Below, in pieces: positions 1 through 64,000 of a stretch of 64,000 bases of DNA. Where the stretch lies: positions 11,152 through 75,151 of the forward strand of contig JAZRGT010000099.1 in the NCBI GenBank assembly GCA_045644325.1, written 5' to 3'. The notes beneath the pieces are model-generated. The model was given only the letters and a program-made list of their open reading frames with translations. It was not told the origin of the DNA and made no database searches. How positions within the stretch are numbered: position 1 is the stretch's first letter; each line of letters opens with the position of its first letter. The position numbers and the translations under genes are program-made. Source of the stretch: Eubacteriales bacterium (GTDB lineage: Bacteria; Bacillota; Clostridia; Oscillospirales; CAG-272).

Positions 1-2
1 AT

Positions 3-1448
3 TTTACCTCTGATGAAGAAGTTATAAATTACCGCCGCGAGACCTTCGGCGATATGCTTAACAACCCCGCGCTTATAAAGACTCTCAACGATCTGCTTCC
101 GATCCTCTCCGACATCATGGAGCTTCGACGTCTCGAGGCAGACAGCGGTGACCCCAACGATTATCTTTCAAGTATCACCGAAATTGAGCTGTATATCTCT
201 TGCATCGACACGCTTGACGACGGTCTTAATTCAGTTCGTGACAATCTTAAGGGCGTCGCCTTCAGAACACTCTGTGACCGCATCAGCGAGCTTGCGGAGA
301 GCGATTACTACGCACAGCTCAATGAGAAGCTTTGCGAGCTCACGAAGCGCGTACGCGAGATCAAGAGCGTTACAATGGGTGTCAACCTTGACGCACAGCT
401 TCGCCCCTCTTCAGCGGGTGTGCTTTCGATCAACTCCGAGTCCTTCCGCTCCGGTGAGGTGCTTGAAAAGATACTCCGTCTGAATTTCAAGGACGACGAA
501 TACACCTGCATCGCAAATCTCGTTCCCTTTGGAAAGAAGCAATCTGAAAGCCAGAAGACCGCGCTTTCTCTCGCTTTCAACACTGCAATCAACGAGGTCT
601 ACAAGTCTTCGCTCCGCTCCTGGAAAAAAATCGTTCAGCAGTACGTTCTCGAGAACACTGATTTTCTTCTCAACCTTATGCCCGAGATTGAATTTCTTAT
701 CAAGGGCACCCGCCTTATGAGCCGTCTGCGCGACAAGGGATGCGATCTTTGCGTGCCCGAGATCGTTTCCGCTGACGAGCGTGCGTTCAGTGCGATCGGT
801 CTTTACAACCCCGCGGTTGCGCTTAAGATCGACGACGAGATCGTAACAAACGATCTTATCTTTGATGATAAGGCTACTATTTATATTCTCTCGGGTCCTA
901 ACCGAGGCGGTAAATCCGTTATCACCTGCGCGCTCGGTATGGCTCAGGTAATGATGCAGCTCGGTCTGTTCGTTCCTGCTAAGAGCGTTAAGATCTCGCC
1001 CGTTGACGCGATCTACACTCACTTCCCTACCGGCGCGGACGATACCATCGACAAAGGACGACTCGGAGAGGAATGCGCACGTCTTGGAGAGATCTTTGAC
1101 AGCGTTACATCGCACTCGCTCGTTTTGCTTGACGAATCCCTCTCGTCCACAGGCTCTTATGAGGCATCCTATATCGCCGCAGAAATACTTGCGGGATTCT
1201 CTGCTGTAAAGTGTCGCACTCTCTTCTCCACTCACCTTCACGAGCTTGCAGCAATGCTTGACGAGATCAACGAAAAGTGTGCGGCTGAAGGCGGTGCCCC
1301 GATCGACACTCTCGTCGCAGGAATCGCAGAAGGTAAGCGTTCCTTCAAGATCTATCGCGCTAAGCCCGACGGCAAGAGCTACGCTCGCGATATCGCAAAC
1401 AAGTACGGACTCTCTCGCGAGTCGATTATGAAAAAAATCAATAAATAA
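3..1448 (+). CDS. MutS-related ABC ATPase (MutS domain V type); 5' end lies outside the window
   Basis: Reading frame stays open back to position 3. Walker A GPNRGGKS, Walker B LLDESLSSTG and STHLHEL signature match the MutS ATPase domain. Confidence 0.8.
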   Translation, partial: FTSDEEVINYRRETFGDMLNNPALIKTLNDLLPILSDIMELRRLEADSGDPNDYLSSITEIELYISCIDTLDDGLNSVRDNLKGVAFRTLCDRISELAESDYYAQLNEKLCELTKRVREIKSVTMGVNLDAQLRPSSAGVLSINSESFRSGEVLEKILRLNFKDDEYTCIANLVPFGKKQSESQKTALSLAFNTAINEVYKSSLRSWKKIVQQYVLENTDFLLNLMPEIEFLIKGTRLMSRLRDKGCDLCVPEIVSADERAFSAIGLYNPAVALKIDDEIVTNDLIFDDKATIYILSGPNRGGKSVITCALGMAQVMMQLGLFVPAKSVKISPVDAIYTHFPTGADDTIDKGRLGEECARLGEIFDSVTSHSLVLLDESLSSTGSYEASYIAAEILAGFSAVKCRTLFSTHLHELAAMLDEINEKCAAEGGAPIDTLVAGIAEGKRSFKIYRAKPDGKSYARDIANKYGLSRESIMKKINK

Positions 1449-1450
1449 AG

Positions 1451-1485
1451 AAAATCCGCAGAGGAAAATCCTCTGCGGATTTTTT
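1451..1485. terminator. Bidirectional rho-independent terminator between convergent genes
   Basis: Perfect 12-bp stem ATCCGCAGAGGA/TCCTCTGCGGAT with a 3-nt loop, an A-run before and a T-run after. Confidence 0.85.
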
Positions 1486-1487
1486 AA

Positions 1488-2840
1488 TTATAAAGTAACT
1501 TCAACCTTAACAAGCTCTCCGTTGCGCCATACCTCGATAATAACGGTATCGCCAACCTTATGTTTGAAGAGTTCGGCACGCATCTTTTCGATCGTGGGGG
1601 TTTTTACTCCGTCGAAGGAGAATATAACATCGTAAAGCTCAAGCTTGCCGTGACAGGGGTAACCTTCGTTGATACCCGTAACAACCACGCCATCGGTCTC
1701 GGGCGTGATCTTTACACCGGGAGCAACCTCTATCTCGATTCCCTTGTAAACGGTACCGCAAGTGATGCCGAGCTGAACACCCTGCGTTGCGCTACCCTTG
1801 TTGCCCGAATACTTACCGTCCTCGATAATATCATCTGCGATTTCAACGGCGTCATTGATCTGAATAGCGAAGCCGAGACTTTCGTAGCTGACGTCTCCGT
1901 TTGAGGAGCTGACGTGCTTCATTGTATTGATGCCGATTACCTCGCCAGACATATTGAACAGAGGACCTCCCGAGTTACCGGGGTTGAGGGAGGTATCGGT
2001 CTGGATCATTTCCATAGACTTCTCGAGAAGTCCCGATGATTCGTATACTCTTACAGTTCGCTTAAGACCTGAGATAATACCGAGAGTAACGCTACCTGCA
2101 TATTCGGTGTCAACGGGTGTACCAATCGCAATAACGTATTCACCAACGCGAAGATTATCCGAATTTCCTACCGAAAGCTTTGGCAGACCGAGATTTTTTA
2201 CCTTAACTACCGCAACGTCGGATAGCTCGTCGCCGTCGATAAGCTCTGCGGGGAGCTCGCGCCCGTCGGAGCAAACAACGAAAATGCTCTTAGCGTTATC
2301 TATAACGTGATAATTTGTGATGATATATCCGTCGTCGGTGTAAACGAAACCGCTTCCGAAGCCGCTTCCGTTTTCTGCTTTGACCGTGATAGTTACAACA
2401 GAATCCTTAACGCTGTCAACAAGATCGGCTATAGATGCATCCGGACCTACAACAATGGTTTTATTGTTTTCTGAACCGAATCCGGTGATAAGCAAAACTG
2501 CGAGAACGGCAAAGCAGATTGCAAACAGACCCGTCATTACTATCGCGTAAATTAGCGCGCCCTTTTTTCCCGAACGGCGAGCAGCCTCTCGATCTTTCTT
2601 TGCCTGCTCGGAAAAACTCCAGACTGTCTTCGGCTCTTCTTCGGGGAGAGGACCGAGATCGGGCTCCTCTGTTTCCGCGGGAGCATCTGTCAAGATCGAC
2701 TCAGGAAGCTCATCAGAGTTGATCCTTATGCTATCGTCCGAGACCGCCAGATCGGCCTTTTGCGTTGCCTCGGGCGCGGGTGCAGAGGAATTTTCCTCTT
2801 GTGGGGCATCTTGGTTTATTTTTTCATTAAATTCGTCCAT
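1488..2840 (-). CDS. htrA: HtrA/DegP-family serine protease, membrane anchored, C-terminal PDZ
   Basis: GNSGGPL catalytic serine motif and trypsin-like core. One TM helix follows an acidic N-terminus. GAGGAT RBS; start is 10 nt after the kinase stop. Confidence 0.85.
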   Translation of the reverse strand: MDEFNEKINQDAPQEENSSAPAPEATQKADLAVSDDSIRINSDELPESILTDAPAETEEPDLGPLPEEEPKTVWSFSEQAKKDREAARRSGKKGALIYAIVMTGLFAICFAVLAVLLITGFGSENNKTIVVGPDASIADLVDSVKDSVVTITVKAENGSGFGSGFVYTDDGYIITNYHVIDNAKSIFVVCSDGRELPAELIDGDELSDVAVVKVKNLGLPKLSVGNSDNLRVGEYVIAIGTPVDTEYAGSVTLGIISGLKRTVRVYESSGLLEKSMEMIQTDTSLNPGNSGGPLFNMSGEVIGINTMKHVSSSNGDVSYESLGFAIQINDAVEIADDIIEDGKYSGNKGSATQGVQLGITCGTVYKGIEIEVAPGVKITPETDGVVVTGINEGYPCHGKLELYDVIFSFDGVKTPTIEKMRAELFKHKVGDTVIIEVWRNGELVKVEVTL

Positions 2841-2849
2841 TAGTTATCC

Positions 2850-4340
2850 TCATTCGCGCGTTTTCTGAGGTCTTTTCTCTTCCGGCGTTATCGGGAGTGT
2901 AAAATAGAATTCACAGTATTTACCCGGCTCGCTTTCAAGAGCGATAACCTCTTTGTGCGCTTCAATAATAGTTTTTGCGATGAACATACCGAGTCCTACG
3001 CCCGTCTTATCCTTGCCGCGGCTGCGGTCACTCTTGTAGAATCTCTCAAATATATAGGGTTGATCGTCGTAGGGGATGCCGTCGCCTTCGTTATAGACCG
3101 AGACTTTGACCTTCTTGTTCTCAATTACGGTCAACGAGAGCTTGAGCAGACCGCCCTCGTTGGCAAATTTAACGGCATTATCGGTAATGTTATAGAATAT
3201 CTGATAAATTGCGTCATGGTCGCCCGTTACGAACATATTATCTGCGTCGCAGTTGAATTCAACTTCAAGGCGCTTCTTGTCGATCTTCTGCTCGAATGAG
3301 ATAAGAACCTGACGTCCCATTTCACAGATATCAAATGGCTCCATAACGAATTTACGGTCGCCCGCCTGAATTCTCGAGATATCGAGAAGGCTGGCAACGA
3401 GACGTGAGAGGCGGAGGACCTCGTCACGGATAATTTTGAGATAATACTCGTGCTTTTCGGGCGGTATTGCACCGCTGAGGATGCAATCGATAAATCCCGA
3501 GATCGTTGTCATAGGCGTTCTCATATCGTGCGAAACGCTTGACATAAAGTTGTTTCTCATCTCGTCGAGGTTCTCAAGGTTTTGCGCCATATTGTTGAAA
3601 GCGGAGGCGAGCTGTGCGACCTCGTCGTTTCCGACAACGGGAACGCGAACGCTGAATTCACCCTTGGCAAAGGATTTTGCAGCCTGGCTCATTCCTCGCA
3701 ACGGACTGATGATCCTTTCACTTATAAAGAAGATGGCAATCAATGCCGCAAGCATTACCCAAAGGCTTGAGATAGCAACGGTTTTAATAAGCACCTCTGC
3801 GAAATCACTTATAGATCCGACGTCACAGCAAACGATAACCGTTCCGCAGACATAGTTATTACGCAGATATACGGGGGTTGCGGAAATAACGTGAGGTGTG
3901 TCAAATATACCTTCAAGATTATTGAACACAGAAAGCTCAATACCGTTATTGATCTCGTTCATAAAGGAACGCGGGATCTGAGAGCTGTTTTGATAGTTGC
4001 AGTTTTCATCCGGATGAGCAATAAGAATCACGCCTTCGCTGTCAGCAATAAACACGGTGACGGGAAAGTTTGCCATCGCCTTTACCGCATTGATCTGCGA
4101 ATTGATATCGGATTCATAATAATCGCAGAATGATGAAAAGCTTCCGCTCGTGCCGTATTTCTGAAGCTTCGTCTGTATCCCCTCGCCGAGTGCGCCGGCG
4201 GCAGAAGAAACAGCCTCGTTCTTAGATTTTTCCGAATAATCGTCAACCAACGTTCCGATGATGGCAAGAAGAAGGATCATACTCGTTCCTATTATCACCA
4301 TAAAGGTCACTATATATTTAACGTATATGCTTTTAAACAT
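2850..4340 (-). CDS. Sensor histidine kinase (TM sensor, HAMP, HisKA, HATPase_c)
   Basis: H-box SHDMRTPMTTISGF, two TM segments, and N/G-box-like motifs (NAVKF, GVGLG). Confidence 0.85.
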   Translation of the reverse strand: MFKSIYVKYIVTFMVIIGTSMILLLAIIGTLVDDYSEKSKNEAVSSAAGALGEGIQTKLQKYGTSGSFSSFCDYYESDINSQINAVKAMANFPVTVFIADSEGVILIAHPDENCNYQNSSQIPRSFMNEINNGIELSVFNNLEGIFDTPHVISATPVYLRNNYVCGTVIVCCDVGSISDFAEVLIKTVAISSLWVMLAALIAIFFISERIISPLRGMSQAAKSFAKGEFSVRVPVVGNDEVAQLASAFNNMAQNLENLDEMRNNFMSSVSHDMRTPMTTISGFIDCILSGAIPPEKHEYYLKIIRDEVLRLSRLVASLLDISRIQAGDRKFVMEPFDICEMGRQVLISFEQKIDKKRLEVEFNCDADNMFVTGDHDAIYQIFYNITDNAVKFANEGGLLKLSLTVIENKKVKVSVYNEGDGIPYDDQPYIFERFYKSDRSRGKDKTGVGLGMFIAKTIIEAHKEVIALESEPGKYCEFYFTLPITPEEKRPQKTRE

Positions 4341-4360
4341 ATTCCTTCTCCTTTCCGTTT

Positions 4361-4399
4361 TTTAAAAAGATACGCCCGGCAAAATTCCTGGCGTATCTT
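4361..4399 (-). terminator. Intercistronic hairpin with U-tail between response regulator and kinase (partial terminator/attenuator)
   Basis: 10-bp stem AAGATACGCC/GGCGTATCTT with a 13-nt loop, followed on the minus strand by TTTTT. Confidence 0.5.
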
Positions 4400-4406
4400 T
4401 CGGGGA

Positions 4407-5099
4407 TCAATTACCTGTCAGTTCAAACTTATAGCCTACGCCCCAAACTGTCTTGAGCACCCATTTGTCGGATACGCCTTCAAGCTTTTCGCGGAGACGC
4501 TTAACATGTACGTCAACCGTACGGGAGTCACCGAGATAGTCAAATCCCCAAACCTTGTCGAGGAGCTGGTCTCTGGTGAACACGCGGTTGTAATTGGAAG
4601 CCAGGAAATAAAGAAGCTCGAGCTCCTTGGGAGGGATATCAACGCTCTTTCCGTTGAGCTTAAGCTCATACTTCTGCTTGCTGATCTCAATGTTCTCGAA
4701 CTTGATAACCTCATCATCATCGGGATCATCGTGAGTGTTGCAACGACGGAGAACCGCCTTGATGCGTGCAAAAAGCTCACTCATATCGAAGGGCTTAACC
4801 ACGAAATCGTCAGCACCAAGTTCAAGGCAAACAACCTTATCAACCACTTCGCCCTTAGCTGTGATCATAATAATGGGTTTGTTGGTAAACTTACGAAGCT
4901 CTGTGCAAACGTCCTTGCCGTTTTTGCCGGGAAGCATAATATCGAGGAGTACGAGATCGGGCTCGTATTTCTTAAAAACGTCAATTGCTTGATAACCGTC
5001 GGGAGCTGTGCGTACCTCATAGCCTTCTTTTTCAAGAGAAGTCTTCAGCAGGTCGCAAATATAACTGTCGTCATCGACTACGAGAATTTTGGTATACAT
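4407..5099 (-). CDS. OmpR-family response regulator (receiver + winged helix)
   Basis: ILVVDDD...LLDIMLPG receiver motifs. C-terminal RTVDVHVKRLREKL...WGVGYK winged-helix signature. Confidence 0.9.
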   Translation of the reverse strand: MYTKILVVDDDSYICDLLKTSLEKEGYEVRTAPDGYQAIDVFKKYEPDLVLLDIMLPGKNGKDVCTELRKFTNKPIIMITAKGEVVDKVVCLELGADDFVVKPFDMSELFARIKAVLRRCNTHDDPDDDEVIKFENIEISKQKYELKLNGKSVDIPPKELELLYFLASNYNRVFTRDQLLDKVWGFDYLGDSRTVDVHVKRLREKLEGVSDKWVLKTVWGVGYKFELTGN

Positions 5100-5270
5100 T
5101 TTTTCCTCCTGTGTTTTGTAATCTGGACTTGCCGTGTCACCCGCGCGGGGTATACTTCGGCATTTTTATACTTTCTATTATATTATATCACATAATTTTG
5201 GTTTTGCAAAGAGTTTTTTGAAAAAATGTTCATATTTTTTATAAAAAATCAGCATTTTTTTAAGTTTTGC

Positions 5271-5299
5271 TTGAATTCTTCACAAATTTATTATATAAT
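5271..5299 (+). promoter_or_regulatory. Sigma-A promoter of ychF
   Basis: TTGAAT, 17-nt spacer, TATAAT, about 45 nt upstream of the ATG. Confidence 0.7.
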
Positions 5300-5344
5300 A
5301 TATGAGAAAAACAAAAAAGTAATATATTTACATCGGAGTAAAAC

Positions 5345-6439
5345 ATGAAACTAGGTATTGTTGGACTGCCCAACGTGGGCAAAAGCACGCTCTTCAACGC
5401 TCTTTGCGGCGGAGGCGCAGAGTCGGCTAACTACCCCTTCTGCACCATAGAACCCAATGTCGGTGTCGTTCCCGTACCCGACCCCAGACTTGACGCACTT
5501 GCTGAAATGTACACTCCCGAAAAGTACACTCCCGCAGTTGTTGAATTCTTTGACATTGCCGGACTTGTAAAGGGTGCTTCCCAGGGTGAAGGTCTTGGAA
5601 ACAAATTCCTCTCTCACATCAGAGAGTGTGATGCTATTCTCCACGTCGTTCGATGCTTTGAAAACGACAACATAATTCACGTCGACGGCAAAGTAAACCC
5701 CATTTCGGACGTTGAAACTATTAACTATGAGCTCATTCTTTCCGATATCGAAGTCGCGCAAAGAAGACTTGACCGCACTCTCAAGGCGATGAAAGCAGAC
5801 AAATCTCTTGCTCCCGAGGCGGCATTCCTTGAAAGACTTATCGCGCACCTTGAAAACGGTAAATCCGCGAGAGGAATCGATATGAACGAGGACGAGCAGG
5901 CAATGCTTGCGGATATGCCTCTTCTCTCCGCAAAGCCCATCATCTACGTTGCAAACGTTGATGAGAACAGCCTTGAGGAGGATCCCGTTCAGAATCCCCA
6001 CTACGCCGCACTCAAGGAGTTTGCGGCAAGTGAGAATTCGGGTATCGTTTCTATCTGCGGAGGTCTTGAGGCAGAGCTTGCTGAGCTTGAGGGCGAGGAA
6101 AAGCAGATGTTCCTTGAGGACATGGGACTTTCCGAATCGGGACTCAACCGCCTTATCCGCGCGGGATACGACCTTCTCGGTCTTATCAGCTTCCTGACCG
6201 CAGGTCCTAAGGAAGTGCGCGCTTGGACCATTCGCAAGGGTACAAAGGCACCCGGCGCGGCAGGTAAGATTCACAGCGACTTTGAGCGCGGCTTTATCCG
6301 TGCCGAGATCGTCGCATTCGACGATCTTATGCGTCTCGGCAGCATGACCGCAGCCAAGGAAGCGGGTCTTGTACGAAGCGAAGGCAAGGAATACGTTATG
6401 AAGGACGGAGACGTTACGCTCTTCCGCTTCAACGTATAA
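5345..6439 (+). CDS. ychF: Ribosome-binding ATPase YchF (Obg-like GTPase family)
   Basis: N-terminus [20 protein letters not shown], 364 aa, C-terminal TGS-like KDGDV..F motif. Confidence 0.95.
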
Positions 6440-6457
6440 AAAATTCTATTAAATAAT

Positions 6458-6498
6458 AAAAAAGTCTCGGACTCCAATTTTGGAATCCGAGACTTTTT
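6458..6498. terminator. Bidirectional terminator between ychF and the AT-rich islet
   Basis: About 17-bp stem AAAAGTCTCGGACTCCA/TGGAATCCGAGACTTTT with one mismatch and flanking A/T runs. Confidence 0.85.
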
Positions 6499-7039
6499 AA
6501 TTTCCGCTAAATATACTAATAATTATTGGCACAAGAAATACTAAAATCAATAAAACCGGCAATGCAATAAGGTAAGTGGTAAACGGAACTTCACCGATAG
6601 TAGTAACAATAAATGCAATCCAAAGAATAACAGCTATAAGCAATTTTATTGTTGTTCCAACGCCGAACGGCCAATTAAAACTCTTTTCTGAATAAGAAGA
6701 ATCGACAGGTTCGCTCTTTCGATTAGGATATTGTCCAATATGACCATAATTCCAAGCATCAGGAGTAATCATTCTTATAAATTCAGAATCAACTTTACAA
6801 ATTCGTTTAGAATGTATGTAAACATATCCATCTGCTTGAATATTACCTACAACATCTAAAAATGCATCTCTAATTGTTCCATCCTGATCGATTTTTCCGT
6901 AATATTCATACTCACCAATTTTGTTTATATATCCATCTTTATCGATTTTTGCAAAAATGATACCTGAACCATTATACACATAGCCATCGTCATCAATTTT
7001 ACCGATATACTCCAATCCTTCACTTATTACATTTCCCAT
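6497..7039 (-). CDS. Hypothetical membrane protein: N-terminal short-repeat domain and two C-terminal TM helices
   Basis: Four or more copies of a roughly 17-aa repeat (GKIDDDGYV, AKIDKDGYI, GKIDQDGTI, GNIQADGYV), then two hydrophobic helices. The gene is visibly AT-rich. Confidence 0.6.
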   Translation of the reverse strand: MGNVISEGLEYIGKIDDDGYVYNGSGIIFAKIDKDGYINKIGEYEYYGKIDQDGTIRDAFLDVVGNIQADGYVYIHSKRICKVDSEFIRMITPDAWNYGHIGQYPNRKSEPVDSSYSEKSFNWPFGVGTTIKLLIAVILWIAFIVTTIGEVPFTTYLIALPVLLILVFLVPIIISIFSGN

Positions 7040-7161
7040 TTTCTTTCTCCTTTGGACAATTATTAAGAATTATAAAGATCAGATTGAAGTATGACATTAA
7101 AATACTATTTATGTTCAAATAGTAAATTAAAAAATTCTAAACAAATCTCCAATTCTTATCT

Positions 7162-7212
7162 TTAACACAATTATACATCGAATATGTGTTAATATTAAGA
7201 ATATAGTGTTAA
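7162..7212. promoter_or_regulatory. Candidate operator: inverted and repeated TGTGTTAA half-sites upstream of the XRE gene
   Basis: TTAACACA (7162-7169) and TGTGTTAA (7185-7192) form an 8-bp inverted repeat. A third half-site AGTGTTAA lies at 7205-7212, 26 nt from the ATG. Confidence 0.4.
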
Positions 7213-7237
7213 ATAAAGATAAATTTGGAGAATTGTA

Positions 7238-7480
7238 ATGAAAATCTATGATTATGACGGAAAAAAGAATATTTGTGGAAAAAGAATCAAAGAGGCACGA
7301 AATAAGCAAGGTTTAACCCAAAGCGATCTTGCAGCACAGCTACAAGTTTCAGGGATAATAATTGAACGAGATAGTATCTCTAGAATTGAAATCGGCACAC
7401 GTTTTATTGCTGACTACGAGTTAAAAGAATTATCCCGAATATTAAAAGTGTCTGTCACGTGGTTATTAGGAATTGAATAA
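7238..7480 (+). CDS. XRE/Cro-CI-family HTH transcriptional regulator
   Basis: KRIKEARNKQGLTQSDLAAQLQVSG helix-turn-helix signature; 80 aa; GGAGAA RBS. Confidence 0.85.
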   Translation: MKIYDYDGKKNICGKRIKEARNKQGLTQSDLAAQLQVSGIIIERDSISRIEIGTRFIADYELKELSRILKVSVTWLLGIE

Positions 7481-7496
7481 GACTTTTATATAAAAT

Positions 7497-7537
7497 AAAG
7501 CAACCCTATAAGAATCAAAAACTCTTCGGGTTGCTTT
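7497..7537. terminator. Hairpin terminator between convergent XRE and DUF4097-like genes
   Basis: 10-bp stem AAAGCAACCC/GGGTTGCTTT with a 21-nt loop containing inner AAGA/TCTT pairing; T-rich downstream. Confidence 0.55.
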
Positions 7538-7543
7538 AGATTT

Positions 7544-8653
7544 TTATTTAATTTCGATGCTTCCGTCACCGATAATAACGGTAAGCGAATTAGCGGGAAT
7601 GGAGACGGAAGTATTGTTCTCTTCCTCATCTTCAATATCGCCAATATTTTCGGGCTCGGAGGTATTTTCTTCAGCGGTAGTTGTTTCGTCAGCGTCAGGC
7701 TGTGTATCCGGTTCGGTAGTTTGCTCGTCAGCTGAAGTGGTTTCATCGGGTTCAGGGGTTACAGAGGGCTGATTTGTGCTCTGATCACCCTTAACGGGAG
7801 CGTTAAACTCGACGTAAGAATCCGAATAGTTATCGCTGTATACGCTGATCGTATTTCCGGGTGCCTCAAGCTTTACGTCCAAACCTGCGAAATCGGATTC
7901 AACTCTATCATAGTAAACGTCACCGGACTTAACCTCGATATACATAGCACGAGTAAATGTAGTATCCGTAATATCAACAAAGCATTCGCTGTTAGGAGAC
8001 ATAATTCTAATCTCATCAGCGTTTACGTTGTCGATATTTATATTCGCACTTTCAGTCGCTTCTATCTGTACCGAGGACTCGGTAACTACGTCTTTGAAAT
8101 CCACTACTCCATCAGTAATTACAATCTTAAAATCGCAATCCGTATTGAAATTTGACACGGAAATATCACCCGTCGTGGTAGTGATATTCAAATTGACGAG
8201 ATCGGCATTTTCGGTAAGATAGAGATTGAGCGATTTCTCTTTTACGCTGTCATCAAATACATAATGAAGGTAATCGCGGAATCCGTTGAAATTGATTTTC
8301 AGATTTTCAACGTCGATAATTCCGGAAATGCCGGCATTGTCGGAGATTTGAAGCGTCGAGCGTCCCGCTTGGATCTGATATGCGTTGTTGGGGAAATTGA
8401 CAAGTTCGATCCTGCTTTCTTCTGCTCCGCCGATGACGTTTACTTTGACGTCGCTAACTTTAAGAACGATCTTTTTCAATTCCTCTTCCGAAAAGGTTTC
8501 GGAGTGAATGTAATTATCGTCGCCGTCACCTACCTGAGTGAAAAGGCCTATTCCCTGCTCGTTTGCCAACGAGGTTGCAGTCATACACAGTATGACGCCA
8601 AGACAGGCAAGCAATACCGATACTATCAAAAATATAACTGAGGTTGGCTTCAT
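7544..8653 (-). CDS. DUF4097-like putative adhesin / beta-helical membrane-anchored protein with acidic T/E/P-rich C-terminus
   Basis: N-terminal TM helix and a repetitive beta-strand-rich body. It sits directly downstream of a DUF1700-like gene with a 4-nt overlap, which is the usual pairing. Confidence 0.6.
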   Translation of the reverse strand: MKPTSVIFLIVSVLLACLGVILCMTATSLANEQGIGLFTQVGDGDDNYIHSETFSEEELKKIVLKVSDVKVNVIGGAEESRIELVNFPNNAYQIQAGRSTLQISDNAGISGIIDVENLKINFNGFRDYLHYVFDDSVKEKSLNLYLTENADLVNLNITTTTGDISVSNFNTDCDFKIVITDGVVDFKDVVTESSVQIEATESANINIDNVNADEIRIMSPNSECFVDITDTTFTRAMYIEVKSGDVYYDRVESDFAGLDVKLEAPGNTISVYSDNYSDSYVEFNAPVKGDQSTNQPSVTPEPDETTSADEQTTEPDTQPDADETTTAEENTSEPENIGDIEDEEENNTSVSIPANSLTVIIGDGSIEIK

Positions 8654-9603
8654 AACTCTGATACTGCTCCTTTCAACATATTATAGCCCGATCTGAGGGC
8701 ACGGAAACCGAGTCTGAACAGCTTTGCGAGAAGCTTCATGCCGAACGGGATAAATCTTACCGCAAAATTGTAAATAAGAATACCGACAAACATAACGATA
8801 GAGCCGACGATAATGCCGAGACCGATCTCAAAAAGAGCAACGGGGGTATTTCCGGTTATCAATTCAACTACGCCGTATACAATTCCGACGATGGAAACCA
8901 ATGCTCCTACCGTAATGAATGCAACGAGAATACATATACACGCAATCATCAGAAGTGCGAGCGCTATCCAGAAACCAAGATACAAAACTACTGACAACAG
9001 TATCAGAGCGACAGCGATAGGGATCGCTACGACGAGAATAGCGACGTAGACCCACTCGTTCCTCATCCTACCGTTTTCCGCATATTGGATCTTTTCCTTT
9101 TGCCTTGGAGGGATGTACTCAATAATATCCAAATCCTCTGCGCGGTCTTCTTTTTGGGCTTTCTTCTTTTCTTTTTCTGCAGCCTTTTCAGCTTTTGCCT
9201 TTTGCTTTTGCTTAATGACCTTGTCGACCTTAGCCATCATTCTGTAAAGCAGGCTGCGTTTTTCTTCGGCCGGCGCGTCATTTTCAGCCGCATCTTTCGG
9301 CTTTTCTTCGGACGGAATCGACTTGGGCTTTCTACGCTCTTCTTCCTTGGCTTTAGCCACAGGCGCCGCCTTTGCCTTGATGGGCGCATCAGCCTTCTTT
9401 TCGGGAGCTTTCTTATCTTTGCCCGATTCGAGCATAGAGATAATACCGTCGACCATCTCGTCGAGGGAAACGTTGATCTCCTCCGTACCTGATTCAGTCA
9501 GGTAAGTACGTACGTGTGAAGTTTCCTTTTCCGCCGTTTCCTTATCAATACCGCGTTCGATAAGTCTTGCGTGGAGCAACTTCAAAAATTCTTCTTTCTT
9601 CAT
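8650..9603 (-). CDS. DUF1700-like membrane protein (N-terminal helical domain, K/E/A-rich linker, C-terminal TM bundle)
   Basis: MKKEEFLKLLHARL...ETAEKETSHVRTYL matches the DUF1700 N-terminus. Start moved to the ATG at 9603; the track start at 9711 lies in the divergent promoter region. Confidence 0.6.
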   Translation of the reverse strand: MKKEEFLKLLHARLIERGIDKETAEKETSHVRTYLTESGTEEINVSLDEMVDGIISMLESGKDKKAPEKKADAPIKAKAAPVAKAKEEERRKPKSIPSEEKPKDAAENDAPAEEKRSLLYRMMAKVDKVIKQKQKAKAEKAAEKEKKKAQKEDRAEDLDIIEYIPPRQKEKIQYAENGRMRNEWVYVAILVVAIPIAVALILLSVVLYLGFWIALALLMIACICILVAFITVGALVSIVGIVYGVVELITGNTPVALFEIGLGIIVGSIVMFVGILIYNFAVRFIPFGMKLLAKLFRLGFRALRSGYNMLKGAVSEL

Positions 9604-9670
9604 ATTGATCTCCGAATCTTCAAATACTTTTTCATAATTACAAAAATTTTTCAGTTTTTGTAAAAAAGAG

Positions 9671-9699
9671 GTGAAAAATTCAAAATTATGTGGTATAAT
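9671..9699 (+). promoter_or_regulatory. Extended -10 sigma-A promoter of trmB-truB
   Basis: GTGAAA, 17-nt spacer, TGgTATAAT. It lies inside the track ORF 5' extension, so the real start is 9777. Confidence 0.55.
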
Positions 9700-9776
9700 A
9701 TATGCGTGCAAGCCTCAAAAAAAGATTTTGCGCATACTTATATTATATTATAGCAGATTTTAAGAGAGATTTCAAG

Positions 9777-10442
9777 ATGAGAATGAGAAAAAAGAAGCAT
9801 TCGGCAGAAAGAATTGAAGCATGTGCCGAACTTTTGCTTAAAAATCCCATTGAATGCTTCGGAAAAGAGGAAGAGATTTTCGGAAAGAAGTGTCCGATGC
9901 TCCTCGAGATCGGCTGCGGCAAGGGAGACTTTGCACGCGGACTTAGTAAAATGCACCCCGATCACGGTATTATCGCGCTCGAGCGAGTTCCCGACGTAGC
10001 TATGTTCGCTTTGGAAAAAGCCAAGGCTACCCTCGACGAGCGTCCCGACAACGTCAGATTTATTATCGGTAACGCAGAATACCTTACCGATTGGTTTGCG
10101 CCCGGCACCTTTGACTGTATCTACGCAAACTTCTCCGATCCTTGGCCTAAGAAGGGTCAGCACAAGCGCAGACTTACTGCTCCCGGATTCCTCGCGAGAT
10201 ATGAAAAACTTCTCGTGCCCGGCGGTGAGCTTCATTTCAAGACAGATAACGAGGATCTCTTTGACTGGTCGATCGAGCAGTTCAAGGAATACGGACTCGA
10301 GATCATTTTCTATACCCGCGATCTTCACGCAAGCGAGCTTGCGGCTACAAATATAGTTACCGAATACGAAAAGAGATTCACCGATCTCGGTCAGAAGATC
10401 TTCTCTGCTCACGTTAAGTTTCCCGTAAAGGACGCGGAATAA
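9777..10442 (+). CDS. trmB: tRNA (guanine-N7)-methyltransferase
   Basis: LEIGCGKGDF SAM-binding motif, FSDPWPKK and HFKTDN motifs typical of TrmB. Confidence 0.9.
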   Translation: MRMRKKKHSAERIEACAELLLKNPIECFGKEEEIFGKKCPMLLEIGCGKGDFARGLSKMHPDHGIIALERVPDVAMFALEKAKATLDERPDNVRFIIGNAEYLTDWFAPGTFDCIYANFSDPWPKKGQHKRRLTAPGFLARYEKLLVPGGELHFKTDNEDLFDWSIEQFKEYGLEIIFYTRDLHASELAATNIVTEYEKRFTDLGQKIFSAHVKFPVKDAE

Positions 10443-11359
10443 TGGCTGAGATAATGAACGAACCCTGCGGCGTGCTTATCGTCAACAAACCGCAAGGTCC
10501 GACGTCACACGATATCGTAAACAAGGTTCGCCGTCTGTATTCTACCAAAAAGGTTGGTCATACGGGAACGCTTGATCCTATGGCAACGGGAGTTCTCGTC
10601 GTTCTTATCGGTCGCGCGGCGAAGGCTTGTGAGTATTCGCTTTCGGACAGAAAGATATACACCGCAACGCTTCGTCTCGGAATTGAGACCGATACCGAGG
10701 ATACGACGGGTAACGTTATTACCGAATATCCCGTAACCGTGACCGAAAACGACGTCAAGGAAGTTCTGTCATCTTTCAAAGGCAAGATAAAACAGATTCC
10801 TCCGATGTATAGCGCGCTTAAAGTCGGCGGTAAGAAGCTTTGCGATATAGCACGCGAGGGCGGTACCGTTGAGCGCGAGGCAAGAGAAATAGAAGTATAT
10901 TCGATTTCCGCCGAGCATATTGTTGGCAGCGATTACCGTCTTGAAGTTGAATGCTCTGCGGGAACATACATCCGCACACTTTGCTCCGATATCGGCAAAG
11001 CTCTCGGATGCGGCGGTGCTATGGCAAGCCTTGAAAGAAGCGCGGCTTGCGGATTTCCGATAAGCGAGGCGCACACGCTTGAGGAGATAGAACAACTTTC
11101 GATTGAAGAAAGACTTGCAATTCTCCGCCCCGTTGAGGATATCTTCAACGAGCTTGAGTCGGTTAAGCTTCCCGTATTTTATGAGAAGCTCTTCCGCTCC
11201 GGTTGCGAGATCTATTTAAAAAAAGCCAAGCTCCCCGAGTACCCCGTCACAACGAGGCTCAGAGTGCTTGACTCAAAGGGCGAATTCTTCGCGCTGGGCG
11301 AGGTCCGCGAATATGAAAACGGTCTTGCTGTCAAATCGATCAAGCTTTTCGTGCTTTAA
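10442..11359 (+). CDS. truB: tRNA pseudouridine(55) synthase
   Basis: GHTGTLDPMATGVL catalytic Asp motif, IPPMYSALK motif, TAATG overlap with trmB. Confidence 0.95.
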   Translation: MAEIMNEPCGVLIVNKPQGPTSHDIVNKVRRLYSTKKVGHTGTLDPMATGVLVVLIGRAAKACEYSLSDRKIYTATLRLGIETDTEDTTGNVITEYPVTVTENDVKEVLSSFKGKIKQIPPMYSALKVGGKKLCDIAREGGTVEREAREIEVYSISAEHIVGSDYRLEVECSAGTYIRTLCSDIGKALGCGGAMASLERSAACGFPISEAHTLEEIEQLSIEERLAILRPVEDIFNELESVKLPVFYEKLFRSGCEIYLKKAKLPEYPVTTRLRVLDSKGEFFALGEVREYENGLAVKSIKLFVL

Positions 11360-11847
11360 CGGTACTTTTTGATAAGCTTATGTCGGTCAACCGCCTTTTG
11401 TACCCACACTGGAACAAACCAGATCAGTACTGACGTAATTATTCCGATTATTCCGAGCAGGACGTCGGCGTAAATCCAATCTATATCAATAATATAATAG
11501 ATTCCGAAATACGGTGATATCATAATAAAAGGATATCCGATCAAACTACCGAAAAATCCCGAAAGAGTGACGTCTGCCAGTGAAAAAATAATTCCGAGAA
11601 AAAATACAATCGATGATGCGATCAGCCATCCTCTTGCTCCCCACAGGAGCGGAGGGTGGTTTTTCAATTTTGCAAAAATACAAAACAGCGTAAGGGTAAG
11701 GCAGAAAACAACCGTTGCAAAGAAGTTACCTGCAGTATACCCCTGCGAAGCGAAATTCAGTATTATTGCACTTATATAAACAGACAGCATCAGCGAGGTT
11801 GCGATAATTCTGATCAGTCCCGTTTTGGTAAAAGCAATGATTTTCAT
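11356..11847 (-). CDS. Hypothetical polytopic membrane protein
   Basis: Five predicted hydrophobic helices, no recognisable motif; 4-nt overlap with the convergent truB stop. Confidence 0.5.
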   Translation of the reverse strand: MKIIAFTKTGLIRIIATSLMLSVYISAIILNFASQGYTAGNFFATVVFCLTLTLFCIFAKLKNHPPLLWGARGWLIASSIVFFLGIIFSLADVTLSGFFGSLIGYPFIMISPYFGIYYIIDIDWIYADVLLGIIGIITSVLIWFVPVWVQKAVDRHKLIKKYR

Positions 11848-11863
11848 ACGATCCTCAAATCAT

Positions 11864-11890
11864 ATCGGGGCTGTCAGAAACAGCCCCGAT
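11864..11890 (-). terminator. Terminator after the EF-G-like gene
   Basis: Perfect 10-bp stem ATCGGGGCTG/CAGCCCCGAT, 7-nt loop, weak U-tail. Confidence 0.6.
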
Positions 11891-11907
11891 GTTATTATAA
11901 AAGTTAA

Positions 11908-13962
11908 TTATGCGAGAGACTTCTTGTACTCTTCAACGATCTTTGCGGAGATGTTGCCGGGTACTACTGCGTAGTCGGTTACGTTGAACTCGAAGGAGCC
12001 GCGGCCCTGAGACATAGCGCGGAGTGCGATCGGGTAGTCAACGAGCTCGGACTTGGGAGCAGTTGCGTGAACAACGGTATAACCCTTCTTTGCAGCGGGA
12101 TCCATACCCATAATGCTGCCGCGGCGCTTGTTGAGGTCGCCCATAACGTCACCAACGAGATCCTCGGGAACGGTAATATCGAGATCACCGACAGGCTCCA
12201 TAAGAACGGGAGCAGCCTGCTCGAGGCACTGCTTATACGCCATGATAGCAGCGGTCTTGAAGGACATTTCATCAGAGTCAACGGGGTGGTAAGAACCGTC
12301 GTGGAGATCAGCTGCAAGGTAGGTCATCGGGAATCCTGCAACGCCCTTAACCATAGCCTCAAGGAGACCCTTTTCAACTGCGGGGTTGAAGTTCTTGGGA
12401 ACTACGCCGCCGACAACCGAAACGGTGAAGGTAAGGCCGGGCTCTTCGCCGGGACCGAACTTGATCCAAACGTCACCGAACTGACCGGAACCGCCGTTCT
12501 GCTTCTTATGGCGAGCGTGGATATCAACGGTCTTGGTGATCTTCTCACGGTAGGGGATCTTGGGAGTTTCAAGGTTGATGGTTACGCCATAGCGAGCCTT
12601 GAGCTTTGCAGAGAGAACTGCGAGGTGCATATCGCCGATACCGGAGAGAACCATCTGATGAGTCTCGGGATCGGTAACGTACTTGAGGGTGAGGTCTTCC
12701 TCGAGCATACGAGCCATGGACTGGGAGATCTTGCTCTCATCCTTTGCGGTTGCGGGAACCATAGCCTGGCTCATATAAGGAGTGGGATAGGTGATCTTAG
12801 CGTATGCAACTTCAGAACCGTCGGTAAGAGTATCGTTAGTGTTGGTGTTAGCAAGCTTTGCGATCATACCGATATCGCCGCAAGCGAGCTCGTCGACTTC
12901 GGTCTGAGTCTTGCCCTTAACGGTGTAGATGTGAGCCATCTTTTCTGCAGTACCGTTTGTGAGGTTCTTGAGAGTCATATCCTTCTTGAGAGTACCGTTC
13001 ATAACCTTGAAGAAGGACATCTTACCTACGAACGGGTCAGCGACGGTCTTGAATACGAAGATGCTGGTCTTGCCTGCGGGATCGATTTCAACGTCTGCGC
13101 CTTCGGTGGACTTTTCAACCTTCTTAGCGGTATGTCTGGGGAAGGACTCAACGATAGCATCGAGGATAGCGATGATACCCCACATATTAACTGCAGAACC
13201 GCAGTAAACGGGAGTGATGGTGCCCTCGAAGATACCCTGGTGGAGTGCCATTGCAGCCTCTTCCTTGGTGATCTCTTCGCCGTCAAAGTACTTCATCATA
13301 AGATCGTCGGAGGTACCTGCAACTGCCTCGTTGAAGGCCTCCTTATAGTTAGCCGCGATATCCTTGAGATCGTCGGTCATGGGAGCTTCGCTTCTCTTGC
13401 CCTTTGCATCATATGCAAACGCCTTCATCTCAACGAGGTCAATCATCGTAACCTTATCGCCGGACTTAACGGGAACGAATACGGGGCAAAGAGTGTTACC
13501 GAAGTTATCGCGGAGGCTGTTGAAAACGGTTTCAAAATCAGCGTCGTGATCTTCACACTTGTTGATGAAGAATGCCTTGGGAAGACCTGCAGCAGTTGCA
13601 TAGTCCCAAGCGAGTTCGGTACCTACTTCAACGCCGGACTTAGCGTCAACGCAGATGAGTGCGCTGTCTGCAGCACGGAGAGACTGGTGAACTTCACCAA
13701 CGAAGTCGAGATAACCGGGGGTATCGAAAACGTTTATCTTCATATTCTTCCACGAAATAGGAGCAAGAGATGCGGAAATAGAGAAGCCTCTCTTTACTTC
13801 TTCGGGATCGTAGTCACATACAGTGTTGCCGTCAGCGGTCTTACCGAGTCGATCGGTTCCGCCGGTGAGATAGAGCATAGCCTCAACGATGGAGGTCTTT
13901 CCGCAGCCGCCGTGTCCGAGCAGAGCTACGTTTCTAATGGATTTGGTATCGATTGTTGCCAT
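11908..13962 (-). CDS. Elongation factor G family GTPase (EF-G paralogue, not the canonical fusA N-terminus)
   Basis: G1 GHGGCGKT, DTPGYLDF (G3), NKCED (G4), 684 aa with EF-G domain II-V layout. The N-terminus differs from the canonical AHIDAGKTT of EF-G. Confidence 0.85.
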   Translation of the reverse strand: MATIDTKSIRNVALLGHGGCGKTSIVEAMLYLTGGTDRLGKTADGNTVCDYDPEEVKRGFSISASLAPISWKNMKINVFDTPGYLDFVGEVHQSLRAADSALICVDAKSGVEVGTELAWDYATAAGLPKAFFINKCEDHDADFETVFNSLRDNFGNTLCPVFVPVKSGDKVTMIDLVEMKAFAYDAKGKRSEAPMTDDLKDIAANYKEAFNEAVAGTSDDLMMKYFDGEEITKEEAAMALHQGIFEGTITPVYCGSAVNMWGIIAILDAIVESFPRHTAKKVEKSTEGADVEIDPAGKTSIFVFKTVADPFVGKMSFFKVMNGTLKKDMTLKNLTNGTAEKMAHIYTVKGKTQTEVDELACGDIGMIAKLANTNTNDTLTDGSEVAYAKITYPTPYMSQAMVPATAKDESKISQSMARMLEEDLTLKYVTDPETHQMVLSGIGDMHLAVLSAKLKARYGVTINLETPKIPYREKITKTVDIHARHKKQNGGSGQFGDVWIKFGPGEEPGLTFTVSVVGGVVPKNFNPAVEKGLLEAMVKGVAGFPMTYLAADLHDGSYHPVDSDEMSFKTAAIMAYKQCLEQAAPVLMEPVGDLDITVPEDLVGDVMGDLNKRRGSIMGMDPAAKKGYTVVHATAPKSELVDYPIALRAMSQGRGSFEFNVTDYAVVPGNISAKIVEEYKKSLA

Positions 13963-14057
13963 AAGGGGTTCCTTCCTCGCCCCATCCGCGGACGGGGCAT
14001 TTATGTTTTTTAATATTTACATATTTACGTGAGCGTTAAAAACACATCACAATGTTT

Positions 14058-14086
14058 ATTATACAACAAATCGATTATAATTTCAA
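14058..14086 (-). promoter_or_regulatory. Consensus sigma-A promoter of the EF-G-like gene
   Basis: Minus strand reads TTGAAA, 17-nt spacer, TATAAT. Leader of about 90 nt carries a GC hairpin next to the SD. Confidence 0.7.
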
Positions 14087-14148
14087 GTACTTTTTCGTGA
14101 TTTTTGACGATTTTTTCTAAAAAATTTGAATTTTTTATGATTTTTTTA

Positions 14149-14943
14149 TTATATAGAGAATAATTTACATGCATTATCGTGTGTACGAGCACGAATTTCG
14201 TCCTCTGAAACATCGACGAGCCCGGAAATTGTACGAATCGTATACTCGATATAGTCGCTTCTGTTAGTCTTGCTGCGATAAGGAACCGGCGCGAGATAGG
14301 GTGCATCGGTTTCGACGAGCATACGGTCGAGAGGCACAGCCTTTGCGCATGCCTGAACGATCGGCGCGTTCTTATACGTTATAACTCCGGTGAAGGATAT
14401 ATACCATCCGCGGCGGACGAGATCCTTTGCCATTTCGGGGCTTCCCGAGTAACAATGGAAAACTCCGCGAACCTTCGGGTGTCGCAGCACTATTGCTTCA
14501 AAGCAGTCACCGTGCGCCTCGCGGTCGTGGATGATTACGGGAATATCGTATTCCTCGGCAAGCTGAAGCTGTGCCTCAAGAAACGCAGCTTGCTTTTCTT
14601 TATTATCCTGACGCCAATGGTAGTCGAGTCCAATCTCGCCGAGAGCGACGATCTTATACCCCTCCCTTTTATCAAGCAAAGCGCGAAGCTTTGCGATGGC
14701 ATCCTCAAGCGATTCTTCCTCGTCTACGTCAGAGGGATGGATACCGACTGCGGCGTACATTCCTTCGTATTCGGAAGCCATTTTAACGACTTCGAGGGAG
14801 TTTGCGGTGTTGGTGCCCACATTTAAAATTTTATCAACACCGTTCGCGAAAACGGCAGAGAGCAGCGCCGAAGCGCCGCCCTCAAATTCGTTTTCAAATC
14901 TTTTGTCAGTATAGTGGGCGTGTGTATCGAAAATGCCGCTCAT
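14149..14943 (-). CDS. tatD: TatD-family metal-dependent hydrolase/DNase
   Basis: FDTHAHY N-terminal motif, GEIGLDYH, VIHDREAH, ETDAPYL motifs. ATGA overlap with the metG stop. Confidence 0.9.
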   Translation of the reverse strand: MSGIFDTHAHYTDKRFENEFEGGASALLSAVFANGVDKILNVGTNTANSLEVVKMASEYEGMYAAVGIHPSDVDEEESLEDAIAKLRALLDKREGYKIVALGEIGLDYHWRQDNKEKQAAFLEAQLQLAEEYDIPVIIHDREAHGDCFEAIVLRHPKVRGVFHCYSGSPEMAKDLVRRGWYISFTGVITYKNAPIVQACAKAVPLDRMLVETDAPYLAPVPYRSKTNRSDYIEYTIRTISGLVDVSEDEIRARTHDNACKLFSI

Positions 14944-16895
14944 CAGCGAACACGCTCTCCGAGAGGAGTTGCGGGATCAAGGAAGATAACTCTTACTTCC
15001 TCTTCGCCCGAAGCGAGAAGCATACCCTCGGACTCAACTCCGCAAAGCTTTGCGGGTGCGAGGTTAGCAACGAGAACGATCTTCTTGCCGATAAGATCCT
15101 CGGGCTTATAGAACTTTGCAATGCCCGAAACTACCTGTCTCTTCTCATAGCCAAGGTCTACCTTGAGCTTGAGAAGCTTCTTTGCCTTCGGTACGGGCTC
15201 GCACTCGATGATCTGCGCGGTGCGGAGCTCGACCTTCATAAAGTCCTCAAATCCGATGATAGCGCATCCCTCGGGCTTTTCGATCTTGGGAGCTTCTGCT
15301 GCCTTTCTTGCAGCTTCGATCTCGGCGTAGATAGCTTCAAGAGTCTTTGCCTCGTCGATTCTTGCAAAGAGAACTGCAGAATCGTTGACGGATTCGCCTG
15401 CAACGGTACCGTTAAACTCACCGCCGATGCTCTCGAAGGTGGTGTTGGAGGTTCCGAGCTGTGCGAAGATAGTCTCTGCGGTTGCGGGGATCATAGGAGC
15501 GAGCATAACAGCGCCCCAGCGGATGGATTCGAGAAGGTTATAAAGAACGGTTGCAAGGCGTGCGCGGGTTTCTTCGTTCTTTGCGAGAACCCAAGGCTGG
15601 GTCTCGTCGATATACTTGTTTGCGCGGCGGAGAAGCGAAAGGATCGCGTCAATCGCATCGGCGATGTGATAGCTGTCCATAGCCTCGTAATAGCTCTTTA
15701 CAGCCTCTGCACAGACAGCCTTGAACTCGTCGTCAAGTGCTTCGGGCGCGGTAGGAGCCTCGATCTTCTTATCGAAATACTTTTTCTGCATATCGAGAGT
15801 TCTCTTGACAAGGTTGCCGAGAGTGTTTACGAGGTCGGTATTGAAGCGTGCGAGAACGCTGTCCCATGTGATAGAGCCGTCGGAAGCAAAGGGCATCTCG
15901 GCGAGGGCGTAGTAACGAACGCCGTCAACGCCTACGTACTCTGCAAGCTTATCGGCATAAATTACGTTGCCACGGGACTTGGACATCTTATCGGTACCGA
16001 AGTTGAACCAGGGGTGACCGAAGATCTTCTCGGGGAGAGGAAGATCAAGTGCCATAAGGAAGATTGGCCAATAGATCGAATGGAATCTTACGATATCCTT
16101 ACCGATCATATGGACGTCAGCGGGCCAGAGCTTACGGAACTGCTCGGACTGCTCCTCAAAAGTCTTGTCGGGATCGTAGCCGATGGCGGTGATATAGTTT
16201 ACGAGCGCGTCGAGCCAAACGTAAACAACGTGCTTGGGATCGGAGGGAACCTGAATACCCCAAGTGAAGGAGGTGCGGGAAACGCAGAGATCCTGCAGTC
16301 CCGAAAGGAGGAAGTTATTGAGCATTTCCTTCTTTCTTGCCTCGGGCTCGAGGAATTCGGGATGCGACTCAAAATACTCGATGAGACGGGGAGCGTATTT
16401 CTGCATATTGAAGAAGTATGCCTCTTCTCTTGCCTGCTTTACGGGTCTGCCGCAATCGGGGCATTTGCCGTCGGTTACCTGAGATTCGGTGAAGAAGGAC
16501 TCGCAGGGAGTGCAGTACCAGCCCTCGTAGTATCCCTTGTAGATATCGCCCTGCTTAAGGAAGCGTTCGAAAATCTTCTGGATAGTCTTAACGTGGTAAT
16601 CGTCGGTGGTGCGGATGAAGTAGTCGTAGCTTACGTTCATCTTGTCCCACATTTCCTTGATGATACCCGCAACGTTGTCAACGTATGCCTGGGGTGCGAT
16701 GCCTGCGGCAGCGGCGCAGTTTTCGATCTTCTGACCGTGCTCGTCTGTGCCCGTGCAGAAGAATACGTCATAGCCCTTTGCCCTCTTGTAGCGGGCAATG
16801 GCGTCGGTAGCGATAGCTTCATAGGTATTGCCGATATGAGGCTTTGCGGAAGCATATGCGATTGCTGTTGTTATATAATACTTAGGTTTAGTCAT
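14943..16895 (-). CDS. metG: Methionine--tRNA ligase with C-terminal tRNA-binding (EMAP/Trbp111-like) domain
   Basis: HIGN (HIGH-type) motif AKPHIGNTYE, KMSKS motif, Zn knuckle CPDCG, 650 aa. Confidence 0.95.
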   Translation of the reverse strand: MTKPKYYITTAIAYASAKPHIGNTYEAIATDAIARYKRAKGYDVFFCTGTDEHGQKIENCAAAAGIAPQAYVDNVAGIIKEMWDKMNVSYDYFIRTTDDYHVKTIQKIFERFLKQGDIYKGYYEGWYCTPCESFFTESQVTDGKCPDCGRPVKQAREEAYFFNMQKYAPRLIEYFESHPEFLEPEARKKEMLNNFLLSGLQDLCVSRTSFTWGIQVPSDPKHVVYVWLDALVNYITAIGYDPDKTFEEQSEQFRKLWPADVHMIGKDIVRFHSIYWPIFLMALDLPLPEKIFGHPWFNFGTDKMSKSRGNVIYADKLAEYVGVDGVRYYALAEMPFASDGSITWDSVLARFNTDLVNTLGNLVKRTLDMQKKYFDKKIEAPTAPEALDDEFKAVCAEAVKSYYEAMDSYHIADAIDAILSLLRRANKYIDETQPWVLAKNEETRARLATVLYNLLESIRWGAVMLAPMIPATAETIFAQLGTSNTTFESIGGEFNGTVAGESVNDSAVLFARIDEAKTLEAIYAEIEAARKAAEAPKIEKPEGCAIIGFEDFMKVELRTAQIIECEPVPKAKKLLKLKVDLGYEKRQVVSGIAKFYKPEDLIGKKIVLVANLAPAKLCGVESEGMLLASGEEEVRVIFLDPATPLGERVR

Positions 16896-17526
16896 TTCTG
16901 TTGACCGTCCTTTCGTTATTTTTCAAATTGTAATATTTAATTTTGCGTATCATCAGCTCTCTGCGGACAGCTGCGCGAGGTCCGGCAACGAGAATATAGT
17001 AGATAAAGCAGGTTACGAAGGATAATAAGATATCCAAGACGTATTTCAAGAGATCTGAATACATCATTCTCAACTTGATCGCCGCGCGCAAATTGGAGAA
17101 GTAACCTCTTCCAAGTCCCTTATTAAACCTGGGCATCCAAGAAAAAATTCTGATTGGGATATAAGACTTCACAAAACTCTTGAAGCTCGAGAACACAGAG
17201 AATATCTCAGGCATCGACACCTCTCTGCCGTCGCATACAGCGCTTGCAGTGTTTCTTACACTCGCAAAGGCGGGGGCCGCAAACAGGTAAATCAATGGGA
17301 GCATTACAAGATACCCTATGAAATCGCTTATCTTTACGGATAAATATTCAAGAATATTTAAAAGCAGATAGGATATTATCAATCCAAGCCCCGCCATCGA
17401 AAGAGTAAATACAAAGGCAATAACAAGAGCCCCTCTCGCCTTGTTCTTCAGAATAAGGCTCACTTCCGAAGAAAGCTTTTGCAAAAGTGCTTTGCGATCT
17501 GATTTATATAAGTTACGCTTTTTCAT
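16888..17526 (-). CDS. Hypothetical membrane protein
   Basis: Several hydrophobic helices; 8-nt overlap with the metG start suggests co-transcription; no motif recognised. Confidence 0.5.
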   Translation of the reverse strand: MKKRNLYKSDRKALLQKLSSEVSLILKNKARGALVIAFVFTLSMAGLGLIISYLLLNILEYLSVKISDFIGYLVMLPLIYLFAAPAFASVRNTASAVCDGREVSMPEIFSVFSSFKSFVKSYIPIRIFSWMPRFNKGLGRGYFSNLRAAIKLRMMYSDLLKYVLDILLSFVTCFIYYILVAGPRAAVRRELMIRKIKYYNLKNNERTVNRND

Positions 17527-17531
17527 ATTCG

Positions 17532-18686
17532 TTAATACACCACTTCTCCGCCGACGAAGACCTGATCTATATCAATCTTCTTGCCCGAAATCGAACATAT
17601 GATGAAATCGGCACGGTTACCCGGGGTAAGCTTACCGATCTTATTTTCAAGACCGACCGCTCGCGCGGGTGTAAGTGTCGCGCAGATAAGAGCATCCACT
17701 ATCGGAATATTCGCGAAACGTGCAAGGTTCTCAACGCCATTAATCAAGGAAAGCGTACTGCCCGCAAGATTGCCCGATTCGGTTCGCGCAACGCCGTCCT
17801 TTACATAGACGGGGAGTCCCGCTATGCTGTATTTACCGTCAGAAAGCGCGGTGGCTTCCATAGAGTCGCTTATAAGCACAAGCCTGTCCATTCCGATCAT
17901 ACGGTAGGTAAAGGCTACCATTTCGGGAGAAATATGATGACCGTCACAGATCAGCTCACAGAAACCGCCCGATTCGAGAGCCGCGAGAACGGTTCCTCCG
18001 TCGCGGTGGTGGATCGGGGACATACAGTTATAGAGATGGGTAAACGCTACTTTATGCTTGCGGTAGATTTCCGTTGCTTCTTTGTAAGTTGCCGCAGTAT
18101 GCGCAAGAGAAAGAGTTGCGCCGAGCTCTTTTGCGTGTTCTGCAAATGCATCACCGCCTTCAAGCTCAAACGCTGCGCTTACGCGGAGAGGAAGCTTAGA
18201 AGCGGATGCGAACGCGTCAAGCTCTATATTATCGGGAGCGGTCAGCAGCTCGGGATTATGTGCGCCACCCTTTGAGGGATTTAAGTATCTTCCTTCAAGG
18301 TGAACACCGAGGAACTCCGAGCCGTCGGTATCGCCCTTAAGACTGTCGATTAATTCAGCCTGAGCGCAAAGACTTTCAAACTCCGCAGAAGCGAGAGTCG
18401 GGAAAACAGAAGTCACGCCGTATTCCGCGTAGGATTTCGCCATAGCACGCATTACGTCGGCATCTGCGGTATTGAAATCGCCGCCCGCTCTGCCATGGGT
18501 GTGAATATCAACAAGTCCTGGGATAACCTCTCTGCCTCCGCAGTCAATAATCGAATCGACCTCGGGACGGGCATCGGTATGGCGCAAAAGTGCACAGATA
18601 ACGCCGTCTTCCACGAGCATTGATCTTGTCTTGAATATCCTGTTAGTGCTGTCAAACAGCCTGCAGTTTTCAAATAATATTTGCAT
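17532..18686 (-). CDS. nagA: N-acetylglucosamine-6-phosphate deacetylase
   Basis: GLVDIHTHG metal motif and amidohydrolase fold motifs (HLEG, HLYN, SD). Start set at the ATG at 18686, preceded by a GGAGG RBS. Confidence 0.85.
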   Translation of the reverse strand: MQILFENCRLFDSTNRIFKTRSMLVEDGVICALLRHTDARPEVDSIIDCGGREVIPGLVDIHTHGRAGGDFNTADADVMRAMAKSYAEYGVTSVFPTLASAEFESLCAQAELIDSLKGDTDGSEFLGVHLEGRYLNPSKGGAHNPELLTAPDNIELDAFASASKLPLRVSAAFELEGGDAFAEHAKELGATLSLAHTAATYKEATEIYRKHKVAFTHLYNCMSPIHHRDGGTVLAALESGGFCELICDGHHISPEMVAFTYRMIGMDRLVLISDSMEATALSDGKYSIAGLPVYVKDGVARTESGNLAGSTLSLINGVENLARFANIPIVDALICATLTPARAVGLENKIGKLTPGNRADFIICSISGKKIDIDQVFVGGEVVY

Positions 18687-18825
18687 ACCGAACCTCCGCA
18701 TATAGTTATACATTATTATATTATATCAAACAATTTTACTTTTTTCAATAGGTAAATCGGATTTTCACGTTTAAAAGTTGAATTTGCGTCGATAATTTCC
18801 ACAAAAGACAAAACGGAGGAACGTT

Positions 18826-19365
18826 ATGCCATATATCAAGCCCGAAACGAAGAACAAATCCGAGCGTTTTTTAAATACGACAGAGGGAGAGTTTTGTCTT
18901 GTTTCAACAAGCAGTGCGGCTCTCTGGGCGCTCTCTGCTGAAATTTTCGCGAGGATAGCACTCTTTGTGTCGGATACTCTCTACCCTTTCACCTATCCCT
19001 TTTTCCATACACCGCTCCACGGATTCTTGCCTCGTATCGCTTATCAGCCGCCCGTTGCGGCAAATCTGATCTTCGGTGCTCTGTTCGGATACACGGTTTA
19101 CAGATTTGAGAAGAATATATTTTACCGACGGATTAATAAAGCATTACGCGTAGCCTTCGGTTCGATCGCAGCTTGTGTTTTAGTTTTTCTTTCCGGGCTT
19201 CTCGCGATCGCAGACGAGTCTTACGGCTTTGATTTGTTATCGCCGCTATTGCTTCGGTCGGACGCAAGCGAATTACCCATGCTGTTTGTTTATTATTTCT
19301 TCGCTACTTTTATTGTAACGAGTTACTGTGACGCTATAAGGCGGCGAGTGTTTTTATTGCCGTAA
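18826..19365 (+). CDS. Hypothetical membrane protein
   Basis: Four or five hydrophobic segments, GGAGGA RBS, no motif recognised. Confidence 0.5.
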   Translation: MPYIKPETKNKSERFLNTTEGEFCLVSTSSAALWALSAEIFARIALFVSDTLYPFTYPFFHTPLHGFLPRIAYQPPVAANLIFGALFGYTVYRFEKNIFYRRINKALRVAFGSIAACVLVFLSGLLAIADESYGFDLLSPLLLRSDASELPMLFVYYFFATFIVTSYCDAIRRRVFLLP

Positions 19366-19400
19366 AAAAAGAACTCCGCACTCGGCGGAGTTCTTAAAAA
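19364..19400. terminator. Bidirectional terminator between convergent genes
   Basis: Stem GAACTCCGC/GCGGAGTTC with an A-run before and a T/A-run after. Confidence 0.8.
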
Positions 19401-20192
19401 TTATGATTCGGGAATATAGGTGGGGATATCTTCATTTGAGGTGAAGACAGGACGGGTGCCTGAGATTTCGCGGTAGAAATCAGCAACCGCAGCCTCAATA
19501 TAGGGAGTCAGCACCAGATATCCGATTCCACAAGTAAATACGCAGAGGAAGGACCAGCCTATAAAGCTTAAGTAAAGCGTGAAAAGATCAAACTTATATC
19601 CTTTCATCATTTCCTTGGACTTTGCGCAAGCCTCGCTAGCCGACATTTCGGGATTTTCAGCCATAATATACGGTACCATTGCGTACGCGTAAGATGCTAT
19701 GATGCCCGGGATACCGCAAAGCAGGCTCCAAAGGAATATGTATAAGGAACGAAGAAGGTTGGCAAGTACGGTAGTTTTCCAGAACTTGAAATACTTAAAG
19801 AGATCGTTGATCTCCGCATTTTCAGCATCAACAAGGTTGAGATTGAATTTCGCGTAACCTACTCCGACTATGCTTCCAAGCACAAAAAATGCGAGTCCGA
19901 TTACTAATCCCACGGTAAGTCCGACGATCAAAACCGTTCCGATAATGCCCCAAACCGCAGGCTCGATACTCGAGAAAATATCCTCGATGCCGTCAATTTC
20001 ACCTACGGGAGGGATGACTGTGCCCGATTCATAATCCTCGTTATTAAATCCCGAAAGGTCAAAGCTAAAGCCGCCTCCTCCGTTTGACGAAGCGCCGAGG
20101 AAGCCTGCTATAAGACCTGCAACGACTGCAAGTCCCCATTTACCGCGAAGTGCATTTCGTGCGTTTTCTCTGAAAAAAGATGCACCTTTCAT
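19401..20192 (-). CDS. DUF975-family membrane protein
   Basis: N-terminus FFRENARNALRGKWGLAV and the overall TM layout resemble DUF975 proteins. Confidence 0.6.
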   Translation of the reverse strand: MKGASFFRENARNALRGKWGLAVVAGLIAGFLGASSNGGGGFSFDLSGFNNEDYESGTVIPPVGEIDGIEDIFSSIEPAVWGIIGTVLIVGLTVGLVIGLAFFVLGSIVGVGYAKFNLNLVDAENAEINDLFKYFKFWKTTVLANLLRSLYIFLWSLLCGIPGIIASYAYAMVPYIMAENPEMSASEACAKSKEMMKGYKFDLFTLYLSFIGWSFLCVFTCGIGYLVLTPYIEAAVADFYREISGTRPVFTSNEDIPTYIPES

Positions 20193-20257
20193 ATTAGATC
20201 TCCTTTCTTATCAATTGATAGTTGATTGTATAACCTAACAAATTTTGATTAATTTCG

Positions 20258-20372
20258 TTTTTTCGGCGGATTTGCCGACCGAAAAAACACCGCCGAGGCG
20301 AGCTATGTGCGCCCGCGCGCCGAGGGGAGTCGTCAAAAACCTTGATTTTGACGACGGCGATAAGCGCGCGAC
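20258..20372. repeat. GC-rich nested palindromic intergenic element in the DUF975 leader
   Basis: Hairpin GTCGTCAAAA/TTTTGACGAC (20329-20355) is enclosed by CGCGCGC/GCGCGCG (20314-20320/20364-20370). A second bulged hairpin lies at 20258-20287. Direct repeat GCCGAGG occurs twice. Confidence 0.5.
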
Positions 20373-20407
20373 TTCAATTATAAAACAAGGTTTTACAATT
20401 GACTATA

Positions 20408-21325
20408 TCAGTTGATTTGTTCTCTGTCGTAGGGTGTGGTCTGATAAACGAAATAATTGAGCCAATTGGAATAAAGCAGATTTGCACAGCTTCTCCAGGT
20501 TACGATGGGGTCGAGGGTATCGTCGTCATTCGGGAAATAGTTATAAGGAATCTCGATGGGAAGCCCCGCGTTTTTATCGCGGAGATATTCAGCTTTGAGA
20601 GTTCCGGCATCGTATTCCGAATGACCTGTAATGAAGATCTGTCTGCCGCGGTCGGTAGCGCAGGCATAGAGTCCCGCAACGGGGGATGTGGAAAGTATCT
20701 TGAGCTCGGGGCAAGCCTCTACATCCTCGATTCGCACGGTAGTATGGCGCGAATGAGGAACGAAGAATTTATCGTCAAAGCCTCTGAAAAGCATTGAGGA
20801 GCGACGGTCAACCGTGTGCTCAAAGACACCGAACAGCTTAGAATCAAGAGGATATTTCTTGATTCCGTAATGATAATAAAGTCCAGCCTGTGCACCCCAG
20901 CAGATATGGAAGGTGGAGGTTACGTTTGTCTTCGACCATTCCATAATCTCGCAGAGCTCATCCCAGTAGGTTACCTGCTCAAACGGGAGCTGTTCAACGG
21001 GCGCACCGGTTATGATCATACCGTCGTATTTCTTATGCTTGACCTCATCGAAAGTCTTATAGAAGGCAAGCATATGCTCGGCAGAGGTGTGCGTTGCCTT
21101 ATGAGTAGCGGTCTGAAGGAGTTCAAGCTCTACCTGAAGTGGCGTGTTTCCTATCAGGCGCGCGATCTGAGTCTCTGTTGTGATCTTCTGCGGCATCAGA
21201 TTGAGCATAAGGATATTAAGAGGTCTGATATCCTGCGTGATCGCGCGTGTCTCCGTCATAACAAAGATATTTTCGTCAAGCAGAGTCTGTGTCGCGGGAA
21301 GAAGATTGGGAATTTTGATAGGCAT
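20408..21325 (-). CDS. metA: Homoserine O-acyltransferase (MetA family)
   Basis: [12 protein letters not shown]-terminus, [21 protein letters not shown] active-site Cys context; 305 aa. Confidence 0.9.
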
Positions 21326-21341
21326 ATTTTACTCCTGAAAA

Positions 21342-22646
21342 TTAAGCGTTTGCAAGTGCCTGCTCGATATCGGCGATGATATCATCGATATGCTCAGTAC
21401 CGACGGAAAGTCTTACAAGACCTGCGGGAATGCCTGCCGCTTCAAGCTGCTCGTCGGTGAGCTGGCGGTGGGTGGTGGATGCGGGATTGAGAACGCTCGT
21501 GCGCGAATCAGCTACGTGAACCACGATAGCAGCAAGCTTGAGGGAATCCATAAACTTGACGGCAGAATCACGGCCGCCCTTGATAACGAAGGAAACTACA
21601 CCCGCGCAACCGTCGGGGAGGTACTTCTTCGCAAGGGAGTGGCGGGGATCGTTTTCAAGTCCGGGATAGGAAACGCTTTCGACCTTCTCGTGAGCCTCGA
21701 GGTACTTCGACACAGCGAGAGCGTTCGAACAATGTCTTTCCATACGAAGGTGGAGAGTCTCAAGTCCGAGGTTGAGAAGAAATGCGCTCATTGCGGTCAT
21801 TGCGATACCCATATCGCGAACGAGCTGAACGCGAGCTTTGGTAACGTAAGCCATATCATTTCCGAACTGCTTAACGTAAGCAACGCCGTGATACGAGGGA
21901 TCGGGATCGTTGAGTTCGGGCCACTTTTCGGGGTTAGCGGACCAATCGAACTTACCGCCATCAACAACACAACCGCCTACAACTGTAGCGTGACCGTCCA
22001 TATACTTGGTGGTGGAATGAACGATAATATCGCATCCGTGCTCGAAGGGACGGCAAAGGATGGGAGTCGGGAAGGTATTATCAACTACGAAGGGGATGCC
22101 GTTTTTGTGAGCAATTGCGGCAAATCTGTCGAAGTCGAGAACGTCGAGTGCGGGATTTGCGATAGTCTCGCCGAAAAGCATACGGGTGTTATCATCGATA
22201 AGCGCTTCGATCTCATCGTCACTCATAGAAGAGGTTGCAAAGCGAACCTCGATGCCGAAGCGCTTGAGAGTTACTGCGAAAAGATTTACAGTTCCTCCGT
22301 AAATAGCGGCAAGAGAAACGATATTCTGCCCTGCTTTGGTGATATTGAGAACTGCAAGAAGTATAGCCGCCATACCGGACGAGGTAAGGATCGCTCCGGT
22401 GCCGCCCTCGAGATCGGTGATCTTCTTCTCTACCTCTGCAACCGTGGGGTTGGAGATTCGGGAGTACATATGGCCGTCAGCCTTGAGGTCGAAGAGGTCT
22501 CCTACTTCTTCGGAAGAGCAGTATTTATAGGTAGTGCTCTGGTATATGGGAAGAACGCGGGGCTCACCGTTTCCGGGGTTGTAGCCCGACTGAATGCATT
22601 TTGTTTCGATCTTGAAATCAGACATTTTATCCTCACTTTCGCGCAA
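21342..22646 (-). CDS. metY: O-acetylhomoserine sulfhydrylase (PLP-dependent, Cys/Met metabolism family)
   Basis: PLP lysine motif HSTTKYMDGH; N-terminal YNPGNGEPRVLPIYQSTTY signature. Confidence 0.9.
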   Translation of the reverse strand: MRESEDKMSDFKIETKCIQSGYNPGNGEPRVLPIYQSTTYKYCSSEEVGDLFDLKADGHMYSRISNPTVAEVEKKITDLEGGTGAILTSSGMAAILLAVLNITKAGQNIVSLAAIYGGTVNLFAVTLKRFGIEVRFATSSMSDDEIEALIDDNTRMLFGETIANPALDVLDFDRFAAIAHKNGIPFVVDNTFPTPILCRPFEHGCDIIVHSTTKYMDGHATVVGGCVVDGGKFDWSANPEKWPELNDPDPSYHGVAYVKQFGNDMAYVTKARVQLVRDMGIAMTAMSAFLLNLGLETLHLRMERHCSNALAVSKYLEAHEKVESVSYPGLENDPRHSLAKKYLPDGCAGVVSFVIKGGRDSAVKFMDSLKLAAIVVHVADSRTSVLNPASTTHRQLTDEQLEAAGIPAGLVRLSVGTEHIDDIIADIEQALANA

Positions 22647-22657
22647 AATCGCGCAAA
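22639..22657. promoter_or_regulatory. Tandem direct repeat TCGCGCAAA x2 between the metY promoter and SD (candidate operator)
   Basis: Units at 22639-22647 and 22649-22657, each containing a GCGC palindromic core. Confidence 0.3.
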
Positions 22658-22675
22658 CAACATTATTTCACAGTA

Positions 22676-22704
22676 ATTATATCACAAAGAATAACAAATT
22701 TCAA
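22676..22704 (-). promoter_or_regulatory. Consensus sigma-A promoter of metY-metA
   Basis: Minus strand reads TTGAAA, 17-nt spacer, TATAAT. The leader is only about 25 nt. Confidence 0.7.
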
Positions 22705-22711
22705 TAGAAAA

Positions 22712-22746
22712 TACAAAAAATCCTTCTCCGCAGATACGGAGAAGGA
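22712..22746 (-). terminator. Rho-independent terminator after dpaB
   Basis: Stem TCCTTCTCCG/CGGAGAAGGA, 6-nt loop, then TTTTTTGTAT on the minus strand. Confidence 0.85.
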
Positions 22747-22752
22747 TCGGTT

Positions 22753-23319
22753 TCAGTTCAGAAACAACGGACGGAGCTGTTCCCCTCGCAAGGCAGCGTA
22801 GAAGGAGTCTCCGAGCTTGCTGAAATCGCAGACGAGCGAATTCGGCTTTTTCTCCGGATCGTCCTGCGTAAGCGGAACAAAATAAATGCTTTTACGCTTT
22901 TGCATTGCGTTAAGATTTGAAAGATTTGCGGATAGACCGTCGTTCGTCGCGAGCGCGATCAGTAGAGGTCGGTCGCAACGCAGATGTGCCTTTGCCGCCA
23001 TTGTGACGGGTGTGTCGGTGATTCCGAGTGCCAGTTTTGCGAGAGTGTTTCCCGTACAGGGGCAGATTATAAGCAAGTCGAGCTTTTCCTTGGGACCTAG
23101 CGGCTCGGCGTCCGCGATCGTTTTTATGACGTCTCTGCCGCAGATCGATTCGATTTTTATAATATGATCTGCCGCCGCGCCGAAGCGCGTGTCTACAGAC
23201 GATGCGTTGAAGCTCATGATCGGAACTATTTCGTGTCCGATATCAACGAGTCGCTTTAGTTGCTCCATTGACTGAGCGAACGTGCAGAATGAACCGCAAA
23301 ATGCAAATCCTATCTTCAA
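22753..23319 (-). CDS. dpaB: Dipicolinate synthase subunit B (flavoprotein family)
   Basis: MKIGFAFCGSFCTF N-terminus and CPCTGNTLAKLA flavoprotein motif. 4-nt overlap with the upstream dpaA. Confidence 0.85.
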   Translation of the reverse strand: MKIGFAFCGSFCTFAQSMEQLKRLVDIGHEIVPIMSFNASSVDTRFGAAADHIIKIESICGRDVIKTIADAEPLGPKEKLDLLIICPCTGNTLAKLALGITDTPVTMAAKAHLRCDRPLLIALATNDGLSANLSNLNAMQKRKSIYFVPLTQDDPEKKPNSLVCDFSKLGDSFYAALRGEQLRPLFLN

Positions 23320-24218
23320 GTTATCCCCTCGCTTTCAAAGAGCTCGTCGAGCACATCTGCAATGATCGTGCCGGCACTTTCCGGTGCGTATTTACCAGGA
23401 AGCGAAAGTGCCCACACGGCTTCTATACCTCTGTCCCTCGCGGCGGCAAAATCCACACCTCCCGGAACTGAGGCGAGGTCAACGAAAAGTATTCTTTTAT
23501 CAGTAGCGTTCAGAACCTCGACGTCAAATATTACCGAAGGGACGGTGTTGAATATCACGTCACAGCATTCGCGGCTGAGTATTTTGTCAAGTCCTCTGCG
23601 CGGTGCGTTTTCTGATATTTTCAAGGTTCGGTATCCGAAGGAAGCGGCTTCTGCAAGCTGACCGCAGTTTCTCGCCGCAACAGTCACCTCTGCTCCTATT
23701 CGCGCCAGCAGGTAGGAAAGCATTTTTCCTATCCTTCCGTACCCTACAACGGCGGCGCGGCATCCGCGTACGGTTCTGCTCATTTTCTGCATTGCGATCG
23801 ATACCGCGCCCTCGGCTGTAGGCTCTGCATTTCGAATACGAAGGCTTTCCGAATCAAAATAGTCGATCACGCGTTTGTTATGCAATTCCGCAAACATTTT
23901 TATCGAATCCTCAAACCGACCGCCGAAAACGGGTACCTCGGTGAAATTCAAAAGTGTTATGATCTTTAATTTATCGTCCTCATTACCGTACGAGCAATTT
24001 ATATTAAGTCCATCCGAAGATGCAGGAAGGGGAAGGATCACAGCATCGGCACCGCGCACAGCATCCCTCCAATCCCTGCATCTGACGCCTCCGCCTATCC
24101 CCATTTCCCTACCGAGTCCCCAAACGGCGCACTCGTATCCGCGCGCGGAAAGTGCCGCGGCGAGGTAGCCCTGACGTGCGTCACCGCCGAGCAAAGCAAG
24201 CTTGATATCTCTTTCCAT
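23316..24218 (-). CDS. dpaA: Dipicolinate synthase subunit A (NAD-binding dehydrogenase-like)
   Basis: VVGYGRIGK Rossmann motif, about 300 aa, paired with dpaB. Confidence 0.8.
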   Translation of the reverse strand: MERDIKLALLGGDARQGYLAAALSARGYECAVWGLGREMGIGGGVRCRDWRDAVRGADAVILPLPASSDGLNINCSYGNEDDKLKIITLLNFTEVPVFGGRFEDSIKMFAELHNKRVIDYFDSESLRIRNAEPTAEGAVSIAMQKMSRTVRGCRAAVVGYGRIGKMLSYLLARIGAEVTVAARNCGQLAEAASFGYRTLKISENAPRRGLDKILSRECCDVIFNTVPSVIFDVEVLNATDKRILFVDLASVPGGVDFAAARDRGIEAVWALSLPGKYAPESAGTIIADVLDELFESEGIT

Positions 24219-24251
24219 CAGTTGATCCTCATAAATTAAGGTTTTATACTA

Positions 24252-24280
24252 CATAATATGACAAATCAAAGAAAGATGTG
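24252..24280 (-). promoter_or_regulatory. Possible sigma-K-type sporulation promoter of dpaAB
   Basis: Minus strand reads AC, 17 nt, CATATTATG, which resembles AC-N16/17-CATANNNTA. Confidence 0.3.
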
Positions 24281-24282
24281 AA

Positions 24283-24310
24283 GAACCCGAAAGCCTGCGC
24301 TTTCGGGTTC
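24283..24310 (-). terminator. Terminator after the biotin-ligase-like gene
   Basis: Perfect 12-bp stem GAACCCGAAAGC/GCTTTCGGGTTC with a 4-nt loop. Confidence 0.7.
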
Positions 24311-24316
24311 TGTTAA

Positions 24317-25039
24317 TTATAAAATTATAAGACCTGCGGTGGTATTCGTGAATTCGGGGCGTTTGCCCTCTACCGAGAATATCAGCGAAAAATCAGAGGC
24401 AATGCTCACAGCAGTACCGCATCTTCCGTCCGGGAGCATAATACTTCTGCCGGGGGTGGTGCAGTATTTGCAATAGTCGCTGTAAAGCTTATCGGGCACG
24501 ACCTCGGGAAGGTGATTGCAGAGGCGATCGGCGATCTCGATCATCAGTCGTTCCGTATCAACGGGGTCAAGTCCGAGAGTCGTCACTCTGCCGCGAAGCT
24601 CGTCGGGCATATCAGCATATCCCGTATTGATTCCAAAGCCGATGCGAATCGCTGTCAGCTTGCCTTCCTTTACGGTAACTGCGGTTAAAACTCCACCGTA
24701 CTTTTTGCCGTCGAGCTGAAGATCGTTAACCCATTTGATTCCGAGTCGCTGATCAAAATCCGAACAGGCATCAAGCACCGCGTCGGTTATCGTAACCGTG
24801 GAGAAAGGTCCGAGCTTAGAGGAAAACGCGGGCTCGCAGACATCTGCGTATTCTCCGACGAGAAGAAGAGTTGCGTAGATACCGTTATCCTTCGGTGAAT
24901 AAAAGGTATGAGTGCCTTGCCCCTTGCCTGCGGTTTGCTCGCGAGCTGTAAAGAGATACGCACCGTCAGAAAGCTCCTTCATTCGTCTTCCCGCTTCCGC
25001 AAAGGTAGAGTCTATGGTATCAAATCTGAATATTTCCAT
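24317..25039 (-). CDS. Biotin protein ligase family protein (no N-terminal HTH), divergent biotin-loop motif
   Basis: REQTAGKGQGTHTFYSP aligns to the BPL GRGRxGRxW loop. KWVNDL motif present. 240 aa. Confidence 0.6.
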   Translation of the reverse strand: MEIFRFDTIDSTFAEAGRRMKELSDGAYLFTAREQTAGKGQGTHTFYSPKDNGIYATLLLVGEYADVCEPAFSSKLGPFSTVTITDAVLDACSDFDQRLGIKWVNDLQLDGKKYGGVLTAVTVKEGKLTAIRIGFGINTGYADMPDELRGRVTTLGLDPVDTERLMIEIADRLCNHLPEVVPDKLYSDYCKYCTTPGRSIMLPDGRCGTAVSIASDFSLIFSVEGKRPEFTNTTAGLIIL

Positions 25040-25042
25040 ATA

Positions 25043-26032
25043 TTATCTTTCCTCTCGGAAATAGGACTGACCGAGTGCTGCGGGAGGCTGATGCTCGCGC
25101 TTCTTACGGGAACTTGTGAATACGAGAACGATGATGGTTACAAGGTACGGGAGCATCTTGATAAGCTCCTTGGTGCTTCCAGAGAGACCGGAAATAAATA
25201 CGCTCGCGATATAAAGTCCGCCGAAAATATAGGACGAGAGAATTGCGCTTTTGGGTTTCCAGAGAGCGAAAATAACGATTGCGATAGCAAGCCATCCGCG
25301 GTCGCCGAAGCCATTGTTTGTCCACGCGCCCGTGGTATAATCCATAACGAAGTAAAGTCCGCCAAGTCCCGCGATAGCGCCGCCGACACAGGTTGCAACA
25401 TACTTATAGAGTGCTACGTTGATTCCCGCGGCATCCGCAGTTGCGGGGTTTTCACCGATAGCGCGGAGATGAAGTCCGTGACGTGTATTGTCCAGGAAAC
25501 GCTGTGCAAGAATCGCAATAATAATAGCAAGATAAACGAGGAATCCAAATGAGAAGAAGGTCTCCCCAACGATGCCGAGCTCCGAAAGATACGGAATCTT
25601 GGTCTTGTATGCGTTGCCGGTGATGTAGAGGGAGATCGAGCCGGTCTCGCCGAAGAACTTAAGGAGAGAGCCGCCGTAGAAGTTACCGAGACCTACACCG
25701 AGAGTGGTCAGCGCAAGACCGACGACATTCTGATTTGCCTTAAGAGTAATGGTAAGGAAACTGTAAATAAATGCGATGAAGACAGAACCGAGGATCGACG
25801 CCAAGAGAGAAATGACGACACAGAGGATCGGTATGGGCTCTGAGCAGAAATGCTCGTAGAGATATCCACCGATGATGCCCGAGATACCGCCAATATACAT
25901 AATACCGGGGATACCGAGGTTGAGATTACCGCTCTTTTCGGTAATTATCTCACCCGTTGCACCGAAAAGAAGAGGGGTGCCCTGAACTATAGCCGCGGCG
26001 ATAAACGCCATGATCTTTGCAAAAATGTCCAT
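25043..26032 (-). CDS. ABC transporter permease (BMP/nucleoside-type, NupQ/YufQ-like)
   Basis: Polytopic membrane protein, last gene of the SBP-ATPase-permease-permease operon. Confidence 0.8.
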   Translation of the reverse strand: MDIFAKIMAFIAAAIVQGTPLLFGATGEIITEKSGNLNLGIPGIMYIGGISGIIGGYLYEHFCSEPIPILCVVISLLASILGSVFIAFIYSFLTITLKANQNVVGLALTTLGVGLGNFYGGSLLKFFGETGSISLYITGNAYKTKIPYLSELGIVGETFFSFGFLVYLAIIIAILAQRFLDNTRHGLHLRAIGENPATADAAGINVALYKYVATCVGGAIAGLGGLYFVMDYTTGAWTNNGFGDRGWLAIAIVIFALWKPKSAILSSYIFGGLYIASVFISGLSGSTKELIKMLPYLVTIIVLVFTSSRKKREHQPPAALGQSYFREER

Positions 26033-27147
26033 TATTCAGCCTTCTCCTTTCTATTTTTTTTACGGAAGTGAATCTGATAATTTACGAAGAAATCGCTGGA
26101 AACGATAAAGAGGATGATAATTCCGGTGAGAACCTCGCCGACGCTCGAGTTAAGTCCGAGGTTCGACGCGATCTCGTTAGCACCCTTCTGCAGGAAGCAT
26201 ACGAGGATCGAGGAGAATATCATAGTAATGGGGTTGAACTTTGACATCCAGGAAACCATGATAGCGGTAAAGCCGTTACCTCCTACCGCACTCGAGTTGA
26301 TAGAGTGGTCAGTTCCTGCCGCGAGGATCCATCCCATAACGCCGCAGAGCGCACCCGAGATGAGAACGGTACGGATGATTACCTTTTTAACGTTGATACC
26401 GATATATCGCGCGGTATTTTCGCTTTCACCAACAACTGCTATCTCATAGCCCTGCTTGCTCTTTTTGAGATAGATATATATAGCAGCTGTAAGGAAAGCG
26501 ACGATGAGGATGTTCAGAAGATATTTCTGACCAAGGATTGTGGGGAACCAACCGTTCTGAGTGTTTGAATTGACAAGTCCGAGAACCATTGATCCGCTGG
26601 GAACCCAATACATGATGAGAAGCGAAACAAGCTGTGCAGCAACATAGTTCATCATAAGAGTAAAGAGGGTTTCATTGGTATTCCAGATAGCCTTGAAGAA
26701 TCCGGGAATGCCCGCCCACACTGCGCCCGCAACGATACTTGCGAAAAGCGAAATAATGATAAGAAGCCAGGAAGGAAGCGAATCACCGATATAGATCATA
26801 CAAGCGATGCTCGCAAGCATGCCGATAAGCACCTGACCCTCAGCACCCGTGTTCCAGAAGCGCATCTTGAAAGCGGGAGTAACTGCAAGTGAAATTCCGA
26901 GGAGGATGGCTGACGCCTGAAGGAGATTCCAGATCTTTCTGGGTGAGCCAAAGCTTCCCATAAACATTGCGCTGAAAACCTTGAGAGGATTTTCGTTTGT
27001 GAGCAATATAGTCAGTATTGCACAAAATACTATGCCTACAAGAATAACGATAGACTTGATCAGCATCTGCTTTGATTTGGGCATCTCGCCTCTTTTCGTG
27101 ATATACACGAGAGGCTCTTTGTGAGTCTTGTAATTATTCTTCATCAC
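26032..27147 (-). CDS. ABC transporter permease (BMP/nucleoside-type, NupP/YufP-like)
   Basis: Polytopic membrane protein with overlapping stop/start to both neighbours. Confidence 0.8.
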   Translation of the reverse strand: MMKNNYKTHKEPLVYITKRGEMPKSKQMLIKSIVILVGIVFCAILTILLTNENPLKVFSAMFMGSFGSPRKIWNLLQASAILLGISLAVTPAFKMRFWNTGAEGQVLIGMLASIACMIYIGDSLPSWLLIIISLFASIVAGAVWAGIPGFFKAIWNTNETLFTLMMNYVAAQLVSLLIMYWVPSGSMVLGLVNSNTQNGWFPTILGQKYLLNILIVAFLTAAIYIYLKKSKQGYEIAVVGESENTARYIGINVKKVIIRTVLISGALCGVMGWILAAGTDHSINSSAVGGNGFTAIMVSWMSKFNPITMIFSSILVCFLQKGANEIASNLGLNSSVGEVLTGIIILFIVSSDFFVNYQIHFRKKNRKEKAE

Positions 27148-28678
27148 GCTTCTCCTCCCATCTGTCAGTTTTAGTCATAAGATAACCAACCTCATTCTTG
27201 GTGGCGGTTCTGCCATCGAGAACACCCGTGATTCTACCGCCTCCAATGACCATAATGCGGTCGCAAAGGTCAAGAAGCACGTCAAGGTCCTCGCCTACGA
27301 AAATAACTGCTACGCCCTTTTTCTTCTGATCGTTGAGCAGATCGTAAATGAGGTACGAGGAATTTATATCGAGACCTCGAACGGGGTACGCCGCCATAAG
27401 AAGTGTGGGCGACGAGGAAATTTCACGACCAAGCAAGATCTTCTGAACGTTACCGCCCGAAAGACGGCGAACGGGAGTCTCAGCGTCGGGTGTTGCGACC
27501 TCAAGCTCCTTGATGATCTTTTGAGCAAGCTCCTCGGGGCCGTGCTTGTCAACGAATACCGATTTGCCTCGGCGGTAGCTTCGGAGCATCATATTGTCAA
27601 TAACGCTCATATTACCGACGAGTCCCATTCCGAGTCTGTCCTCGGGGACGAAGGAAAGACGAACGCCGAGCTCACGGATCTCAAGCGGGGTTTTATCGCG
27701 GAGCTCCTCCGCCTGTCCGTTTTTAGGGTTATTATAGACGATTGAGCCGCTGTCGAGCTTCTGAAGTCCTGCGATAGCCTCGAGGAGCTCGCGCTGACCG
27801 CTTCCTGCGATACCCGCGATACCGAGTATTTCGCCCGAACGCGCCGTGAAGCTGACGTTGTCAAGAAGCTTGATGCCGTCTCGGTTTCTGCAATCAATAT
27901 TTTTAACAACCAATCTATCCTGCGGGTCAACGGGGTCGGGACGGTCGATATTGAGCTCGACCTTCTTACCGACCATCATTTCGGTCAGGATATTTTCGTC
28001 CGCATCGCAAGTATCGATAGTTCCTACGTATTCACCGTGACGGAGAACGGCAACTCTGTCGGAAAGATCGAGAACCTCGTGCAGCTTGTGGGTGATAATG
28101 ATTATCGCCTTGCCATCGTCACGCATTCTGCGAAGGACGTTGAAAAGCTTGCGGGTCTCCTGAGGTGTGAGAACGGCAGTCGGCTCATCAAGAATGAGGA
28201 TATCTGCGCCTCTGTAGAGCACCTTGATGATCTCGACAGTCTGCTTTTCAGATACAGACATTTCGTATATTTTTTTAGAGGGAACAATATCAAATCCGTA
28301 CTTTGCGCTTATGGTAGCGACCTTCAATGAAGCAGATCTGATATCGAATTTACCTCGCTTTCCTAGTCCAAGAACGATATTTTCAGCAGCGGTAAAAAGA
28401 TCTACCAGCTTGAAATGCTGATGGATCATACCGATCTTATAATTAAATGCGTCGTGAGGTGAATTTATGGATACCTCTTTGCCGCCTATAAGAATCTGAC
28501 CTTCATCGGGATGGTAAATACCCGAGATCATATTCATAAGCGTAGTTTTACCGCTTCCGTTTTCACCGAGAAGCGAAAGTATCTCACCGTTGCGGACCGT
28601 GAGATTGACGTTGCTGTTGGCAACAACGCTTCCGAATCGCTTTGTAATTCCGCGGAGTTCTATTGCTACGTTGTTCAT
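27134..28678 (-). CDS. ABC transporter ATP-binding protein with duplicated ATPase domains
   Basis: Walker A GENGSGKTT, a second P-loop GIAGSGQ, signature LSGGNVQK, 514 aa. Confidence 0.9.
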   Translation of the reverse strand: MNNVAIELRGITKRFGSVVANSNVNLTVRNGEILSLLGENGSGKTTLMNMISGIYHPDEGQILIGGKEVSINSPHDAFNYKIGMIHQHFKLVDLFTAAENIVLGLGKRGKFDIRSASLKVATISAKYGFDIVPSKKIYEMSVSEKQTVEIIKVLYRGADILILDEPTAVLTPQETRKLFNVLRRMRDDGKAIIIITHKLHEVLDLSDRVAVLRHGEYVGTIDTCDADENILTEMMVGKKVELNIDRPDPVDPQDRLVVKNIDCRNRDGIKLLDNVSFTARSGEILGIAGIAGSGQRELLEAIAGLQKLDSGSIVYNNPKNGQAEELRDKTPLEIRELGVRLSFVPEDRLGMGLVGNMSVIDNMMLRSYRRGKSVFVDKHGPEELAQKIIKELEVATPDAETPVRRLSGGNVQKILLGREISSSPTLLMAAYPVRGLDINSSYLIYDLLNDQKKKGVAVIFVGEDLDVLLDLCDRIMVIGGGRITGVLDGRTATKNEVGYLMTKTDRWEEKRDEE

Positions 28679-28764
28679 TGAGCCTTCCCTTTCATTAGCA
28701 AGTTTACAAAACTTTTATCCCAAAGCAGAACATATTATGCTCTCGGATAAAAATTCCGTATAGA

Positions 28765-28809
28765 TAAAAACGCCCATAGGGATGTCGAGAAATTCGACAT
28801 CCCCTATAG
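28765..28809 (-). terminator. Intra-operon attenuator/terminator hairpin after the binding-protein gene
   Basis: Stem GATGTCGA/TCGACATC extended by ATAGG/CCTAT, followed on the minus strand by GCGTTTTTAT. Confidence 0.65.
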
Positions 28810-28823
28810 GCTTTAAGGTAAAA

Positions 28824-30026
28824 TTACTGTGCAGCAATAATACCGTCGATAATAAGATCGAAGTAAGGAGCGGAACGCTTGCCCTCAGCGGACTCGTTGA
28901 AGTAACCGTTGAGAACAACCTCAGTCTCACCTACAAAATCGCCGAGATCGTCAACGTCAGCAAGATAGGACTCGAGCTTCGCGCCGTTTACGGTGAAGGT
29001 GTTAGTATCGAATACGTGGAGAGTTCCTGCCTTGAAAGCTTCGATAGCTGCATTCATAGCCTGCTCGGTGCCGGGAGCTGCGAGAGCGGTGTTGAGCTCG
29101 GTAAGAACTACGGAGCCTTCCTTGAAACCGCCGCACCAGTCGTAGGGAATCTCATTGCCCTTGCCGTCGCGGGTCTTCTCAATGATGAGCTTCATATAAG
29201 GAGTCCAGTCGATCTTGGAAGAGATGAGCCAAGTGTTGGGAGCGATGTCCTTGGTACTGATGTTGTAAGCAACGTTGGGAACGCCTGCTGCGTCACAAGC
29301 CTTGGGAGCACCCTCGGAGTCAGCGTGCTGGGAGATAAGTACGCAACCGTCGCCGATAAGCTTTTCAGCTGCAGTCTTCTCAAGTGCGATATCGAACCAG
29401 GAGTTAGTGTATTCAACCTTCATGGTAGCAGAGGGGCATACAGAGCGTGCGCCGAGGAAGAAGGAAGTGTATCCGGACTTAACCTCTGCGTAGGGCCAAG
29501 CTGCAACGTAACCGATAACAGCCTGCTCTGCGGTGATCTCGCCCTTAGCGATCATATCGTTGAGCTTCATACCTGCAACGATACCTGCGATGTAACGGCC
29601 TTCGTAGATGGAAGCAAAAGCGTTGTGGTAGTTAGCGAGCTTTTCGGTGTGAGCCTTGGTACCGGTAGCGTGGCAGAACTGAACATCGGGGAATTCCTTA
29701 GCTGCCTGGATCATGAATGCCTCGTGACCGAAGGAGTCAGCAAAAACGAGATCACAACCTGCTTCAACGAGCTCGCAAGCCGCGTCGTAGCACTCTGCGC
29801 CTTCAGGTACGTTAACCTTAAGGATCATCTGATCCTCGGTAAGACCGAGAGCCGAGCAAGCCGCCTTAGCTGCGTCGATGAAGTTCTTGTCATAGGTGGA
29901 GTTCTCATCGTGCAGGAAGATGAAGCCTACCTTGAAGGCATCATCAGTCTTTTCGCAAGATGCGAACGCGATGGTGACGGAAAGGAGCATAAGAACTGCG
30001 AGAATGAGTGACAGTGCTTTTTTCAT
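28824..30026 (-). CDS. BMP-family (Med/PnrA-like) ABC substrate-binding lipoprotein
   Basis: Signal peptide with lipobox AFASC. Start set at the ATG at 30026, 6 nt after GGAGG; the track ATG at 30038 overlaps the SD. Confidence 0.85.
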   Translation of the reverse strand: MKKALSLILAVLMLLSVTIAFASCEKTDDAFKVGFIFLHDENSTYDKNFIDAAKAACSALGLTEDQMILKVNVPEGAECYDAACELVEAGCDLVFADSFGHEAFMIQAAKEFPDVQFCHATGTKAHTEKLANYHNAFASIYEGRYIAGIVAGMKLNDMIAKGEITAEQAVIGYVAAWPYAEVKSGYTSFFLGARSVCPSATMKVEYTNSWFDIALEKTAAEKLIGDGCVLISQHADSEGAPKACDAAGVPNVAYNISTKDIAPNTWLISSKIDWTPYMKLIIEKTRDGKGNEIPYDWCGGFKEGSVVLTELNTALAAPGTEQAMNAAIEAFKAGTLHVFDTNTFTVNGAKLESYLADVDDLGDFVGETEVVLNGYFNESAEGKRSAPYFDLIIDGIIAAQ

Positions 30027-30079
30027 GGTTTCCTCCATAAAATAATAATGAAAAATTTATTTGCAGCACTTAGTGCCGA

Positions 30080-30120
30080 AAATACAAAATCGGGAAAAGA
30101 AGCCTCCGACTCTTTTCCCG
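30080..30120 (-). terminator. Expression-platform terminator of the purine riboswitch
   Basis: Stem CGGGAAAAGA/TCTTTTCCCG, then ATTTTGTATTTT on the minus strand, 54 nt upstream of the SBP start. Confidence 0.8.
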
Positions 30121-30136
30121 TTAAAAACTTTTATGG

Positions 30137-30204
30137 GCTTATAGTCGGATGATTTACGGCTATCCGGTAGAGACTTTCTGACCTTATTACAGATTTATAT
30201 AAGC
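30137..30204 (-). ncRNA. Purine riboswitch aptamer, guanine class (C at the discriminator position)
   Basis: Minus strand reads GCUUAUA-UAAAUCUGUAAUAAGGUCAGAAAGUCUCUACCGGAUAGCCGUAAAUCAUCCGAC-UAUAAGC. P1/P2/P3, the J2-3 element UCUCUACC, the L3 element CCGUAAAU and GAC before the P1 3' strand all match the B. subtilis xpt G-box. Confidence 0.9.
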
Positions 30205-30222
30205 TAAAACAAATACGAATAT

Positions 30223-30251
30223 ATTATACCAATTTTTATGTCAAAAGTCAA
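30223..30251 (-). promoter_or_regulatory. Consensus sigma-A promoter of the riboswitch-controlled nucleoside ABC operon
   Basis: Minus strand reads TTGACT, 17-nt spacer, TATAAT. Confidence 0.75.
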
Positions 30252-30312
30252 CAGTTTTTCACAAAATATTCCGCATTTAGTCAAAATCGCAACACACGGT
30301 TAAAAAATGCTT

Positions 30313-32634
30313 CTATTTTTCTCCGCCGAAATCCAACTCCGCTATCTTTGCATTTACCGTCACACGGTCTAGCGGAACGGTCGCTTCGGGAGAAACGATA
30401 AAGCCGTACTCTTCACCGAATATATATACCCGTGGCGTGCTGCCGAGAGGTAAGTCAAATACTTCTTTATTGACAGGTCCGTGAGCGCCTACAAGCACGG
30501 CATCACTTTGCGATGCGAGCTCTTCAAGCTTATTTTCAAAGCATAAGCCATCCTCCCACGACGATGCTGAAAGATAAGTAACCCGCTTTTTACCGTCGGA
30601 GATTGACAGATACGTTACCGGATGTGTTGAACGCTCGATTCGGGTGATACGCGGATATGTAAGAGTTATGCCATTGGCAATTTCGACCTCTCCTTCGGGA
30701 GGAATGACACGTACAGCCACGCCGGATTTTTGAAGTATATCTGCTATCTGCACCATTATCCACGCTTCGTCCTCGGTTGTCGGATACGGAAGAAGGACAA
30801 GCCCTACCTTCTCCTCCGCGGTAAAACGTGAGATCGCCGAAACATGGCGATTGTGATAATGCGTAAGGATCACGGTATCAAACTCAGTTGCCCCGTTTTC
30901 CTGTGCCAGATTTGCGATCGTACGCAATCTTGTGTACGATCCGTCCGAAACATCGATCAGCACGTTTTCTTCCCGTAGCTGTAGGAAAATATTTTCATCG
31001 CTGCCGGTACTGATGCAAGTTAATTGCGCGTTTTGAGGCAACGCCGCAGCGGCGATCAAAGAAATTACTATCAATACTATAGGATAAAACGCCGGAATGA
31101 CAAGCAAAATCTCTTTTCGTTTGATTTTAATTAGCAAGGCGGCAACAAGGATCACCGTGAAGATCATTACCGTCGATACCACACCGCGCGACGTCAGAGA
31201 AACAGATGCGCCGGGGATATCCGAAATTCTTTCGGCGACTTCAAGTATTATTTCCGAGCACACCCTGACAGCATATACAAGTCCCTCTCCGATATACGGC
31301 ACTTTTCCGAATATCAAGCAAAGAAGTGACGAGACAAGCATCGGCGCGCCGAGGGGCGCGAGTATCAGATTCGAAATCAATGCATATCGGGACGTTTCAT
31401 CAAACATATATACCGACGGAAGTAGTGTCGCAGAAACGGCGCAAAGAGTCGTCATAATTACCGCAAGCAAGCTCCACAAAATCTTGCCGATCCTTTTATT
31501 CTTCTTCTCTTCCTTTTCATCTTCATTTCTGAATTTTCGAGGGAGTAAAGTAAAGGTGGGCAAAAATGCGGCTATACCGAGCGTGGCGCAGAACGATAGG
31601 ATAAAGCTTTTATCAAAAACAGAGGTTGGACTTATCAAAACAATCATCGCCGCCGCTAAGCCAAGCGAATTCAGCGTATCCGAATTATCTCCCATCGAAT
31701 ACGCGAGGAAAACCACAGTCAGCATAGTGACCGATCTGACAGCGCTTACGGAAAAACCGAGTACGAGCAGGTATCCGAGCGAAAATAGGATAAGTAATGC
31801 GTTTCTCAAGCCTCGTTTGATGCGTAGATTGATCAGAAACAGCGAAATGAGTCCCGTTATTATAGACACGTGAAGTCCGCTTACGGCGAGGTAGTGAGAG
31901 ATTCCCGCTCGGCTGAAATCGCGGTACATTTCGGATGTTAGGGATTCTCTGTCGCCGAGAAGCATTGCGGCAGAAAGTCTTCCCGCATCACCTCGAACCG
32001 TATTTATCAGTTTTGCACAAAGATAAGAATTAACTTTATCAAGTCTGTCGGACAAAGTATAATTGCCTTCGGAAAGAATATGGCAATCCGTCTCGCTGTA
32101 GGAGGTTATGTAGAGGAAAATCTCATCCGCCATAAAGGATGCAGCCTCGTTTTCGGCAAGGCGTAGGGTATATTCAACGTCTGCGGAACGAAGAACGAAT
32201 TCGTAGCCAACCTGAAGATCCGAGTTATATTCGCAATTAAGTATAGCTTTTCCGTCATAGCTGATGCCATCGACCGATCTTATACGAACAACGTATACCG
32301 TATAATAATCGCCGGAGCCATATCTTTCCGCAACGGTAGCGTGTACGTACGCTTTCTCTGCGCAAAGAGCTTCCGCTTCCGGCGCTGTTCTGTAAAAGAC
32401 CTTTACTCCTTGCATCCACGCAGTCAGAAAAACAGCAAAAACCACTATGATCGAAAAAGCTCTGTACGGCTTTACAATTCCAAAAGCAAGAAGCACGATA
32501 CACAGTGCAACAATCAGAAACGACACGGCGATTATAAGAACGTTTACAGACAAAGTCCAATAAAAAGCGGCGAGGATGGCTACGACCGCCAGAATCCCCG
32601 CCGCAATTCCCGGTCTTCCACCGAAAATATTCAT
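30313..32634 (-). CDS. comEC: ComEC/Rec2 DNA internalisation channel protein
   Basis: 773 aa with an N-terminal DUF4131-like region, a polytopic competence domain (SGLHVSII motif), and a C-terminal MBL-like domain carrying a degenerate THYHNRH motif. Confidence 0.85.
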   Translation of the reverse strand: MNIFGGRPGIAAGILAVVAILAAFYWTLSVNVLIIAVSFLIVALCIVLLAFGIVKPYRAFSIIVVFAVFLTAWMQGVKVFYRTAPEAEALCAEKAYVHATVAERYGSGDYYTVYVVRIRSVDGISYDGKAILNCEYNSDLQVGYEFVLRSADVEYTLRLAENEAASFMADEIFLYITSYSETDCHILSEGNYTLSDRLDKVNSYLCAKLINTVRGDAGRLSAAMLLGDRESLTSEMYRDFSRAGISHYLAVSGLHVSIITGLISLFLINLRIKRGLRNALLILFSLGYLLVLGFSVSAVRSVTMLTVVFLAYSMGDNSDTLNSLGLAAAMIVLISPTSVFDKSFILSFCATLGIAAFLPTFTLLPRKFRNEDEKEEKKNKRIGKILWSLLAVIMTTLCAVSATLLPSVYMFDETSRYALISNLILAPLGAPMLVSSLLCLIFGKVPYIGEGLVYAVRVCSEIILEVAERISDIPGASVSLTSRGVVSTVMIFTVILVAALLIKIKRKEILLVIPAFYPIVLIVISLIAAAALPQNAQLTCISTGSDENIFLQLREENVLIDVSDGSYTRLRTIANLAQENGATEFDTVILTHYHNRHVSAISRFTAEEKVGLVLLPYPTTEDEAWIMVQIADILQKSGVAVRVIPPEGEVEIANGITLTYPRITRIERSTHPVTYLSISDGKKRVTYLSASSWEDGLCFENKLEELASQSDAVLVGAHGPVNKEVFDLPLGSTPRVYIFGEEYGFIVSPEATVPLDRVTVNAKIAELDFGGEK

Positions 32635-32657
32635 ATAAGAATTACCTTAAAATTAAT

Positions 32658-33539
32658 TTATATTTCTTCCGAATCGTGACGCTTGAATCCCTCTCCGAAT
32701 ACCGCAGTTGCATTCGTTACGATCATAAACGCGCTATCGTCAACCTGCTTTACGACGTCGCGTGCCTGGGGAAGAAGTTTTGCGCGCATAACGACCATAA
32801 GGATATCAAAATCCTTGCCGCTGTAAGCACCGTTGCCGTGGAAGAACGTCGCGCCGACGTCAACCTCCTTCAACAATCTCTGTGCAATTTCTTTGTTTTG
32901 GGCGCTGATGATATATATCATTCTCGCACCGTCGCCGCCGTAGAGAACCTTGTTAACGATCACACCCTGAAGCATAAGAGCAATTCCGGCGTAGATCATA
33001 ACCTCGAGATCCTTAAAGACAATTCCCGAAATAAGGCAAACGCATCCATCGACTACTCCGAAAATAATTCCCGTAGGAAGATGGCGCCATTTAAGGCGAA
33101 GCAGCTTTACTATAACGTCAGTGCCGCCCGTGGTTGCTCCGGTTCTGAAAACGATTCCCACACCCGTACCTACGAGCACCGCTCCGCCGACCGAGGCAAG
33201 CAAAAGATCGCTTGTAAGCGCGCCTACAAGCGCACCAAGAGCATCAACCGCAACGGATGAAACAAGAACAGCATACATCGTAGAAGCAAGAAACTTAAAT
33301 CCGAATTTATAAGTTCCGACGATAAGTATAGGTACGTTGATAAGAGCTATCAACGTACCCGTGGGGATTACGTCGATAAACTTCGTTATAATGATCGCCA
33401 CACCCGATATACCGCCGGGCGCGATACTGTTCGGATCGAGAAAGCACGCAACACCTGCGGCGAATATAAGTGAGCCGAGCGTGAGCATAAAAAGGTTATA
33501 AAGTATACGTTTCAGTTTTTTTCTTTTCATTTTAAGCAT
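32658..33539 (-). CDS. YitT-family membrane protein with C-terminal DUF2179
   Basis: Two repeats of the YitT TM module (GGISG, GGTD motifs) and a soluble C-terminal domain. Confidence 0.75.
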   Translation of the reverse strand: MLKMKRKKLKRILYNLFMLTLGSLIFAAGVACFLDPNSIAPGGISGVAIIITKFIDVIPTGTLIALINVPILIVGTYKFGFKFLASTMYAVLVSSVAVDALGALVGALTSDLLLASVGGAVLVGTGVGIVFRTGATTGGTDVIVKLLRLKWRHLPTGIIFGVVDGCVCLISGIVFKDLEVMIYAGIALMLQGVIVNKVLYGGDGARMIYIISAQNKEIAQRLLKEVDVGATFFHGNGAYSGKDFDILMVVMRAKLLPQARDVVKQVDDSAFMIVTNATAVFGEGFKRHDSEEI

Positions 33540-33636
33540 TTCATTTCTCCGAGAATAATCTTATAATATTTTACCACGAAGTCGGAAAATAATCAACCGA
33601 AATTCAGAAATTTCTTTAAATTTAGCGAAAAAAGTC

Positions 33637-33665
33637 TTGAAGAATGTCGTAAAAAAGTGTATAAT
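33637..33665 (+). promoter_or_regulatory. Sigma-A promoter of the stand-alone MBL gene
   Basis: TTGAAG, 17-nt spacer, TATAAT. It coincides with the track ORF start, so the true start is 33694. Confidence 0.65.
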
Positions 33666-33693
33666 TTATTATATACAATTTTTGGAGGATATA

Positions 33694-34638
33694 ATGGCGG
33701 ATAAAAACAAAAATAAAAATAAGAAAATAAAGCTTACTCCGATATCGGTGATCGTTATCCTGCTGATCTGCGCTCTGCTTTATATGATCTCGCTTTACAT
33801 AGATATGGTGAACGCTCCTCCCGAGGATTCAAGTTCGAGCTCAACTTCAGGAATAACCGTCAGCGGTGGCGTGCTCGGCGAGGTCGAATATCACTTTATC
33901 GACGTCGGTCAGGGCGATGCAACGCTGATACGCACGCCCGAGGGGGACATTCTCATTGATGCGGGAGAAAACAGCGCGGAGGAAGATCTTAAGAACTATC
34001 TCGATCTTTGCGGTGTTGAAGTCCTCTATTATGCGGTATTTACTCATCCCGACTCCGACCACATAGGCGGTGCGGACATGGTGCTTGCCGAATACGAGGT
34101 TCTCAACGTCATCAAGCCCGAGCTCGAAAAGACCACCAAAGTTTATACGAGAATGATGGAAGCGATCGCTGCGGAAGGTTGTACGGTTTACAACGCTCTT
34201 CCCGGAGAGACCTACTCTCTCGGAGAATTTGATATGTTCGTTTTCGGTCCCGACCCGAACAACAAAAAGCTTGACTCAAATAACTCCTCTATAGTTATCA
34301 AGGCAACTTGGGGCGACACAACGGCTATGCTCACGGGCGACGCCGAGGAGCCCGCAGAGGAATCAATTCTTGCAACCTTCTCTGCCGACGATCTTGGTTC
34401 TATGCTTCTCAAAATGGGACACCACGGCTCAAAGACCTCATCGAAAGATGCGTGGCTTGCGGCGGTAAGACCGAGCATTGCCATAATCTCCTGCGGAAAG
34501 GACAACTCTTACGGTCATCCTCACGCAGAAGCACTTGCGCGTATCACTCCTTACGTTGGCGAAAGTATATACCGCACCGACGAGCTCGGAAGTATTGTTT
34601 TTGTTACGGATGGAGAGGAATTTGTTTATCAGAATTAA
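33694..34638 (+). CDS. Membrane-anchored ComEC-type metallo-beta-lactamase-fold hydrolase
   Basis: N-terminal TM helix, IDVGQGDA, THPDSDHIGG, GDAE and MGHHGSKTSS motifs typical of the ComEC C-terminal domain family. GGAGGA RBS. Confidence 0.8.
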   Translation: MADKNKNKNKKIKLTPISVIVILLICALLYMISLYIDMVNAPPEDSSSSSTSGITVSGGVLGEVEYHFIDVGQGDATLIRTPEGDILIDAGENSAEEDLKNYLDLCGVEVLYYAVFTHPDSDHIGGADMVLAEYEVLNVIKPELEKTTKVYTRMMEAIAAEGCTVYNALPGETYSLGEFDMFVFGPDPNNKKLDSNNSSIVIKATWGDTTAMLTGDAEEPAEESILATFSADDLGSMLLKMGHHGSKTSSKDAWLAAVRPSIAIISCGKDNSYGHPHAEALARITPYVGESIYRTDELGSIVFVTDGEEFVYQN

Positions 34639-34647
34639 AGTAAAGAG

Positions 34648-34678
34648 AAAACCGAGCGGTTCAGAACCGCTCGGTTTT
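34648..34678. terminator. Bidirectional terminator
   Basis: Perfect 13-bp stem AAAACCGAGCGGT/ACCGCTCGGTTTT with a 5-nt loop. Confidence 0.85.
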
Positions 34679-34684
34679 GTACTA

Positions 34685-35497
34685 TCATTCAAGGTTGAGT
34701 TTTTTGGTCATAATTCTATGTGTAACTAACCAGTATACTGCAGCAAGAGCCGTGCTGATCACTATTGCTCCGCAAAGGTATATATGTATTGCAATAACGG
34801 AGTTGGCTTGGAGCAAATTTACGATAGCGTCAAGTGCACCCGCCATTTCGAGGACCGTTATGATTATGACAGTTGCTGTAGAAATCATCTGGCTTGCAAC
34901 GTAATATATAAAGTAAGCCACGAAAGCCATCAAAATTCGATTCTTCTTGGCCATCTGACCAACCGTTATACAAGTATAGTACAAAAGAGTGCCGGAGACC
35001 GCAGAAAGAATGAATAATAAGATCGCCTCAATAATGAACGCTACCGCATTTGCCGCACCGTACAGCGAAAAAAACGTGCGCAGAGCATTGCCGATTTCTC
35101 TGACCAACTGCACAAAAAGCTCGCCGGAGATTGCAATAGCCACGGTTAAAATAACCGTCACAACGCATATTGCCTCACATACGATAGTTGCCAAAAGTTT
35201 TACGAAAATATGCTCCGAATTGGTTACGGGAAGAGTAAACGTCAGATATCCCTCGGAGGAAAACAAATTTTTGTAAAAACGAACGACTGAAACAACCCAA
35301 GAAAGCATAATGAGCGCCACGCATGCTACGATTAGCATAAGTACGGACGAAGAGGTCGCGAGCTTGCTTATTACGCTGCCATTGTCCAAGAGGATAAAAA
35401 TTTTCGTCACGACTCCGACTGCCAAAACTATCGGCAAAAACATACCGAATGTGCGGAAATAATACACAAATTCGTGTTTAAGAAGCTTTTTTACCAT
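34685..35497 (-). CDS. ABC-2-type transporter permease (YtrA-operon-like)
   Basis: Six hydrophobic helices; overlaps the upstream ATPase gene by 7 nt. Confidence 0.65.
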   Translation of the reverse strand: MVKKLLKHEFVYYFRTFGMFLPIVLAVGVVTKIFILLDNGSVISKLATSSSVLMLIVACVALIMLSWVVSVVRFYKNLFSSEGYLTFTLPVTNSEHIFVKLLATIVCEAICVVTVILTVAIAISGELFVQLVREIGNALRTFFSLYGAANAVAFIIEAILLFILSAVSGTLLYYTCITVGQMAKKNRILMAFVAYFIYYVASQMISTATVIIITVLEMAGALDAIVNLLQANSVIAIHIYLCGAIVISTALAAVYWLVTHRIMTKKLNLE

Positions 35498-36189
35498 TTG
35501 AAGACCTCCCTGAAGAGTGCGTCAACGCTCATTCCCCTATCCTCGCGTATCTCATCTACAGACTTATGAAGCACTATCTCACCTTTATTGATGAAAATAG
35601 CTTCATCAAGCACGGGCTCGATATCGGCGATGATATGCGTCGATATGAGCACCGAGGCGTCGGGATTATAATTGTTGATGATGGTGGATATAACATAATC
35701 TCTCGTTGCAGGATCAACCGCCGCTATCGGCTCGTCGAGAACGTAAAGAAGCGCGTTACGGCTCATTACCAAAATCAGACAGACCTTTTCCTTATTACCT
35801 TTGGAAAGATTTTTCAGTTTTGCTTTTCTGTCTATACCGAGTCGGTCAAGCATTTGAAATGCCAGCTCCGGGCGAAAATCCTCATAAAAATCGCAGAACA
35901 AGCCTATGATCTGTTCGGCTGTCATCCACGAAGGTAAAAAATTATTGTCCGGAAGATAGGAAACTACCTTTTTGGTTTCCACGCCGGGTGTATTTCCATT
36001 AACAAGTATACTGCCTTCGCTCGGGGTAAGCAGACCGTTTATCAACTTAATAAGCGTAGTTTTTCCCGAGCCGTTTGGACCTAAGATTCCAATGATCTTA
36101 CCCGCTTCAATGGTAAGATCGACATTGTTCAATGCAAGTATGCTGCCGTATTTCTTTGTCAAAGCCGTACATTTAAGAAGATCGCTCAT
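35491..36189 (-). CDS. ABC transporter ATP-binding protein
   Basis: Walker A GPNGSGKTT, signature LSKGNKEK, Walker B LYVLDEP. Confidence 0.9.
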   Translation of the reverse strand: MSDLLKCTALTKKYGSILALNNVDLTIEAGKIIGILGPNGSGKTTLIKLINGLLTPSEGSILVNGNTPGVETKKVVSYLPDNNFLPSWMTAEQIIGLFCDFYEDFRPELAFQMLDRLGIDRKAKLKNLSKGNKEKVCLILVMSRNALLYVLDEPIAAVDPATRDYVISTIINNYNPDASVLISTHIIADIEPVLDEAIFINKGEIVLHKSVDEIREDRGMSVDALFREVFKW

Positions 36190-36563
36190 CGTTTACCTCC
36201 CTGATATTGATTAATATAATTGATAATATCATCCGCATTACACCCGAGCTGTGCCATTGATGCAATATACTCCTCGGTTTTACTCTTCCGAAGTGATTCA
36301 AGCTGCTCGGCAACAGCATCGACGTTTTCGTTCACATACCATCCCGAACAACGCACGGAATGGATAACTCCGCGGCGTTCAAGCTCCTCAAAGGATTTCT
36401 GGACCGTGTTGGGATTGACACCTGCCAAAAGCGCAATTTCTCTCACCGAAAGAAGCCTCTCGCCCGTTGAATATTCCCCGCTCGCCACGGCTACACAAAT
36501 GATCTCACAAAGCTGCGGACATATCGGACGGGATTTGTCAAGCGTCCAATTCATTTTGACCAC
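36186..36563 (-). CDS. GntR-family transcriptional regulator, YtrA subfamily (short)
   Basis: GERLLSVREIALLAGVNPNTVQKSFEELE winged-HTH signature, 125 aa, first gene of the GntR-ABC operon. Confidence 0.85.
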   Translation of the reverse strand: MVKMNWTLDKSRPICPQLCEIICVAVASGEYSTGERLLSVREIALLAGVNPNTVQKSFEELERRGVIHSVRCSGWYVNENVDAVAEQLESLRKSKTEEYIASMAQLGCNADDIINYINQYQGGKR

Positions 36564-36623
36564 TCCTTCTGTATTACTGTACTATTATTATAATACAATT
36601 TCTGCAATTTGTCAATAACTTTA

Positions 36624-36669
36624 AGTAAAAAAACATAAACCGCAGACGTTAAATCTGCGGTTTATGTTT
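36624..36669 (-). terminator. Terminator after the surface-protein gene
   Basis: Perfect 16-bp stem AAACATAAACCGCAGA/TCTGCGGTTTATGTTT followed by a U-run on the minus strand. Confidence 0.85.
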
Positions 36670-36681
36670 TATGATTGTTGA

Positions 36682-37659
36682 TCAGAAGCTTCTCTTCTTG
36701 GTGAAAGCTACTGCAAGAGACATTGCTGCGAGAGCAACTGCGATAACGGTGAAGATACCGTCGCCGGCGGAGGGAGCCTCGGGAACTACGGGGGTCTCTG
36801 CTACGGGAGTCTTGAGAGTTACTACGGGGCGTTCAGCTGCATCAATGGGAGCATTCGCCTTCTCTTCGGAACGGTAGCAAAGTCTTACGAGCTCGTTGTC
36901 CTTGGTGGAGGTGTAGGAGTAAACTACGGGAGCGCTGGTGAAGGTTCCTTCTTCGCCCTTAACACCGCTTGCGAATACCCAGTTCTCGCCATCCTTGGTC
37001 CAGGTGGAGAAAACAAGCGCGCTGTTGGAGCAGAATGCGGTACCGTTCTTGTTGGTATCGGTGAAGGTAACCTTGCTTCCTGCCTTGGGAACGACGATAA
37101 CGTCGGTGAAGGAGTAAGCAGAACCGCTTGCAACGATAGAACCGTCAGCCTTAACGTAACCGAAGTTCCAAACAACGTCGATCTTAGCGCCGTCTACGAA
37201 GATCTCCTCAAATTCGGGAGTCATATCAGCCTTCTGCTCGGAGCGGTAGGTAACGCGGATAGCCTGGTTATCCTCAGTGGTTACAAACTCATAGCTTCTG
37301 GAAGCTGCAACGCTGTAACCGGGAATATTGTTAGCTTCAAGATCAAGTTCAAACTCTTCGCCGTTCTTCTTCCAGAAGGAGAAGACGTAAGCTGCAGCGG
37401 ATGCGTAGCCGGATTTTTCGTCAGCGAAGGAGATGGTGGAGCCTGCAGGACCCATGTCTATAACGTCGGAGTAGGAATAGCTGCCGCCGTTGGGGTTGAG
37501 GACGTTGACGAATCCACTTGAGTTGGTGGAAGAACCAACGTAACCGAGCTGCCAGTTGGTAGCAACAATGGTTTCCTCATAGGATTCTGCGGAAGCTGTG
37601 AAAGCAGCTACGGAGAGAACCATTACGAGCGCAAGTGCGAGTGCAAAAATCTTTTTCAT
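36682..37659 (-). CDS. Secreted cell-surface protein with two tandem domains of about 125 aa and a C-terminal TM anchor
   Basis: Signal peptide ...FTASA-ES. Internal duplication (YSYSDVIDMGPAGSTISF / YSFTDVIVVPKAGSKVTF; IRVTYRSEQKA / VRLCYRSEEKA). Pro-rich linker, hydrophobic helix, KKRSF tail. Confidence 0.7.
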   Translation of the reverse strand: MKKIFALALALVMVLSVAAFTASAESYEETIVATNWQLGYVGSSTNSSGFVNVLNPNGGSYSYSDVIDMGPAGSTISFADEKSGYASAAAYVFSFWKKNGEEFELDLEANNIPGYSVAASRSYEFVTTEDNQAIRVTYRSEQKADMTPEFEEIFVDGAKIDVVWNFGYVKADGSIVASGSAYSFTDVIVVPKAGSKVTFTDTNKNGTAFCSNSALVFSTWTKDGENWVFASGVKGEEGTFTSAPVVYSYTSTKDNELVRLCYRSEEKANAPIDAAERPVVTLKTPVAETPVVPEAPSAGDGIFTVIAVALAAMSLAVAFTKKRSF

Positions 37660-37695
37660 TAGATAAAAATTCCTTTCTGAATTTTAGATAAGATA

Positions 37696-37724
37696 AATAT
37701 ACCACAAAATGAGGTGTTTGTCAA
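37696..37724 (-). promoter_or_regulatory. Sigma-A promoter of the surface-protein gene
   Basis: Minus strand reads TTGACA, 17-nt spacer, TGgTATATT. Confidence 0.7.
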
Positions 37725-37775
37725 GGTTTTTTCATAAATACTTTGGTTTAATTTCACAAAAGATCTCCAAAAATA

Positions 37776-38744
37776 TCAATTAAGCTTATCTATACTCTCA
37801 CCGATCAGCTCCGAGCCGTATAAATCGACCGCAAACGGATAGTATGCGGTATGATATTCCTTAAGTATCGCTATATCAGATCCTTCTATAAGACCGGCAT
37901 CAAATGCCTCTGTCAGGGTATACAAGCGGTTTCCGTCGAAGCCGTAGATACGGTTTCCGTTCTGATATACGAACACCTCTTCGCCGACTTCTTCATATTT
38001 AAGAGCATTGACGTAATATTTCAGCGGTGATTTATAGATAAAGAATACAACGTCGTCAAAAAGTCCGTAATAGTCGGTAATAACCACATCGTCAACCGTC
38101 GCTGTGTCGAGCTCCTTAAGAAGAAATTCGGTTACAACAGCTTGTTTAGCAAGCATTTCGGTCTCGGGGTCAAAGACCAATCTTTGAATATCGGGAACAG
38201 ACACGGTCACGTCTTTGAGTTCTTTATAAAATCTTGCGTAATAATAAGCTTCACACAAATGACCGTGCATTTCGCTGATATCCGAATAAGAAAGCTCGCC
38301 GCTTGAATACAGCTCGTTTGCGGAGAGTAATACGCCGTCTTTAAAACCGTAAACTCCCTCTGAGATAAAATTATGATTTGCAACGATCGCGGAATCAATT
38401 TGAGCCGTGGAACGGGTGTTATCAGTAAACATAATATATCCGTTATATGTTCCGAGATATTCCGCTCCGATCTGTCCCTTGCGATTGAAATTCTCAAGGA
38501 ATTCTACCAGAGGAATCCGACGGCGGGTCTTCTCTCGCCACGCCTTGTTCACTGCGTCTAAGAATTCCTGATTTATAATACTGTGATCGAGATTCGACCT
38601 CTGCATAGGAATTACAGTATCTTCCTTTTTCGTAGGCGCTGACACAAGTCCGCGATCATTCGACTTATATATGATTACTGCTACAGGGATAATAAGAAAG
38701 ACGAGTGCAAAAATTATAATATTCCTTATAAGATGTTCTTTCAT
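37776..38744 (-). CDS. Hypothetical N-terminally membrane-anchored extracytoplasmic protein
   Basis: Single TM helix (IIIFALVFLIIPVAVII) then a soluble domain of about 280 aa. Start set at 38744 (AGGAGA RBS) because a promoter occupies the track ORF start. Confidence 0.55.
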   Translation of the reverse strand: MKEHLIRNIIIFALVFLIIPVAVIIYKSNDRGLVSAPTKKEDTVIPMQRSNLDHSIINQEFLDAVNKAWREKTRRRIPLVEFLENFNRKGQIGAEYLGTYNGYIMFTDNTRSTAQIDSAIVANHNFISEGVYGFKDGVLLSANELYSSGELSYSDISEMHGHLCEAYYYARFYKELKDVTVSVPDIQRLVFDPETEMLAKQAVVTEFLLKELDTATVDDVVITDYYGLFDDVVFFIYKSPLKYYVNALKYEEVGEEVFVYQNGNRIYGFDGNRLYTLTEAFDAGLIEGSDIAILKEYHTAYYPFAVDLYGSELIGESIDKLN

Positions 38745-38787
38745 ATCGTATCTCCTTTCTTTAGACACGCCGAAATTATCTATACTA

Positions 38788-38816
38788 ATAATATCACATT
38801 TCCCTTCTCTTGTCAA
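38788..38816 (-). promoter_or_regulatory. Sigma-A promoter of the 37776-38744 gene
   Basis: Minus strand reads TTGACA, 17-nt spacer, TATTAT. Confidence 0.65.
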
Positions 38817-38819
38817 TAG

Positions 38820-38850
38820 AAAACAACACAGCGCTGGGCCGTGTTGTTTT
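38820..38850 (-). terminator. Terminator after the FAD oxidoreductase gene
   Basis: 10-bp stem AAAACAACAC/GTGTTGTTTT with an 11-nt loop. Confidence 0.6.
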
Positions 38851-38861
38851 CATTTATGAAA

Positions 38862-40706
38862 TTAATAAATTCTTACCTCATATACCTTGATCGCGGGGGC
38901 GCCGTTGGTTGCGAGGACGTGGATCTTAACCTCGTCTGCCTCGGTGGGATCTACGTCGCAGACTGCAAGGCGGAGATAGTTGCCGCGGACTTCCTTCTTG
39001 GAAACTTCCTTGCCGTCCTTATAAAGAACAACGTCGAAGTCCTTGAGAAGCTCGGGAGCAACGCCGATTCTCTGCTGAGACTGTCTGTTAGCGGACATAG
39101 TAACACGGATGGGGTATGCGAAGTTGGAGTCGGAGGTTACTCTTACCTGGCTTACGGTCTTTGCGCCGTCGAGCTTGAGGGTAAGGGTCTCGCCACCCTC
39201 GGAGATCGAATCGGTCATCCAAGCGTTATGCTCCTCGCCGATCTTTCTCGATACGCCGTTGATGACCTTCTCGGGCTCGCCGCCTGCGATGAAGGAAGAA
39301 GCCGAAACGGTTGCGGTGAGTGCCATATCCTTTGCGTCCTCATTCTTGTAAGGCAGGGGGAGATAGCCGTCTTCGCGGAGCATGATCTGCTGAAGCTCGG
39401 TGATGTGCTCGCCTACGCCGCGGGGATCGCAGCCGTACTTATCGCAGAGAGAAGCCGCAACGCCGACAGCCTGACCGCCGTTTGCACAGCAAGAGATAAT
39501 TCTTGTGGATGCAAGGCCGAGCTTGGTTGTGGAGATATTTCTTCCCGCCATAAAGAGGTTCTTGATGTTCTTGGAGTAGTAGCAACGGTAAGGAACGGTA
39601 TAGATACCCTCGAAGTGGTTGCAATCGGAGGGGAGAATATCGAAGTCAAGAAGTCCGTGGGGCGCGTGAAGGTCTACGCACCAACCTGCGTGGATAACAG
39701 CGTCATCGAATACTTTGTGATCGAGAATATCATTCTCGTTGAGCATATAGTCACCCATAAGTCTGCGGCTCTCGCGCATTCCGGGGAGTGCGCCTACCCA
39801 GATAAGCTCGAAGTTATCTGCGCCGTGCTCGCCGCCGTTCTTGATGTGATCCCAGAGACCGTATGCATAAGCGTAGAGATCGTCACGGATCTTTTCATAG
39901 TCCTCGATGATGTCCTCGCCGTCGCCCATAAGCTCGAGCCACCAGTAGCCGTAGTCAACTGCCGCGCAGGAGTTAGCGGAAAGGCGGAGCCATTCCTCGG
40001 GGTCGGGAGCCATGGAAGCATCAACCTTCATAGTCTTGGAGTGAACTCTGTAACGGAGCTGATGCTCGGTGAGGTGCTTTGCGAAAGGAGGAGGAGTGAA
40101 CTTAACGGGCTTGCCGGTGTCGACAGCCTTCATAAGGATGGTGTTACCCATTCTCTCGTTGTTAGCCTCTGCGGGAGCGTGGGGCTCGCCGGTTTCAGCC
40201 TTGGATTCGCTTCCCTGTCTGAACTCTGCGCCTGCGAAGTAGCCGAGGGTACCGTTACCGGTACAGTCAGCGAAGATGGGAGCGGTGATGCGGAGACGGA
40301 GCTCGGTAGTCTCCTGGAAGCACTTGATCGCTACGATGCGATCGTCCTCAACCTCGCAATCGTACATTGCGGTGTTGAAATATGTAGTAAGATTGGGCTC
40401 TTCCTTTGCCTTACGGAAAAGGACCATATCCCAAGTGGAATAGCTGAAGGAATCGTTTACAGCCTTGTTCTCAAGCATAAGCTCGTAAACAAGTCCGCTC
40501 TCTGCATAGTCGGGCTGACGAAGGCTCTGGTCAGCGCCTGAGATGTGGATACGGATCTCGCTGGATGCGTTGCCGCCGAGTACGGGACGGGCGTGGATGA
40601 GCGCAGTCTTAACACCCTCACGAGCCGCCGCGATAGCAGCACAAAGTCCGGACATACCTCCGCCGACAACAACAAAGGAATAATGTTCTTCTCTGAATCT
40701 CTTCAT
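38862..40706 (-). CDS. FAD-dependent oxidoreductase (FAD_oxidored-type) with C-terminal discoidin/F5-8-type-C-like domain
   Basis: N-terminal dinucleotide fold FVVVGGGMSGLCAAIAAAREG...GGNASSE. The C-terminal region of about 150 aa resembles a carbohydrate-binding beta-sandwich. Confidence 0.7.
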   Translation of the reverse strand: MKRFREEHYSFVVVGGGMSGLCAAIAAAREGVKTALIHARPVLGGNASSEIRIHISGADQSLRQPDYAESGLVYELMLENKAVNDSFSYSTWDMVLFRKAKEEPNLTTYFNTAMYDCEVEDDRIVAIKCFQETTELRLRITAPIFADCTGNGTLGYFAGAEFRQGSESKAETGEPHAPAEANNERMGNTILMKAVDTGKPVKFTPPPFAKHLTEHQLRYRVHSKTMKVDASMAPDPEEWLRLSANSCAAVDYGYWWLELMGDGEDIIEDYEKIRDDLYAYAYGLWDHIKNGGEHGADNFELIWVGALPGMRESRRLMGDYMLNENDILDHKVFDDAVIHAGWCVDLHAPHGLLDFDILPSDCNHFEGIYTVPYRCYYSKNIKNLFMAGRNISTTKLGLASTRIISCCANGGQAVGVAASLCDKYGCDPRGVGEHITELQQIMLREDGYLPLPYKNEDAKDMALTATVSASSFIAGGEPEKVINGVSRKIGEEHNAWMTDSISEGGETLTLKLDGAKTVSQVRVTSDSNFAYPIRVTMSANRQSQQRIGVAPELLKDFDVVLYKDGKEVSKKEVRGNYLRLAVCDVDPTEADEVKIHVLATNGAPAIKVYEVRIY

Positions 40707-40848
40707 TTAAATAATTTCCTCCGAAGATAATTTTTTCATACAGATTAATTATACTATATTTTATCAGAAAGGTCAATACCTATTTAGGGCTTGTACATCA
40801 ATTATCTGTAAATTTTCGTTTATTTATCGAAAAAAATCAGAAATTCTC

Positions 40849-40877
40849 TTGACATATTGAATAATTAGCTTTATAAT
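40849..40877 (+). promoter_or_regulatory. Consensus sigma-A promoter of mscL
   Basis: TTGACA, 17-nt spacer, TATAAT. It places the TSS near 40884, so the start codon is 40910. Confidence 0.75.
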
Positions 40878-40909
40878 ATTATATGATTAAAATAGCCGGA
40901 GGTTTTATT

Positions 40910-41443
40910 ATGGCAAAGAAAAAGAGCACCTTTGGTGCGGACTTCAAGAAATTCATTTCTCGCGGAAACGTAGTTGATATGGCAGTCGGCGTTGTTGTCG
41001 GCGGCGCGTTCAGCAAGATCGTAACCGGTTTTGTTAACTACGTCATCAATCCCTTCGTAGGCATCTTCCTCAAGAGCGGCAGCCTTGACTCGATCAAGAC
41101 CGTTATCACTCCCGAAGAGCTCAACGAGGCGGGGGAAGTTGTTACCGCAGAGGTTGCACTCCTTTGGGGTACTTGGCTCCAGACCATCATCGACTTCCTT
41201 ATCATCGCTTTCTGCATCTTCTGCGTTGTCAGAATGATCAACAAGATCAAGGATAAGGCAAACGAGAAGGAAGCTCTTGCAAAGGCTGAGGCTGATGCTG
41301 CCGCTAAGAAGGCTGCTGACGAGAAGGCAGCGGCTGACGCAGAGGCTGCAAAGGCAAAGGCTGAGGAAGAGGCTGCATTCCGCGCTTCCATTATGAAGCA
41401 GACCGAGCTTCTCGCTGAGATCAGCAAGTCTCTCAAGAAGTAA
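40910..41443 (+). CDS. mscL: Large-conductance mechanosensitive channel with extended A/E/K-rich C-terminus
   Basis: FKKFISRGNVVDMAVGVVVGGAF is the classic MscL N-terminus/TM1. GGAGG RBS. Confidence 0.9.
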   Translation: MAKKKSTFGADFKKFISRGNVVDMAVGVVVGGAFSKIVTGFVNYVINPFVGIFLKSGSLDSIKTVITPEELNEAGEVVTAEVALLWGTWLQTIIDFLIIAFCIFCVVRMINKIKDKANEKEALAKAEADAAAKKAADEKAAADAEAAKAKAEEEAAFRASIMKQTELLAEISKSLKK

Positions 41444-41499
41444 TTTACACACAAGGGACGGCTTAAATGCCGTCCCTACGCATTACCCGGAGGTTTAAT

Positions 41500-41949
41500 A
41501 TGAAAAACAAAACTCCATTTCGCGAGCGAGTATGGCAATTTATGCAAGGACGCAACGGCGTTGACGCGCTTTACAATTTTCAGATAATCGTTTGCTTCGT
41601 TCTTATAATCGTGAATTTCTTTCTCACGGGTATACCGAAGCTGATCATCAGCGTCATCTATCTCGCTATCATTTCCTGGGCATTTTTCAGATATTTGTCG
41701 AAAAATCTCTACAAAAGACGTAAAGAAAACGCAGATTTTCTTCGTTTTATAAAAAAATTTGCCGCATTTTTCCGCCTGCAGCGTGACCGTATACGCGACA
41801 GAAAAACTCACGTTTACCGCCGCTGTCCGAAATGCAAGAACGTTTTGCGCCTGCCCAAAAAGGCGGGAAAGCACAACGTCTGCTGTCCCTGCTGTTCTCA
41901 CAGATTCGGCGTTTATATTGCGGGATTTGCCCCAAAGGGCGATAAGTAA
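41500..41949 (+). CDS. Membrane protein with C-terminal zinc-ribbon
   Basis: Two TM helices then CPKC...CCPCC. GGAGG RBS 7 nt upstream of the ATG at 41500. Confidence 0.6.
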   Translation: MKNKTPFRERVWQFMQGRNGVDALYNFQIIVCFVLIIVNFFLTGIPKLIISVIYLAIISWAFFRYLSKNLYKRRKENADFLRFIKKFAAFFRLQRDRIRDRKTHVYRRCPKCKNVLRLPKKAGKHNVCCPCCSHRFGVYIAGFAPKGDK

Positions 41950-41987
41950 AAATAAAGCCAAGGATTTGAGTTCCTTGGCTTTATTTT
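41949..41987. terminator. Bidirectional terminator ending the decarboxylase-like operon
   Basis: Perfect 16-bp stem AAAATAAAGCCAAGGA/TCCTTGGCTTTATTTT with a 7-nt loop. Confidence 0.85.
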
Positions 41988-43045
41988 TATATTATATGAA
42001 TTCCTTTTTCGGGATGTGAGTGAAGCAGATCAAGGCAATAGCGCTTGGCGTTTCTGCGCTTGAAAAAGTCGATTGCGTCCCCTCCCCAAAGAGCGTATGT
42101 CAGTACATCCTCTTCCTGCTCCGACCAAGCGGCGATTTTATCTTCGATAAGCTCAAGTGAGGGCTCGATCATATCAGCGGGACGAACGAGAACAAGCGGC
42201 TCACCGCCGCAAATCGCGGAGATGAGATCTTGCGAGATCGGGCAAGGAGTTCTGCCGTATTTACCGAGGAGAAGATCCTTGAACCGGGGAGAGACCTCTG
42301 CGTAAGGCTCTTTGAAATGATTCATAACAGCTTGCTCAATAACGATATCACGAACAAAACCGAAAAGCGGAGGATGTCCAGCGTCCGGGCAGAGTTTTTC
42401 TATCTCATCCGCATATTCTGCGGGTATTGGATCGCTGATATCGTTTTCGTATAAATCCGCACCTGAATCAATCGCTATTTTCGAAATCACGGTAGACATA
42501 CCCGAAACGCCAAGCGGGAGATTTACTGCTTCTTTAATCGCTTTCACGGTGTCGCGGCAGGAAAAATCTTCCGACATTGAGAAGAGCCAGATTCCGTCGG
42601 CGCCGAGTGCTGAAAGCTGTGCGGCGTAGCCTGCAAAGAACGAGGGAGAATACGCCGGATTCTTTGAATAGACCATACCCGCATATACTTTCACTCCGCA
42701 TCTTTTGGCGGCGGTGATTGCCGTTTGCAGATTGCGCGGATCATTTAGCGGATCGTATATCCTGAACTCGGAAATTCCGTTTTCGACAGCTCGTGTTACG
42801 AACGCCTCGACAATATCGTCGGATAAAATCCTGTCGGAAACGAGGCATTGTCCCGCAATAGTCAGCGAAAGCGGAGTATTCGCCGTTTCTGCACGAATTG
42901 CGCGGAGCAGATCCCACGGATCGTAATCAAGCTCGGAAAAGCAAACGCGAGTCACATCGATGGCGACGTAATGATAACAGTCCAATTGCCCGAGTGTGTC
43001 AAGTTCTGCGTAGCCGAGCGTGGTATATTCATTGAAAGCATCCAT
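41987..43045 (-). CDS. OadA / transcarboxylase-5S-like TIM-barrel protein lacking the catalytic metal-ligand motifs (probable pseudoenzyme)
   Basis: DPWDLLRAIRAETANTPLSLTIAGQC, ENGISEFRIYDPLNDPRN and the C-terminal LVRPADMIEP...EDVLTYALW align to the OadA/PYC_OADA pattern. The RDxHQS, KDM and HxHxH motifs are absent or replaced. Confidence 0.65.
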   Translation of the reverse strand: MDAFNEYTTLGYAELDTLGQLDCYHYVAIDVTRVCFSELDYDPWDLLRAIRAETANTPLSLTIAGQCLVSDRILSDDIVEAFVTRAVENGISEFRIYDPLNDPRNLQTAITAAKRCGVKVYAGMVYSKNPAYSPSFFAGYAAQLSALGADGIWLFSMSEDFSCRDTVKAIKEAVNLPLGVSGMSTVISKIAIDSGADLYENDISDPIPAEYADEIEKLCPDAGHPPLFGFVRDIVIEQAVMNHFKEPYAEVSPRFKDLLLGKYGRTPCPISQDLISAICGGEPLVLVRPADMIEPSLELIEDKIAAWSEQEEDVLTYALWGGDAIDFFKRRNAKRYCLDLLHSHPEKGIHII

Positions 43046-43048
43046 AAC

Positions 43049-43177
43049 TTATTTTTCTTCTGCTTTCTCTTCCTTTTTCTCGGAGGCTTCGCCTTCTTTT
43101 GCGGACTCTTCCTCTTTGATCTCTTCAATTTCAACGACGTATTCCTTGCCGTTTACCTTCACTTTGAATTTTCTCAT
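43049..43177 (-). CDS. 42-aa small protein resembling the N-terminal module of decarboxylase biotin-carrier/small subunits (no biotinyl domain)
   Basis: Not in the ORF track (under 60 aa). MRKFKVKVNGKEYVVEIEEIKEEESAKEGEASEKKEEKAEEK. GAGGTG RBS overlaps the upstream stop; its own stop is 3 nt before the next ATG. Confidence 0.55.
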   Translation of the reverse strand: MRKFKVKVNGKEYVVEIEEIKEEESAKEGEASEKKEEKAEEK

Positions 43178-43185
43178 TTTACACC

Positions 43186-43488
43186 TCAGCCTATGCGGCG
43201 GTTATTTGTTCTTTTGAATGATACTACGCGGAAAGCGGGGACTTCTTCTCTGCCCTCGGCTTTCGCTTCTTCCTCTAAAATAATTGCGATTGCGGCTGTG
43301 ACAGCGGCGACTTCCTCGGAATCATCCTCTTCGGGAATCACAGCTTGCTGTTCGGCAATTTGCTTTCTTTCGATCCATTTACGCAGATATGCAAGACCGA
43401 TATAAAGAGCCGCGACGACTATAACGCCGATGATCACGAAAAGCATGGAGCCGTTCTGTGTGGGCTCGGAATTAAGTAAAAAGTTCAT
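43186..43488 (-). CDS. OadG-family (decarboxylase gamma/delta-type) single-pass membrane subunit
   Basis: N-terminal TM helix, then EEVAAVTAAIAIILEEE, typical of OadG/MmdD. Start set at the ATG at 43488 (AGAGG RBS, 5 nt after the upstream stop). Confidence 0.65.
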   Translation of the reverse strand: MNFLLNSEPTQNGSMLFVIIGVIVVAALYIGLAYLRKWIERKQIAEQQAVIPEEDDSEEVAAVTAAIAIILEEEAKAEGREEVPAFRVVSFKRTNNRRIG

Positions 43489-43492
43489 CGAC

Positions 43493-44953
43493 TTACCTCT
43501 TTTTGCGCACGGGAGTCGCATTCTTTTTGCCGAGGAGCATATGGAGTGCAGCGATCACGCGGGGGCGGAGCTCGGAGGGAGTCAGGATATCGTCGATTTC
43601 ACCGCAGAGAGCGGCATCATTGGGCGAAGCGAGCTTTTCGCGCCATTCGATCTCAAGCATCTCGCGGCTTGCGGTCAGATCGTTCTGCCTGATGCGTTCG
43701 CTCCAGACGAAGGCAACCGATGCTTCGGGCGAAAGCGCGCTGATGCAGGAGTCGGTCAGCGCGAACGCGATATCCGCGCCGAGAGATTTCGACGCCATAT
43801 AGACGAATCCAACGCCGTAGGCTCTGCCGATGACGGAGGTTATCTTCGGATTCGATGAGAACGCAAATGCATCCGTCATAGCCGCAGCACTTTCGAGGTA
43901 GAAGGCATTTTCCGTGACGGAATTGTCAAATCCGGGGCAATCGACGAAGGAGAGCAGCGGCAGACCGAATGAGTCTGCAAATTTCTGTATTTTTGTTATA
44001 ACGCGGCAAGCGCCGGGAGTGAGTGCGCCATCCTTATGCGCGCGCTCCGATGCCATAAAAGCGCATCCGACACCGCCTACGGAGGCAAAACCAACGGCAA
44101 TTTCGGGTGCGTATTCGGCAAACAGACGGATATAATTCTTTTTATCCGATATTTCCGCAACGAGTGCTTCACCGCAGAGTAATCGGAGGTCGGGGGCGCG
44201 TTGAAGTTCAAACTCGGGAATATCGAAGTCAACGGCAGTTCCCTCGGTATTATTAGAAGGTAGAAAACCTATCAGATTTCGCGCAAAGCGGTAAAGCTCG
44301 GCTTCATCCTCGGCTTCGTAAGCAGAAATACCCTCGGGTGCGGGGAATGTTTTCGTTCCGTTTACAAAGGGAGATACGGCGTAGATCTCTGACGATTCCT
44401 TTACGGAAACAATGAAATCAAACGATGATGCGAATACAGCATGAGTGCCGCCGCAGACGCCGGGAACGAGTGCGATACGCGGAACGATACCGACGGCGGA
44501 GCTGTTTGCCGCGGCGGTCCTTCCGAGTGCGGCGAGCATTTTTGCGCCCTCGTAGATATACGCGCCGTCACTGTCGAAGATCCCGACGATGGGAGCACCG
44601 TTGCGCAGAGCCATTGAGTAAAGGTCGCAGATCAGTTTGCCCGATGTCGAATCGAAGGCTCCGTTCATTCGTGCACGGTCTTGAGCGAAGGCGTATACAA
44701 GTCTTCCGCCTACAGCACCGTAGCCGCAGATAACGCCCGCGGGCTCGTCGGGATCGGAGGAGCGGTTCATATACGCACCGATGCGCGAGAAGGTGCCGTG
44801 ATCGAAAAGCGCGGTCAGTCGTGCCGCAGCAGTAAACTCGCCCGTGCTTTCAACAGCCGCAGAAACGTCGATCTCGCGAAGCATTTCGGTCAGCTTTTCC
44901 GCCGTCATCGCGCGGCGCAGGCTTTTATTTTTTTCTTTAGAGTTGTTATCCAT
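43493..44953 (-). CDS. Acyl-CoA carboxyltransferase (AccD/PccB/MmdA/GcdA family), divergent
   Basis: Two carboxyl-transferase halves: GYGAVGGRLVYAFAQD...NGAPIVGIFDSDGA...VPGVCGGT and GALTPGACRVITKIQKFADSFGLPLLSFVDCPGF. Confidence 0.75.
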   Translation of the reverse strand: MDNNSKEKNKSLRRAMTAEKLTEMLREIDVSAAVESTGEFTAAARLTALFDHGTFSRIGAYMNRSSDPDEPAGVICGYGAVGGRLVYAFAQDRARMNGAFDSTSGKLICDLYSMALRNGAPIVGIFDSDGAYIYEGAKMLAALGRTAAANSSAVGIVPRIALVPGVCGGTHAVFASSFDFIVSVKESSEIYAVSPFVNGTKTFPAPEGISAYEAEDEAELYRFARNLIGFLPSNNTEGTAVDFDIPEFELQRAPDLRLLCGEALVAEISDKKNYIRLFAEYAPEIAVGFASVGGVGCAFMASERAHKDGALTPGACRVITKIQKFADSFGLPLLSFVDCPGFDNSVTENAFYLESAAAMTDAFAFSSNPKITSVIGRAYGVGFVYMASKSLGADIAFALTDSCISALSPEASVAFVWSERIRQNDLTASREMLEIEWREKLASPNDAALCGEIDDILTPSELRPRVIAALHMLLGKKNATPVRKKR

Positions 44954-44984
44954 AGATATATCTCCAAATTCTGATATTCATTTA

Positions 44985-45013
44985 ATTATACCATAAATTC
45001 CTCTTTTTTACAA
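44985..45013 (-). promoter_or_regulatory. Sigma-A promoter of the decarboxylase-like operon
   Basis: Minus strand reads TTGTAA, 17-nt spacer, TGgTATAAT. Confidence 0.7.
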
Positions 45014-45032
45014 TAGGGATTTCAATTTCCGA

Positions 45033-45061
45033 TTGAAAAGGCGCAAGAAATGTGGTATAAT
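45033..45061 (+). promoter_or_regulatory. Consensus sigma-A promoter of the membrane-tethered XRE gene
   Basis: TTGAAA, 17-nt spacer, TATAAT. Leaves a leader of about 130 nt. Confidence 0.7.
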
Positions 45062-45194
45062 AGGGTAAAAACCGCAAATTCTCGCATTCCGAGAGTGATT
45101 CTCGGTCTGATGGGTGGACTTTTCTCTGACAAAATGGTAGAATGTAGCCACAGCCAAGCCGGCACGGCTGATTCAAACCTTATGGAGGTACGTT

Positions 45195-46496
45195 ATGGAA
45201 AAGAAAACAATAGGCAAGTTCATATCCGTTTTGCGCAAGGCAAACGGTATGACACAAAAGGATCTCGCTGACAGACTTTTCGTTTCTGATAAGACCGTCA
45301 GCCGCTGGGAGCGCGACGAGTGCGACCCCGATCTTTCACTTATCCCCGCGATTGCTGAGCTATTCGGGATCACAACGGATGAACTGCTCCGAGGTGAGCG
45401 GAATTCACCCGCCTCTGCCGAATATCAAAATGAAGACGAGATCATCAAGCAAAAGAAAAAGACCGAAAAGCAATTTAAAGCTATGCTCTTCGGCAAGAAG
45501 CGTAAATTCGAGAATCTCACTCTTATTTCTGTCGGAATATCGCTACTCGGTCTGATCGTCGGAATGATAATCAACCTCGGCTTCTCGAAGGGACTCATCG
45601 CATTCTTTACCACCTCTGCATTTCTGCTCGGCGGCACGATCTGTCAGATCTGCTTTACGTCCAACGCGAAAATCGCCGTAAACGATGACGACGATTACCG
45701 CGAGCTTACCGAGGCGGCAAACACAGCGTTTTTACAAAAATCTATCGCAGTATATTTTGTAAATATCGCGATCTTCGCGTTCTGTCTGCCGCTTGTCACG
45801 CTCATAAACGGCGCAAATTTCGGTCTTAAATTCGGATCGTGGCTTTTGTACGGAATTGCATTCGCTGTCGGCGGGAGCATTCTTGCATATATGATCTACC
45901 GCTTTATTATCAAGCCTGCGCTGATTAGTCGGAATATTCTCATTTTTAATGAAATGGGACTTGCGCGCGAAAAATATACGCGAAAGCTTCTGATTCGACT
46001 TTCGTCGGTCAGCTTGGTTATCGCAATTCTTCTCGGTATTGCAATAACGGTTGTCAACAGTTTCGGTACAGCAGAATTTGCAGACAAAGTAATTCTTGAA
46101 ACTCCCGAAGAGTTCAAGGAATACATGGAATCAAGCTATGACGAAGCGAAAAATATATCGGGCGATTGGTACTATGACGAAAATGGAAACCTCATAGGCT
46201 CTGCAGTCATCGTCGACGAAGATAATCCCGATCCTTTCAAGGTTTATGACAATCTTCTTGATAAGAACGGAAACGTACTCTGCGAATACTATTACCACTC
46301 CAACCTGTATTCGCGTATCGAGTATAATATAGAGTCCGAAAATCGTTGTCCGATAACGGTCTACACACAAGAGGCGATGAGAGAAGCGGGAGTTTTGATA
46401 TCAGAAATCAAATCTATGCTTGGTATCGCTATCTTTGCAGAGGTGTCACTATTCGTAGGGATTTACATTATCAAGGTAGCAAGGAAAAAAGATTAA
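45195..46496 (+). CDS. Membrane-tethered XRE-family HTH protein (HTH, about 6 TM helices, C-terminal extracytoplasmic domain)
   Basis: KFISVLRKANGMTQKDLADRLFVSDKTVSRWERDE HTH_3 signature, multiple hydrophobic helices, GGAGG RBS. Confidence 0.8.
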   Translation: MEKKTIGKFISVLRKANGMTQKDLADRLFVSDKTVSRWERDECDPDLSLIPAIAELFGITTDELLRGERNSPASAEYQNEDEIIKQKKKTEKQFKAMLFGKKRKFENLTLISVGISLLGLIVGMIINLGFSKGLIAFFTTSAFLLGGTICQICFTSNAKIAVNDDDDYRELTEAANTAFLQKSIAVYFVNIAIFAFCLPLVTLINGANFGLKFGSWLLYGIAFAVGGSILAYMIYRFIIKPALISRNILIFNEMGLAREKYTRKLLIRLSSVSLVIAILLGIAITVVNSFGTAEFADKVILETPEEFKEYMESSYDEAKNISGDWYYDENGNLIGSAVIVDEDNPDPFKVYDNLLDKNGNVLCEYYYHSNLYSRIEYNIESENRCPITVYTQEAMREAGVLISEIKSMLGIAIFAEVSLFVGIYIIKVARKKD

Positions 46497-46502
46497 AACA
46501 AC

Positions 46503-46528
46503 AGAGCACCGCGCGGGCGCGGTGCTCT
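46503..46528. terminator. GC hairpin after the XRE-membrane gene (no U-tail on the plus strand)
   Basis: AGAGCACCGCG-CGGG-CGCGGTGCTCT. Nearly identical to the hairpin at 47122-47145. Confidence 0.55.
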
Positions 46529-46695
46529 CAGTCTACTGACATACTTTTACATAAAAGCAGCTCGATGAATTCACAAAGAAAGATAAATAGCTGTGTTCGC
46601 GCAAACAGAATATGACTTTCACGACCGTGCATAGCTATCAACTTAAGAAATTTCAGCTAAAATAATTGCGACTCTCGATAGTTAAGTACAGATCC

Positions 46696-46750
46696 CGCCA
46701 CCCCTCATCCGTCGCTACGCGCCACCTTCTCCCAAGGCCCGGGAGAAGGC
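46696..46750. repeat. Left arm of a 55-bp GC-rich inverted repeat (contains its own 9-bp hairpin)
   Basis: CGCCACCCCTCATCCGTCGCTACGCGCCACCTTCTCCCAAGGCCCGGGAGAAGGC. Internal stem CCTTCTCCC/GGGAGAAGG. Confidence 0.9.
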
Positions 46751-46907
46751 AAACTTATAATTTCGCTCAATTATTCTAAACTTCATTTAGTGGTTTAACA
46801 AAACATATAGAAAGCATTTTCAAATTCCGTTGAAAGCACTGACATTCGTCGCATTTTTACACGAATGCAGTATATCTCTATAGCTTATGTTAGCAGGTGT
46901 TATATAA

Positions 46908-46962
46908 GCCTTCTCCCGGACCTTGGGAGAAGGTGGCGCGTAGCGACGGATGAGGGGTGGCG
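46908..46962. repeat. Right arm of the 55-bp inverted repeat (54/55 complementary to the left arm)
   Basis: GCCTTCTCCCGGACCTTGGGAGAAGGTGGCGCGTAGCGACGGATGAGGGGTGGCG. Separated from the left arm by a 157-bp AT-rich spacer. Confidence 0.9.
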
Positions 46963-47121
46963 CCATTTGCACTGTATTTTATCAAGTGCATTTTTCTTTA
47001 TTTTCTTAAATTGAGAGTTTTTCCGGGTTGCAGCGTGCTGATTTTGTATGTACTAACACAGATTTCTATTTTGGCTTATAATTCTGTTTTACGATAATTT
47101 TAATACTTTAGAAGCAAAACG

Positions 47122-47145
47122 AGAGCACCGCAGGCGCGGTGCTCT
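47122..47145. terminator. Bidirectional terminator after the zinc-ribbon gene
   Basis: AGAGCACCGC-AGGC-GCGGTGCTCT, flanked by AAAAC and GTTTTT. Confidence 0.8.
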
Positions 47146-47152
47146 GTTTTTA

Positions 47153-47440
47153 TCAAAAATATTCGTGCTTACAGTTAGGACATTTCGGATAATCGTAATC
47201 GTGGACCGTGCCACATTCGGGGCAGGTCTGTTTCGGAGTCTCATCGTCGAGTGTTTCGTTTTCTGCGAGGAAAAACTCAAGTTTTCTGCACTTGGGGCAA
47301 ACGTATATCTGCACCTCGAGCGCACCCGACAAAAGATTCGGCAGGTCGCCGAGAACCCAGCCGGTCTTACCGAGCTGAATTCTCTCACGCGACAGATACT
47401 GCATATCCTCTCCGCAACGGAGACATTTCATCGTGTCCAT
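47153..47440 (-). CDS. Double zinc-ribbon small protein
   Basis: CLRCG...CPKC and CPECG...CPNC pairs. Starts 8 nt after the glnA stop. Confidence 0.6.
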   Translation of the reverse strand: MDTMKCLRCGEDMQYLSRERIQLGKTGWVLGDLPNLLSGALEVQIYVCPKCRKLEFFLAENETLDDETPKQTCPECGTVHDYDYPKCPNCKHEYF

Positions 47441-47448
47441 AATTAGAA

Positions 47449-48873
47449 TTAAAGATTAAAGTACTTATCAAACTCTGCGGGGTGCGGGATCTTGGACATC
47501 TCGCTGCACTCGGCGCGCTTGGTCTTGATGAAGTTTTTGATAAGCTCCTCGGGGAATACGCCGCCTGCTGTGAGGTAGTCGTGGTCTGCCTCGAGAGCGG
47601 AGAGAGCTTCCTCGAGAGAGGTGGGAAGTCCCTTGAGCTTTGCCTTCTCTTCCTCGGGAAGGTGGAAGAGGTTGAAGTCGTAGGGACCCCAGCCTTCAGC
47701 GTGGGGATCGATCTTATTCTTGACACCGTCAAGACCTGCCATAAGGATTGCCGCGTAGCAGAAGTAGGGGTTGCAGGTCGCGTCGGGGTTACGAAGCTCG
47801 AAACGGCGCTTTTCGGGCGACTTTGCATAAGCGGGGATTCTGATTACCGCGCTTCTGTTCGAGGTCGCATAGCCGATTGTTACGGGTGCCTCGAAGCCGG
47901 GAACAAGTCTCTTGAAGGAGTTGGTGCTGGGGTTGGTGAGTGCGCAGAGGGATGCAATATGCTTGAGAAGTCCGCCCATGAAGTAATGCGCGGTTTCGGA
48001 GAGGTGAGCGTAGCCGTTATCGTCAGAGAATACGGGCTTGCCGTCCTTCATAAGGAGCATATGAACGTGCATTCCGCTTCCTGCCTCGCCGTAGATGGGC
48101 TTGGGCATAAATGTTGCGGTCTTGCCGTACTTGAGCGCGGTGTTGTGGATGATGTACTTGATCATCATAGTAGCATCAGCCATATGTACTACCTCGCCGA
48201 GCTGAGGCTCGATCTCAAACTGACCGGATGCGGCAACCTCGGGGTGGTGATAGTTGATCTCGATGCCCATTTCCTTCATAAGAAGGCACATTTCGCTACG
48301 TGCTTCATAGGAAATATCAAAGGGCTTTGCAATGTGATAATTCTTCTGCTTGGGAACGACGACGCCGAGGCCCTCGGTTGCGCTGTTCCAATAGGACTGC
48401 TTTGCGTCGATGGAGGCGCTGATCTCGTTACCGCTGACCTGCCAGCCTGCGCGGTCGAAGAGATAGAACTCGAATTCGGGAAGAATGAACATCTCATCAG
48501 CGATGCCGCTCTTCTTCATTTCCGCAACAGCCGCCTTGATGATGTTTCTGGGGTACTGGGGCAGGGGGCGGTTTTCGGGTGTGTCGATGATCATTGCATT
48601 ACCGGTCATCGAAAGGGTGGGAATGGAACAGAAGGGGTCGATGACTGCGGTATCGGGGTCGGGGATGAATACCATATCGCTCTTCTCTACTACCGCATAG
48701 CCGTAGTTGGACGCGTCAAAGCCGATACCGCTCTTCATAGTGTCCTCAGAGAAGTTAGCCGCGGGAATGGATACGTGACGGTACTGACCGTTGATATCGA
48801 CCATCTTGAAGTCGATCATCTTTATACCGTTTTCTTCGATCATCTGAATGATGTCTTTTACGTTCTTGCTCAT
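47449..48873 (-). CDS. glnA: Glutamine synthetase (type I-like)
   Basis: KPIYGEAGSGMHVHMLL ATP-site motif, FDASNYGY, NPYF and RIP motifs, 474 aa. Confidence 0.9.
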   Translation of the reverse strand: MSKNVKDIIQMIEENGIKMIDFKMVDINGQYRHVSIPAANFSEDTMKSGIGFDASNYGYAVVEKSDMVFIPDPDTAVIDPFCSIPTLSMTGNAMIIDTPENRPLPQYPRNIIKAAVAEMKKSGIADEMFILPEFEFYLFDRAGWQVSGNEISASIDAKQSYWNSATEGLGVVVPKQKNYHIAKPFDISYEARSEMCLLMKEMGIEINYHHPEVAASGQFEIEPQLGEVVHMADATMMIKYIIHNTALKYGKTATFMPKPIYGEAGSGMHVHMLLMKDGKPVFSDDNGYAHLSETAHYFMGGLLKHIASLCALTNPSTNSFKRLVPGFEAPVTIGYATSNRSAVIRIPAYAKSPEKRRFELRNPDATCNPYFCYAAILMAGLDGVKNKIDPHAEGWGPYDFNLFHLPEEEKAKLKGLPTSLEEALSALEADHDYLTAGGVFPEELIKNFIKTKRAECSEMSKIPHPAEFDKYFNL

Positions 48874-48903
48874 TTTAGTGCCTCCGTATTTTTGGATGAT
48901 AAT

Positions 48904-48932
48904 ATAATACTACAAAATGCGAAAAAAATCAA
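48904..48932 (-). promoter_or_regulatory. Sigma-A promoter of glnA
   Basis: Minus strand reads TTGATT, 17-nt spacer, TATTAT. Confidence 0.6.
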
Positions 48933-48949
48933 TAGAAAAGTGATATTTT

Positions 48950-50341
48950 TTACTCAAACATCATATTTTCTACGAACAGATCGGTGAAATATTTGTTCGC
49001 TGACAGATCGACGTAATTTATCATTTTTATCAAGCCGTCGAGATCGTTTCCCTCGATAGCAAACTTTACCGTTCCCTGCAGACTGCTGTTATTCAGCGCA
49101 ACGGTTTTGCCCGCGAGCTCGCGCGGGAGGAGTCCGCTGTTTACGGCATTCTGTATATTGATCTTACTTGAAAATCCGCCCGAGATATACATATGGGAAA
49201 TATCATCGAAATCAACGCCCTCGGTCTTCATCAGCGAGAGTATCGCCGAGCAGACTGCGGATTTGGCAAGCTGATACTGTCTTACGTCATCGGTGGCGAG
49301 GTAGACTCCGTCGGCGATTTCATAATCGTCGTCCATATAGCCCGTTTCGTCAATTATTTCGTTGCGAAGGAGCTCGGTGATTATGTCGATCAGACCTGTA
49401 CCGCAGATGCCGACGGCTTTTTCGTCTGCAATCGTCTGATAGGTTGCGTTGCCGTAATCAAGACGGAAGGAATAGATCGCGCCCTTCGTTGCGCTCATTC
49501 CGCAGCTGATGTTCGCGCCCTCAAAGCAAGGTCCTGCTGCTGCGGCGGTGGCAACTCCCGACTTATTAGAGAACAATACTACCTCCGCATTAGTTCCGAG
49601 GTCGACGAGGAGATCGTACTTCCCTTCCTCGGGCGTTCCGACAAGTCCAAGGCCTGCGACGATATCCGCGCCGACGAATGATGCCACGGACGGGAGCGAG
49701 ATTACAGTTTTTACGCCGCGAAGACCGATCGACTCTGCCTGCTCCGTTTTACTTTCAAGAAATACGGGAGTGTACGGTGCGACGCCGATGGATGACGGAT
49801 CGATGCCGAATAGCGTGTGAAGCATAGTGACGTTTGCGGAAACGTACATATTATCAACGCATCCGACGTCAAATTCCGCGATCATTCGGTTGATTTCATT
49901 CACGAGAACCGATTGAAGCTCTTTTACCGAGTTCTTTTGGCAATAGTCAATACGCGTAATAACGTCCGCGCCGTAAGCTCTTTGAGGATTTGTTGCAGTT
50001 GCGACCTTTACGGTCTTTTTCTCATCGAGCGAAACAAGGGCGAGGGCGAGGGTGGTAGTTCCAATATCGAGAGCGAAGCAGAGCTTGCCCGAAGCCGAAC
50101 CGCTTGCGCTGATGCCGGTTTCTGAAATTATCGCGCTCTTTTCATAGGTTTCAACCTCAATGTCGGACTCGACAATATATCTGCACGCGAGCTTTTCTTC
50201 GCCGCAGACCTTGACCTTGCATTTGCCGCAGGTGCCTCTGCCGCCGCAGGGCTTTTCAATATCGAGTAAATCCGAGAGGACCGTACCTGCGGGCGCAAGT
50301 ACGGTCTTTCCGTTTATTGTAACTTTAAACTGCTTATTCAT
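48950..50341 (-). CDS. Corrinoid reductive activase (RACo/RamA-like: 2Fe-2S ferredoxin domain + ASKHA/DUF4445 ATPase)
   Basis: N-terminal CGGRGTCGKCKV...C cluster motif. ASKHA motifs DIGTTT, DLGTNAE, GICGTG. Confidence 0.75.
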   Translation of the reverse strand: MNKQFKVTINGKTVLAPAGTVLSDLLDIEKPCGGRGTCGKCKVKVCGEEKLACRYIVESDIEVETYEKSAIISETGISASGSASGKLCFALDIGTTTLALALVSLDEKKTVKVATATNPQRAYGADVITRIDYCQKNSVKELQSVLVNEINRMIAEFDVGCVDNMYVSANVTMLHTLFGIDPSSIGVAPYTPVFLESKTEQAESIGLRGVKTVISLPSVASFVGADIVAGLGLVGTPEEGKYDLLVDLGTNAEVVLFSNKSGVATAAAAGPCFEGANISCGMSATKGAIYSFRLDYGNATYQTIADEKAVGICGTGLIDIITELLRNEIIDETGYMDDDYEIADGVYLATDDVRQYQLAKSAVCSAILSLMKTEGVDFDDISHMYISGGFSSKINIQNAVNSGLLPRELAGKTVALNNSSLQGTVKFAIEGNDLDGLIKMINYVDLSANKYFTDLFVENMMFE

Positions 50342-50342
50342 T

Positions 50343-50918
50343 TTATTCTCCGTCGGGCGTGAACAGTACCGCGCCGAAATAGGTGACGGTATTCTGACCG
50401 TTGATGTACTTCATACCGGCAGACTTCGCAAGCTCGTTGACGTTGACACAGTATGCCTCAAGCGACGCCATAGCGAGCTCGGGGAAACGGCAGGGCTCAC
50501 CCGTGCGCTTGGCACAGACCTTGCAAACGCCGCATGCTCCGACACCGAGATGAAGAGCGTTATTAATCCCCATCTCGCCAAAAGCAGAGCGGAGATTTTG
50601 CGATAACGGACGGAAGTTCTGCTTCGCCTCCGTCATTCCTTCGATATCAAAGCTGTCTTCAAGCTGTGATACTGTCTGATAAACCAGAGCGTATTTATAA
50701 TTCTTCAACTGCGCTGTAAGGGCTTCGACATCGCCTACGTCGGGCGGGCACATATAGCACTTTCCGCACATTCCGCATCCGTTTGAGAGGCAGATGTCAC
50801 GAAATACGCGATCGGTCTTTATCTCGCTTGCGCGAATAACGCTTGCTTTGTTGGCGCCAAGCTCAAGCGCCTTATCAATAATAATCTTATCTTCCATAAT
50901 ATTCATTACTTGCCGCAA
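50343..50918 (-). CDS. DUF2284-like Cys-rich metal-binding protein
   Basis: CGMCGKCYMCPP and GACGVCKVCAKRTGEPCRFP motifs. Start may be a downstream Met, since it overlaps the upstream gene by 32 nt. Confidence 0.6.
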   Translation of the reverse strand: MRQVMNIMEDKIIIDKALELGANKASVIRASEIKTDRVFRDICLSNGCGMCGKCYMCPPDVGDVEALTAQLKNYKYALVYQTVSQLEDSFDIEGMTEAKQNFRPLSQNLRSAFGEMGINNALHLGVGACGVCKVCAKRTGEPCRFPELAMASLEAYCVNVNELAKSAGMKYINGQNTVTYFGAVLFTPDGE

Positions 50919-51900
50919 AGAATGCGTCGATGTTCTCCCACGGAGTCATGGGAGGTACGTCACAGCCGGTTGAGAGGACGAAATTCGGGTACTTCGAGCA
51001 CTTCTCGAGAAGCGCGAGTGTTTCCAAGCGCACCTTTTCGGGAGTGCCGAGACGAAGTGTTCCCGCGGGATCTATATTGCCCATTACTACTGTATCGGCG
51101 GGGATATTCGGAATGATATCCTTCTCCATATCCACCGAGTTGCCGAAATGGTAAGCGGCACAGCCCGTGGTCAGGATCGAATCGAGCATCTTGGGTACGT
51201 TATCGCCGCAGTTATGGTAAATGACCGCAAAGTCGTCAGTCTGCACCGCGTCTACGATCTTTTTGACGTATGGCGATCCGAATTCTTCCTCGAGAGTCGG
51301 GGAGAGCAGACCCGCTACGGGCTCTGCCATAACGATTCCGTTTGCGCCCGCAGCCTTGTATGCCTTGGCGTATTCGCAAAGGAATTCGGTGACCTTTTCA
51401 AGCACCGTGTGCACCATATCGGGATCATCGTAGCAATCCATCATTATTTCGGTCACGTCAAGAAGACGCGCCGCGAGGGAGAAAGGACCGATCATACCCG
51501 CGAGCACGGGGCGGTCGGTTATCTCCGCAGATGCATTTTTGATGGCGTCAAGATATATCTGCGTTCTGCCGCTTCCGACAGCAGGAACAGCGAGAGCTTC
51601 TGCTTCATCCATATCATTGACTATTCTGCCTTTGACGGTGGGAACCTCTTCGTCGGAAACCACGATATTGGCGCCGAAGCATTCAGCCTCGAGGGAAAGA
51701 TCCATAAAGCTGACAGATGCGGCGGAGGGAGTTCTGTCGGCTACAGCCTTCATTCCCCTTGCCTGAAGCTCGCTCGAGGAGATCAAATCGCGGACGGTGA
51801 CGCTGAGGAGGCTAACGCAGGGAAAGGAAAGTATCGGAATCGGATTCTTCGCGCCGATGCCTTTAAGCGACGCAATCCATTCTTTCATATTGTAATTCAT
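50887..51900 (-). CDS. URO-D-family methylcobamide methyltransferase (MtaA/MtbA-like, MT2-type)
   Basis: 337 aa with H-x-C (YHNCGD) plus a downstream Cys (STGCDVPP), consistent with the His-x-Cys-Xn-Cys zinc motif of MT2 enzymes. Confidence 0.7.
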   Translation of the reverse strand: MNYNMKEWIASLKGIGAKNPIPILSFPCVSLLSVTVRDLISSSELQARGMKAVADRTPSAASVSFMDLSLEAECFGANIVVSDEEVPTVKGRIVNDMDEAEALAVPAVGSGRTQIYLDAIKNASAEITDRPVLAGMIGPFSLAARLLDVTEIMMDCYDDPDMVHTVLEKVTEFLCEYAKAYKAAGANGIVMAEPVAGLLSPTLEEEFGSPYVKKIVDAVQTDDFAVIYHNCGDNVPKMLDSILTTGCAAYHFGNSVDMEKDIIPNIPADTVVMGNIDPAGTLRLGTPEKVRLETLALLEKCSKYPNFVLSTGCDVPPMTPWENIDAFFAASNEYYGR

Positions 51901-51917
51901 ATCGAAATCCTCTGAAA

Positions 51918-53039
51918 TTAAATTCGGATATTCTTGATCTCTTCAGCGTAATACTGAACAAGCTCAAATTTTGAGCCGGGCAACAGACGGTGATCGGGAC
52001 AGGGGATGAATCCTCCCATATCAAACAGACGTTTGATACGTTCAATCTCAACGTCGACAGCCTGCTTATCCTTGCGGAACGCGGTCTTATCCATACCGCC
52101 GACTCCGAGTATCTCTTTGCCATACTTCTTACGCGCGGGCTCGAACTGATCGCCCCAAGTACCGATCTCGATTGGGAACAAGACGTTTACGCCCGTTTCA
52201 AGCCAAGTGGGGATCAGCTTTTCGGTGACTCCGTCGCAGTCGAGGGAGATGATGTCGATGCCGTGCTTATGTAAAAGATCATTACGCTTTTTATAGTGCT
52301 TGCGGCAGAGCTCGTCAAAAAGTTCGGGGGAAAGGAGCGGTCCGCTCTTGTAGCAGATATCCTCCCAATAATGACCGAAATCAAACTGCGCTCCCGTAGC
52401 AAGTGCCGCCTCGACGCACTTATACTGCATCTCGGCATAGGTATCAACTATGTCTGCGAAGAGTTCCTCGTCCTCATCATAGATGAGATAGCTCATACCC
52501 ATTACGGTGGTTATATCTCTTATATGTCCCATAACGCTGCCGACGTGGATTCCTATCGGAATATCGGTCGCGCGTGTTTCGTTAAATTTCTTTAAAGCCT
52601 CGGTGTTGACTCTTTCGGGTGAGTATTGCATTTTCGGTTTGAAAAGAGTTTCAAAAGCCTCACGGTCCTTGAGAAGATAATCATCTTCAGAAGGAATAGA
52701 TACCACGCCAGGCTTGATGCGCTCAATAACACCGTTAGAAGTCAAGACTCTCTGCGTACCGTCGGGAAGATTTTCGAGCACTTCACGCTTGAAACGTGGA
52801 AACAGGTGGTTATTTGTACCTACCGTGTTGTACCAATTACAATCCCAACCGATGATCTTATCAAGTTCACGTTGCTCGGGAGAGTTATCACGGACGGCTG
52901 CTTTTGCTATTTCGGCAGTGATATGTCCCTGACAAGCCCACTCGTCAAGAAGCTCTCTCCAATAGCCGAAATGAACGGCGGGGATGCGGTCGGTATCCTT
53001 ATAATGCAGGATATTCATACAACGTTCGCGTGTTGTCAT
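51918..53039 (-). CDS. URO-D-family protein (candidate substrate:corrinoid methyltransferase)
   Basis: URO-D-like C-terminal pattern GGFIPCPDHRLLP; 373 aa; no HxC motif seen. Confidence 0.6.
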   Translation of the reverse strand: MTTRERCMNILHYKDTDRIPAVHFGYWRELLDEWACQGHITAEIAKAAVRDNSPEQRELDKIIGWDCNWYNTVGTNNHLFPRFKREVLENLPDGTQRVLTSNGVIERIKPGVVSIPSEDDYLLKDREAFETLFKPKMQYSPERVNTEALKKFNETRATDIPIGIHVGSVMGHIRDITTVMGMSYLIYDEDEELFADIVDTYAEMQYKCVEAALATGAQFDFGHYWEDICYKSGPLLSPELFDELCRKHYKKRNDLLHKHGIDIISLDCDGVTEKLIPTWLETGVNVLFPIEIGTWGDQFEPARKKYGKEILGVGGMDKTAFRKDKQAVDVEIERIKRLFDMGGFIPCPDHRLLPGSKFELVQYYAEEIKNIRI

Positions 53040-53052
53040 ATTGTTATCCCTT

Positions 53053-54282
53053 TCAAATGCTATCGTAATATTTATCGAGCACGTCGCTGACCGTTTGTGC
53101 CCAGACTATCAGATTTTCGGGTCTGCAGGAAACCGTGCTGATATCCTTGAGCACATAGTCATAAGCACAACCGTGTTTAATGCAAGCCTTGACGGTCTCC
53201 TCTACCTCGCGTCTTATGACATCGGGATCGGTGCTGATCGCGACGTGCGCGGGATTCGGTTTCCTTGACAAAACGTAATCTCCGCCGATCTGTTCGGCGC
53301 ATTTTTCAACGTTTGCCCAAGGCGAGCAGCCGATTTTGCGCAGATTGGGTATCTTTTTGAGCACGCCGATTTTATCGTCAAGCGGTTCGCAGCAGCCGTA
53401 GTATGTATAGGTAAACCTTTCTGCAACGGAAAGCAGATAGTTGATTTCGAATTCCTCGAACATTGCGGGCGAGATGACACCAAAGGTCTGCGCCATACTG
53501 CGGCACCACGTTGCCTTCAAGCCTTCACTAGCCAAGCCGGATACATCTCCAGGGGTGCAATGAAGCGACGGTGTCGGGCAGACGTCGAGATGCTTTTCCA
53601 CGAAATCAAGCTCTGCGTGAGCTGCGGAAACGTATCTTTTAATTATCTCGTGAAGGTATTCGGGGCGGTCGTACATATCCATCAGAATCGGCTCAACGCC
53701 GCGCAGACGCGTGATCTTATCCCACGGCGCAAAATAAAAGTAGTCATAGCCATAAAGCTTGACAGGGATCACATCGCCAAGCAGATCGGTATAAAACTCC
53801 ATTCTTGCGGCGTCCTTGTCGGGGCGGAGAGTAAGAACGGGATTGTGTAGCTTTTGGATGGCGGATTCGTCCTCAAGGACATCCTCAAATTCGCGGGAAA
53901 CGATATTGTTGATTGCATCGGTACGCTTTAAACCGACCGTTACGGGATTAAGTCCTATGCCGGTTGAATCAACAGCACGCTTCAGGCGAAATACGGGTTC
54001 ATAAAGATTATCTGCCTTGAAATGCTCGATATAGTAGATGGCTTTTCTGAAATAAAGCTCGGCATTTCGCGCATCCTTGTCCTCACATACGCAGGTAAGC
54101 TCGCCGCCCGAGTTCATCTGATACCACGGGATCTCATCGAGAATGACCGGAGGCCTTCCCTGCTTCAGATCATTGGTATCTCTGAAACGGCGAACCATTT
54201 TTTCCTGCTTTTCGCTGCAGACCAGCTCCATATATCGCTTTGCAAGCTCTCTTACTATCGCTTTATCTTGAGCAGTCATCAC
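53053..54282 (-). CDS. Divergent URO-D-like family protein (candidate methyltransferase)
   Basis: 409 aa, TYYGCCEPLD...KIGCSPWAN Cys-containing barrel end, GGAAGG RBS. Family assignment is by context and weak motif similarity. Confidence 0.5.
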   Translation of the reverse strand: MMTAQDKAIVRELAKRYMELVCSEKQEKMVRRFRDTNDLKQGRPPVILDEIPWYQMNSGGELTCVCEDKDARNAELYFRKAIYYIEHFKADNLYEPVFRLKRAVDSTGIGLNPVTVGLKRTDAINNIVSREFEDVLEDESAIQKLHNPVLTLRPDKDAARMEFYTDLLGDVIPVKLYGYDYFYFAPWDKITRLRGVEPILMDMYDRPEYLHEIIKRYVSAAHAELDFVEKHLDVCPTPSLHCTPGDVSGLASEGLKATWCRSMAQTFGVISPAMFEEFEINYLLSVAERFTYTYYGCCEPLDDKIGVLKKIPNLRKIGCSPWANVEKCAEQIGGDYVLSRKPNPAHVAISTDPDVIRREVEETVKACIKHGCAYDYVLKDISTVSCRPENLIVWAQTVSDVLDKYYDSI

Positions 54283-54315
54283 AAATACCTTCCGAATACG
54301 GAATAGCGAATATTA

Positions 54316-54948
54316 TTATTTGCAGAATTCGACAGCCGCGTCTGCTGCGCTTGCAGCGTCAACGGTATAGATGTCGGCGCCGATCTTCTTGCAGTACTCA
54401 TCGCTTACGGGAGCACCGCCGATCATGATCTTGACCTTATCGCGGATACCTGCCTCCTCAGCCTTCTTCACGACCTCTTCCATAACGCTCATAGTTGTGG
54501 TGAGAAGCGCGGAACAGCAGATGACCTGACAGTTCTGCTCGATAGCGGTCTGAACGAAGGTTTCGGGAGAAACGTCGGTGCCGAGGTCAACTACCTCAAG
54601 GCCCTTGCCCTCCATCATCATCTTAACGAGGTTCTTGCCGATATCGTGAAGATCGCCCTGAACGGTGCCGATGCAGACCTTACCCGTTGCCTTGACGCCC
54701 TCTGCGGCAAGAAGGGGCTTGATGATCTGAACGCCCATATTCATCGCGCGTGCAGCAACGAGAACCTCAGGAACGTAGATCTCATTATTCTTGAACTTTT
54801 CGCCTACGATATTCATACCTGCAAGCAGACCTTCGTTAAGAATCTGCTCGGGATTGATTCCCTGCTCTACTGCCTGAGTGACAAGCTCCTTGACGATTTT
54901 TGCTTTACCCTTTTGAAGATTTTCGCAAATTTCAACTAAAATGCTCAT
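54316..54948 (-). CDS. Corrinoid (B12-binding) protein, MtaC/MtbC-like
   Basis: B12-binding DxHxxG motif (GDLHDIGKN), N-terminal helical cap, Rossmann-like MIGGAP end; 210 aa. Confidence 0.9.
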   Translation of the reverse strand: MSILVEICENLQKGKAKIVKELVTQAVEQGINPEQILNEGLLAGMNIVGEKFKNNEIYVPEVLVAARAMNMGVQIIKPLLAAEGVKATGKVCIGTVQGDLHDIGKNLVKMMMEGKGLEVVDLGTDVSPETFVQTAIEQNCQVICCSALLTTTMSVMEEVVKKAEEAGIRDKVKIMIGGAPVSDEYCKKIGADIYTVDAASAADAAVEFCK

Positions 54949-54998
54949 TGTTTTTTCCTCCGTATTATATACGTTATTTTAATAATAAAGTTAGTATT

Positions 54999-55027
54999 AT
55001 TGTACCATATTTTGTTGACATTGTAAA
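54999..55027 (-). promoter_or_regulatory. Sigma-A promoter of the corrinoid methyltransferase operon
   Basis: Minus strand reads TTTACA, 17-nt spacer, TGgTACAAT. Confidence 0.65.
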
Positions 55028-55099
55028 GCGTTTTTTACAAGTTTTTTATTAAATTTCGAAATAATATTCGGGCGTACGCTTATATAATTTAATTTCCTC

Positions 55100-55128
55100 T
55101 TGAAATCTGTAACGATTGATGATATAAT
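55100..55128 (+). promoter_or_regulatory. Consensus sigma-A promoter of the divergent FAD-reductase gene
   Basis: TTGAAA, 17-nt spacer, TATAAT. It overlaps the track ORF start, so the true start is 55163. Confidence 0.7.
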
Positions 55129-55162
55129 ATTTTATATTACAACCGAAAGAGCTGTCAAGGAA

Positions 55163-56218
55163 ATGAATAAGCATTACGATATCGCCGTCATAGGCGGCGG
55201 ACCGGCGGGCGCAACCTTTGCCCGCGAGATAACTAAAATACGTCCCGACCTGAATATCGTTCTGATAGACGAAAAGCCTCGAACGGGTTCAAAGGTCTGC
55301 GGAGGTCTTCTCGCGCCCGATGCACAAAAGGTACTTGCGCAATTCGATCTTGATCTGCCGAAGAGCATTCTTGCCGATCCGCAGATTTTTGACGTCAAAA
55401 CGATCGACCTTGCCTCCGGCATCACGCGCAATTATCAGCGACATTATCTGAATATGGACCGCGCATCCTTTGACGAATGGCTGCTCTCGCTCATCCCTGA
55501 CAGCGTAACCGTCATTCGCGGAAGATGTACCGAAATTGAGGAAGGATTCAAGTTTTCCGTTATCGCGGACAATGAAAAGATCACTCTTACCGCAGACAGC
55601 ATAGTCGGTGCAGATGGCGGTGCCTCGATCGTGCGGCGCAAATTCTTCAAAATCTGCAAAAAGCAATACATTTCGATTCAGGAGCATTTCAAGGATAACG
55701 GCGGCGATATGCCGAGCTACTCCTGCATCTACGATCCCGAAACCTCTGACAGCTGTTCGTGGACTATTAGGAAGGACGGATACGTCATCTTCGGCGGTGC
55801 ATTTGACATCAAGGGCGGGCGCGAAGCGTATTTCAAGCAAAAGGCGAGACTTGAGGAGCATCTCGGACGCTCCTTTGGAGAGGCTACGAAGATTGAGGCT
55901 TGCCTCTTGACCAGTCCGCGTGTTGCGGGTGATTTTATGCTCGGAAAACACCGCGTGTTTCTGATTGGAGAAGCCGCGGGATTCATCAGCTCCAGCTCCT
56001 TCGAGGGAATCAGCAGCGCATTTCTCAGCGGCAAGTATCTCGCAGATTCGTTTGCGTCTGAGAGCGAGCCTGATAAAATACTCAAAAGCTATAAGAAAAA
56101 GACCGCAAAACTGCGTCTCAAACTCTTCCTGAAAATTCCTAAAATGAAGATCCTCTGCTCTCCTCTGCTTCGTAAAATCATTATGAAAAGCGGGATCGCA
56201 AGCATCAAAAAATATTAA
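55163..56218 (+). CDS. FAD-dependent oxidoreductase (geranylgeranyl-reductase-like family)
   Basis: YDIAVIGGGPAGATFA dinucleotide-binding motif, VGADGGAS, GEAAGFISS motifs. Confidence 0.8.
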   Translation: MNKHYDIAVIGGGPAGATFAREITKIRPDLNIVLIDEKPRTGSKVCGGLLAPDAQKVLAQFDLDLPKSILADPQIFDVKTIDLASGITRNYQRHYLNMDRASFDEWLLSLIPDSVTVIRGRCTEIEEGFKFSVIADNEKITLTADSIVGADGGASIVRRKFFKICKKQYISIQEHFKDNGGDMPSYSCIYDPETSDSCSWTIRKDGYVIFGGAFDIKGGREAYFKQKARLEEHLGRSFGEATKIEACLLTSPRVAGDFMLGKHRVFLIGEAAGFISSSSFEGISSAFLSGKYLADSFASESEPDKILKSYKKKTAKLRLKLFLKIPKMKILCSPLLRKIIMKSGIASIKKY

Positions 56219-56244
56219 AAAGAGCCGTCACTCAGACGGCTCTT
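56217..56244. terminator. Bidirectional terminator
   Basis: Stem AAAGAGCCGTC/GACGGCTCTTT with a 5-nt loop. Confidence 0.85.
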
Positions 56245-56249
56245 TCATT

Positions 56250-56984
56250 TTACAGAACATCCTTTGCTATTGTTTCATCAAGCTTTGTCTCGCAGGAGTG
56301 GAGAAATTTTGTCCACGCCTCGGGATTGATGAAGCGGTTTTCGCCCGTTTCGCGGAGAATGATGGAATTCTCGTATGTTTTGTTATTCCACGAATGGTTT
56401 CCGATAAAGACCTCGACCTTTTCGCAAAGAAGTCTGTGCACCGATTTGCGATAGTCCTCGCGGCAGCCTTCATAGTCAAATTTTCCTTGATGAAGTGTAT
56501 TCACTCCCGCTCCGCCAAACATTCCCACTCGGCAGATGCGTCCGTTTTCCTCAGATTCAAAGAAGATCGAGAGCGTGCCCTTGGTGTGTCCGGGAGTTTC
56601 AAGAAAGCTGACGGTTGTGTTTCCTAGTGTGAGTGTGTCACCCTCGGAAATAAGGATATCTGCATTGAAAAATCTCTTTGCCTTTTCGTAATCCTCTCGG
56701 CCGATAAGTGTTTTTGCGCCGGAAAGATCTACCATTTTGCTTGTTGATTGGGTGTGATCGTGATGCCAATGAGAATTGATAATGTACTTAACGTCGGAGG
56801 GCGAAAAGCCAAAGGCATCAAGTCCATTTAAGATCGCATCAAAATTCTTACTGCCCGTGTCGATCATAATGAGTCCCTCTCCCGTGTCAATGATATGCGA
56901 GGACTCGGCGTAAGTGCCGATGAAGTATATGTTGCCGAACAGTCTGAAGGGTTCGATTATTTTATCTTTCTTTTCGTCGCTCAT
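56250..56984 (-). CDS. MBL-fold metallo-hydrolase
   Basis: HWHHDH motif, TPGHTKG, GNHS motifs. Confidence 0.85.
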   Translation of the reverse strand: MSDEKKDKIIEPFRLFGNIYFIGTYAESSHIIDTGEGLIMIDTGSKNFDAILNGLDAFGFSPSDVKYIINSHWHHDHTQSTSKMVDLSGAKTLIGREDYEKAKRFFNADILISEGDTLTLGNTTVSFLETPGHTKGTLSIFFESEENGRICRVGMFGGAGVNTLHQGKFDYEGCREDYRKSVHRLLCEKVEVFIGNHSWNNKTYENSIILRETGENRFINPEAWTKFLHSCETKLDETIAKDVL

Positions 56985-56994
56985 TTCTTTCTCC

Positions 56995-57354
56995 TTAATT
57001 CAAAATCAATCTGTATAAATCTACGCCGGTCTTTGCTATTGCCTTTACAGCACCCAACAGAGCTGTAGGCATAGCATTTCCAAAATCTATGTGAATACGT
57101 ACCGTAAAAACATTTATCTGTTCGGGCGGATCGCCCCACATTGAGGAAATATAATGTATCGGCTTAAAGTGCCATCTGTTGTATTTCAGGAAGAACTTTT
57201 CGAGTGCTTCGGTTATTTTATCGACATCTTCCTGCTTTATTCTCTCTTTAAAGACAATGTCAAAGAGCACGTCGGGATATACTTCAAGCTCAACGTCTAT
57301 AGGAAAATCGGCACAGCCTTTGATCGCATCTATCAGCAGATCTCCATAATCCAT
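56995..57354 (-). CDS. Hypothetical cytoplasmic protein
   Basis: 119-aa ORF with a TAATG overlap to the upstream gene; no motif recognised. Confidence 0.45.
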   Translation of the reverse strand: MDYGDLLIDAIKGCADFPIDVELEVYPDVLFDIVFKERIKQEDVDKITEALEKFFLKYNRWHFKPIHYISSMWGDPPEQINVFTVRIHIDFGNAMPTALLGAVKAIAKTGVDLYRLILN

Positions 57355-57884
57355 TATGCTTTTTTCTCCTTTTTCATCTTAATAAAGATGACAATTCCAA
57401 TGATGGATGCCACGATCGCGACGCTCTCATTGATGATTCCGCCTATTGTGGGGTTGGGGATGCAGAAATTGTAGATAAGTATCATCGATGAGGTGCAGAT
57501 AACGCTCTTGCGGAGGAGCTGTGCGTCACCGAAGGACATAAAGATCGTGTTTGCTGCAAGCGCAAAGATAACAAGGAGTGAGATCGGTCCTTCCCAGGAA
57601 AGGAAGCCGAGGCCGCCCATAACAGCCGCAAGTACGCAAGCGGAGATGAGATTGAACTTTGATTTCGAATCCTGGAAGAAAAATGCAATGTTTCGGATTA
57701 TGCATACGATATTGAGCGCAAATCCCGATTTTGCTCCGAGCAAAAGATAAGAAAGGCAGGTTGCAAGAGTTGCGCCGGTCTGGAGTATCAGCAGCTTTTT
57801 CTTTGAATTTACCTGATAAGATACGAACGTAATTATCGGTGCAATAATTCCGAGAATCTGTCCGATTATGATTTGAGTTTCCAT
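57354..57884 (-). CDS. YgjV-like inner membrane protein
   Basis: IGQILGIIAPIITFVSYQ...LLGAKSGFALNIVCIIRN resembles the YgjV family. Start set at the ATG at 57884 (GGTGGA RBS). Confidence 0.6.
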   Translation of the reverse strand: METQIIIGQILGIIAPIITFVSYQVNSKKKLLILQTGATLATCLSYLLLGAKSGFALNIVCIIRNIAFFFQDSKSKFNLISACVLAAVMGGLGFLSWEGPISLLVIFALAANTIFMSFGDAQLLRKSVICTSSMILIYNFCIPNPTIGGIINESVAIVASIIGIVIFIKMKKEKKA

Positions 57885-57963
57885 TATTTCCACCATATTA
57901 TTTAAAGTAACAGACGTAGACGTCTGCTTAAATATTATACAATATTTACCCATCGTTGTCAAG

Positions 57964-58008
57964 TAAAAAAACACAAAAGCGCACCGATCGGCTGGATCGG
58001 CGCGCTTT
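57964..58008 (-). terminator. Terminator of the type IV pilus operon
   Basis: 14-bp stem (one mismatch) AAAGCGCACCGATC/GATCGGCGCGCTTT followed by TTTTTTT on the minus strand. Confidence 0.85.
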
Positions 58009-58022
58009 ATGTATAGGATCAA

Positions 58023-59711
58023 TTACTCGACGTTCAGTGTCATAAGCTCCTGAATACTTGTAACGCCCTTGATAACGAGTGAGTGGCAGGAATTCCAAAG
58101 AGTTACCATACCGTTTTCTCTTGCGGCTTCACGAAGGATCTCGAGGTTCTTCTCCTTTGAAACGATGTTACGCATATTTTCATTCATATACATCATTTCG
58201 TGAATAGCAATTCTGCCCTTATATCCGGTGCCGTTACAGAACTGACAGCCCTGAGGACGGTAGATGCTGACAGGCTCATCAAGACCGAGGATCTCCATTT
58301 CCTTGGCGTTTGTCTTACCCTTCTTCTTACAAGCGGGGCAAAGACGCTTTACAAGTCGCTGAGCGATAACGCCGACAAGCGCGTCTGCAACAAGGTAATC
58401 GGCAATACCCATATTTTCAAGACGCAGGATCGCTCCGGGCGCGTCGTTAGTATGGAGGGTACTGAATACCAAGTGTCCGGTAATTGCCGCTCTTACCGCT
58501 ATATCCGCGGTCTCCTCGTCACGCATCTCACCGATCATTATGATATCAGGGTCCTGACGGAGGATCGCACGGAGTGCGTTGGAGAAGGTCATATTCGCCT
58601 TTGCATTAACCTGAGTCTGGTTGATACCCGGCATAATATACTCGACGGGATCCTCAACAGTGACAATGTTAACATCGGGCTTATTTACTTCCTTAAGGAA
58701 GGAGTAAAGAGTCGTGGACTTACCACATCCTGTAGGACCGGTCAGAAGAATAATTCCGTGAGGCTTGGTAAGCATCTTATCAAGAAGCACGTTTTCGCTC
58801 TCGGTAAATCCAAGGTCGTCTCTGGTGAAACGGAAGGAGGTCTTATCAAGAACTCTTATTACGAACTTCTCGCCGAAAACGGTGGGAAGCGAGGATACAC
58901 GGAAGTCAAATTCCTTTCCGCCGATGATCATATTGATACGGCCGTCCTGAGGAACACGTCTTTCTGCAATATTCATGCTTGACATGATCTTGAGACGTGC
59001 GCAGATCGCTGCGTAAGAATTGATCGGGAATTCCGCTCTTTCCTGAAGGTCACCGTCTATACGGTAACGAACCTTAACGATCTTTTCGTAGGGCTCGATA
59101 TGAATATCACTCGCTCTGTAAGGAACTGCTTCCTTGATGATAGAGTCAACAAGTCGAACGGAAGCGTTGTTTACAACGTCACCTTCAATAAAATCAGCTT
59201 CGTCATCAGACTTCTTATCCGAGAATAGCACGCTGTCACCCTCGGTATTAAGATCATCAAGTGCGGCAGAGGTGGAAAGAACAGCAACGATCGAGTCAAT
59301 GTAACGGTCGATCTGTGCGGGAGGCACAAGAACGTAGTCAACCGGACAAACAACCTGTGAAGCGATAGCGGAAAGCGCCGAGCAATCGAGGGGCTTACCG
59401 GTAGCAACAAGAAGCTTTCCCTCGTAATTCATCAATACGGGAATGATCTTGTTACGCTTCATAAACTCAAACGAGAACATATCGAAGAGCGACTTATCGA
59501 TATCAAGCATATCGATCTCGACGTAAGGCATACAGTAGAAGTCGCCCAACGCAGGAAGCTCGCGAACGTCTGTTGCGTATTCCTTCGCAAGCATATAATC
59601 ACGGACCTTAACGTTTAATCTCTCGCAATCCTCGAGGATCTTGTCCGCCTGCTTCTTTTTGATTATTTTTTTATAGATATAAAATTGAAGTAATTCTCTG
59701 TTTATATTCAT
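58023..59711 (-). CDS. pilB: Type IV pilus assembly ATPase (GspE/PilB family)
   Basis: Walker A GPTGCGKSTT, Asp/His boxes, tetracysteine CPAC...CQFC, N-terminal T2SSE_N-like domain. Confidence 0.9.
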   Translation of the reverse strand: MNINRELLQFYIYKKIIKKKQADKILEDCERLNVKVRDYMLAKEYATDVRELPALGDFYCMPYVEIDMLDIDKSLFDMFSFEFMKRNKIIPVLMNYEGKLLVATGKPLDCSALSAIASQVVCPVDYVLVPPAQIDRYIDSIVAVLSTSAALDDLNTEGDSVLFSDKKSDDEADFIEGDVVNNASVRLVDSIIKEAVPYRASDIHIEPYEKIVKVRYRIDGDLQERAEFPINSYAAICARLKIMSSMNIAERRVPQDGRINMIIGGKEFDFRVSSLPTVFGEKFVIRVLDKTSFRFTRDDLGFTESENVLLDKMLTKPHGIILLTGPTGCGKSTTLYSFLKEVNKPDVNIVTVEDPVEYIMPGINQTQVNAKANMTFSNALRAILRQDPDIIMIGEMRDEETADIAVRAAITGHLVFSTLHTNDAPGAILRLENMGIADYLVADALVGVIAQRLVKRLCPACKKKGKTNAKEMEILGLDEPVSIYRPQGCQFCNGTGYKGRIAIHEMMYMNENMRNIVSKEKNLEILREAARENGMVTLWNSCHSLVIKGVTSIQELMTLNVE

Positions 59712-59726
59712 TGATCAGCACTCTCC

Positions 59727-60944
59727 TTAAATATTAAGTCCGTTCATGATCGAAAGCATCGGAGAGTATACTGCAAGGAACAAGGAACCGATAACCGCAC
59801 CCATTATTACAAGCATAATAGGCTCGATTTTGGTAGTGAGGTTGTTAAGAGATACCTCTACCTGCTCGTCAAAATATGCGCAGGATCTTCCGAGAACCTC
59901 CTCGAGAGTATTGGTGCTTTCTGCAATCATGATCATCTGAATCAGCATTTCAGGGAAAAGCTCGTACTTTCTGAATGCATTCGTCAAAGTAACGCCGCGA
60001 CGAACCTCTTCGGAAGCTTCCTTGAACTTTTCTTCAAGATAATGGTTGCCGAGAATTACAGAAGTAACATCAAGTGCAGTAGCAAGGTCCATACCACTGG
60101 AAAGAAGAATACTGAAGGATCTTGCAAAACGTGCGGTAATAAGCTCAGTAGTGATCTTACCGATAAGGGGCGCTTTGATCTTGAAAATATCAAAAGCGTT
60201 TTTGCCGCCCTTGGTCTGCAAAATAATGAAAATAATTCCAACGAACAGAATTACTCCGACAAGGAAGTATTTCCAATAAGCGACAAGGAAATCAGAGATC
60301 GCATAAACAACAGCCGTAAAGCCCGTGGGCTGAACGTCGAGGTCAACCAAAACGTCCTTGAACGTCGGGACGACAAACGCAAGCATCAGTATAACGATAC
60401 CAACTGTCATCATCATAAGGATAGAGGGATAAGTCAGTGCGCTCTTTGCTTTTCTTCTGATCGCAGAATCGGATTCGTAGTAGTTAGCAAGAGAAATAAA
60501 TACACTCTCAAGCTTACCACTCGCCTCACCGACGTGACACATCGAGATAAAGAAATCAGGGAAAACCTTATTATGCTTTTCAAGCGCATCTCCAAGCATA
60601 TCGCCCGCGCGAACGTCATCCGCGATAACCGACAATATTGATTTGAAATAAGCGGTAAAGGACTGAGATTTGAGGATGTCGAGACAGTCGAGGACCTGAA
60701 TTCCTGAGGAAAGCATAATCGCAAACTGTCTGCAGAAGCTTGTAAGCTCTACAAGAGCTACCTTACCGGTTCCGAGAGTCCAGAATGCGGAAGGAGTTCC
60801 TCCCTTGAATTCGGATGCCGAAACAAGATAAAGGTTTTGCTTGGCAAGCTGAACCGCGAGATCCTTTTCGTCCTCCGCGATAAACTTACCCTTGAATTTC
60901 TGTTTTTGCAGGTTAAGCGCTAAGTATTTATAAGTGGTTGGCAT
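59727..60944 (-). CDS. pilC: Type IV pilus platform protein (GspF/PilC family)
   Basis: 405 aa with two T2SSF repeats and three TM segments. Confidence 0.85.
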   Translation of the reverse strand: MPTTYKYLALNLQKQKFKGKFIAEDEKDLAVQLAKQNLYLVSASEFKGGTPSAFWTLGTGKVALVELTSFCRQFAIMLSSGIQVLDCLDILKSQSFTAYFKSILSVIADDVRAGDMLGDALEKHNKVFPDFFISMCHVGEASGKLESVFISLANYYESDSAIRRKAKSALTYPSILMMMTVGIVILMLAFVVPTFKDVLVDLDVQPTGFTAVVYAISDFLVAYWKYFLVGVILFVGIIFIILQTKGGKNAFDIFKIKAPLIGKITTELITARFARSFSILLSSGMDLATALDVTSVILGNHYLEEKFKEASEEVRRGVTLTNAFRKYELFPEMLIQMIMIAESTNTLEEVLGRSCAYFDEQVEVSLNNLTTKIEPIMLVIMGAVIGSLFLAVYSPMLSIMNGLNI

Positions 60945-60966
60945 TTTTATACCGCTCCTTTCTTAA

Positions 60967-61776
60967 TTAAGCCAAGATTAATGAAAGATACCAATTTATT
61001 ATGGCATCGCCGAAAAACATTGCGATCGCAAATCCGCTTGTCAAAAACGGTGCGAAGGGATATTCGATATTCGATCCGTCACCTGACTTGCGCTCTGCTA
61101 TCTTTGACAGTATTACGAGAACAATGCTTGCAGATACGGCTGCTATCATAACAGAGAGAAGCAGTCTCTCCCAACCAAGCAGAAGTCCGCAAACCGCAGT
61201 CAGCTTTATGTCGCCGCCGCCAAGTCCCTCTACACCGCGGAGCTTTTCAAATCCCCACGCGATAAGATAAAAGGTAACGAATCCTGCGACTCCGCCTATA
61301 ATATGTGAGTGCCAGCTGTAAACGGGATCAAAGAAGATCGCTACTATTCCAAGCACGCCAATCATTATGACGAATCTGTCGAACACGAGCTTGTGATCGA
61401 TATCTATGTAAAACACACAGATCATAAGCGACGAAGCAAATGCAGCCACGCATGCAAAAACTATGCTACGCTCCCAAAAAAGAGCAACTGAAAGCAGCCA
61501 CAGAAGCATATTTGCAAGCTCGACCGTTGCGTATCTCGGCGAGATACGTTCCTTACAGCCTCGGCATTTTCCGCCGAGCATAAGGTATGACAAAACGGGG
61601 ATATTATCGTACCACTTGAGCTGATACCCGCATTTCGGGCAATGAGATCCCGGGAATGCTACGCTCATACCGTTCGGTACACGGTAAATGACTACGTTAA
61701 GAAAGCTGCCGATACAAATTCCAAACAGTCCCGCAAAAACGTAGGCAACAACCAATTCGTAGACGTCCATCTGCAC
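60967..61776 (-). CDS. pilD: Prepilin peptidase (A24 family)
   Basis: GSFLNVVIYR, CPKCG...CRGC zinc motif, GGGDIKL catalytic Asp motif. Confidence 0.9.
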   Translation of the reverse strand: MQMDVYELVVAYVFAGLFGICIGSFLNVVIYRVPNGMSVAFPGSHCPKCGYQLKWYDNIPVLSYLMLGGKCRGCKERISPRYATVELANMLLWLLSVALFWERSIVFACVAAFASSLMICVFYIDIDHKLVFDRFVIMIGVLGIVAIFFDPVYSWHSHIIGGVAGFVTFYLIAWGFEKLRGVEGLGGGDIKLTAVCGLLLGWERLLLSVMIAAVSASIVLVILSKIAERKSGDGSNIEYPFAPFLTSGFAIAMFFGDAIINWYLSLILA

Positions 61777-61779
61777 ACC

Positions 61780-63048
61780 TCAGAATTTGGTGGACTTATG
61801 AATCGCCTTGGGGAAGAATCCGCCGTAGAACTCAAGGTTTGCAAGAACCTCTGCGGTTGCGTCGTTTGTGGCAAGCGCGCGGAACTCGATGCAGTTCTCT
61901 TCCTTTTCCTCGTTGACAGCGTCAATAGCGTAGGAAAGATGTGCGGGAATATTTACACAGACAAACTCGGGAGCTCCGAGGGTCAGTATCTTTTCATTAG
62001 AAATAAGGAGCGAAAGAGCCCACTTGACGAAAACTCTGAAATTCTCATTTACGATCTGCTCAGGCGTTTCGGGGATCGGTCTCTGCATAAACTTGGGGAG
62101 ACGTCGAGGAGTCTTTTTCGCCAGAACCTTTGGGGTTACGGGGCGGGAATCAGCGCTCGACTCGTAAGAAATCGGTGCATTGACGACATCCTGTTCCGCC
62201 TCTTCATCGGTAAACTCGGCGTCTTCCTCGGGTGTCGGCTCTGCCGCGGTCGGAGCCTCCTCGGTAACTTCCGCATCGGCATCCTCGTCGCTCGTTTCGG
62301 CAAGAACCGTCAGCTTCTTCGATTTTGCCTTCTCACGGGCATTGAGGACTGTCAGCTCTGCAAGCGTGTGATCGAAGAGCATATCCTCCTGGATGTATTT
62401 CTGACCGTCGAGGAACTCGAGACCGAAGGGGATGGTGTAAAAACCAACCGTTCTTCCGTTTACGACGAAAACGAAGCGCGAAAACGTATCCTTTATATCA
62501 AGGAACAAATAAGTCGCGTTCTTGAGCTTAGGATTGAGCGATGTAACGGCTCCGATGGTCGAGCTTGCGGCGTAAGTTGTCGTCTCGACGAGCATCTTGT
62601 TCTCTGCGCAGACAGAATAGATTCCGGTCAGGATCTTTTTCTGAATAGCGGCAACGCTGTAGGTCGTGTACTGCTTATTCTGTGCCGCGAGGTGACTCTG
62701 TATTTTCAGGTCAATGGAGTTGCGGTAGATCTCGCCGAGGGCAAGTCCGAGGGCGTTATCCGTTGCCGCCTTCTTACGCATCGTAGGCACGTTGACGGTA
62801 TCAACCGCGATGGCGTTGTCGGGCAGGATGAGCGAGATCTTTCTGATCGACTCGGAGGGAGTTTCGGCGACGAACTCGTTTATGATCTCCTTGAATCGGT
62901 TAAAGAAGTTCTCGTCAAGAGCATAGCCCGAATAATTCTTGACTCTATGCTCGATCTTCGACTGATCGTTGCCGAGCATCGAATAGTAATGAATCGCAGA
63001 TCGCTGTGTATCGACTGCGATGGTGGTGGTATAATTAAGTTTTCCCAT
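61780..63048 (-). CDS. PilM-like actin-fold pilus assembly protein with an acidic low-complexity insertion
   Basis: ISLILPDNAIAVDTVNVP and YLFLDIKDTFSRFVFVVNG resemble PilM strand motifs. Insertion of about 70 aa rich in D/E/T/A. Confidence 0.5.
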   Translation of the reverse strand: MGKLNYTTTIAVDTQRSAIHYYSMLGNDQSKIEHRVKNYSGYALDENFFNRFKEIINEFVAETPSESIRKISLILPDNAIAVDTVNVPTMRKKAATDNALGLALGEIYRNSIDLKIQSHLAAQNKQYTTYSVAAIQKKILTGIYSVCAENKMLVETTTYAASSTIGAVTSLNPKLKNATYLFLDIKDTFSRFVFVVNGRTVGFYTIPFGLEFLDGQKYIQEDMLFDHTLAELTVLNAREKAKSKKLTVLAETSDEDADAEVTEEAPTAAEPTPEEDAEFTDEEAEQDVVNAPISYESSADSRPVTPKVLAKKTPRRLPKFMQRPIPETPEQIVNENFRVFVKWALSLLISNEKILTLGAPEFVCVNIPAHLSYAIDAVNEEKEENCIEFRALATNDATAEVLANLEFYGGFFPKAIHKSTKF

Positions 63049-63073
63049 AATGTATATCCTTGATTAATTATTT

Positions 63074-63574
63074 TTAAGCGAATTTGTTGAGTTTGGTGAT
63101 GGTTTTTGTTAGTGTAGGATAATATGATTTATCTCCTGTTAATAGATCCTCCGACTCATTTGTTTCGACTTTATATTGAACCTCTAATGTAATTTTAGTA
63201 GAAGTATTTTCAATCGTAAAAATACACTTTAATTCGGTGCCCGATTCATTAAATTCGCATTTATCAACTGTAACGTTTTCCCTTAATTTGGTTTCGATTT
63301 CATTTTTTTTAAACACATACTTAGTAATACCATCGGTGGTTGTTTCATCAAGCCTTTGAGCCAAGACGTTTTCCGCCATTATTAAACACTGCTCAACCGA
63401 CTTTTCTTTATTAACATCCAAATCAAAAAATACTTTTTCAAGCTTAATCCTACTACGTGACGTAAGAGTCATAGTAGTAAGCAACGTGCAGAAACAGAAA
63501 ATTACGATCATAAAAATGATCGCCATTTCAAGGGCTGCACCTTTTTTATCTTTAAGAATTTTATTCAGTTTCAT
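63074..63574 (-). CDS. Hypothetical pilus-associated protein with N-terminal hydrophobic helix (pseudopilin/PilX/ComGG-like?)
   Basis: KKGAALEMAIIFMIV N-terminus is similar to a prepilin leader but has Glu at +4. The gene is AT-rich. Confidence 0.4.
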   Translation of the reverse strand: MKLNKILKDKKGAALEMAIIFMIVIFCFCTLLTTMTLTSRSRIKLEKVFFDLDVNKEKSVEQCLIMAENVLAQRLDETTTDGITKYVFKKNEIETKLRENVTVDKCEFNESGTELKCIFTIENTSTKITLEVQYKVETNESEDLLTGDKSYYPTLTKTITKLNKFA

Positions 63575-63576
63575 AG

Positions 63577-64000
63577 TTACCTCGACGCATTGGAATAATT
63601 TGTGATGTTTACTAATTCATTGCCGTTACTATCTTTTGCAACAATTGTAATGCTGAAATACTTGGGTGCACCAAAACTTCCAACCCCCACTCCTGGAAAG
63701 TGGGAGATATTAATATAAACCCGACAATTGCTGCCATTGATCTGAAAGACGTAGTCATAGTTTGGATCAGGAAAGAACGTTACATCGTTTCTTTCTTCAT
63801 AGACATTCTCACCGATTATTCTTTTAAACATAAGTGCGTTGTAAAACTCAGAAGTATCTTTATTACCATATTCATCAACCTTAACTTCCGTAGCCTTAAA
63901 ACATTCAAGCGCATCTGCGGCAAAATAGATAGCAGCACTTTGAGAATTTGCAACTTTCGTCTTATCCGTTGCGGGGTAGATTATCGACAGAGCTGCGAAC
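63577..64000 (-). CDS. Putative pilin-like protein; 5' end outside the window
   Basis: Frame stays open upstream of the track ATG (63831) to the window edge (…FAALSIIYPATDKTKVANSQ…). Position is at the head of the pil operon. Confidence 0.4.
   Translation of the reverse strand, partial: FAALSIIYPATDKTKVANSQSAAIYFAADALECFKATEVKVDEYGNKDTSEFYNALMFKRIIGENVYEERNDVTFFPDPNYDYVFQINGSNCRVYINISHFPGVGVGSFGAPKYFSITIVAKDSNGNELVNITNYSNASR

Follow-up and report, generated by a model that had tools for sequence, protein, structure and literature searches.

An operon laid out like that of a biotin-dependent decarboxylase, and encoding neither a biotin carrier domain nor a pump subunit, raises the question of what such a complex could do. 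We addressed it for four minus-strand genes in a 64-kb stretch of DNA (the whole stretch analysed, referred to here as the window), which a sequence-only reading had described as tightly packed, preceded by a near-consensus promoter and followed by a strong bidirectional terminator. The features are as follows:

44985..45013, minus strand: sigma-70/SigA-type promoter (TTGTAA, 17-nt spacer, TATAAT, extended -10 TG upstream)
43493..44953, minus strand: carboxyltransferase (CT) gene, 486 aa
43186..43488, minus strand: OadG-like gene, 100 aa counted from the second ATG
43049..43177, minus strand: carrier stub ORF, 42 aa
41987..43045, minus strand: 5S/OadA/PycB-like gene, 352 aa
41947..41989, minus strand: intrinsic terminator hairpin, 18-bp stem and 7-nt loop

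This layout held up. Stop-to-start gaps measure 4, 8 and 3 nt, and the promoter equals the consensus at 10 of 12 positions, with the TG present. The stop codon of the 5S-like gene is where the terminator hairpin begins, and the hairpin is stable (-23.1 kcal/mol, z=-8.72; 0 of 200 shuffles fold equally well); because an A-tract and a T-tract flank it on both sides, it is probably bidirectional.

Motif and Pfam searches of the window likewise agreed with the claim that carrier domain and pump subunit are missing: none of the frames contains an E[AS]MKM-type motif in a plausible context, and no large ORF of the window matches Biotin_lipoyl (PF00364) or OAD_beta (PF03977). A sequencing or assembly artefact, in which a frameshift or deletion hides a normal carrier and pump, is an explanation to which we assign almost no probability. 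An oadB gene of ~1.2 kb would not fit into gaps of 3-8 nt, and independent assemblies of cattle, goat, yak, sheep and human origin show these gene boundaries and sizes again, a recurrence that excludes an artefact.

Descent from a five-gene operon

Uncultured relatives among the gut and rumen Clostridia (Oscillospiraceae-like; examples are L025, L007/L027, L014 and L015/L032) commonly carry a five-gene operon, CT-OadG-BCCP-OadB-OadA, and the closest canonical relatives of the window's CT and 5S-like protein sit in such operons. These complete operons encode an EAMKM carrier, an OadB of 390-430 aa and an OadA of 465-480 aa that carries RDxHQS, KDM and HxH and passes the NCBIfam oadA cutoff (774 bits; cutoff 718); their CTs are 55-65% identical to that of the window. 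OadG motifs, the carrier N-terminus and the OadA C-terminal ...HADPxxGIHxV tail are common to both. By homology, this comparison shows the window operon to be a reduced descendant of this five-gene biotin-dependent Na+-decarboxylase/transcarboxylase operon, in which oadB was lost, the carrier was cut to an N-terminal anchor of ~20 residues plus a charged tail, and the OadA/5S-type subunit was stripped of all catalytic residues, its fold retained. The alpha-delta-epsilon order of the mmdADECB type that had been proposed did not survive, the ancestor being the five-gene operon of close relatives.

The first gene product matches Pfam Carboxyl_trans (PF01039, E=2.9e-60) and is ~30% identical to solved PccB/12S structures in the PDB (E~1e-54), so that its placement in the AccD/PccB/MmdA family was correct and it can be assigned as an acyl-CoA carboxyltransferase of the 12S/PccB/MmdA type. 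Against NCBIfam mmdA it scores 240 bits (cutoff 999), as does a complete-operon CT, and against malonate_beta 24 bits (cutoff 278; E~1e-5, N-domain only). Complete-operon CTs have 71 columns with conservation of 95% or more, of which the window CT retains 66; the three biotin-less lineages retain 66, 69 and 69 (93-97%), equal to control complete clades. The GG oxyanion motif (PGVCGG) is present, and the conserved sites display no remodelling following biotin loss. Judged by these residues, the CT looks like the only subunit of the operon that is still catalytic.

The OadG-like protein, whose second-ATG start is supported by homologues, has a single hydrophobic helix at its N-terminus, a AAVTAAIAIILEEEA helix at its C-terminus and a FRVVSFKRTN strand. 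Its match to Pfam OAD_gamma (PF04277) is below the cutoff (E=0.032); it aligns with positions 65-116 of an HMM built solely from complete-operon OadG proteins, four of five of them OAD_gamma-positive in Pfam, at E=4.6e-13. This homology firmly supports the proposed identity as a single-helix anchor of the OadG/MmdD/GcdD type.

The 42-aa peptide, previously taken for an epsilon subunit, is better read otherwise. It comprises the N-terminal anchor MRKFKVKVNGKEYVVEIEEIK and a Lys/Glu-rich tail, with no biotinyl domain, and it matches the N-termini of carrier models: positions 2-29 of the BCCP model NF005117 (E=2.3e-6), positions 1-28 of the MmdC (gamma) model NF047903 (E=0.0027) and positions 1-34 of an HMM of complete-operon carriers (E=1e-6). 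The carrier of L025, whose complete operon is the nearest one, begins MRKFSVKVNGKTYEVEIEEI and the window stub MRKFKVKVNGKEYVVEIEEI. Residues 1-21 (MRKFKVKVNGKEYxVEIEEIK) are identical, save for E or V at position 14, in the window and in nine of the ten other genomes of its group, RED1. We reject the MmdE-like assignment; from these alignments the peptide is the N-terminal anchor stub of a biotin carrier whose biotinyl domain has gone.

The fourth product is related to OadA and 5S, as the sequence-only reading held, but that reading missed that it is catalytically dead. PYC_OADA is its sole Pfam match (2.7e-13; HMGL-like was not found at E<=1), phmmer against the PDB returned PycB (1.7e-42), OadA (6e-38) and 5S (7e-36), and the NCBIfam oadA equivalog gave 210 bits (cutoff 718). 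An AlphaFold model (pLDDT 90.6, pTM 0.89) contains eight beta/alpha units and superposes in Foldseek on 5ks8, 2nx9 and 1rqb (TM 0.82-0.87), and the predicted fold is thus a (beta/alpha)8 TIM barrel with a C-terminal helical domain. Alignment shows that none of the metal ligands (Asp, carbamylated Lys, His-x-His) has survived and that a segment of 60-95 aa is missing: there is no RDxHQS strand, KDM has become FSM, HTHYT has been deleted and RGQ has Ala in place of its Arg. Only 57 of 228 conserved OadA columns persist in the window protein (25-31% for 5S-like proteins overall). With its metal ligands and substrate residues all lost, the protein is, by alignment, a pseudoenzyme.

Recurrent reduction and purifying selection

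The same four genes recur in relatives, the reduced form being present in 17 species-level genomes (the window, ten RED1 and six RED2), and a literature search found no paper describing this architecture, in agreement with the claim that it was undescribed. Barrels measure 396-436 aa in RED2 and 350-368 aa in RED1. Other degrees of reduction are seen as well: L093 has lost the pump alone and kept biotin; L092 represents an earlier stage, with full-length proteins, a K->E change in the carrier and a dead OadA; and L039 has lost the stub as well. The RED2 operon occupies the chromosomal position (a DeoC-SpoIID-topoIV flank) at which L015/L032 have their complete operon. The CT tree groups RED1 as sister with the complete-operon L025 in 149 of 200 bootstraps; a clade of RED1 plus RED2 occurs in 0 of 200, and L092 falls in a third clade. 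These placements suggest that biotin was lost independently in RED1, RED2 and L092, that is, at least three times; since the trees were made by neighbour joining from one protein, they give no maximum-likelihood proof of independent origin.

All four genes are under purifying selection. Between the window and L013, dN/dS is 0.055 for the CT, 0.095 for the OadG-like protein, 0.18 for the stub and 0.18 for the 5S-like protein, with a local background of 0.03-0.28; the anchor segment of the stub gives 0-0.11 in other RED1 pairs. CT values are 0.049-0.09 in reduced operons versus 0.036-0.088 in complete ones. Neutrality predicts ~94 nonsense changes in the 5S-like genes of RED1, 82 in those of RED2 and 20 in OadG; none was observed.

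These data bear on whether the genes are remnants that have been turning into pseudogenes since the pump was lost. The graded erosion series L093, L092, RED2, RED1 and L039 could be read in this way, as could the evolution of the 5S-like protein, which is 3-10 times faster than that of canonical OadA. Against this stand ORFs intact by stop-to-stop length in all 17 genomes, dN/dS of 0.05-0.18, the absence of any of the ~94 expected nonsense changes, intact promoter, ribosome-binding sites, gene spacing and terminator, and an end state reached independently. We consequently reject decay as effectively refuted and very improbable; the sequence-only reading had also argued against simple decay.

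Working modes of the reduced complex

The operon is clearly derived, on sequence grounds, from the Na+-translocating biotin-dependent decarboxylases (methylmalonyl-CoA, glutaconyl-CoA and oxaloacetate; MmdABCDE, GcdABCD and OadABG). It shares with them a homologous CT, an OadG/MmdD/GcdD anchor, the N-terminal anchor segment of an MmdC/GcdC-type carrier, an OadA-type barrel and, through the complete operon of its relatives, gene order. Unlike them, it has no biotinyl domain, and hence no swinging arm, no OAD_beta pump subunit and no OadA-type metal ligands; alone, its complex cannot couple decarboxylation to Na+ transport.

Propionibacterium transcarboxylase offers a second comparison: it also combines a 12S-type CT, a 5S-type barrel and a small protein with the same starting motif, and has no pump. 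The 1.3S N-terminus, MKLKVTVNGTAYDV..., is known for gluing 12S and 5S together, and L093, with its pump lost and biotin kept, looks like a true membrane-anchored analogue. However, transcarboxylase depends on the biotin of its 1.3S subunit and on a Co2+/Zn2+ site in 5S, and has no OadG-type membrane anchor, whereas the window system has the anchor and neither of the other two, making methylmalonyl-CoA:pyruvate carboxyl transfer impossible for it.

Selection acts on the CT just as strongly as it does in complete operons, which makes this protein the probable working enzyme and the other three products probable assembly parts that were retained. The reading that we tentatively favour, at somewhat short of even confidence, is that of a reduced descendant in which the CT alone decarboxylates an acyl-CoA without a tethered carrier and the remaining products serve assembly. 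The N-terminal ~30 aa of GcdC anchor the carrier to its complex, and the OadG C-terminus binds a ~30-aa OadA peptide (PMC7145394). The four products would still assemble as a membrane-tethered complex, with the dead barrel, the carrier stub and the OadG C-terminus kept only for CT oligomer assembly, stability or membrane placement. Having no swinging arm and no pump, such a complex would be unable to shuttle CO2 or move Na+. As sole working enzyme, the CT would most likely act on a short acyl-CoA of the methylmalonyl- or malonyl-CoA type, either by direct protonation of the enolate, as in the biotin-independent MdcD-MdcE decarboxylase, or with free biotin as a transient acceptor.

Biotin-free use of the carboxyltransferase fold has its precedent in MdcD-MdcE, for which malonyl-CoA also serves as a substrate in vitro (PMC5534430). 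The Mdc subunits decarboxylate a thioester without biotin or pump, in a system whose sister, MadC/D-MadB-MadF, depends on both. The relation to the window CT is distant, as its malonate_beta match shows. Pfam detected no mdc genes in the window, which has no ACP (MdcC), MdcA or other Mdc component, and the Mdc system, which is soluble, has retained no dead partners. The likeness may indicate a working mode, by analogy, rather than family membership.

An unremodelled CT would fit equally well with an enzyme that still uses biotin from elsewhere. In such a split system, which we consider somewhat unlikely, the CT would depend on a carrier encoded at another locus (AccB/AccC, a separate oadGAB-type locus or pyruvate carboxylase being candidates), possibly together with a pump or biotin carboxylase, and the stub, anchor and dead barrel would serve assembly only. 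Full retention of conserved CT columns and an unchanged CT dN/dS after loss of the cis carrier speak for it, as does the OadG transmembrane helix, the OadB contact in complete complexes, which every reduced lineage has kept; this retention counts against a non-pumping enzyme. Untethered or unlinked components also exist in other systems: BCCP is untethered in Escherichia coli ACC, and in Acidaminococcus gcdA and gcdDCB are not linked.

Several observations weigh against a split system. Neither the window nor the ±10 kb around the reduced loci (n=17) contains a gene for BCCP, biotin carboxylase or OadB. None of the 17 genomes contributes more than one CT-clade locus to the best 80 of 252 matches of a scan keyed on CT; each locus in it comes from a different assembly, and a CT-less BCCP-OadB locus would escape it. 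RED2 took the place of the complete operon in situ, the stub presumably fills the carrier docking site, and the same rescue would have been needed three times over. A biotin-protein-ligase (BirA)-like gene in the window, 60-96% identical among close relatives, bears on both sides: its conservation favours a split system, but the protein has GKGQGTHTF where the biotin loop GRGRxGRxF is expected, and a BPL_C domain is not recognisable. A ligase-like gene that is conserved and atypical means that some biotinylated protein may exist in the cell. Two of the three options of the sequence-only reading, a repurposed complex and a BCCP supplied in trans, could each be correct.

A further alternative, which we regard as improbable, is that all four products are structural, sensing or regulatory, for example as a membrane-tethered acyl-CoA-binding scaffold. 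Three of the four are demonstrably non-catalytic, the membrane anchor persists without a pump, and the substrate is not assignable, given an mmdA score well under its cutoff. Nevertheless, constraint on the CT is enzyme-like (dN/dS ~0.05; 93-97% of conserved columns, including PGVCGG), and a scaffold-only CT would be expected to relax like the 5S-like protein, with its 25-31%.

Significance for the decarboxylase family

From its homologies, the reduced operon is a conserved, stripped-down version of a known pump-family operon. Gene names such as 'methylmalonyl-CoA decarboxylase alpha' and 'oxaloacetate decarboxylase/pyruvate carboxyltransferase' are likely annotations for its products, and would lead reconstructions of abundant human-gut and rumen Oscillospiraceae-like MAGs to infer Na+-pumping decarboxylation or transcarboxylation wrongly. 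The purifying selection on dead subunits in independent lineages also makes this a clean natural case of a bacterial metabolic complex that retains pseudoenzymes.

The biotin-dependent decarboxylase pumps belong to the classic systems of bioenergetics, and their complete assembly is still poorly resolved. The pared-down set of a CT, an OadG tail, ~20 carrier residues and an inert 5S-type barrel would mark an assembly core, and the reduced complex would be a simpler target for structural work. It is conceivable, though we hold it as doubtful, that gut Clostridia repeatedly (at least three times) turned a biotin-dependent, Na+-pumping decarboxylase into a biotin-free, membrane-tethered acyl-CoA decarboxylase whose CT depends on three fossil partners for assembly: the barrel, the 20-residue anchor and the OadG tail. 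Biotin loss may have been an adaptation to biotin scarcity, alongside the altered biotin-ligase-like gene in the same genomes. If true, the biotin-free reading would show, in natural form, the minimal core of assembly for the decarboxylase family as a whole, and a CT that works without biotin would join Mdc as a second way of turning carboxyl transfer into plain decarboxylation.

Layout of the four-gene operon

The operon spans positions 45013 to 41947 on the minus strand and contains four ORFs with stop-to-start gaps of 4, 8 and 3 nt.

45013..44985, minus strand: promoter TTGTAA-17-TATAAT with an upstream TG, 5' of the operon
43493-44953, minus strand: acyl-CoA carboxyltransferase (CT), 486 aa; Pfam Carboxyl_trans, 2.9e-60
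43186-43488, minus strand: OadG-like protein, 100 aa; start placed at the second ATG, backed by homologues
43049-43177, minus strand: 42-aa ORF (carrier stub); no Pfam match
41987-43045, minus strand: 5S/OadA-like protein, 352 aa; Pfam PYC_OADA, 2.7e-13
From the last stop codon, operon span ending at 41947: 18-bp hairpin, -23.1 kcal/mol, z=-8.7

The sequence-only reading had described a packed operon with neither a biotin carrier (BCCP) domain nor a gene for the Na+-pumping beta subunit (OadB), and the ORFs, their 3-8 nt spacing, the promoter and domain searches of the 64 kb agree with it. Among the operon products, Pfam models for Carboxyl_trans and PYC_OADA matched and those for Biotin_lipoyl and OAD_beta did not; the OadG-like product gave a sub-threshold OAD_gamma match (E=0.032), and the 5S-like product matched PYC_OADA alone, with no HMGL-like barrel match. 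Across the 64-kb window, no large ORF contained a Biotin_lipoyl, OAD_beta or biotin carboxylase domain by Pfam, and no frame contained an [AVS]MK[ML] motif in a plausible context.

On the plus strand, a second near-consensus promoter (TTGAAA-17-TATAAT with TG, 11/12) at 45033-45061 is oriented away from that of the operon and drives the gene for a 433-aa protein (45195-46496, plus strand), which has an HTH_3 domain at its N-terminus and several hydrophobic segments. A homologue of this protein, only 39-84% identical, is divergent from and adjoins the CT gene in 8 of the 10 other genomes of the window's own reduced-operon lineage (RED1); it may or may not regulate the operon.

Elsewhere in the window, a corrinoid-dependent methyltransferase cluster (48950-54948, minus strand) encodes a RACo-type reductive activase, a DUF2284 protein, two URO-D/MtaA-like proteins, a B12-binding protein and a 409-aa ORF that Pfam does not match, pointing to use of methyl groups (from methanol, methylamine or methoxy compounds) by the organism. 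A spore-forming lineage is suggested by dpaA and dpaB, the genes for dipicolinate synthase; these and a set of type IV pilus/T2SS genes (T2SSE ATPase, T2SSF, prepilin peptidase A24) occupy 22753-24218 and 58023-61776, all on the minus strand.

Relatives and descent

Relatives of the CT were collected by scanning one genome per species; 252 were found, and the best 80 were annotated with local HMMs. All of these 80 come from uncultured gut or rumen Clostridia, Eubacteriales or Oscillospiraceae MAGs, and they include the following architectures.

Complete, about 60 of the best 80: CT-OadG-BCCP-OadB-OadA, with an EAMKM carrier, OadB, and OadA with all catalytic motifs
RED1, 10 genomes plus the window: CT, OadG, 42-50 aa stub, 350-368 aa barrel
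RED2, 6 genomes, human-gut MAGs among them: longer stub, 396-436 aa barrel
L093, one genome (11354-13540): CT-OadG-BCCP(EAMKM)-OadA intact, only OadB missing
L092, one genome (11386-13558): no OadB; full-length carrier with EAMEI (biotinyl Lys to Glu); full-length OadA with mutated ligands (RD to RG, HQS to QES, KDM to QDT, HTH to STH)

Whether the four-gene synteny recurs, a question raised from the window alone, is answered by its presence in 10 RED1 and 6 RED2 genomes besides the window; look-ups of the encoding contigs showed that distant genomes share this gene order even though the operon's neighbours differ. MAGs with the reduced operon include GCA_045636385.1, GCA_017411805.1, GCA_965350785.1, the RGIG402 assembly JAFOEU01 and the UHGG genome MGYG-HGUT-00371. 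For the CT and the barrel alike, the nearest canonical relatives sit in five-gene CT-OadG-BCCP-OadB-OadA operons, not in operons of the mmdADECB type, whose alpha-delta-epsilon order the first three genes had been said to mimic. Each of these complete operons (L025-L095) combines two carboxyltransferases, one MmdA-like (the CT) and one OadA-like, with one carrier and one pump, and may act as a dual-substrate pump or as a pump-linked transcarboxylase. OadA identity among them (71-92%) far exceeds CT identity (47-73%).

In a neighbour-joining tree of 81 CTs (428 columns, 200 bootstraps), RED1 was monophyletic in 184/200 replicates and RED2 in 200/200. RED1 was sister to the complete operon L025 in 149/200 and nested among complete operons L026-L032 in 121/200, a RED1+RED2 clade appeared in 0/200, and L092 and L093 fell in two other complete-operon clades. 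Biotin was thus probably lost at least three times, multiple origins being probable rather than proven because this is a single-protein distance tree. In RED2 the operon lies at the DeoC-SpoIID-topoIV site where L015/L032 carry the complete operon, which means that the conversion happened in situ. The barrel has eroded by degrees: out of 228 conserved OadA columns, L092 keeps 165, RED2 70 and RED1 57, compared with 92-98% in control clades. L093 resembles transcarboxylase in having no pump and differs from it in its membrane anchor.

Subunits of the reduced operon and selection on them

The 5S-like protein aligns with PycB, OadA and 5S, and its homologues comprise short families of about 350 aa (40-100% identity) and about 408 aa (35%), with canonical proteins of 465-480 aa further out. 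Four elements of canonical relatives are missing from it: the N-terminal strand TETVLRDxHQS, with the Asp ligand and the substrate residues Arg and Gln; the carbamylated Lys (KDM is FSM); the His-x-His of HTHYT (a 5-residue deletion); and a segment of about 90 aa containing YQVPGGMLSN. Its AlphaFold model (pLDDT 90.6, pTM 0.89) nevertheless has eight beta/alpha units plus a helical domain at the C-terminus, and superimposes on 5ks8, 2nx9 and 1rqb with Foldseek TM scores of 0.82-0.87. Sequence and model together indicate a pseudoenzyme that has kept its fold. A C-terminal tail, KYxLDxxHxxxxxGIHxx, is conserved in the dead barrel and has low pLDDT in the monomer model. Nor is there any sign of a new active site: RED1 and RED2 have just three derived columns in common (M to L, I to L, S to V).

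The 42-aa peptide had been read as epsilon-like (MmdE), an identity that the profile matches do not support, since they go to carrier N-termini: positions 2-29 of the NCBIfam BCCP model (E=2.3e-6), positions 1-28 of the NCBIfam MmdC gamma-subunit model, and positions 1-34 of an HMM built only from the carriers of complete operons (E=1e-6 in a search of 22,174 ORFs). Judged by these matches, the peptide is the N-terminal anchor of a biotin carrier followed by a Lys/Glu-rich tail. The carrier of L025, the nearest complete operon, starts MRKFSVKVNGKTYEVEIEEI, and the RED1 stub starts MRKFKVKVNGKEY[EV]VEIEEIK. The OadG-like protein keeps a hydrophobic N-terminal helix and matches the C-terminal half of the complete-operon OadG HMM (E=4.6e-13). 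Neither this 100-aa protein nor the 42-aa peptide had a match in sequence searches of the PDB. In the glutaconyl-CoA decarboxylase subunit GcdC, the N-terminal ~30 aa anchor the carrier to the remaining complex (PMC7145394). For the oxaloacetate decarboxylase, the same paper has the OadG C-terminus binding an OadA peptide of ~30 aa. The pieces conserved in the reduced operon, the carrier N-terminus and the OadG C-terminus, are the parts that the literature assigns to assembly.

One RED1 genome (L039, 11467-12814) has no stub ORF, and its 98-aa OadG-like protein lacks the AAITAAI..ILEEEA helix, leaving the FRPVVFVRTN strand alone. Because both are missing together in this single MAG, contact between the stub and that OadG helix is suggested.

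Solved structures of the PccB, 12S and MmdA types share about 30% identity with the CT (E~1e-54). On the NCBIfam mmdA model the window CT scores 240 bits and the CT of L025 228 bits, both far below the cutoff of 999; the whole CT clade is therefore divergent and was assigned no substrate. RED1 keeps 66, and RED2 and L092 69 each, of the 71 columns with ≥95% conservation among complete-operon CTs. Control complete clades keep no more, and by this measure the CT is as constrained as in complete operons. Both reduced lineages carry Ala to Pro/Val/Met at residue 381 (window numbering; equivalent to the PccB biotin oxyanion hole) and Phe to Tyr at residue 87. Remodelling of the biotin site was rejected on a wider look at 80 loci, in which the same residues also occur in EAMKM-bearing complete operons (L025, L026, L028, L029, L031, L065 and others).

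Comparison of the window with a close relative, L013, gave the following dN/dS values.

CT: 0.055
OadG-like protein: 0.095
Stub: 0.18
5S-like protein: 0.18
12 neighbouring genes: 0.03-0.28

Over several pairs, CT dN/dS was 0.049-0.09 in reduced and 0.036-0.088 in complete operons, and that of canonical OadA was 0.015-0.052. Scaled to the observed amount of substitution, neutrality predicts ~94 nonsense hits in the RED1 barrel, ~82 in the RED2 barrel and ~20 in the anchor gene; none was seen. The low dN/dS, the absence of nonsense hits and the retained CT columns show that selection maintains the operon, and the barrel is relaxed but still needed. The early doubt about simple decay is borne out by the same values (dN/dS 0.05-0.18; ~94 nonsense hits expected, 0 seen).

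A faster synonymous rate in the operon than in its flanks was rejected: the background is a mosaic (dS 0.04-1.55) in which operon dS is ordinary. Against L013, the block at 36682-41443 (ORF325-ORF346-FAD oxidoreductase-MscL) has dS of 0.04-0.32, compared with 0.4-1.55 elsewhere, operon included; this low-dS MscL/FAD-oxidoreductase block (36.7-41.4 kb) suggests recent recombination or exchange. The flanking GlnA, FAD oxidoreductase and MscL are 88-99% identical across all RED1 species where found.

Taken jointly, the evolutionary and structural identity of the operon is a conclusion in which we have high confidence.

Biotin dependence and possible function

As the main alternative to the reading favored below, the CT might still use biotin, supplied in trans. 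Its conserved sites show no remodelling, and a BirA-like protein, encoded in the window, has been conserved in close relatives.

24317-25039, minus strand: biotin-protein-ligase-like gene, 240 aa; TIGR00121 birA_ligase, 73.5 bits against a cutoff of 83.1

This protein is atypical, however: it keeps the catalytic Lys in IKWVND, but its biotin-binding loop reads GKGQGTHTF rather than GRGRxGRxF/W, it has no recognisable BPL_C domain, and it belongs to a tight, divergent clade (60-96% identity) whose next relatives are ≤44% identical. Trans supply is also opposed by the absence of a carrier, pump or biotin carboxylase near any reduced locus, by the lack of a second CT-clade locus in any reduced-operon genome among the best 80 of 252 relatives, by the in situ replacement of a complete operon by RED2, and by the stub, which should fill the carrier's dock. 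We consider trans supply unlikely, and retain it because a scan based on the CT would miss any BCCP-OadB locus that lacks a CT and lies elsewhere in the genome. One member of the ligase-like clade is probably on the same 40,015-bp contig (NCBI) as a RED1 operon; the gene could tie in with lost biotin dependence, or be unrelated.

Swinging arm, pump and second active site are all missing from the operon products. We tentatively favor carrier-free acyl-CoA decarboxylation: the four products would form a membrane-tethered complex with the CT as its only enzyme, the stub, OadG-like protein and barrel would be retained since the CT oligomer depends on them, and the CT would decarboxylate a short acyl-CoA with no tethered carrier. 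The carboxyltransferase homologues MdcD-MdcE decarboxylate without biotin and accept malonyl-CoA in vitro; the counterpart of Mdc that depends on biotin and Na+ is the Mad system (PMC5534430). The window operon may work like Mdc decarboxylase; it is not a member of that family.

By descent, the operon belongs with the Na+-translocating biotin-dependent decarboxylases and transcarboxylase. It departs from the pumps in two defining features (biotin carrier and beta subunit) and from transcarboxylase in two others (the 5S metal site and the biotinylated 1.3S). Our searches of the accessible literature found no description of the reduced four-gene architecture. Two features add to its interest: separate lineages probably reached this reduced form independently, and catalytically dead subunits have been retained over the long term.

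Follow-up and report, generated by a model that had tools for sequence, protein, structure and literature searches.

A reduced Oscillospirales carboxyltransferase operon with an OadA/5S-like subunit that is a candidate pseudoenzyme

Decarboxylases and transcarboxylases that depend on biotin are a textbook example of swinging-arm machines. In transcarboxylase (12S + 5S + 1.3S), the N-terminal peptide of the 1.3S carrier (residues about 2–26) is reported, in 1980s studies by Kumar, Wood and co-workers, to hold 12S and 5S together. To our knowledge, the 5S/OadA body, the carrier hairpin and the C-terminus of the gamma subunit are poorly resolved in existing structures. GcdC has been described as anchored to the remainder of its complex by the N-terminal 30 amino acids, and GcdD/OadG as linked to the carboxyltransferase by its C-terminus (PMC7145394).

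A five-gene operon of the order CT–gamma–BCCP–OadB–OadA is common in Oscillospirales (loci L005, L042 and about 50 further loci). The closest intact relatives of the operon described here are those at L005 and L042, which encode a carboxyltransferase (CT), OAD_gamma, a biotin carrier bearing the motif EAMKME (BCCP), OAD_beta and OadA. In the window (the whole 64-kb stretch of DNA analysed), we found a four-gene counterpart, CT, G, S and psiA, laid out as follows:

44985..45013, minus strand: promoter-like site (TTGTAA, 17 nt, TG-TATAAT), a consensus match only
43493..44953, minus strand: CT, acyl-CoA carboxyltransferase (MmdA/12S/PCC-beta-like), 486 aa, apparently intact
43186..43488, minus strand: G, OadG/MmdD/GcdD-like subunit, 100 aa
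43049..43177, minus strand: S, 42-aa ORF, N-terminal anchor hairpin of a biotin carrier
41987..43045, minus strand: psiA, OadA/5S-like subunit, 352 aa, candidate catalytically dead
41947..41989, minus strand: intrinsic terminator hairpin with A/U tracts on either side, directly after the psiA stop

The literature on pseudoenzyme OadA, MmdE and OadA–OadG cryo-EM yielded nothing describing the psiA family, and none of the operon proteins had a PADLOC match (anti-phage defence).

Architecture and reduction of the operon

The promoter-like site lies 32 nt upstream of the CT start, and psiA, a real ORF running from 43045 to 41987 on the minus strand, is the last gene. The ATG of G (43488) is found 4 nt past the CT stop, the ORF listing having given a longer version from 43521. 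S is preceded by a Shine–Dalgarno-like GAGGTG, and its TAA stop is separated by only 3 nt from the psiA ATG, which bears out the translational coupling claimed in an earlier note on this DNA. The terminator hairpin (dG −23.1 kcal/mol; z = −9.2; equalled by 0 of 200 shuffles) also serves the convergent gene at 41467..41949. The CT–G–S–psiA order was conserved at all 11 degenerate loci examined.

CT matched PF01039 with 204.7 bits, aligned over its full length to the PCC-beta and 12S (1on3) structures and retained 21 of the 23 columns with an invariance of 95% or more; its motifs, which include the core motifs of 12S-type acyl-CoA carboxyltransferases, are those of the sister intact operons. Judged from its sequence, CT is apparently intact and under strong constraint. 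A proline at the position equivalent to PccB Gly419 was considered as a sign of CT degeneration and rejected, since the intact operon L042 has the same proline.

G displays the make-up of a gamma/delta subunit, with a predicted N-terminal TM helix (residues 15–33) and a conserved C-terminal association segment (AAVTAAIAIILEEEA...FRVVSFKRTNNRRIG) that aligns to OAD_gamma of the intact operons L005 and L042, although its match to PF04277 is weak (E=0.03). At locus L091 the TM helix of G is lost and the C-terminal segment is kept.

The S product reads MRKFKVKVNGKEYVVEIEEI followed by an acidic/Lys tail, the Ala/Pro linker and the biotinyl domain being missing; neither an AMKM motif nor a PF00364 match was found in it. 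It fits M(K/R)x(F/Y)x(V/I)TVNGxxYxVxVEE, the motif seen at the BCCP N-terminus in 56 intact genes from related operons, and was present at 11 of the 11 degenerate loci examined. When solved structures containing the S hairpin were sought, the 42-aa peptide gave no match and a 24-column profile gave chance-level matches only; a full intact BCCP was the single query to align from residue 2, to 8hz4_E and 5ks8_C. The earlier note had remarked on the absence of a C-terminal biotinyl domain from psiA. That domain is indeed absent, but it was not lost in the psiA gene, as the closest intact homologues (465–482 aa) are likewise without it and use a separate BCCP gene; the biotin loss sits in the S ORF, adjoining psiA.

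A tblastn search with the L005 OadB returned nothing in the window, at L001–L003 or at any other degenerate locus. The window operon has no OAD_beta (PF03977) pump subunit, and it also lacks the competent 5S and biotinylated 1.3S that transcarboxylase combines with 12S. The reduction is larger than the loss in psiA alone: the whole operon is a reduced derivative of the five-gene decarboxylase/transcarboxylase operon, and the four-gene complex predicted from it cannot by itself shuttle biotin or pump Na+.

Among the 80 loci retained from the contig scan, L009, L010 and L013 were degenerate and the rest were mostly intact OadA genes. The short database relatives of psiA fall into two classes, of about 350 aa and about 408 aa, and the two trees that were built disagree on their history. 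In the CT tree the intact L005 and L042 fall inside, the 350-aa class grouping with the intact operons (100/100) and not with the 408-aa class (0), whereas both dead classes come together in the A tree (100/100), where their branches are very long. This conflict persists with gamma-corrected distances, and on the CT tree the reduction may have come about on more than one occasion.

Fold and lost active site of psiA

In phmmer searches psiA matched 5ks8_C (E=1.7e-42), 2nx9 (E=6e-38) and 1rqb (E=7e-36). PF02436 scored 50.6 bits (cut-off 27), and PF00682 (HMGL-like) gave no match at E<=0.1. The NCBIfam OadA/PycB models reached about 210 bits, below their cut-offs of 400–760 (best score 211.8 against a cut-off of 402; oadA model 188 against 756). 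The AlphaFold2 model (pLDDT 90.3, pTM 0.89) has eight strands and eight helices, and Foldseek TMq values were 0.82–0.87 to 5ks8, 2nx9 and 1rqb; as modelled, a (β/α)8 TIM barrel is followed by the PYC_OADA helical domain, the order of the OadA/5S/PC-CT fold, and by a conserved C-terminal tail (..LD..H....GIHII). Together, phmmer, PF02436 and Foldseek confirm psiA as a true OadA/5S/PC-CT homologue, as had been proposed by eye, and the predicted structure agrees with the claim that the fold is conserved.

The metal-binding Asp, the carbamyl-Lys and the HxH pair are all absent from psiA in residue-level alignments. As the earlier note had read them, RGQN has become A64-G65-Q66-C67 and the KDMAG motif is replaced, KDM corresponding to F155-S156-M157 with F155 in place of the carbamyl-Lys. 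The loss of HxH also held, the L-H-x-H-x segment forming a 5-residue gap between L178 and G179. The same note had placed the protein start after RDxHQS; the motif is lost (..TTLGYAEL.. in its place, RD reading T-L/G in the alignments, with the next ~11–15 residues deleted), but the start is not, as AlphaFold gives β-1 at residues 6–9 and all eight strands. Further losses, which had gone unlisted, comprise a deletion of ~88 residues after strand β-8 (psiA residues 205–210 correspond to 5ks8 residues 232–319) that includes the GTSQP catalytic Thr loop, the replacement of the biotin-pocket Asp (ATFD) and Tyr (LGY) by R33 and D71, respectively, and a change of the DRE-TIM Glu to Asp. With HQS gone and the Thr loop deleted, G65 and Q66 alone remain of the substrate/biotin pocket. 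We take the roles of the RGQN, HQS, ATFD, LGY and GTSQP residues to be those known from the R. etli PC and 5S structures. Of 172 columns invariant in the intact enzymes, 42 are still present in psiA.

That the ligands have merely shifted, leaving psiA an active divergent carboxyltransferase, is barely credible: an Asp at position 2 does align with the RD Asp in one MAFFT run, but D2 precedes β-1 in the model, no Lys or His occurs at the β-6 and β-7 ends, the HxH segment is physically missing, as is the Thr loop, and phmmer, MAFFT and the structural search agree. Profile and structure alignments map the ligands as absent, not displaced. All catalytic determinants are shown to be gone, and the alignments support a candidate pseudoenzyme that keeps its fold and would bind neither metal, nor pyruvate/oxaloacetate, nor biotin.

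Relatives of psiA and the selection acting on them

The losses are conserved across both short classes, as the Lys and both His are absent in 53 of the 53 short-class database relatives. Of the intact relatives, 66 aligned at each of the four ligand columns, and every one of these reads D-K-H-H; one further intact-type sequence, N-terminally truncated, reads -KHH. Full-length psiA ORFs with no frameshifts were found in >50 distinct sequences, down to 35% identity. The dN/dS values were 0.15–0.18 for psiA, 0.12–0.21 for S, 0.05 for CT and 0.03 for the flanking genes. A homologous fold, conserved residue loss and purifying selection are thus combined in psiA, which is what operationally defines a pseudoenzyme, and the orthologue survey did not find the situation that would have spoken against this reading, a freshly broken copy among intact nearest homologues; psiA is not a recent pseudogene.

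Compared with CT, psiA evolves at a three- to fourfold higher rate, and divergence across the whole operon outpaces that of its flanks, synonymous sites included, which could mean a weakly selected or changing role. This divergence, together with the small share of invariant columns retained, would suit a decaying relic, in which deletion of the biotin domain and pump cost the operon its function and psiA is a pseudogene in the course of being lost. We regard such a relic as highly unlikely: it is largely refuted by the dN/dS values and by the breadth over which intact frames are conserved, and it fits poorly with the confident AlphaFold model, the synteny and translational coupling kept in 11 loci and the strong constraint on CT.

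The window and L001 share 46% identity in psiA and 80% in CT, whereas the intact L005 and L042 share 83% in the A subunit and 61% in CT; the constraint on A relative to CT is therefore reversed. The best conserved psiA segments are 131–150, 261–290, 311–320 and the tail (331–352), and the least conserved are the former active-site segments. Constraint has moved from the active site to helix α-5, the C-terminal domain and the tail, which fits a structural subunit. An independent dead OadA (P0229) adjoins intact gamma and BCCP genes and the start of OadB, a context which suggests that the subunit role is separable from catalysis.

Around the mouth of the former active site, where strands β-3 and β-4 have their C-terminal ends, eight residues (G65, Q66, R95, D98, N101, D102, R104 and N105) are invariant in both short classes, so that psiA may have kept some residual ligand binding. 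These residues, the replacements common to both classes (E30D, F97Y and N67C/S) and a dN/dS well below 1 could point to a neofunctionalised psiA with a new metal-independent ligand or catalytic site, for instance a keto-acid or acyl-CoA sensor controlling CT. We consider this quite improbable, because the intact enzymes show these residues unchanged as well, so that their role may be structural, because the remainder of the pocket varies or has been deleted (the β-1, β-6 and β-7 ends, the Arg of RGQN and the lid), and because no cluster of pocket residues conserved only in the dead forms was found.

Probable role and comparison with known systems

Our preferred reading, held with moderate confidence, is that psiA is a fold-retaining pseudoenzyme, most likely acting as an assembly or stability subunit of the constrained CT. 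The ancestor would have been the five-gene CT–gamma–BCCP–OadB–OadA operon, from which the carrier linker, the biotinyl domain and the whole of oadB were removed, possibly in one deletion, the active site of the A subunit decaying afterwards. What has been retained (the S hairpin, the G C-terminal segment, and helix α-5, the C-terminal domain and the tail of psiA) is what would hold such complexes together, and for this reason a structural role appears most likely for psiA. It would be joined to CT via S and G, with the TM helix of G as a membrane tether in most lineages. We infer a physical assembly and scaffold role in this sense; of the structural or regulatory role proposed in the earlier note, the structural half appears better supported. 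Without a biotin carrier in cis, CT would have to work with a carrier in trans, with free biotin or by uncoupled decarboxylation.

The regulatory half could be realised if psiA, S and G imitated the docking elements of a complete OAD/MMD complex that the genome encodes at another place, either plugging CT into the pump and carrier of that complex or competing with its active subunits; the plant BADC proteins, BCCP look-alikes without biotin that inhibit ACCase, offer an analogy. Docking elements are precisely what was kept, CT-less G–BCCP–OadB–OadA operons occur in related MAGs (e.g. L051, L054, L068 and L082), and CT looks fully competent for biotin chemistry, which makes a carrier in trans plausible. 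We nevertheless think such a decoy or adaptor unlikely, as neither the 64-kb window nor any degenerate locus showed an intact partner, the tight four-gene coupling with CT suits stoichiometric partners better than regulators, and the L091 form of G, its TM helix lost, could not dock onto a pump.

A bolder reading, which we put forward only tentatively, is a new type of complex, a carrier-less and pump-less descendant of the Na+-decarboxylases/transcarboxylases in which three vestigial docking parts (from the dead 5S, the anchor peptide of the carrier and the tail of gamma) would hold an intact CT with a new reaction mode. That mode could be decarboxylation of acyl-CoA that needs no biotin or uses it in free form, or carboxyl transfer for which a carrier is borrowed, for example AccB, and psiA might then act as an allosteric or ligand-sensing subunit.

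In this natural and widely conserved version of the machine from gut Oscillospirales, the arm formed by the biotinyl domain is gone, as are the pump and one active site of the two, and the other carboxyltransferase and every docking element are kept under purifying selection. The locus is thus a natural dissection of the structural parts, namely the 5S/OadA body, the N-terminal hairpin of the carrier and the gamma C-terminus, and it poses a biochemical puzzle as to the job of a biotin-type CT without a carrier in cis. It also calls for a correction of annotation: psiA-type proteins carry the labels 'pyruvate/oxaloacetate carboxyltransferase' or 'hypothetical protein', and gut MAG reconstructions counting them as oxaloacetate decarboxylase/transcarboxylase would be wrong.

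Compared with 1RQB (Propionibacterium transcarboxylase 5S), 2NX9 (the CT domain of Vibrio cholerae OadA) and 5KS8 (the beta subunit of a two-subunit pyruvate carboxylase), psiA has the same fold and domain order, shares 35–46% sequence identity with its closest intact relatives (465–482 aa) and has the genomic partners common to the 5S/OadA/PC family (CT, gamma and carrier). Unlike these three, it is without the metal ligands, the RGQN Arg, the biotin-pocket Asp/Tyr and the catalytic Thr loop; β-8 is followed by a deletion of about 88 aa, and the match to PF00682 is lost.

S carries an N-terminal hairpin of the type found in transcarboxylase 1.3S (MKLKVTVNGTAYDV.. in 1.3S; MRKFKVKVNGKEYVV.. 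in S), and its gene lies between the 12S-like and 5S-like genes; unlike 1.3S, it is a natural stand-alone product with no biotinyl domain, whose binding to CT and psiA is putative. With the Oad/Mmd/Gcd systems and the five-gene operon, the locus shares gene order and homologous CT, gamma and A subunits, and it retains the BCCP N-terminal anchor (as S) and the C-terminal FRVV.F(K/R)R segment of gamma; in contrast to both, it has no OadB gene, Ala/Pro linker, biotinyl domain (EAMKM) or active A subunit. CT-only decarboxylases (Gcd, Mmd) work without an OadA-like subunit, so it is not evident why psiA would be structurally indispensable.

The plant BADC (biotin-attachment-domain-containing) proteins are non-biotinylated BCCP paralogues that inhibit an ACCase which is otherwise complete. 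Like them, the products described here are inert derivatives of biotin-enzyme subunits kept under selection; unlike them, the biotinyl-domain fold, which BADC keeps, has been deleted here, and no complete complex is encoded nearby.

A carboxyltransferase barrel and its ligand motifs

The 352-aa ORF psiA is a clear homologue of OadA, transcarboxylase 5S and the carboxyltransferase domain of pyruvate carboxylase (PC), as the earlier note had judged by eye, with matches to 5ks8_C (E 1.7e-42), 2nx9 (6e-38) and 1rqb (7e-36). Only its C-terminal PF02436 match passed in the Pfam search, which gave no PF00682 match, and NCBIfam equivalogs scored approximately 1/4 to 1/2 of their cut-offs. Residue-level alignment bore out the missing or replaced ligand motifs: RGQN has become A64-G-Q-C67 and K-D-M has become F155-S-M, the five residues of LHxHx are missing between L178 and G179, and RDxHQS is replaced. 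The protein does not, however, merely begin after this last motif, strand beta-1 still being predicted. Absent from the earlier list were the loss of two biotin-pocket residues, the Asp of ATFD and the Tyr of LGY, the deletion of ~88 residues past beta-8, including the GTSQP loop with its catalytic Thr, and the change of the DRE-TIM Glu to Asp. The absence of these residues is computed; their functional roles are those assigned in structures of 5S, OadA and R. etli PC. The biotinyl domain is also lacking, but not as a psiA-specific loss, as the closest intact homologues have none either and use a separate carrier gene.

The AlphaFold2 model (16-sequence alignment; pLDDT 90.3, pTM 0.89) contained all eight strands and helices, and Foldseek returned 5ks8, 2nx9 and 1rqb at TMq 0.82–0.87, in agreement with the conserved fold proposed earlier. 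psiA has retained the fold and lost the active site. Public annotations of psiA-like proteins read 'hypothetical protein' or 'pyruvate/oxaloacetate carboxyltransferase', and no description of a dead OadA/5S subunit or of a reduced operon of this kind was found in the literature searched.

Relatives of psiA and selection

The protein search recovered two short classes, both matching PF02436 only, with some members on gut-metagenome contigs of up to 541 kb.

Short psiA-like protein classes
350 class: ~33 clusters, 345–369 aa, 40–100% identity
408 class: ~25 clusters, 406–410 aa, ~35% identity

The earlier note had proposed an orthologue survey and dN/dS estimates as checks. In the ligand-column census, Lys and both His were missing from all short-class proteins (53/53), while the other relatives carried D-K-H-H (66) or, in one more protein without the N-terminal column, -KHH. 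psiA belongs to a family and is not a broken single copy; that the ligand loss is an alignment artefact is extremely improbable. By the Nei-Gojobori method, dN/dS was 0.15–0.18 for psiA (three close-relative pairs), 0.05 for the acyl-CoA carboxyltransferase CT, 0.10–0.13 for the gamma-like subunit G, 0.12–0.21 for the 42-aa ORF S and ~0.03 for the flanking FAD oxidoreductase. psiA is therefore under purifying selection, ~3–4 times more relaxed than that on CT, and we give very little credence to the operon being a decaying relic.

The best-conserved stretches of psiA in the 350 class are residues 131–150 (SFFAGYAAQLSALGAD), 261–290, 311–320 and the C-terminal tail 331–352, the latter modelled at low pLDDT, as would suit a partner-binding segment. 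The segments of the former active site, where intact enzymes are most conserved, are the least conserved in psiA. A new ligand-binding or enzymatic function of the barrel would fit the invariance of G65, Q66, R95, D98, N101, D102, R104 and N105, but these are also invariant in active enzymes and we consider such a function improbable. Some OadA-like proteins with intact ligand motifs (P0128, P0148, P0192, P0060, P0074 and P0117) have internal deletions of 40–150 residues in the barrel/lid region, which may be genuine or may reflect errors of assembly or gene calling.

The reduced operon and its surroundings

Four closely packed genes occupy the minus strand of the window at 44953-41987, with a promoter-like site 32 nt upstream of CT and, 3' of psiA, a strong hairpin flanked by A and U tracts (dG -23.1 kcal/mol, z -9.2):

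44953..43493, minus: CT, 486 aa
43488..43186, minus: G, 100 aa, ATG 4 nt past the CT stop
43177..43049, minus: S, 42 aa, MRKFKVKVNGKEYVVEIEEIKEEESAKEGEASEKKEEKAEEK
43045..41987, minus: psiA, 352 aa, ATG 3 nt past the S stop

The S/psiA spacing is in accordance with the translational coupling noted earlier. The neighbours are usual Clostridia chromosomal genes (MscL, FAD oxidoreductase, HTH membrane protein and glnA), and no biotin-related gene was found in the 64-kb window. Also present are:

45195..46496, plus: HTH_3 (XRE-type) protein, predicted to contain several membrane segments, divergent from the operon
41467..41949, plus: 160-aa membrane protein carrying a zinc-ribbon-like motif (CxxC...CxxC) at its C-terminus, convergent with psiA
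48950..54948, minus: corrinoid-dependent methyltransferase cluster (RACo-type reductive activator, two URO-D/MtaA-like proteins, 409-aa protein without Pfam match, B12-binding protein)
58023..61776, minus: type IV pilus/competence-type genes (T2SSE ATPase, T2SSF platform protein, A24 prepilin peptidase)
30313..32634: ComEC-like gene

The HTH_3 protein, a candidate local regulator of the operon, lies at the same position in L001, L007 and L008 (82–84% identity). The 160-aa protein adjoins the operon in all 350-class loci (71–93% identity), its gene sharing the terminator hairpin with psiA.

The nearest intact homologue, P0034, belongs to a five-gene operon (Carboxyl_trans, OAD_gamma, Biotin_lipoyl, OAD_beta, OadA; locus L005) of a type found in ~50 Oscillospirales MAG loci among the matches listed; a variant without the pump (CT, biotin carrier BCCP and OadA subunit A) also occurs. 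All 11 degenerate loci examined contained CT-G-S-psiA and no further gene. S fits M(K/R)x(F/Y)x(V/I)TVNGxxYxVxVEE, the start of 56 intact carrier genes, without the Ala/Pro linker or the EAMKM biotinyl domain, and G retains the OAD_gamma C-terminal segment AAxTAA...FRVVxF(K/R)R. Because S ends directly at the psiA start, this architecture could have arisen by one deletion that ran from mid-BCCP through oadB.

CTs of degenerate operons keep 21–22 of 23 columns that are each at least 95% invariant among 56 CTs of intact operons, and in their motifs they do not differ from L005 and L042, the intact sisters. Of 172 A columns chosen at this threshold, 42 are kept in psiA (350 class) and 61 in the 408 class, while the intact sisters keep 169. 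L005 and L042 share 61% identity in CT and 83% in A; the window and L001 share 80% in CT and 46% in psiA. At the sequence level CT is intact, and the CT/A constraint pattern is reversed relative to intact operons. An adaptor or decoy role of psiA, S and G towards some complete complex with its genes elsewhere in the genome seems unlikely.

A profile search over 1.84 billion representatives revealed a third, independent dead OadA lineage, sampled from 2-kb metagenome contigs only. Its protein P0229 (L090 244..2294; RD to GL, RGQN to NSRG, Lys to L, HxH to HAA) has no large deletions and is encoded directly upstream of intact OAD_gamma, intact BCCP (EAMKME) and the OadB start. At the 408-class locus L091 (P0122), G (7488..7781) lacks the TM helix (maximum Kyte-Doolittle 19-residue window 0.92 vs 2.6–3.1 elsewhere) and keeps the C-terminal FRVVAFKR; membrane tethering is therefore dispensable and the association segment is not. 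Judged from these sequences, both cases would further support a separable, non-catalytic role of the dead subunit.

Divergence, origins and docking elements

In the CT tree the two dead classes have intact L005 and L042 nested between them (350 + intact, 100/100), whereas in the A tree they group together (100/100), with long branches. This conflict persists after gamma correction, so both one and two origins are possible. A MutS domain V protein (window 54..1448 vs L003 2601..4211) is 78% identical between a 350-class and a 408-class host, which are thus fairly close relatives; the operons of the two classes are 41–49% identical and lie in different genomic contexts. The operon (41987..44953) also diverges much faster than its flanks (38862..41443 and 47449..48873) in the same genome pairs (window vs L001, L007 and L008), GlnA, FAD oxidoreductase and MscL being 98.7%, 95% and 90% identical to those of L001. 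Its dS is 0.65–0.86 against 0.16–0.32 in the flanks (two to five times higher). Codon bias may underlie this, as may balancing selection or recombination with divergent alleles.

Every 408-class locus (L003, L010, L013, L089 and L091) has an AsnC-family regulator and a class I/II aminotransferase just upstream of CT on the operon's strand (gap 18–100 nt), with MutS_V upstream and DeoC downstream. The pair resembles alaR-alaT of Bacillus, and the 408-class operon may be linked to pyruvate or alanine metabolism.

The N-terminal peptide of transcarboxylase 1.3S joins 12S and 5S. GcdC, the carrier, is anchored to the other complex components through its first 30 residues, and GcdD/OadG connects to the carboxyltransferase by its C-terminal part (PMC7145394). 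Given these roles, the surviving operon parts are docking elements. psiA probably has a structural role, as a catalytically dead subunit, in a reduced complex whose sole remaining catalytic part is CT. S and the G tail would hold this complex together around CT, which would act without a cis biotin carrier. Compared with the five-gene operon of L005, the CT-G-S-psiA loci lack oadB and the biotinyl domain and keep S among the docking elements.

Follow-up and report, generated by a model that had tools for sequence, protein, structure and literature searches.

The GC-rich inverted repeat of 267 bp at positions 46696-46962 of the window (the whole stretch of 64,000 nucleotides analyzed here) is one copy of a palindromic repeat that is non-coding and probably mobile. 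We consider it likely to be the center of a non-autonomous MITE/REPIN-like element of ~330 bp. The element would consist of two inverted arms of 45-65 nt around an AT-rich core, and the copy in the window appears to sit in an older element that has decayed and belongs to a second family, one that duplicates hairpins. MITE- or REP-like repeats are in themselves of an ordinary kind; less ordinary are an arm that recurs across phyla without an associated transposase and the duplication of whole hairpins by the second element. Throughout, G000 denotes the genome containing the window and C labels denote its contigs, while other G numbers refer to other genomes.

Structure of the inverted repeat

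A first-pass annotation had described a near-perfect pair of GC-rich arms flanking an AT-rich core, and this description held. Between 46696-46750 and the reverse-complemented segment 46908-46962, 54 of 55 positions agree, and the single mismatch falls in the loop of an internal hairpin. At looser identity the repeat extends to 66 nt (46685-46750 and 46908-46973, 92%) with a spacer of 157 nt between the arms. The arms have G+C contents of 0.71 and 0.69, compared with 0.30 for the core and 0.47 for the window. The 9-bp stem claimed for each arm, CCTTCTCCC/GGGAGAAGG, was recovered at 46725-46733/46741-46749 and 46909-46917/46925-46933; as a hairpin pattern it matches twice in the window and not at all in 100 shuffles. 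Likewise, both smaller hairpins that had been pointed out are present: CATTCGT (46843-46849) with ACGAATG (46861-46867) in the core, and TGCACT (46968-46973) with AGTGCA (46985-46990), followed by TTTTT (46991-46995), beyond the right arm. In addition to the small hairpin at 46843-46867, the core holds a motif, ATGTTAGCAG, adjoining the right arm, and it is ~67% identical to the core of another copy at C55:26997-27145.

The alternative folds suggested earlier, one long stem or two local hairpins, are both predicted. As single-stranded DNA, 46664-46995 forms one long hairpin of -99.2 kcal/mol (shuffle mean -34.1, z = -15.5), and none of 100 shuffles folds as well. An arm folded alone instead gives local hairpins, and single-arm RNA folds score z from -0.6 to -2.9 against shuffles. 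The absence of an associated ORF was also borne out. Only frames of 49 and 50 aa run across the arms, and a coding reading of the arms was rejected because these frames have neither a protein homologue nor a Pfam match. The earlier remark that similar palindromes are spuriously translated in Clostridia annotations found no confirmation in these frames.

The extent given to the unit did not hold. The inverted-repeat unit itself stands, but its ends reach ~46664 and ~46992, with element boundaries in this genus known only within a few bases (Table 1). Among 23 aligned units, the inverted ends run past the 267-bp coordinates, with GGATGAGGGGTGGCGGAGTCTGTACTGCAY followed by either AAACGACAAG or ATATCAAGTG, and the outward consensus of 40+ ends from four genomes (G000, G003, G006, G018) reads GGATGAGGGGTGGCGGAGTCTGTACTGCAY..ATATCAAGTG / ..ACGACAAG. 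Because the inverted ends reach ~46992, the stem plus T-run belongs to the right end of the element; it is not an independent terminator of a host gene. The GCAC..ATCAAGTGC portion of this right terminal repeat is conserved in other copies.

Table 1. Coordinates of the repeat unit, its parts and the surrounding insertion in the window.
Feature	Position	Strand	Remarks
Left arm	46685..46750	+	CCTCATCC-to-GGGAGAAGG direction
Left-arm box 1, CCTCATCC	46703-46710		
Left-arm stem 2, GTCGC-TAC-GCGCC	46711-46723		
Left-arm hairpin 1	46725-46749		
AT-rich core	46751..46907	.	30% G+C
Right arm	46908..46973	-	Same module as left arm, opposite strand
Right-arm hairpin 1	46909-46933		
Right-arm stem 2, GGCGC-GTA-GCGAC	46935-46947		
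Right-arm GGATGAGG	46948-46955		
Full type-B inverted-repeat unit, MITE/REPIN-like	46664..46992	.	Approximate boundaries, from outward consensus
Hairpin TGCACT..AGTGCA + TTTTT	46968..46995	+	Outer part of the element's right terminal repeat
Composite insertion, 593 bp, non-coding	46529..47121	.	Absent from eight orthologous sites
Left terminator copy, AGAGCACCGCGCGGGCGCGGTGCTCT	46503..46528	.	Terminator of HTH_3 membrane-protein gene 45195-46496
Right terminator copy, AGAGCACCGCAGGCGCGGTGCTCT	47122..47145	.	Terminator of minus-strand zinc-ribbon gene 47153-47440
Insert left end, CAGTCTACTGACATAC	46529..46544	+	Variant of terminal inverted repeat CAGSYTACTGACAAA
GCTGTGTTCGCGC	46590..46602	+	Copy of dispersed GCTATGTTCGCAC motif
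GTACTAACACAG	47050..47061	-	Decayed inverted copy of GTGCGAACATAGC; right half of outer element

An abundant arm family in the source genome

The source genome is a metagenome-assembled genome (MAG) of 2.95 Mb in 99 contigs, 81% complete with 4.5% estimated contamination. A count of copy number there agreed with the repeat family suspected at first: the genome contains ~90 copies of the arm. BLAST of the whole unit returned 39 matches, and two other full-length units lie at C55:26936-27203 (75% identity) and C25:518-805 (72%). The arm is laid out as CCCCTCATCCG, then a covarying hairpin, then CACCTTCYCCC-loop-GGGRGAAGG; on one strand it reads GCCTTCYCCC-loop-GGGRGAAGG, TG, a second hairpin of variable sequence and CGGATGAGG. 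Two types of the first hairpin are distinguished. Type A, CCTTCCCC-GGTG-GGGGAAGG, has ~81 copies, and type B, CCTTCTCCC-GGAYCTT-GGGAGAAGG continuing as GGGGTGGCGGAGTCTGTAC, has 9, the window unit among them.

A relaxed pattern finds 88 arms, 86 of them intergenic though ORFs cover 88% of the genome. The ~90 copies are spread over more than 40 contigs within native, AT-rich intergenic DNA, which refutes the reading of the repeat as a chance palindrome, assembly artefact or MAG contaminant. The contamination estimate of the MAG could be cited in favor of that reading, but units also occur in seven other congeneric assemblies, reversed-pattern controls give 0 matches, and the shuffles never fold as well; we assign it practically no probability.

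Arms sit almost only between genes, at 3' ends, and avoid promoters. The gene context of 80 arms could be classified: 19 are in convergent and 59 in tandem intervals, and only 2 lie between divergent genes, where intergenic length alone would predict 22%. Relative to the upstream gene, 47 arms have the same orientation and 50 the opposite, i.e., there is no bias. This placement bears on a different reading, in which selection for a cellular function maintains the arm as a structured RNA module (a small RNA, a stabilizer of 3' UTRs, or a terminator or insulator), with the copies as a by-product. A location at the 3' ends of genes and a scarcity in promoter regions are what such a module would show, but the lack of orientation bias and the usual occurrence of copies as inverted pairs are not. 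The hairpin plus T-run after the right arm and the weak, outward-facing promoter-like hexamers in the core could be added in its favor; promoter-like sites, however, number 3 against 2.0 +/- 1.3 in shuffles, which is no excess, and the RNA folds of single arms surpass those of shuffles only modestly. We also counted for it that, as read from the sequence, GGGAGAAGGUG resembles a Shine-Dalgarno sequence and CACCUUCUCCC the 16S 3' end. Furthermore, transcribed REP-type repeats are known from the 3' UTRs of Bradyrhizobium (PMC5082802). Overall, we regard an RNA module as unlikely and return to it below with the covariation and distribution data.

Other small motifs occur in the same genome. The GCTATGTTCGCAC motif has 72 copies, against 11 for its reversed control, and TAAGATAYNGTTTTTCG has 44; a hairpin, GTTCGCCTACGGCGAAC, and an inverted pair, CGAAAATCTTCC/GGAAGATTTTCG, are present as well. 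Small motifs of this kind travel with the arms and form a BIME-like mosaic. At one locus (C92:1850-2676), 830 bp separate two inverted type-B arms, which enclose, instead of the usual AT-rich core, an ORF of ~100 codons for a small hydrophobic protein; this arm-pair locus is also present in G003 and G018.

Presence and absence among congeners

The same inverted-pair units were found in relatives, with presence/absence at orthologous sites, as would be looked for in a mobile repeat of the kind first suggested. Among 31 related genomes, arm matches number 15-30 in G003, G006 and G018 and 0-3 in most others (~25 congeners); a longer query gave 8-28 matches each in G034, G037, G042 and G043. Inverted pairs of 260-430 bp number 6-15 per genome in at least five mapped congeners. 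Across five congeners nearly every type-B end is paired in inverted orientation with a partner 260-430 bp away, and the inverted pairs mapped there have no gene-sized interior. For example, a unit on contig C375 of G006 (locus L045) corresponds to an empty orthologous site in the source genome (C94:3803-3816), and comparison of the two gives no target duplication. Units and arms thus vary in number and location between species of one genus.

Movement is judged here from comparisons between species, and the MAGs compared are only 71-87% complete; such assemblies often lack insertion sequences. The only contig found to encode an identical GlnA belongs to a diverged relative (~78% identity in the neighboring gene), and its site is empty.

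Covariation of the second hairpin

Arms from other genomes were collected with sequence patterns and reversed-pattern controls; MAFFT misaligned the 3' half of hairpin 1. A check for structural covariation was positive for the second stem. We aligned 66 distinct arms drawn from a wide range of taxa. For the five outer pairs of stem 2, pairing holds in 77.4% of cells; shuffles give 60.4%, with 0 of 500 reaching the level of the real alignment, and sliding the partner gives 28-49%. Double-sided changes number 67 versus 31 in shuffles. Selection keeps stem 2 paired, and its sequence is free to change as long as pairing holds. Covariation of the stem between conserved flanking boxes is also the pattern of functional RNAs.

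The loops of stem 2 may favor another form of the molecule. On the purine-rich strand, 47 of 108 distinct stems carry G-N-A triloops (GAA 28, GTA 8, GCA 7, GGA 4), the most common arrangement there. GNA triloops closed by C-G, e.g., the d(GCGAAGC) mini-hairpins, are exceptionally stable in DNA. These triloop types hint that it is the folded single DNA strand that matters.

Distribution across phyla

We scanned one genome per species with CCTCATYC-N8-22-CACCTTCYCCC and obtained at least 120 matches. Among the matches listed are Bradyrhizobium, Rhizobium, Mesorhizobium, Caulobacter, Xanthomonas, Legionella, Geobacteraceae, Planctomycetes, Verrucomicrobia, Thermoanaerobaculia, Flavisolibacter, Fimbriimonas and several Clostridia. 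The arm is also present in Acidobacteria, and the 45-55 nt two-hairpin module recurs nearly letter for letter in distant phyla. Two properties that are independent of the search pattern accompany it: the exact complementary half of hairpin 1 follows within 24 nt in 73 of the 101 matches listed, and at least 3 of 4 outer stem-2 pairs form in 96 of those 101. By exact pattern, Mesorhizobium has 90 copies, Xanthomonas phaseoli 63, Bradyrhizobium 34, Legionella 23 and Rhizobium 19, and the reversed-pattern control gave 0 matches in every genome of this census and of the class survey. Most Mesorhizobium copies are inverted pairs that form units of ~210 bp with the same arm orientation as in the window; in some minimal copies, one hairpin 1 serves both arms. 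Target duplications were absent at 10 young copies in this genus.

Within the bacterium's own class, the exact pattern occurs in only 8 of 301 sampled genomes. Such a wide but very patchy distribution is as expected for horizontal spread. It also divides the evidence on an RNA module: conservation of the sequence across phyla speaks for one, while the occurrence in 8 of 301 class genomes, the 0-3 copies in most congeners and the lack of an Rfam family speak against it. The Rfam scan, one of the checks proposed at the outset, found no family at the gathering threshold. For the window region it returned only long-hairpin look-alikes among plant miRNA precursors (73 bits versus a threshold of 230), and at 12 loci from other phyla it returned nothing at the motif.

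Viruses and plasmids were surveyed as possible carriers. More than 120 IMG/VR contigs carry the exact pattern, and the only genes that recur near it are structural genes that we take to be GTA- or prophage-like, a label judged from one portal-like sequence; we attribute this recurrence to the sampling of the viral collection. The window's own unit has no match in phages and only two short arm matches in plasmids. An arm-like sequence (87.5% over 48 nt) lies at 170448-170491 of a Xanthomonas sacchari plasmid (NZ_CP010410.1), inside the annotated mfd gene. REPs located inside genes are often in replication and repair genes (PMC3733652).

Relation to known repeat families

The element was first described as MITE-like or REP/BIME-like. 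Its copies, its variation among relatives and its covarying stem support that description; a GTAG or CGTC tag, a linked Y1 gene and a target duplication, the more specific marks of such families, were not found. Like MITEs, the ~330-bp unit is short and non-coding with terminal inverted repeats, and it has many dispersed copies with presence/absence at orthologous sites. Fixed-length target-site duplications are absent at L045 and at the 10 Mesorhizobium copies, and in these incomplete assemblies no transposase-bearing parent insertion sequence with matching ends was found. Like REPs and REPINs, it forms inverted doublets in intergenic 3' regions, but it is not a 20-40-nt palindrome with an unpaired GTAG or CGTC tag, and no single-copy RAYT flanked by REPs was found with it.

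A closer likeness to the REPINs and REP/BIMEs of Proteobacteria lies in short, GC-rich palindromes whose inverted doublets fold into one long hairpin, in tens to hundreds of copies at intergenic 3' ends without target duplication, and in mosaics with other small motifs. Unlike these, the arm family has neither the tag nor a linked RAYT, its arm consists of two stacked hairpins with conserved boxes of 10-11 nt, and the AT-rich core in this genus measures 160-330 bp, whereas the REPIN spacer is a few tens of bases. The arm sequence is, moreover, common to several phyla, whereas REPs normally belong to one lineage. Correia elements of Neisseria and RUP of Streptococcus pneumoniae are similar in being non-coding, 150-450 bp long and multi-copy, with terminal inverted repeats, presence/absence polymorphism and nesting in other repeats. 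They differ from the window unit in that no target-site duplication or parent insertion sequence was found for the latter, and the inverted repeats of its family are very long (55-95 nt) and internally structured.

Published REP families were compared with the arm as well. GTAG and CGTC REPs are single stems with defined tags, in 28 families (PMC3733652), and this type was rejected for the arm, which has the boxes CCCCTCATCCG and CACCTTCYCCC instead. The CGTC REPs of Alphaproteobacteria (Di Nocera et al. 2013, PMC3733652) occur in the same hosts, mostly as head-to-head dimers, and "apparently lack a dedicated transposase"; their one stem of 8-9 bp starting with A-T, loop of 4-5 nt and CCA tail are all missing from the arm. 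Similarly, Br-REP1/2 were set aside on their different consensus sequences (PMC5082802). A literature search by sequence word returned only primer noise.

Search for a mobilizing gene

The unit could alternatively be a classical REP/BIME moved by a RAYT, or a PATE-type deletion derivative of IS200/IS605. Short palindromic modules, inverted doublets, intergenic 3'-end positions and the missing target duplication are all compatible with this, and Y1 genes do exist in congener G003 and, as nine IS200-like copies, in Mesorhizobium. However, searches of G000 and G006 turned up no Y1/RAYT gene, and the motif does not flank the Y1 genes present in G003, Mesorhizobium and Bradyrhizobium. Of ten Y1 loci checked, none has box-2 or hairpin-1 words within 1.5 kb and 2 hold a lone CCTCATCC octamer; the motif is missing from the Y1 loci of G003, G050 and G053. 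The link to RAYT or IS200 was therefore rejected, since the Y1 genes are either missing or without a nearby motif; together with the untagged arm and a stem and loop format unlike the 28 described families (PMC3733652), this makes the reading improbable.

IS110 and ISNCY_2 were likewise rejected as mobilizers, as their genes do not track the arm-rich genomes. Across 160 loci in genomes and viral contigs, no neighboring gene recurs apart from the viral structural genes mentioned above. At two Clostridia loci, the genes between direct arm copies are ordinary housekeeping genes.

The non-autonomous mobile element remains our preferred reading; among the observations against it are that no mobilizing gene was found and that near-identical arms across phyla are unusual for a REP or MITE. 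Families of these kinds are normally lineage-specific and tied to a RAYT or a parent insertion sequence. The cross-phylum conservation of the arm could instead point to a conserved cellular function. For the mobile element, the lack of target duplication, the long structured ends and the stem-2 loop types together point to a single-strand route, HUH-like or otherwise non-DDE. The element would move, or would have moved, as a folded single DNA strand. An enzyme supplied in trans may recognize the hairpins and flanking boxes, the boxes acting as putative recognition or cleavage signals, and insertion would proceed without target duplication.

More tentatively, the arm may define a very widespread, undescribed family of palindromic mobile DNA that is moved by an enzyme other than RAYT, where undescribed refers to comparison with the published descriptions of GTAG and CGTC REPs and Br-REP1/2. 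Such a family would span Clostridia, Alpha-, Gamma- and Deltaproteobacteria, Planctomycetes, Acidobacteria, Verrucomicrobia and Bacteroidota. The candidate enzyme would be either a dedicated protein that has yet to be recognized or a conserved enzyme of the host that works on single-stranded hairpins. If this is true, a non-RAYT enzyme would explain why the same sequence is found everywhere without a travelling transposase.

An outer, hairpin-duplicating element

The unit in the window lies within a larger insertion (Table 1). Orthologous sites are empty in seven genomes (G006, G042, G018, G003, G010, G005, G001) and on a metagenome contig (L345), where the sequences matching query positions 1-629 and 1223-1801 abut or overlap. 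Each empty site holds a single terminator hairpin between the two convergent genes, and in the window this hairpin is duplicated directly, one copy on each side of the insert. The right copy is identical to the single hairpin of G001, the closest relative. The loop of the left copy is 2 nt longer, which indicates that the copies have been diverging since insertion.

The ends of the insert belong to a family of 480-530 bp with the termini CAGSYTACTGACAAA...TTTGTCAGTRRSCTG; the right half was assigned through a match of GTACTAACACAG to C77:105428-105458. Complete copies in the source genome lie at C1:12741-13246, C48:4573-5106, C54:18996-19487 and C19:8611-9094, and around each of the four a local hairpin, different at every locus, is present in direct duplicate. 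All copies observed have the complete terminator hairpin of their locus, 20-33 bp long, duplicated. We interpret the insert in the window as a decayed copy of this hairpin-targeting element, which either carries a type-B unit of its own or was invaded by one afterwards.

Two further loci in the source genome show other contexts. At C48:20800-21260, a fragment of ~95 bp from the left end of the outer element lies inside an arm and has duplicated that arm's own hairpin 1, with CCTTCCCCGCTGGGGAAGG on both sides; since an arm hairpin is duplicated here, the outer element seems to target hairpins generally and not terminators only. The contig ends C31:68000-68363 and C40:1-340 are apparently the two parts of a single outer element. 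The hairpin GGATCAG..CTGATCC flanks them and has additional solo 16-nt terminal repeats on both sides of it, as if one hairpin had received nested or repeated insertions.

No transposase was found for the outer element, and ISNCY/IS1202-type genes were below cut-off in 38 of 38 congeners. IS1397/ISKpn1 are known to target REPs, and duplications in the IS1202 group measure 24-29 bp. The outer 593-bp element resembles these in its insertion beside a terminator stem with 24-33 bp duplicated, but it differs in that the duplicated segment is an entire hairpin in each copy observed. Such duplications suggest the base of an extruded hairpin as the insertion point.

Implications

In bacteria, small palindromic repeats shape the DNA between genes as well as terminators and the ends of mRNAs, and spurious gene calls result from them. 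For the repeat described here, effects on the host such as protection of mRNA 3' ends, termination or insulation between convergent genes are possible and would be secondary. The arm pattern offers annotators a simple mask. In addition, the second element, with its duplicated hairpins, hints at insertion into extruded hairpins. Finally, the same 45-nt core in gut Clostridia and in soil- and plant-associated Proteobacteria implies either an unrecognized mobilizing activity or a universal cellular interaction.
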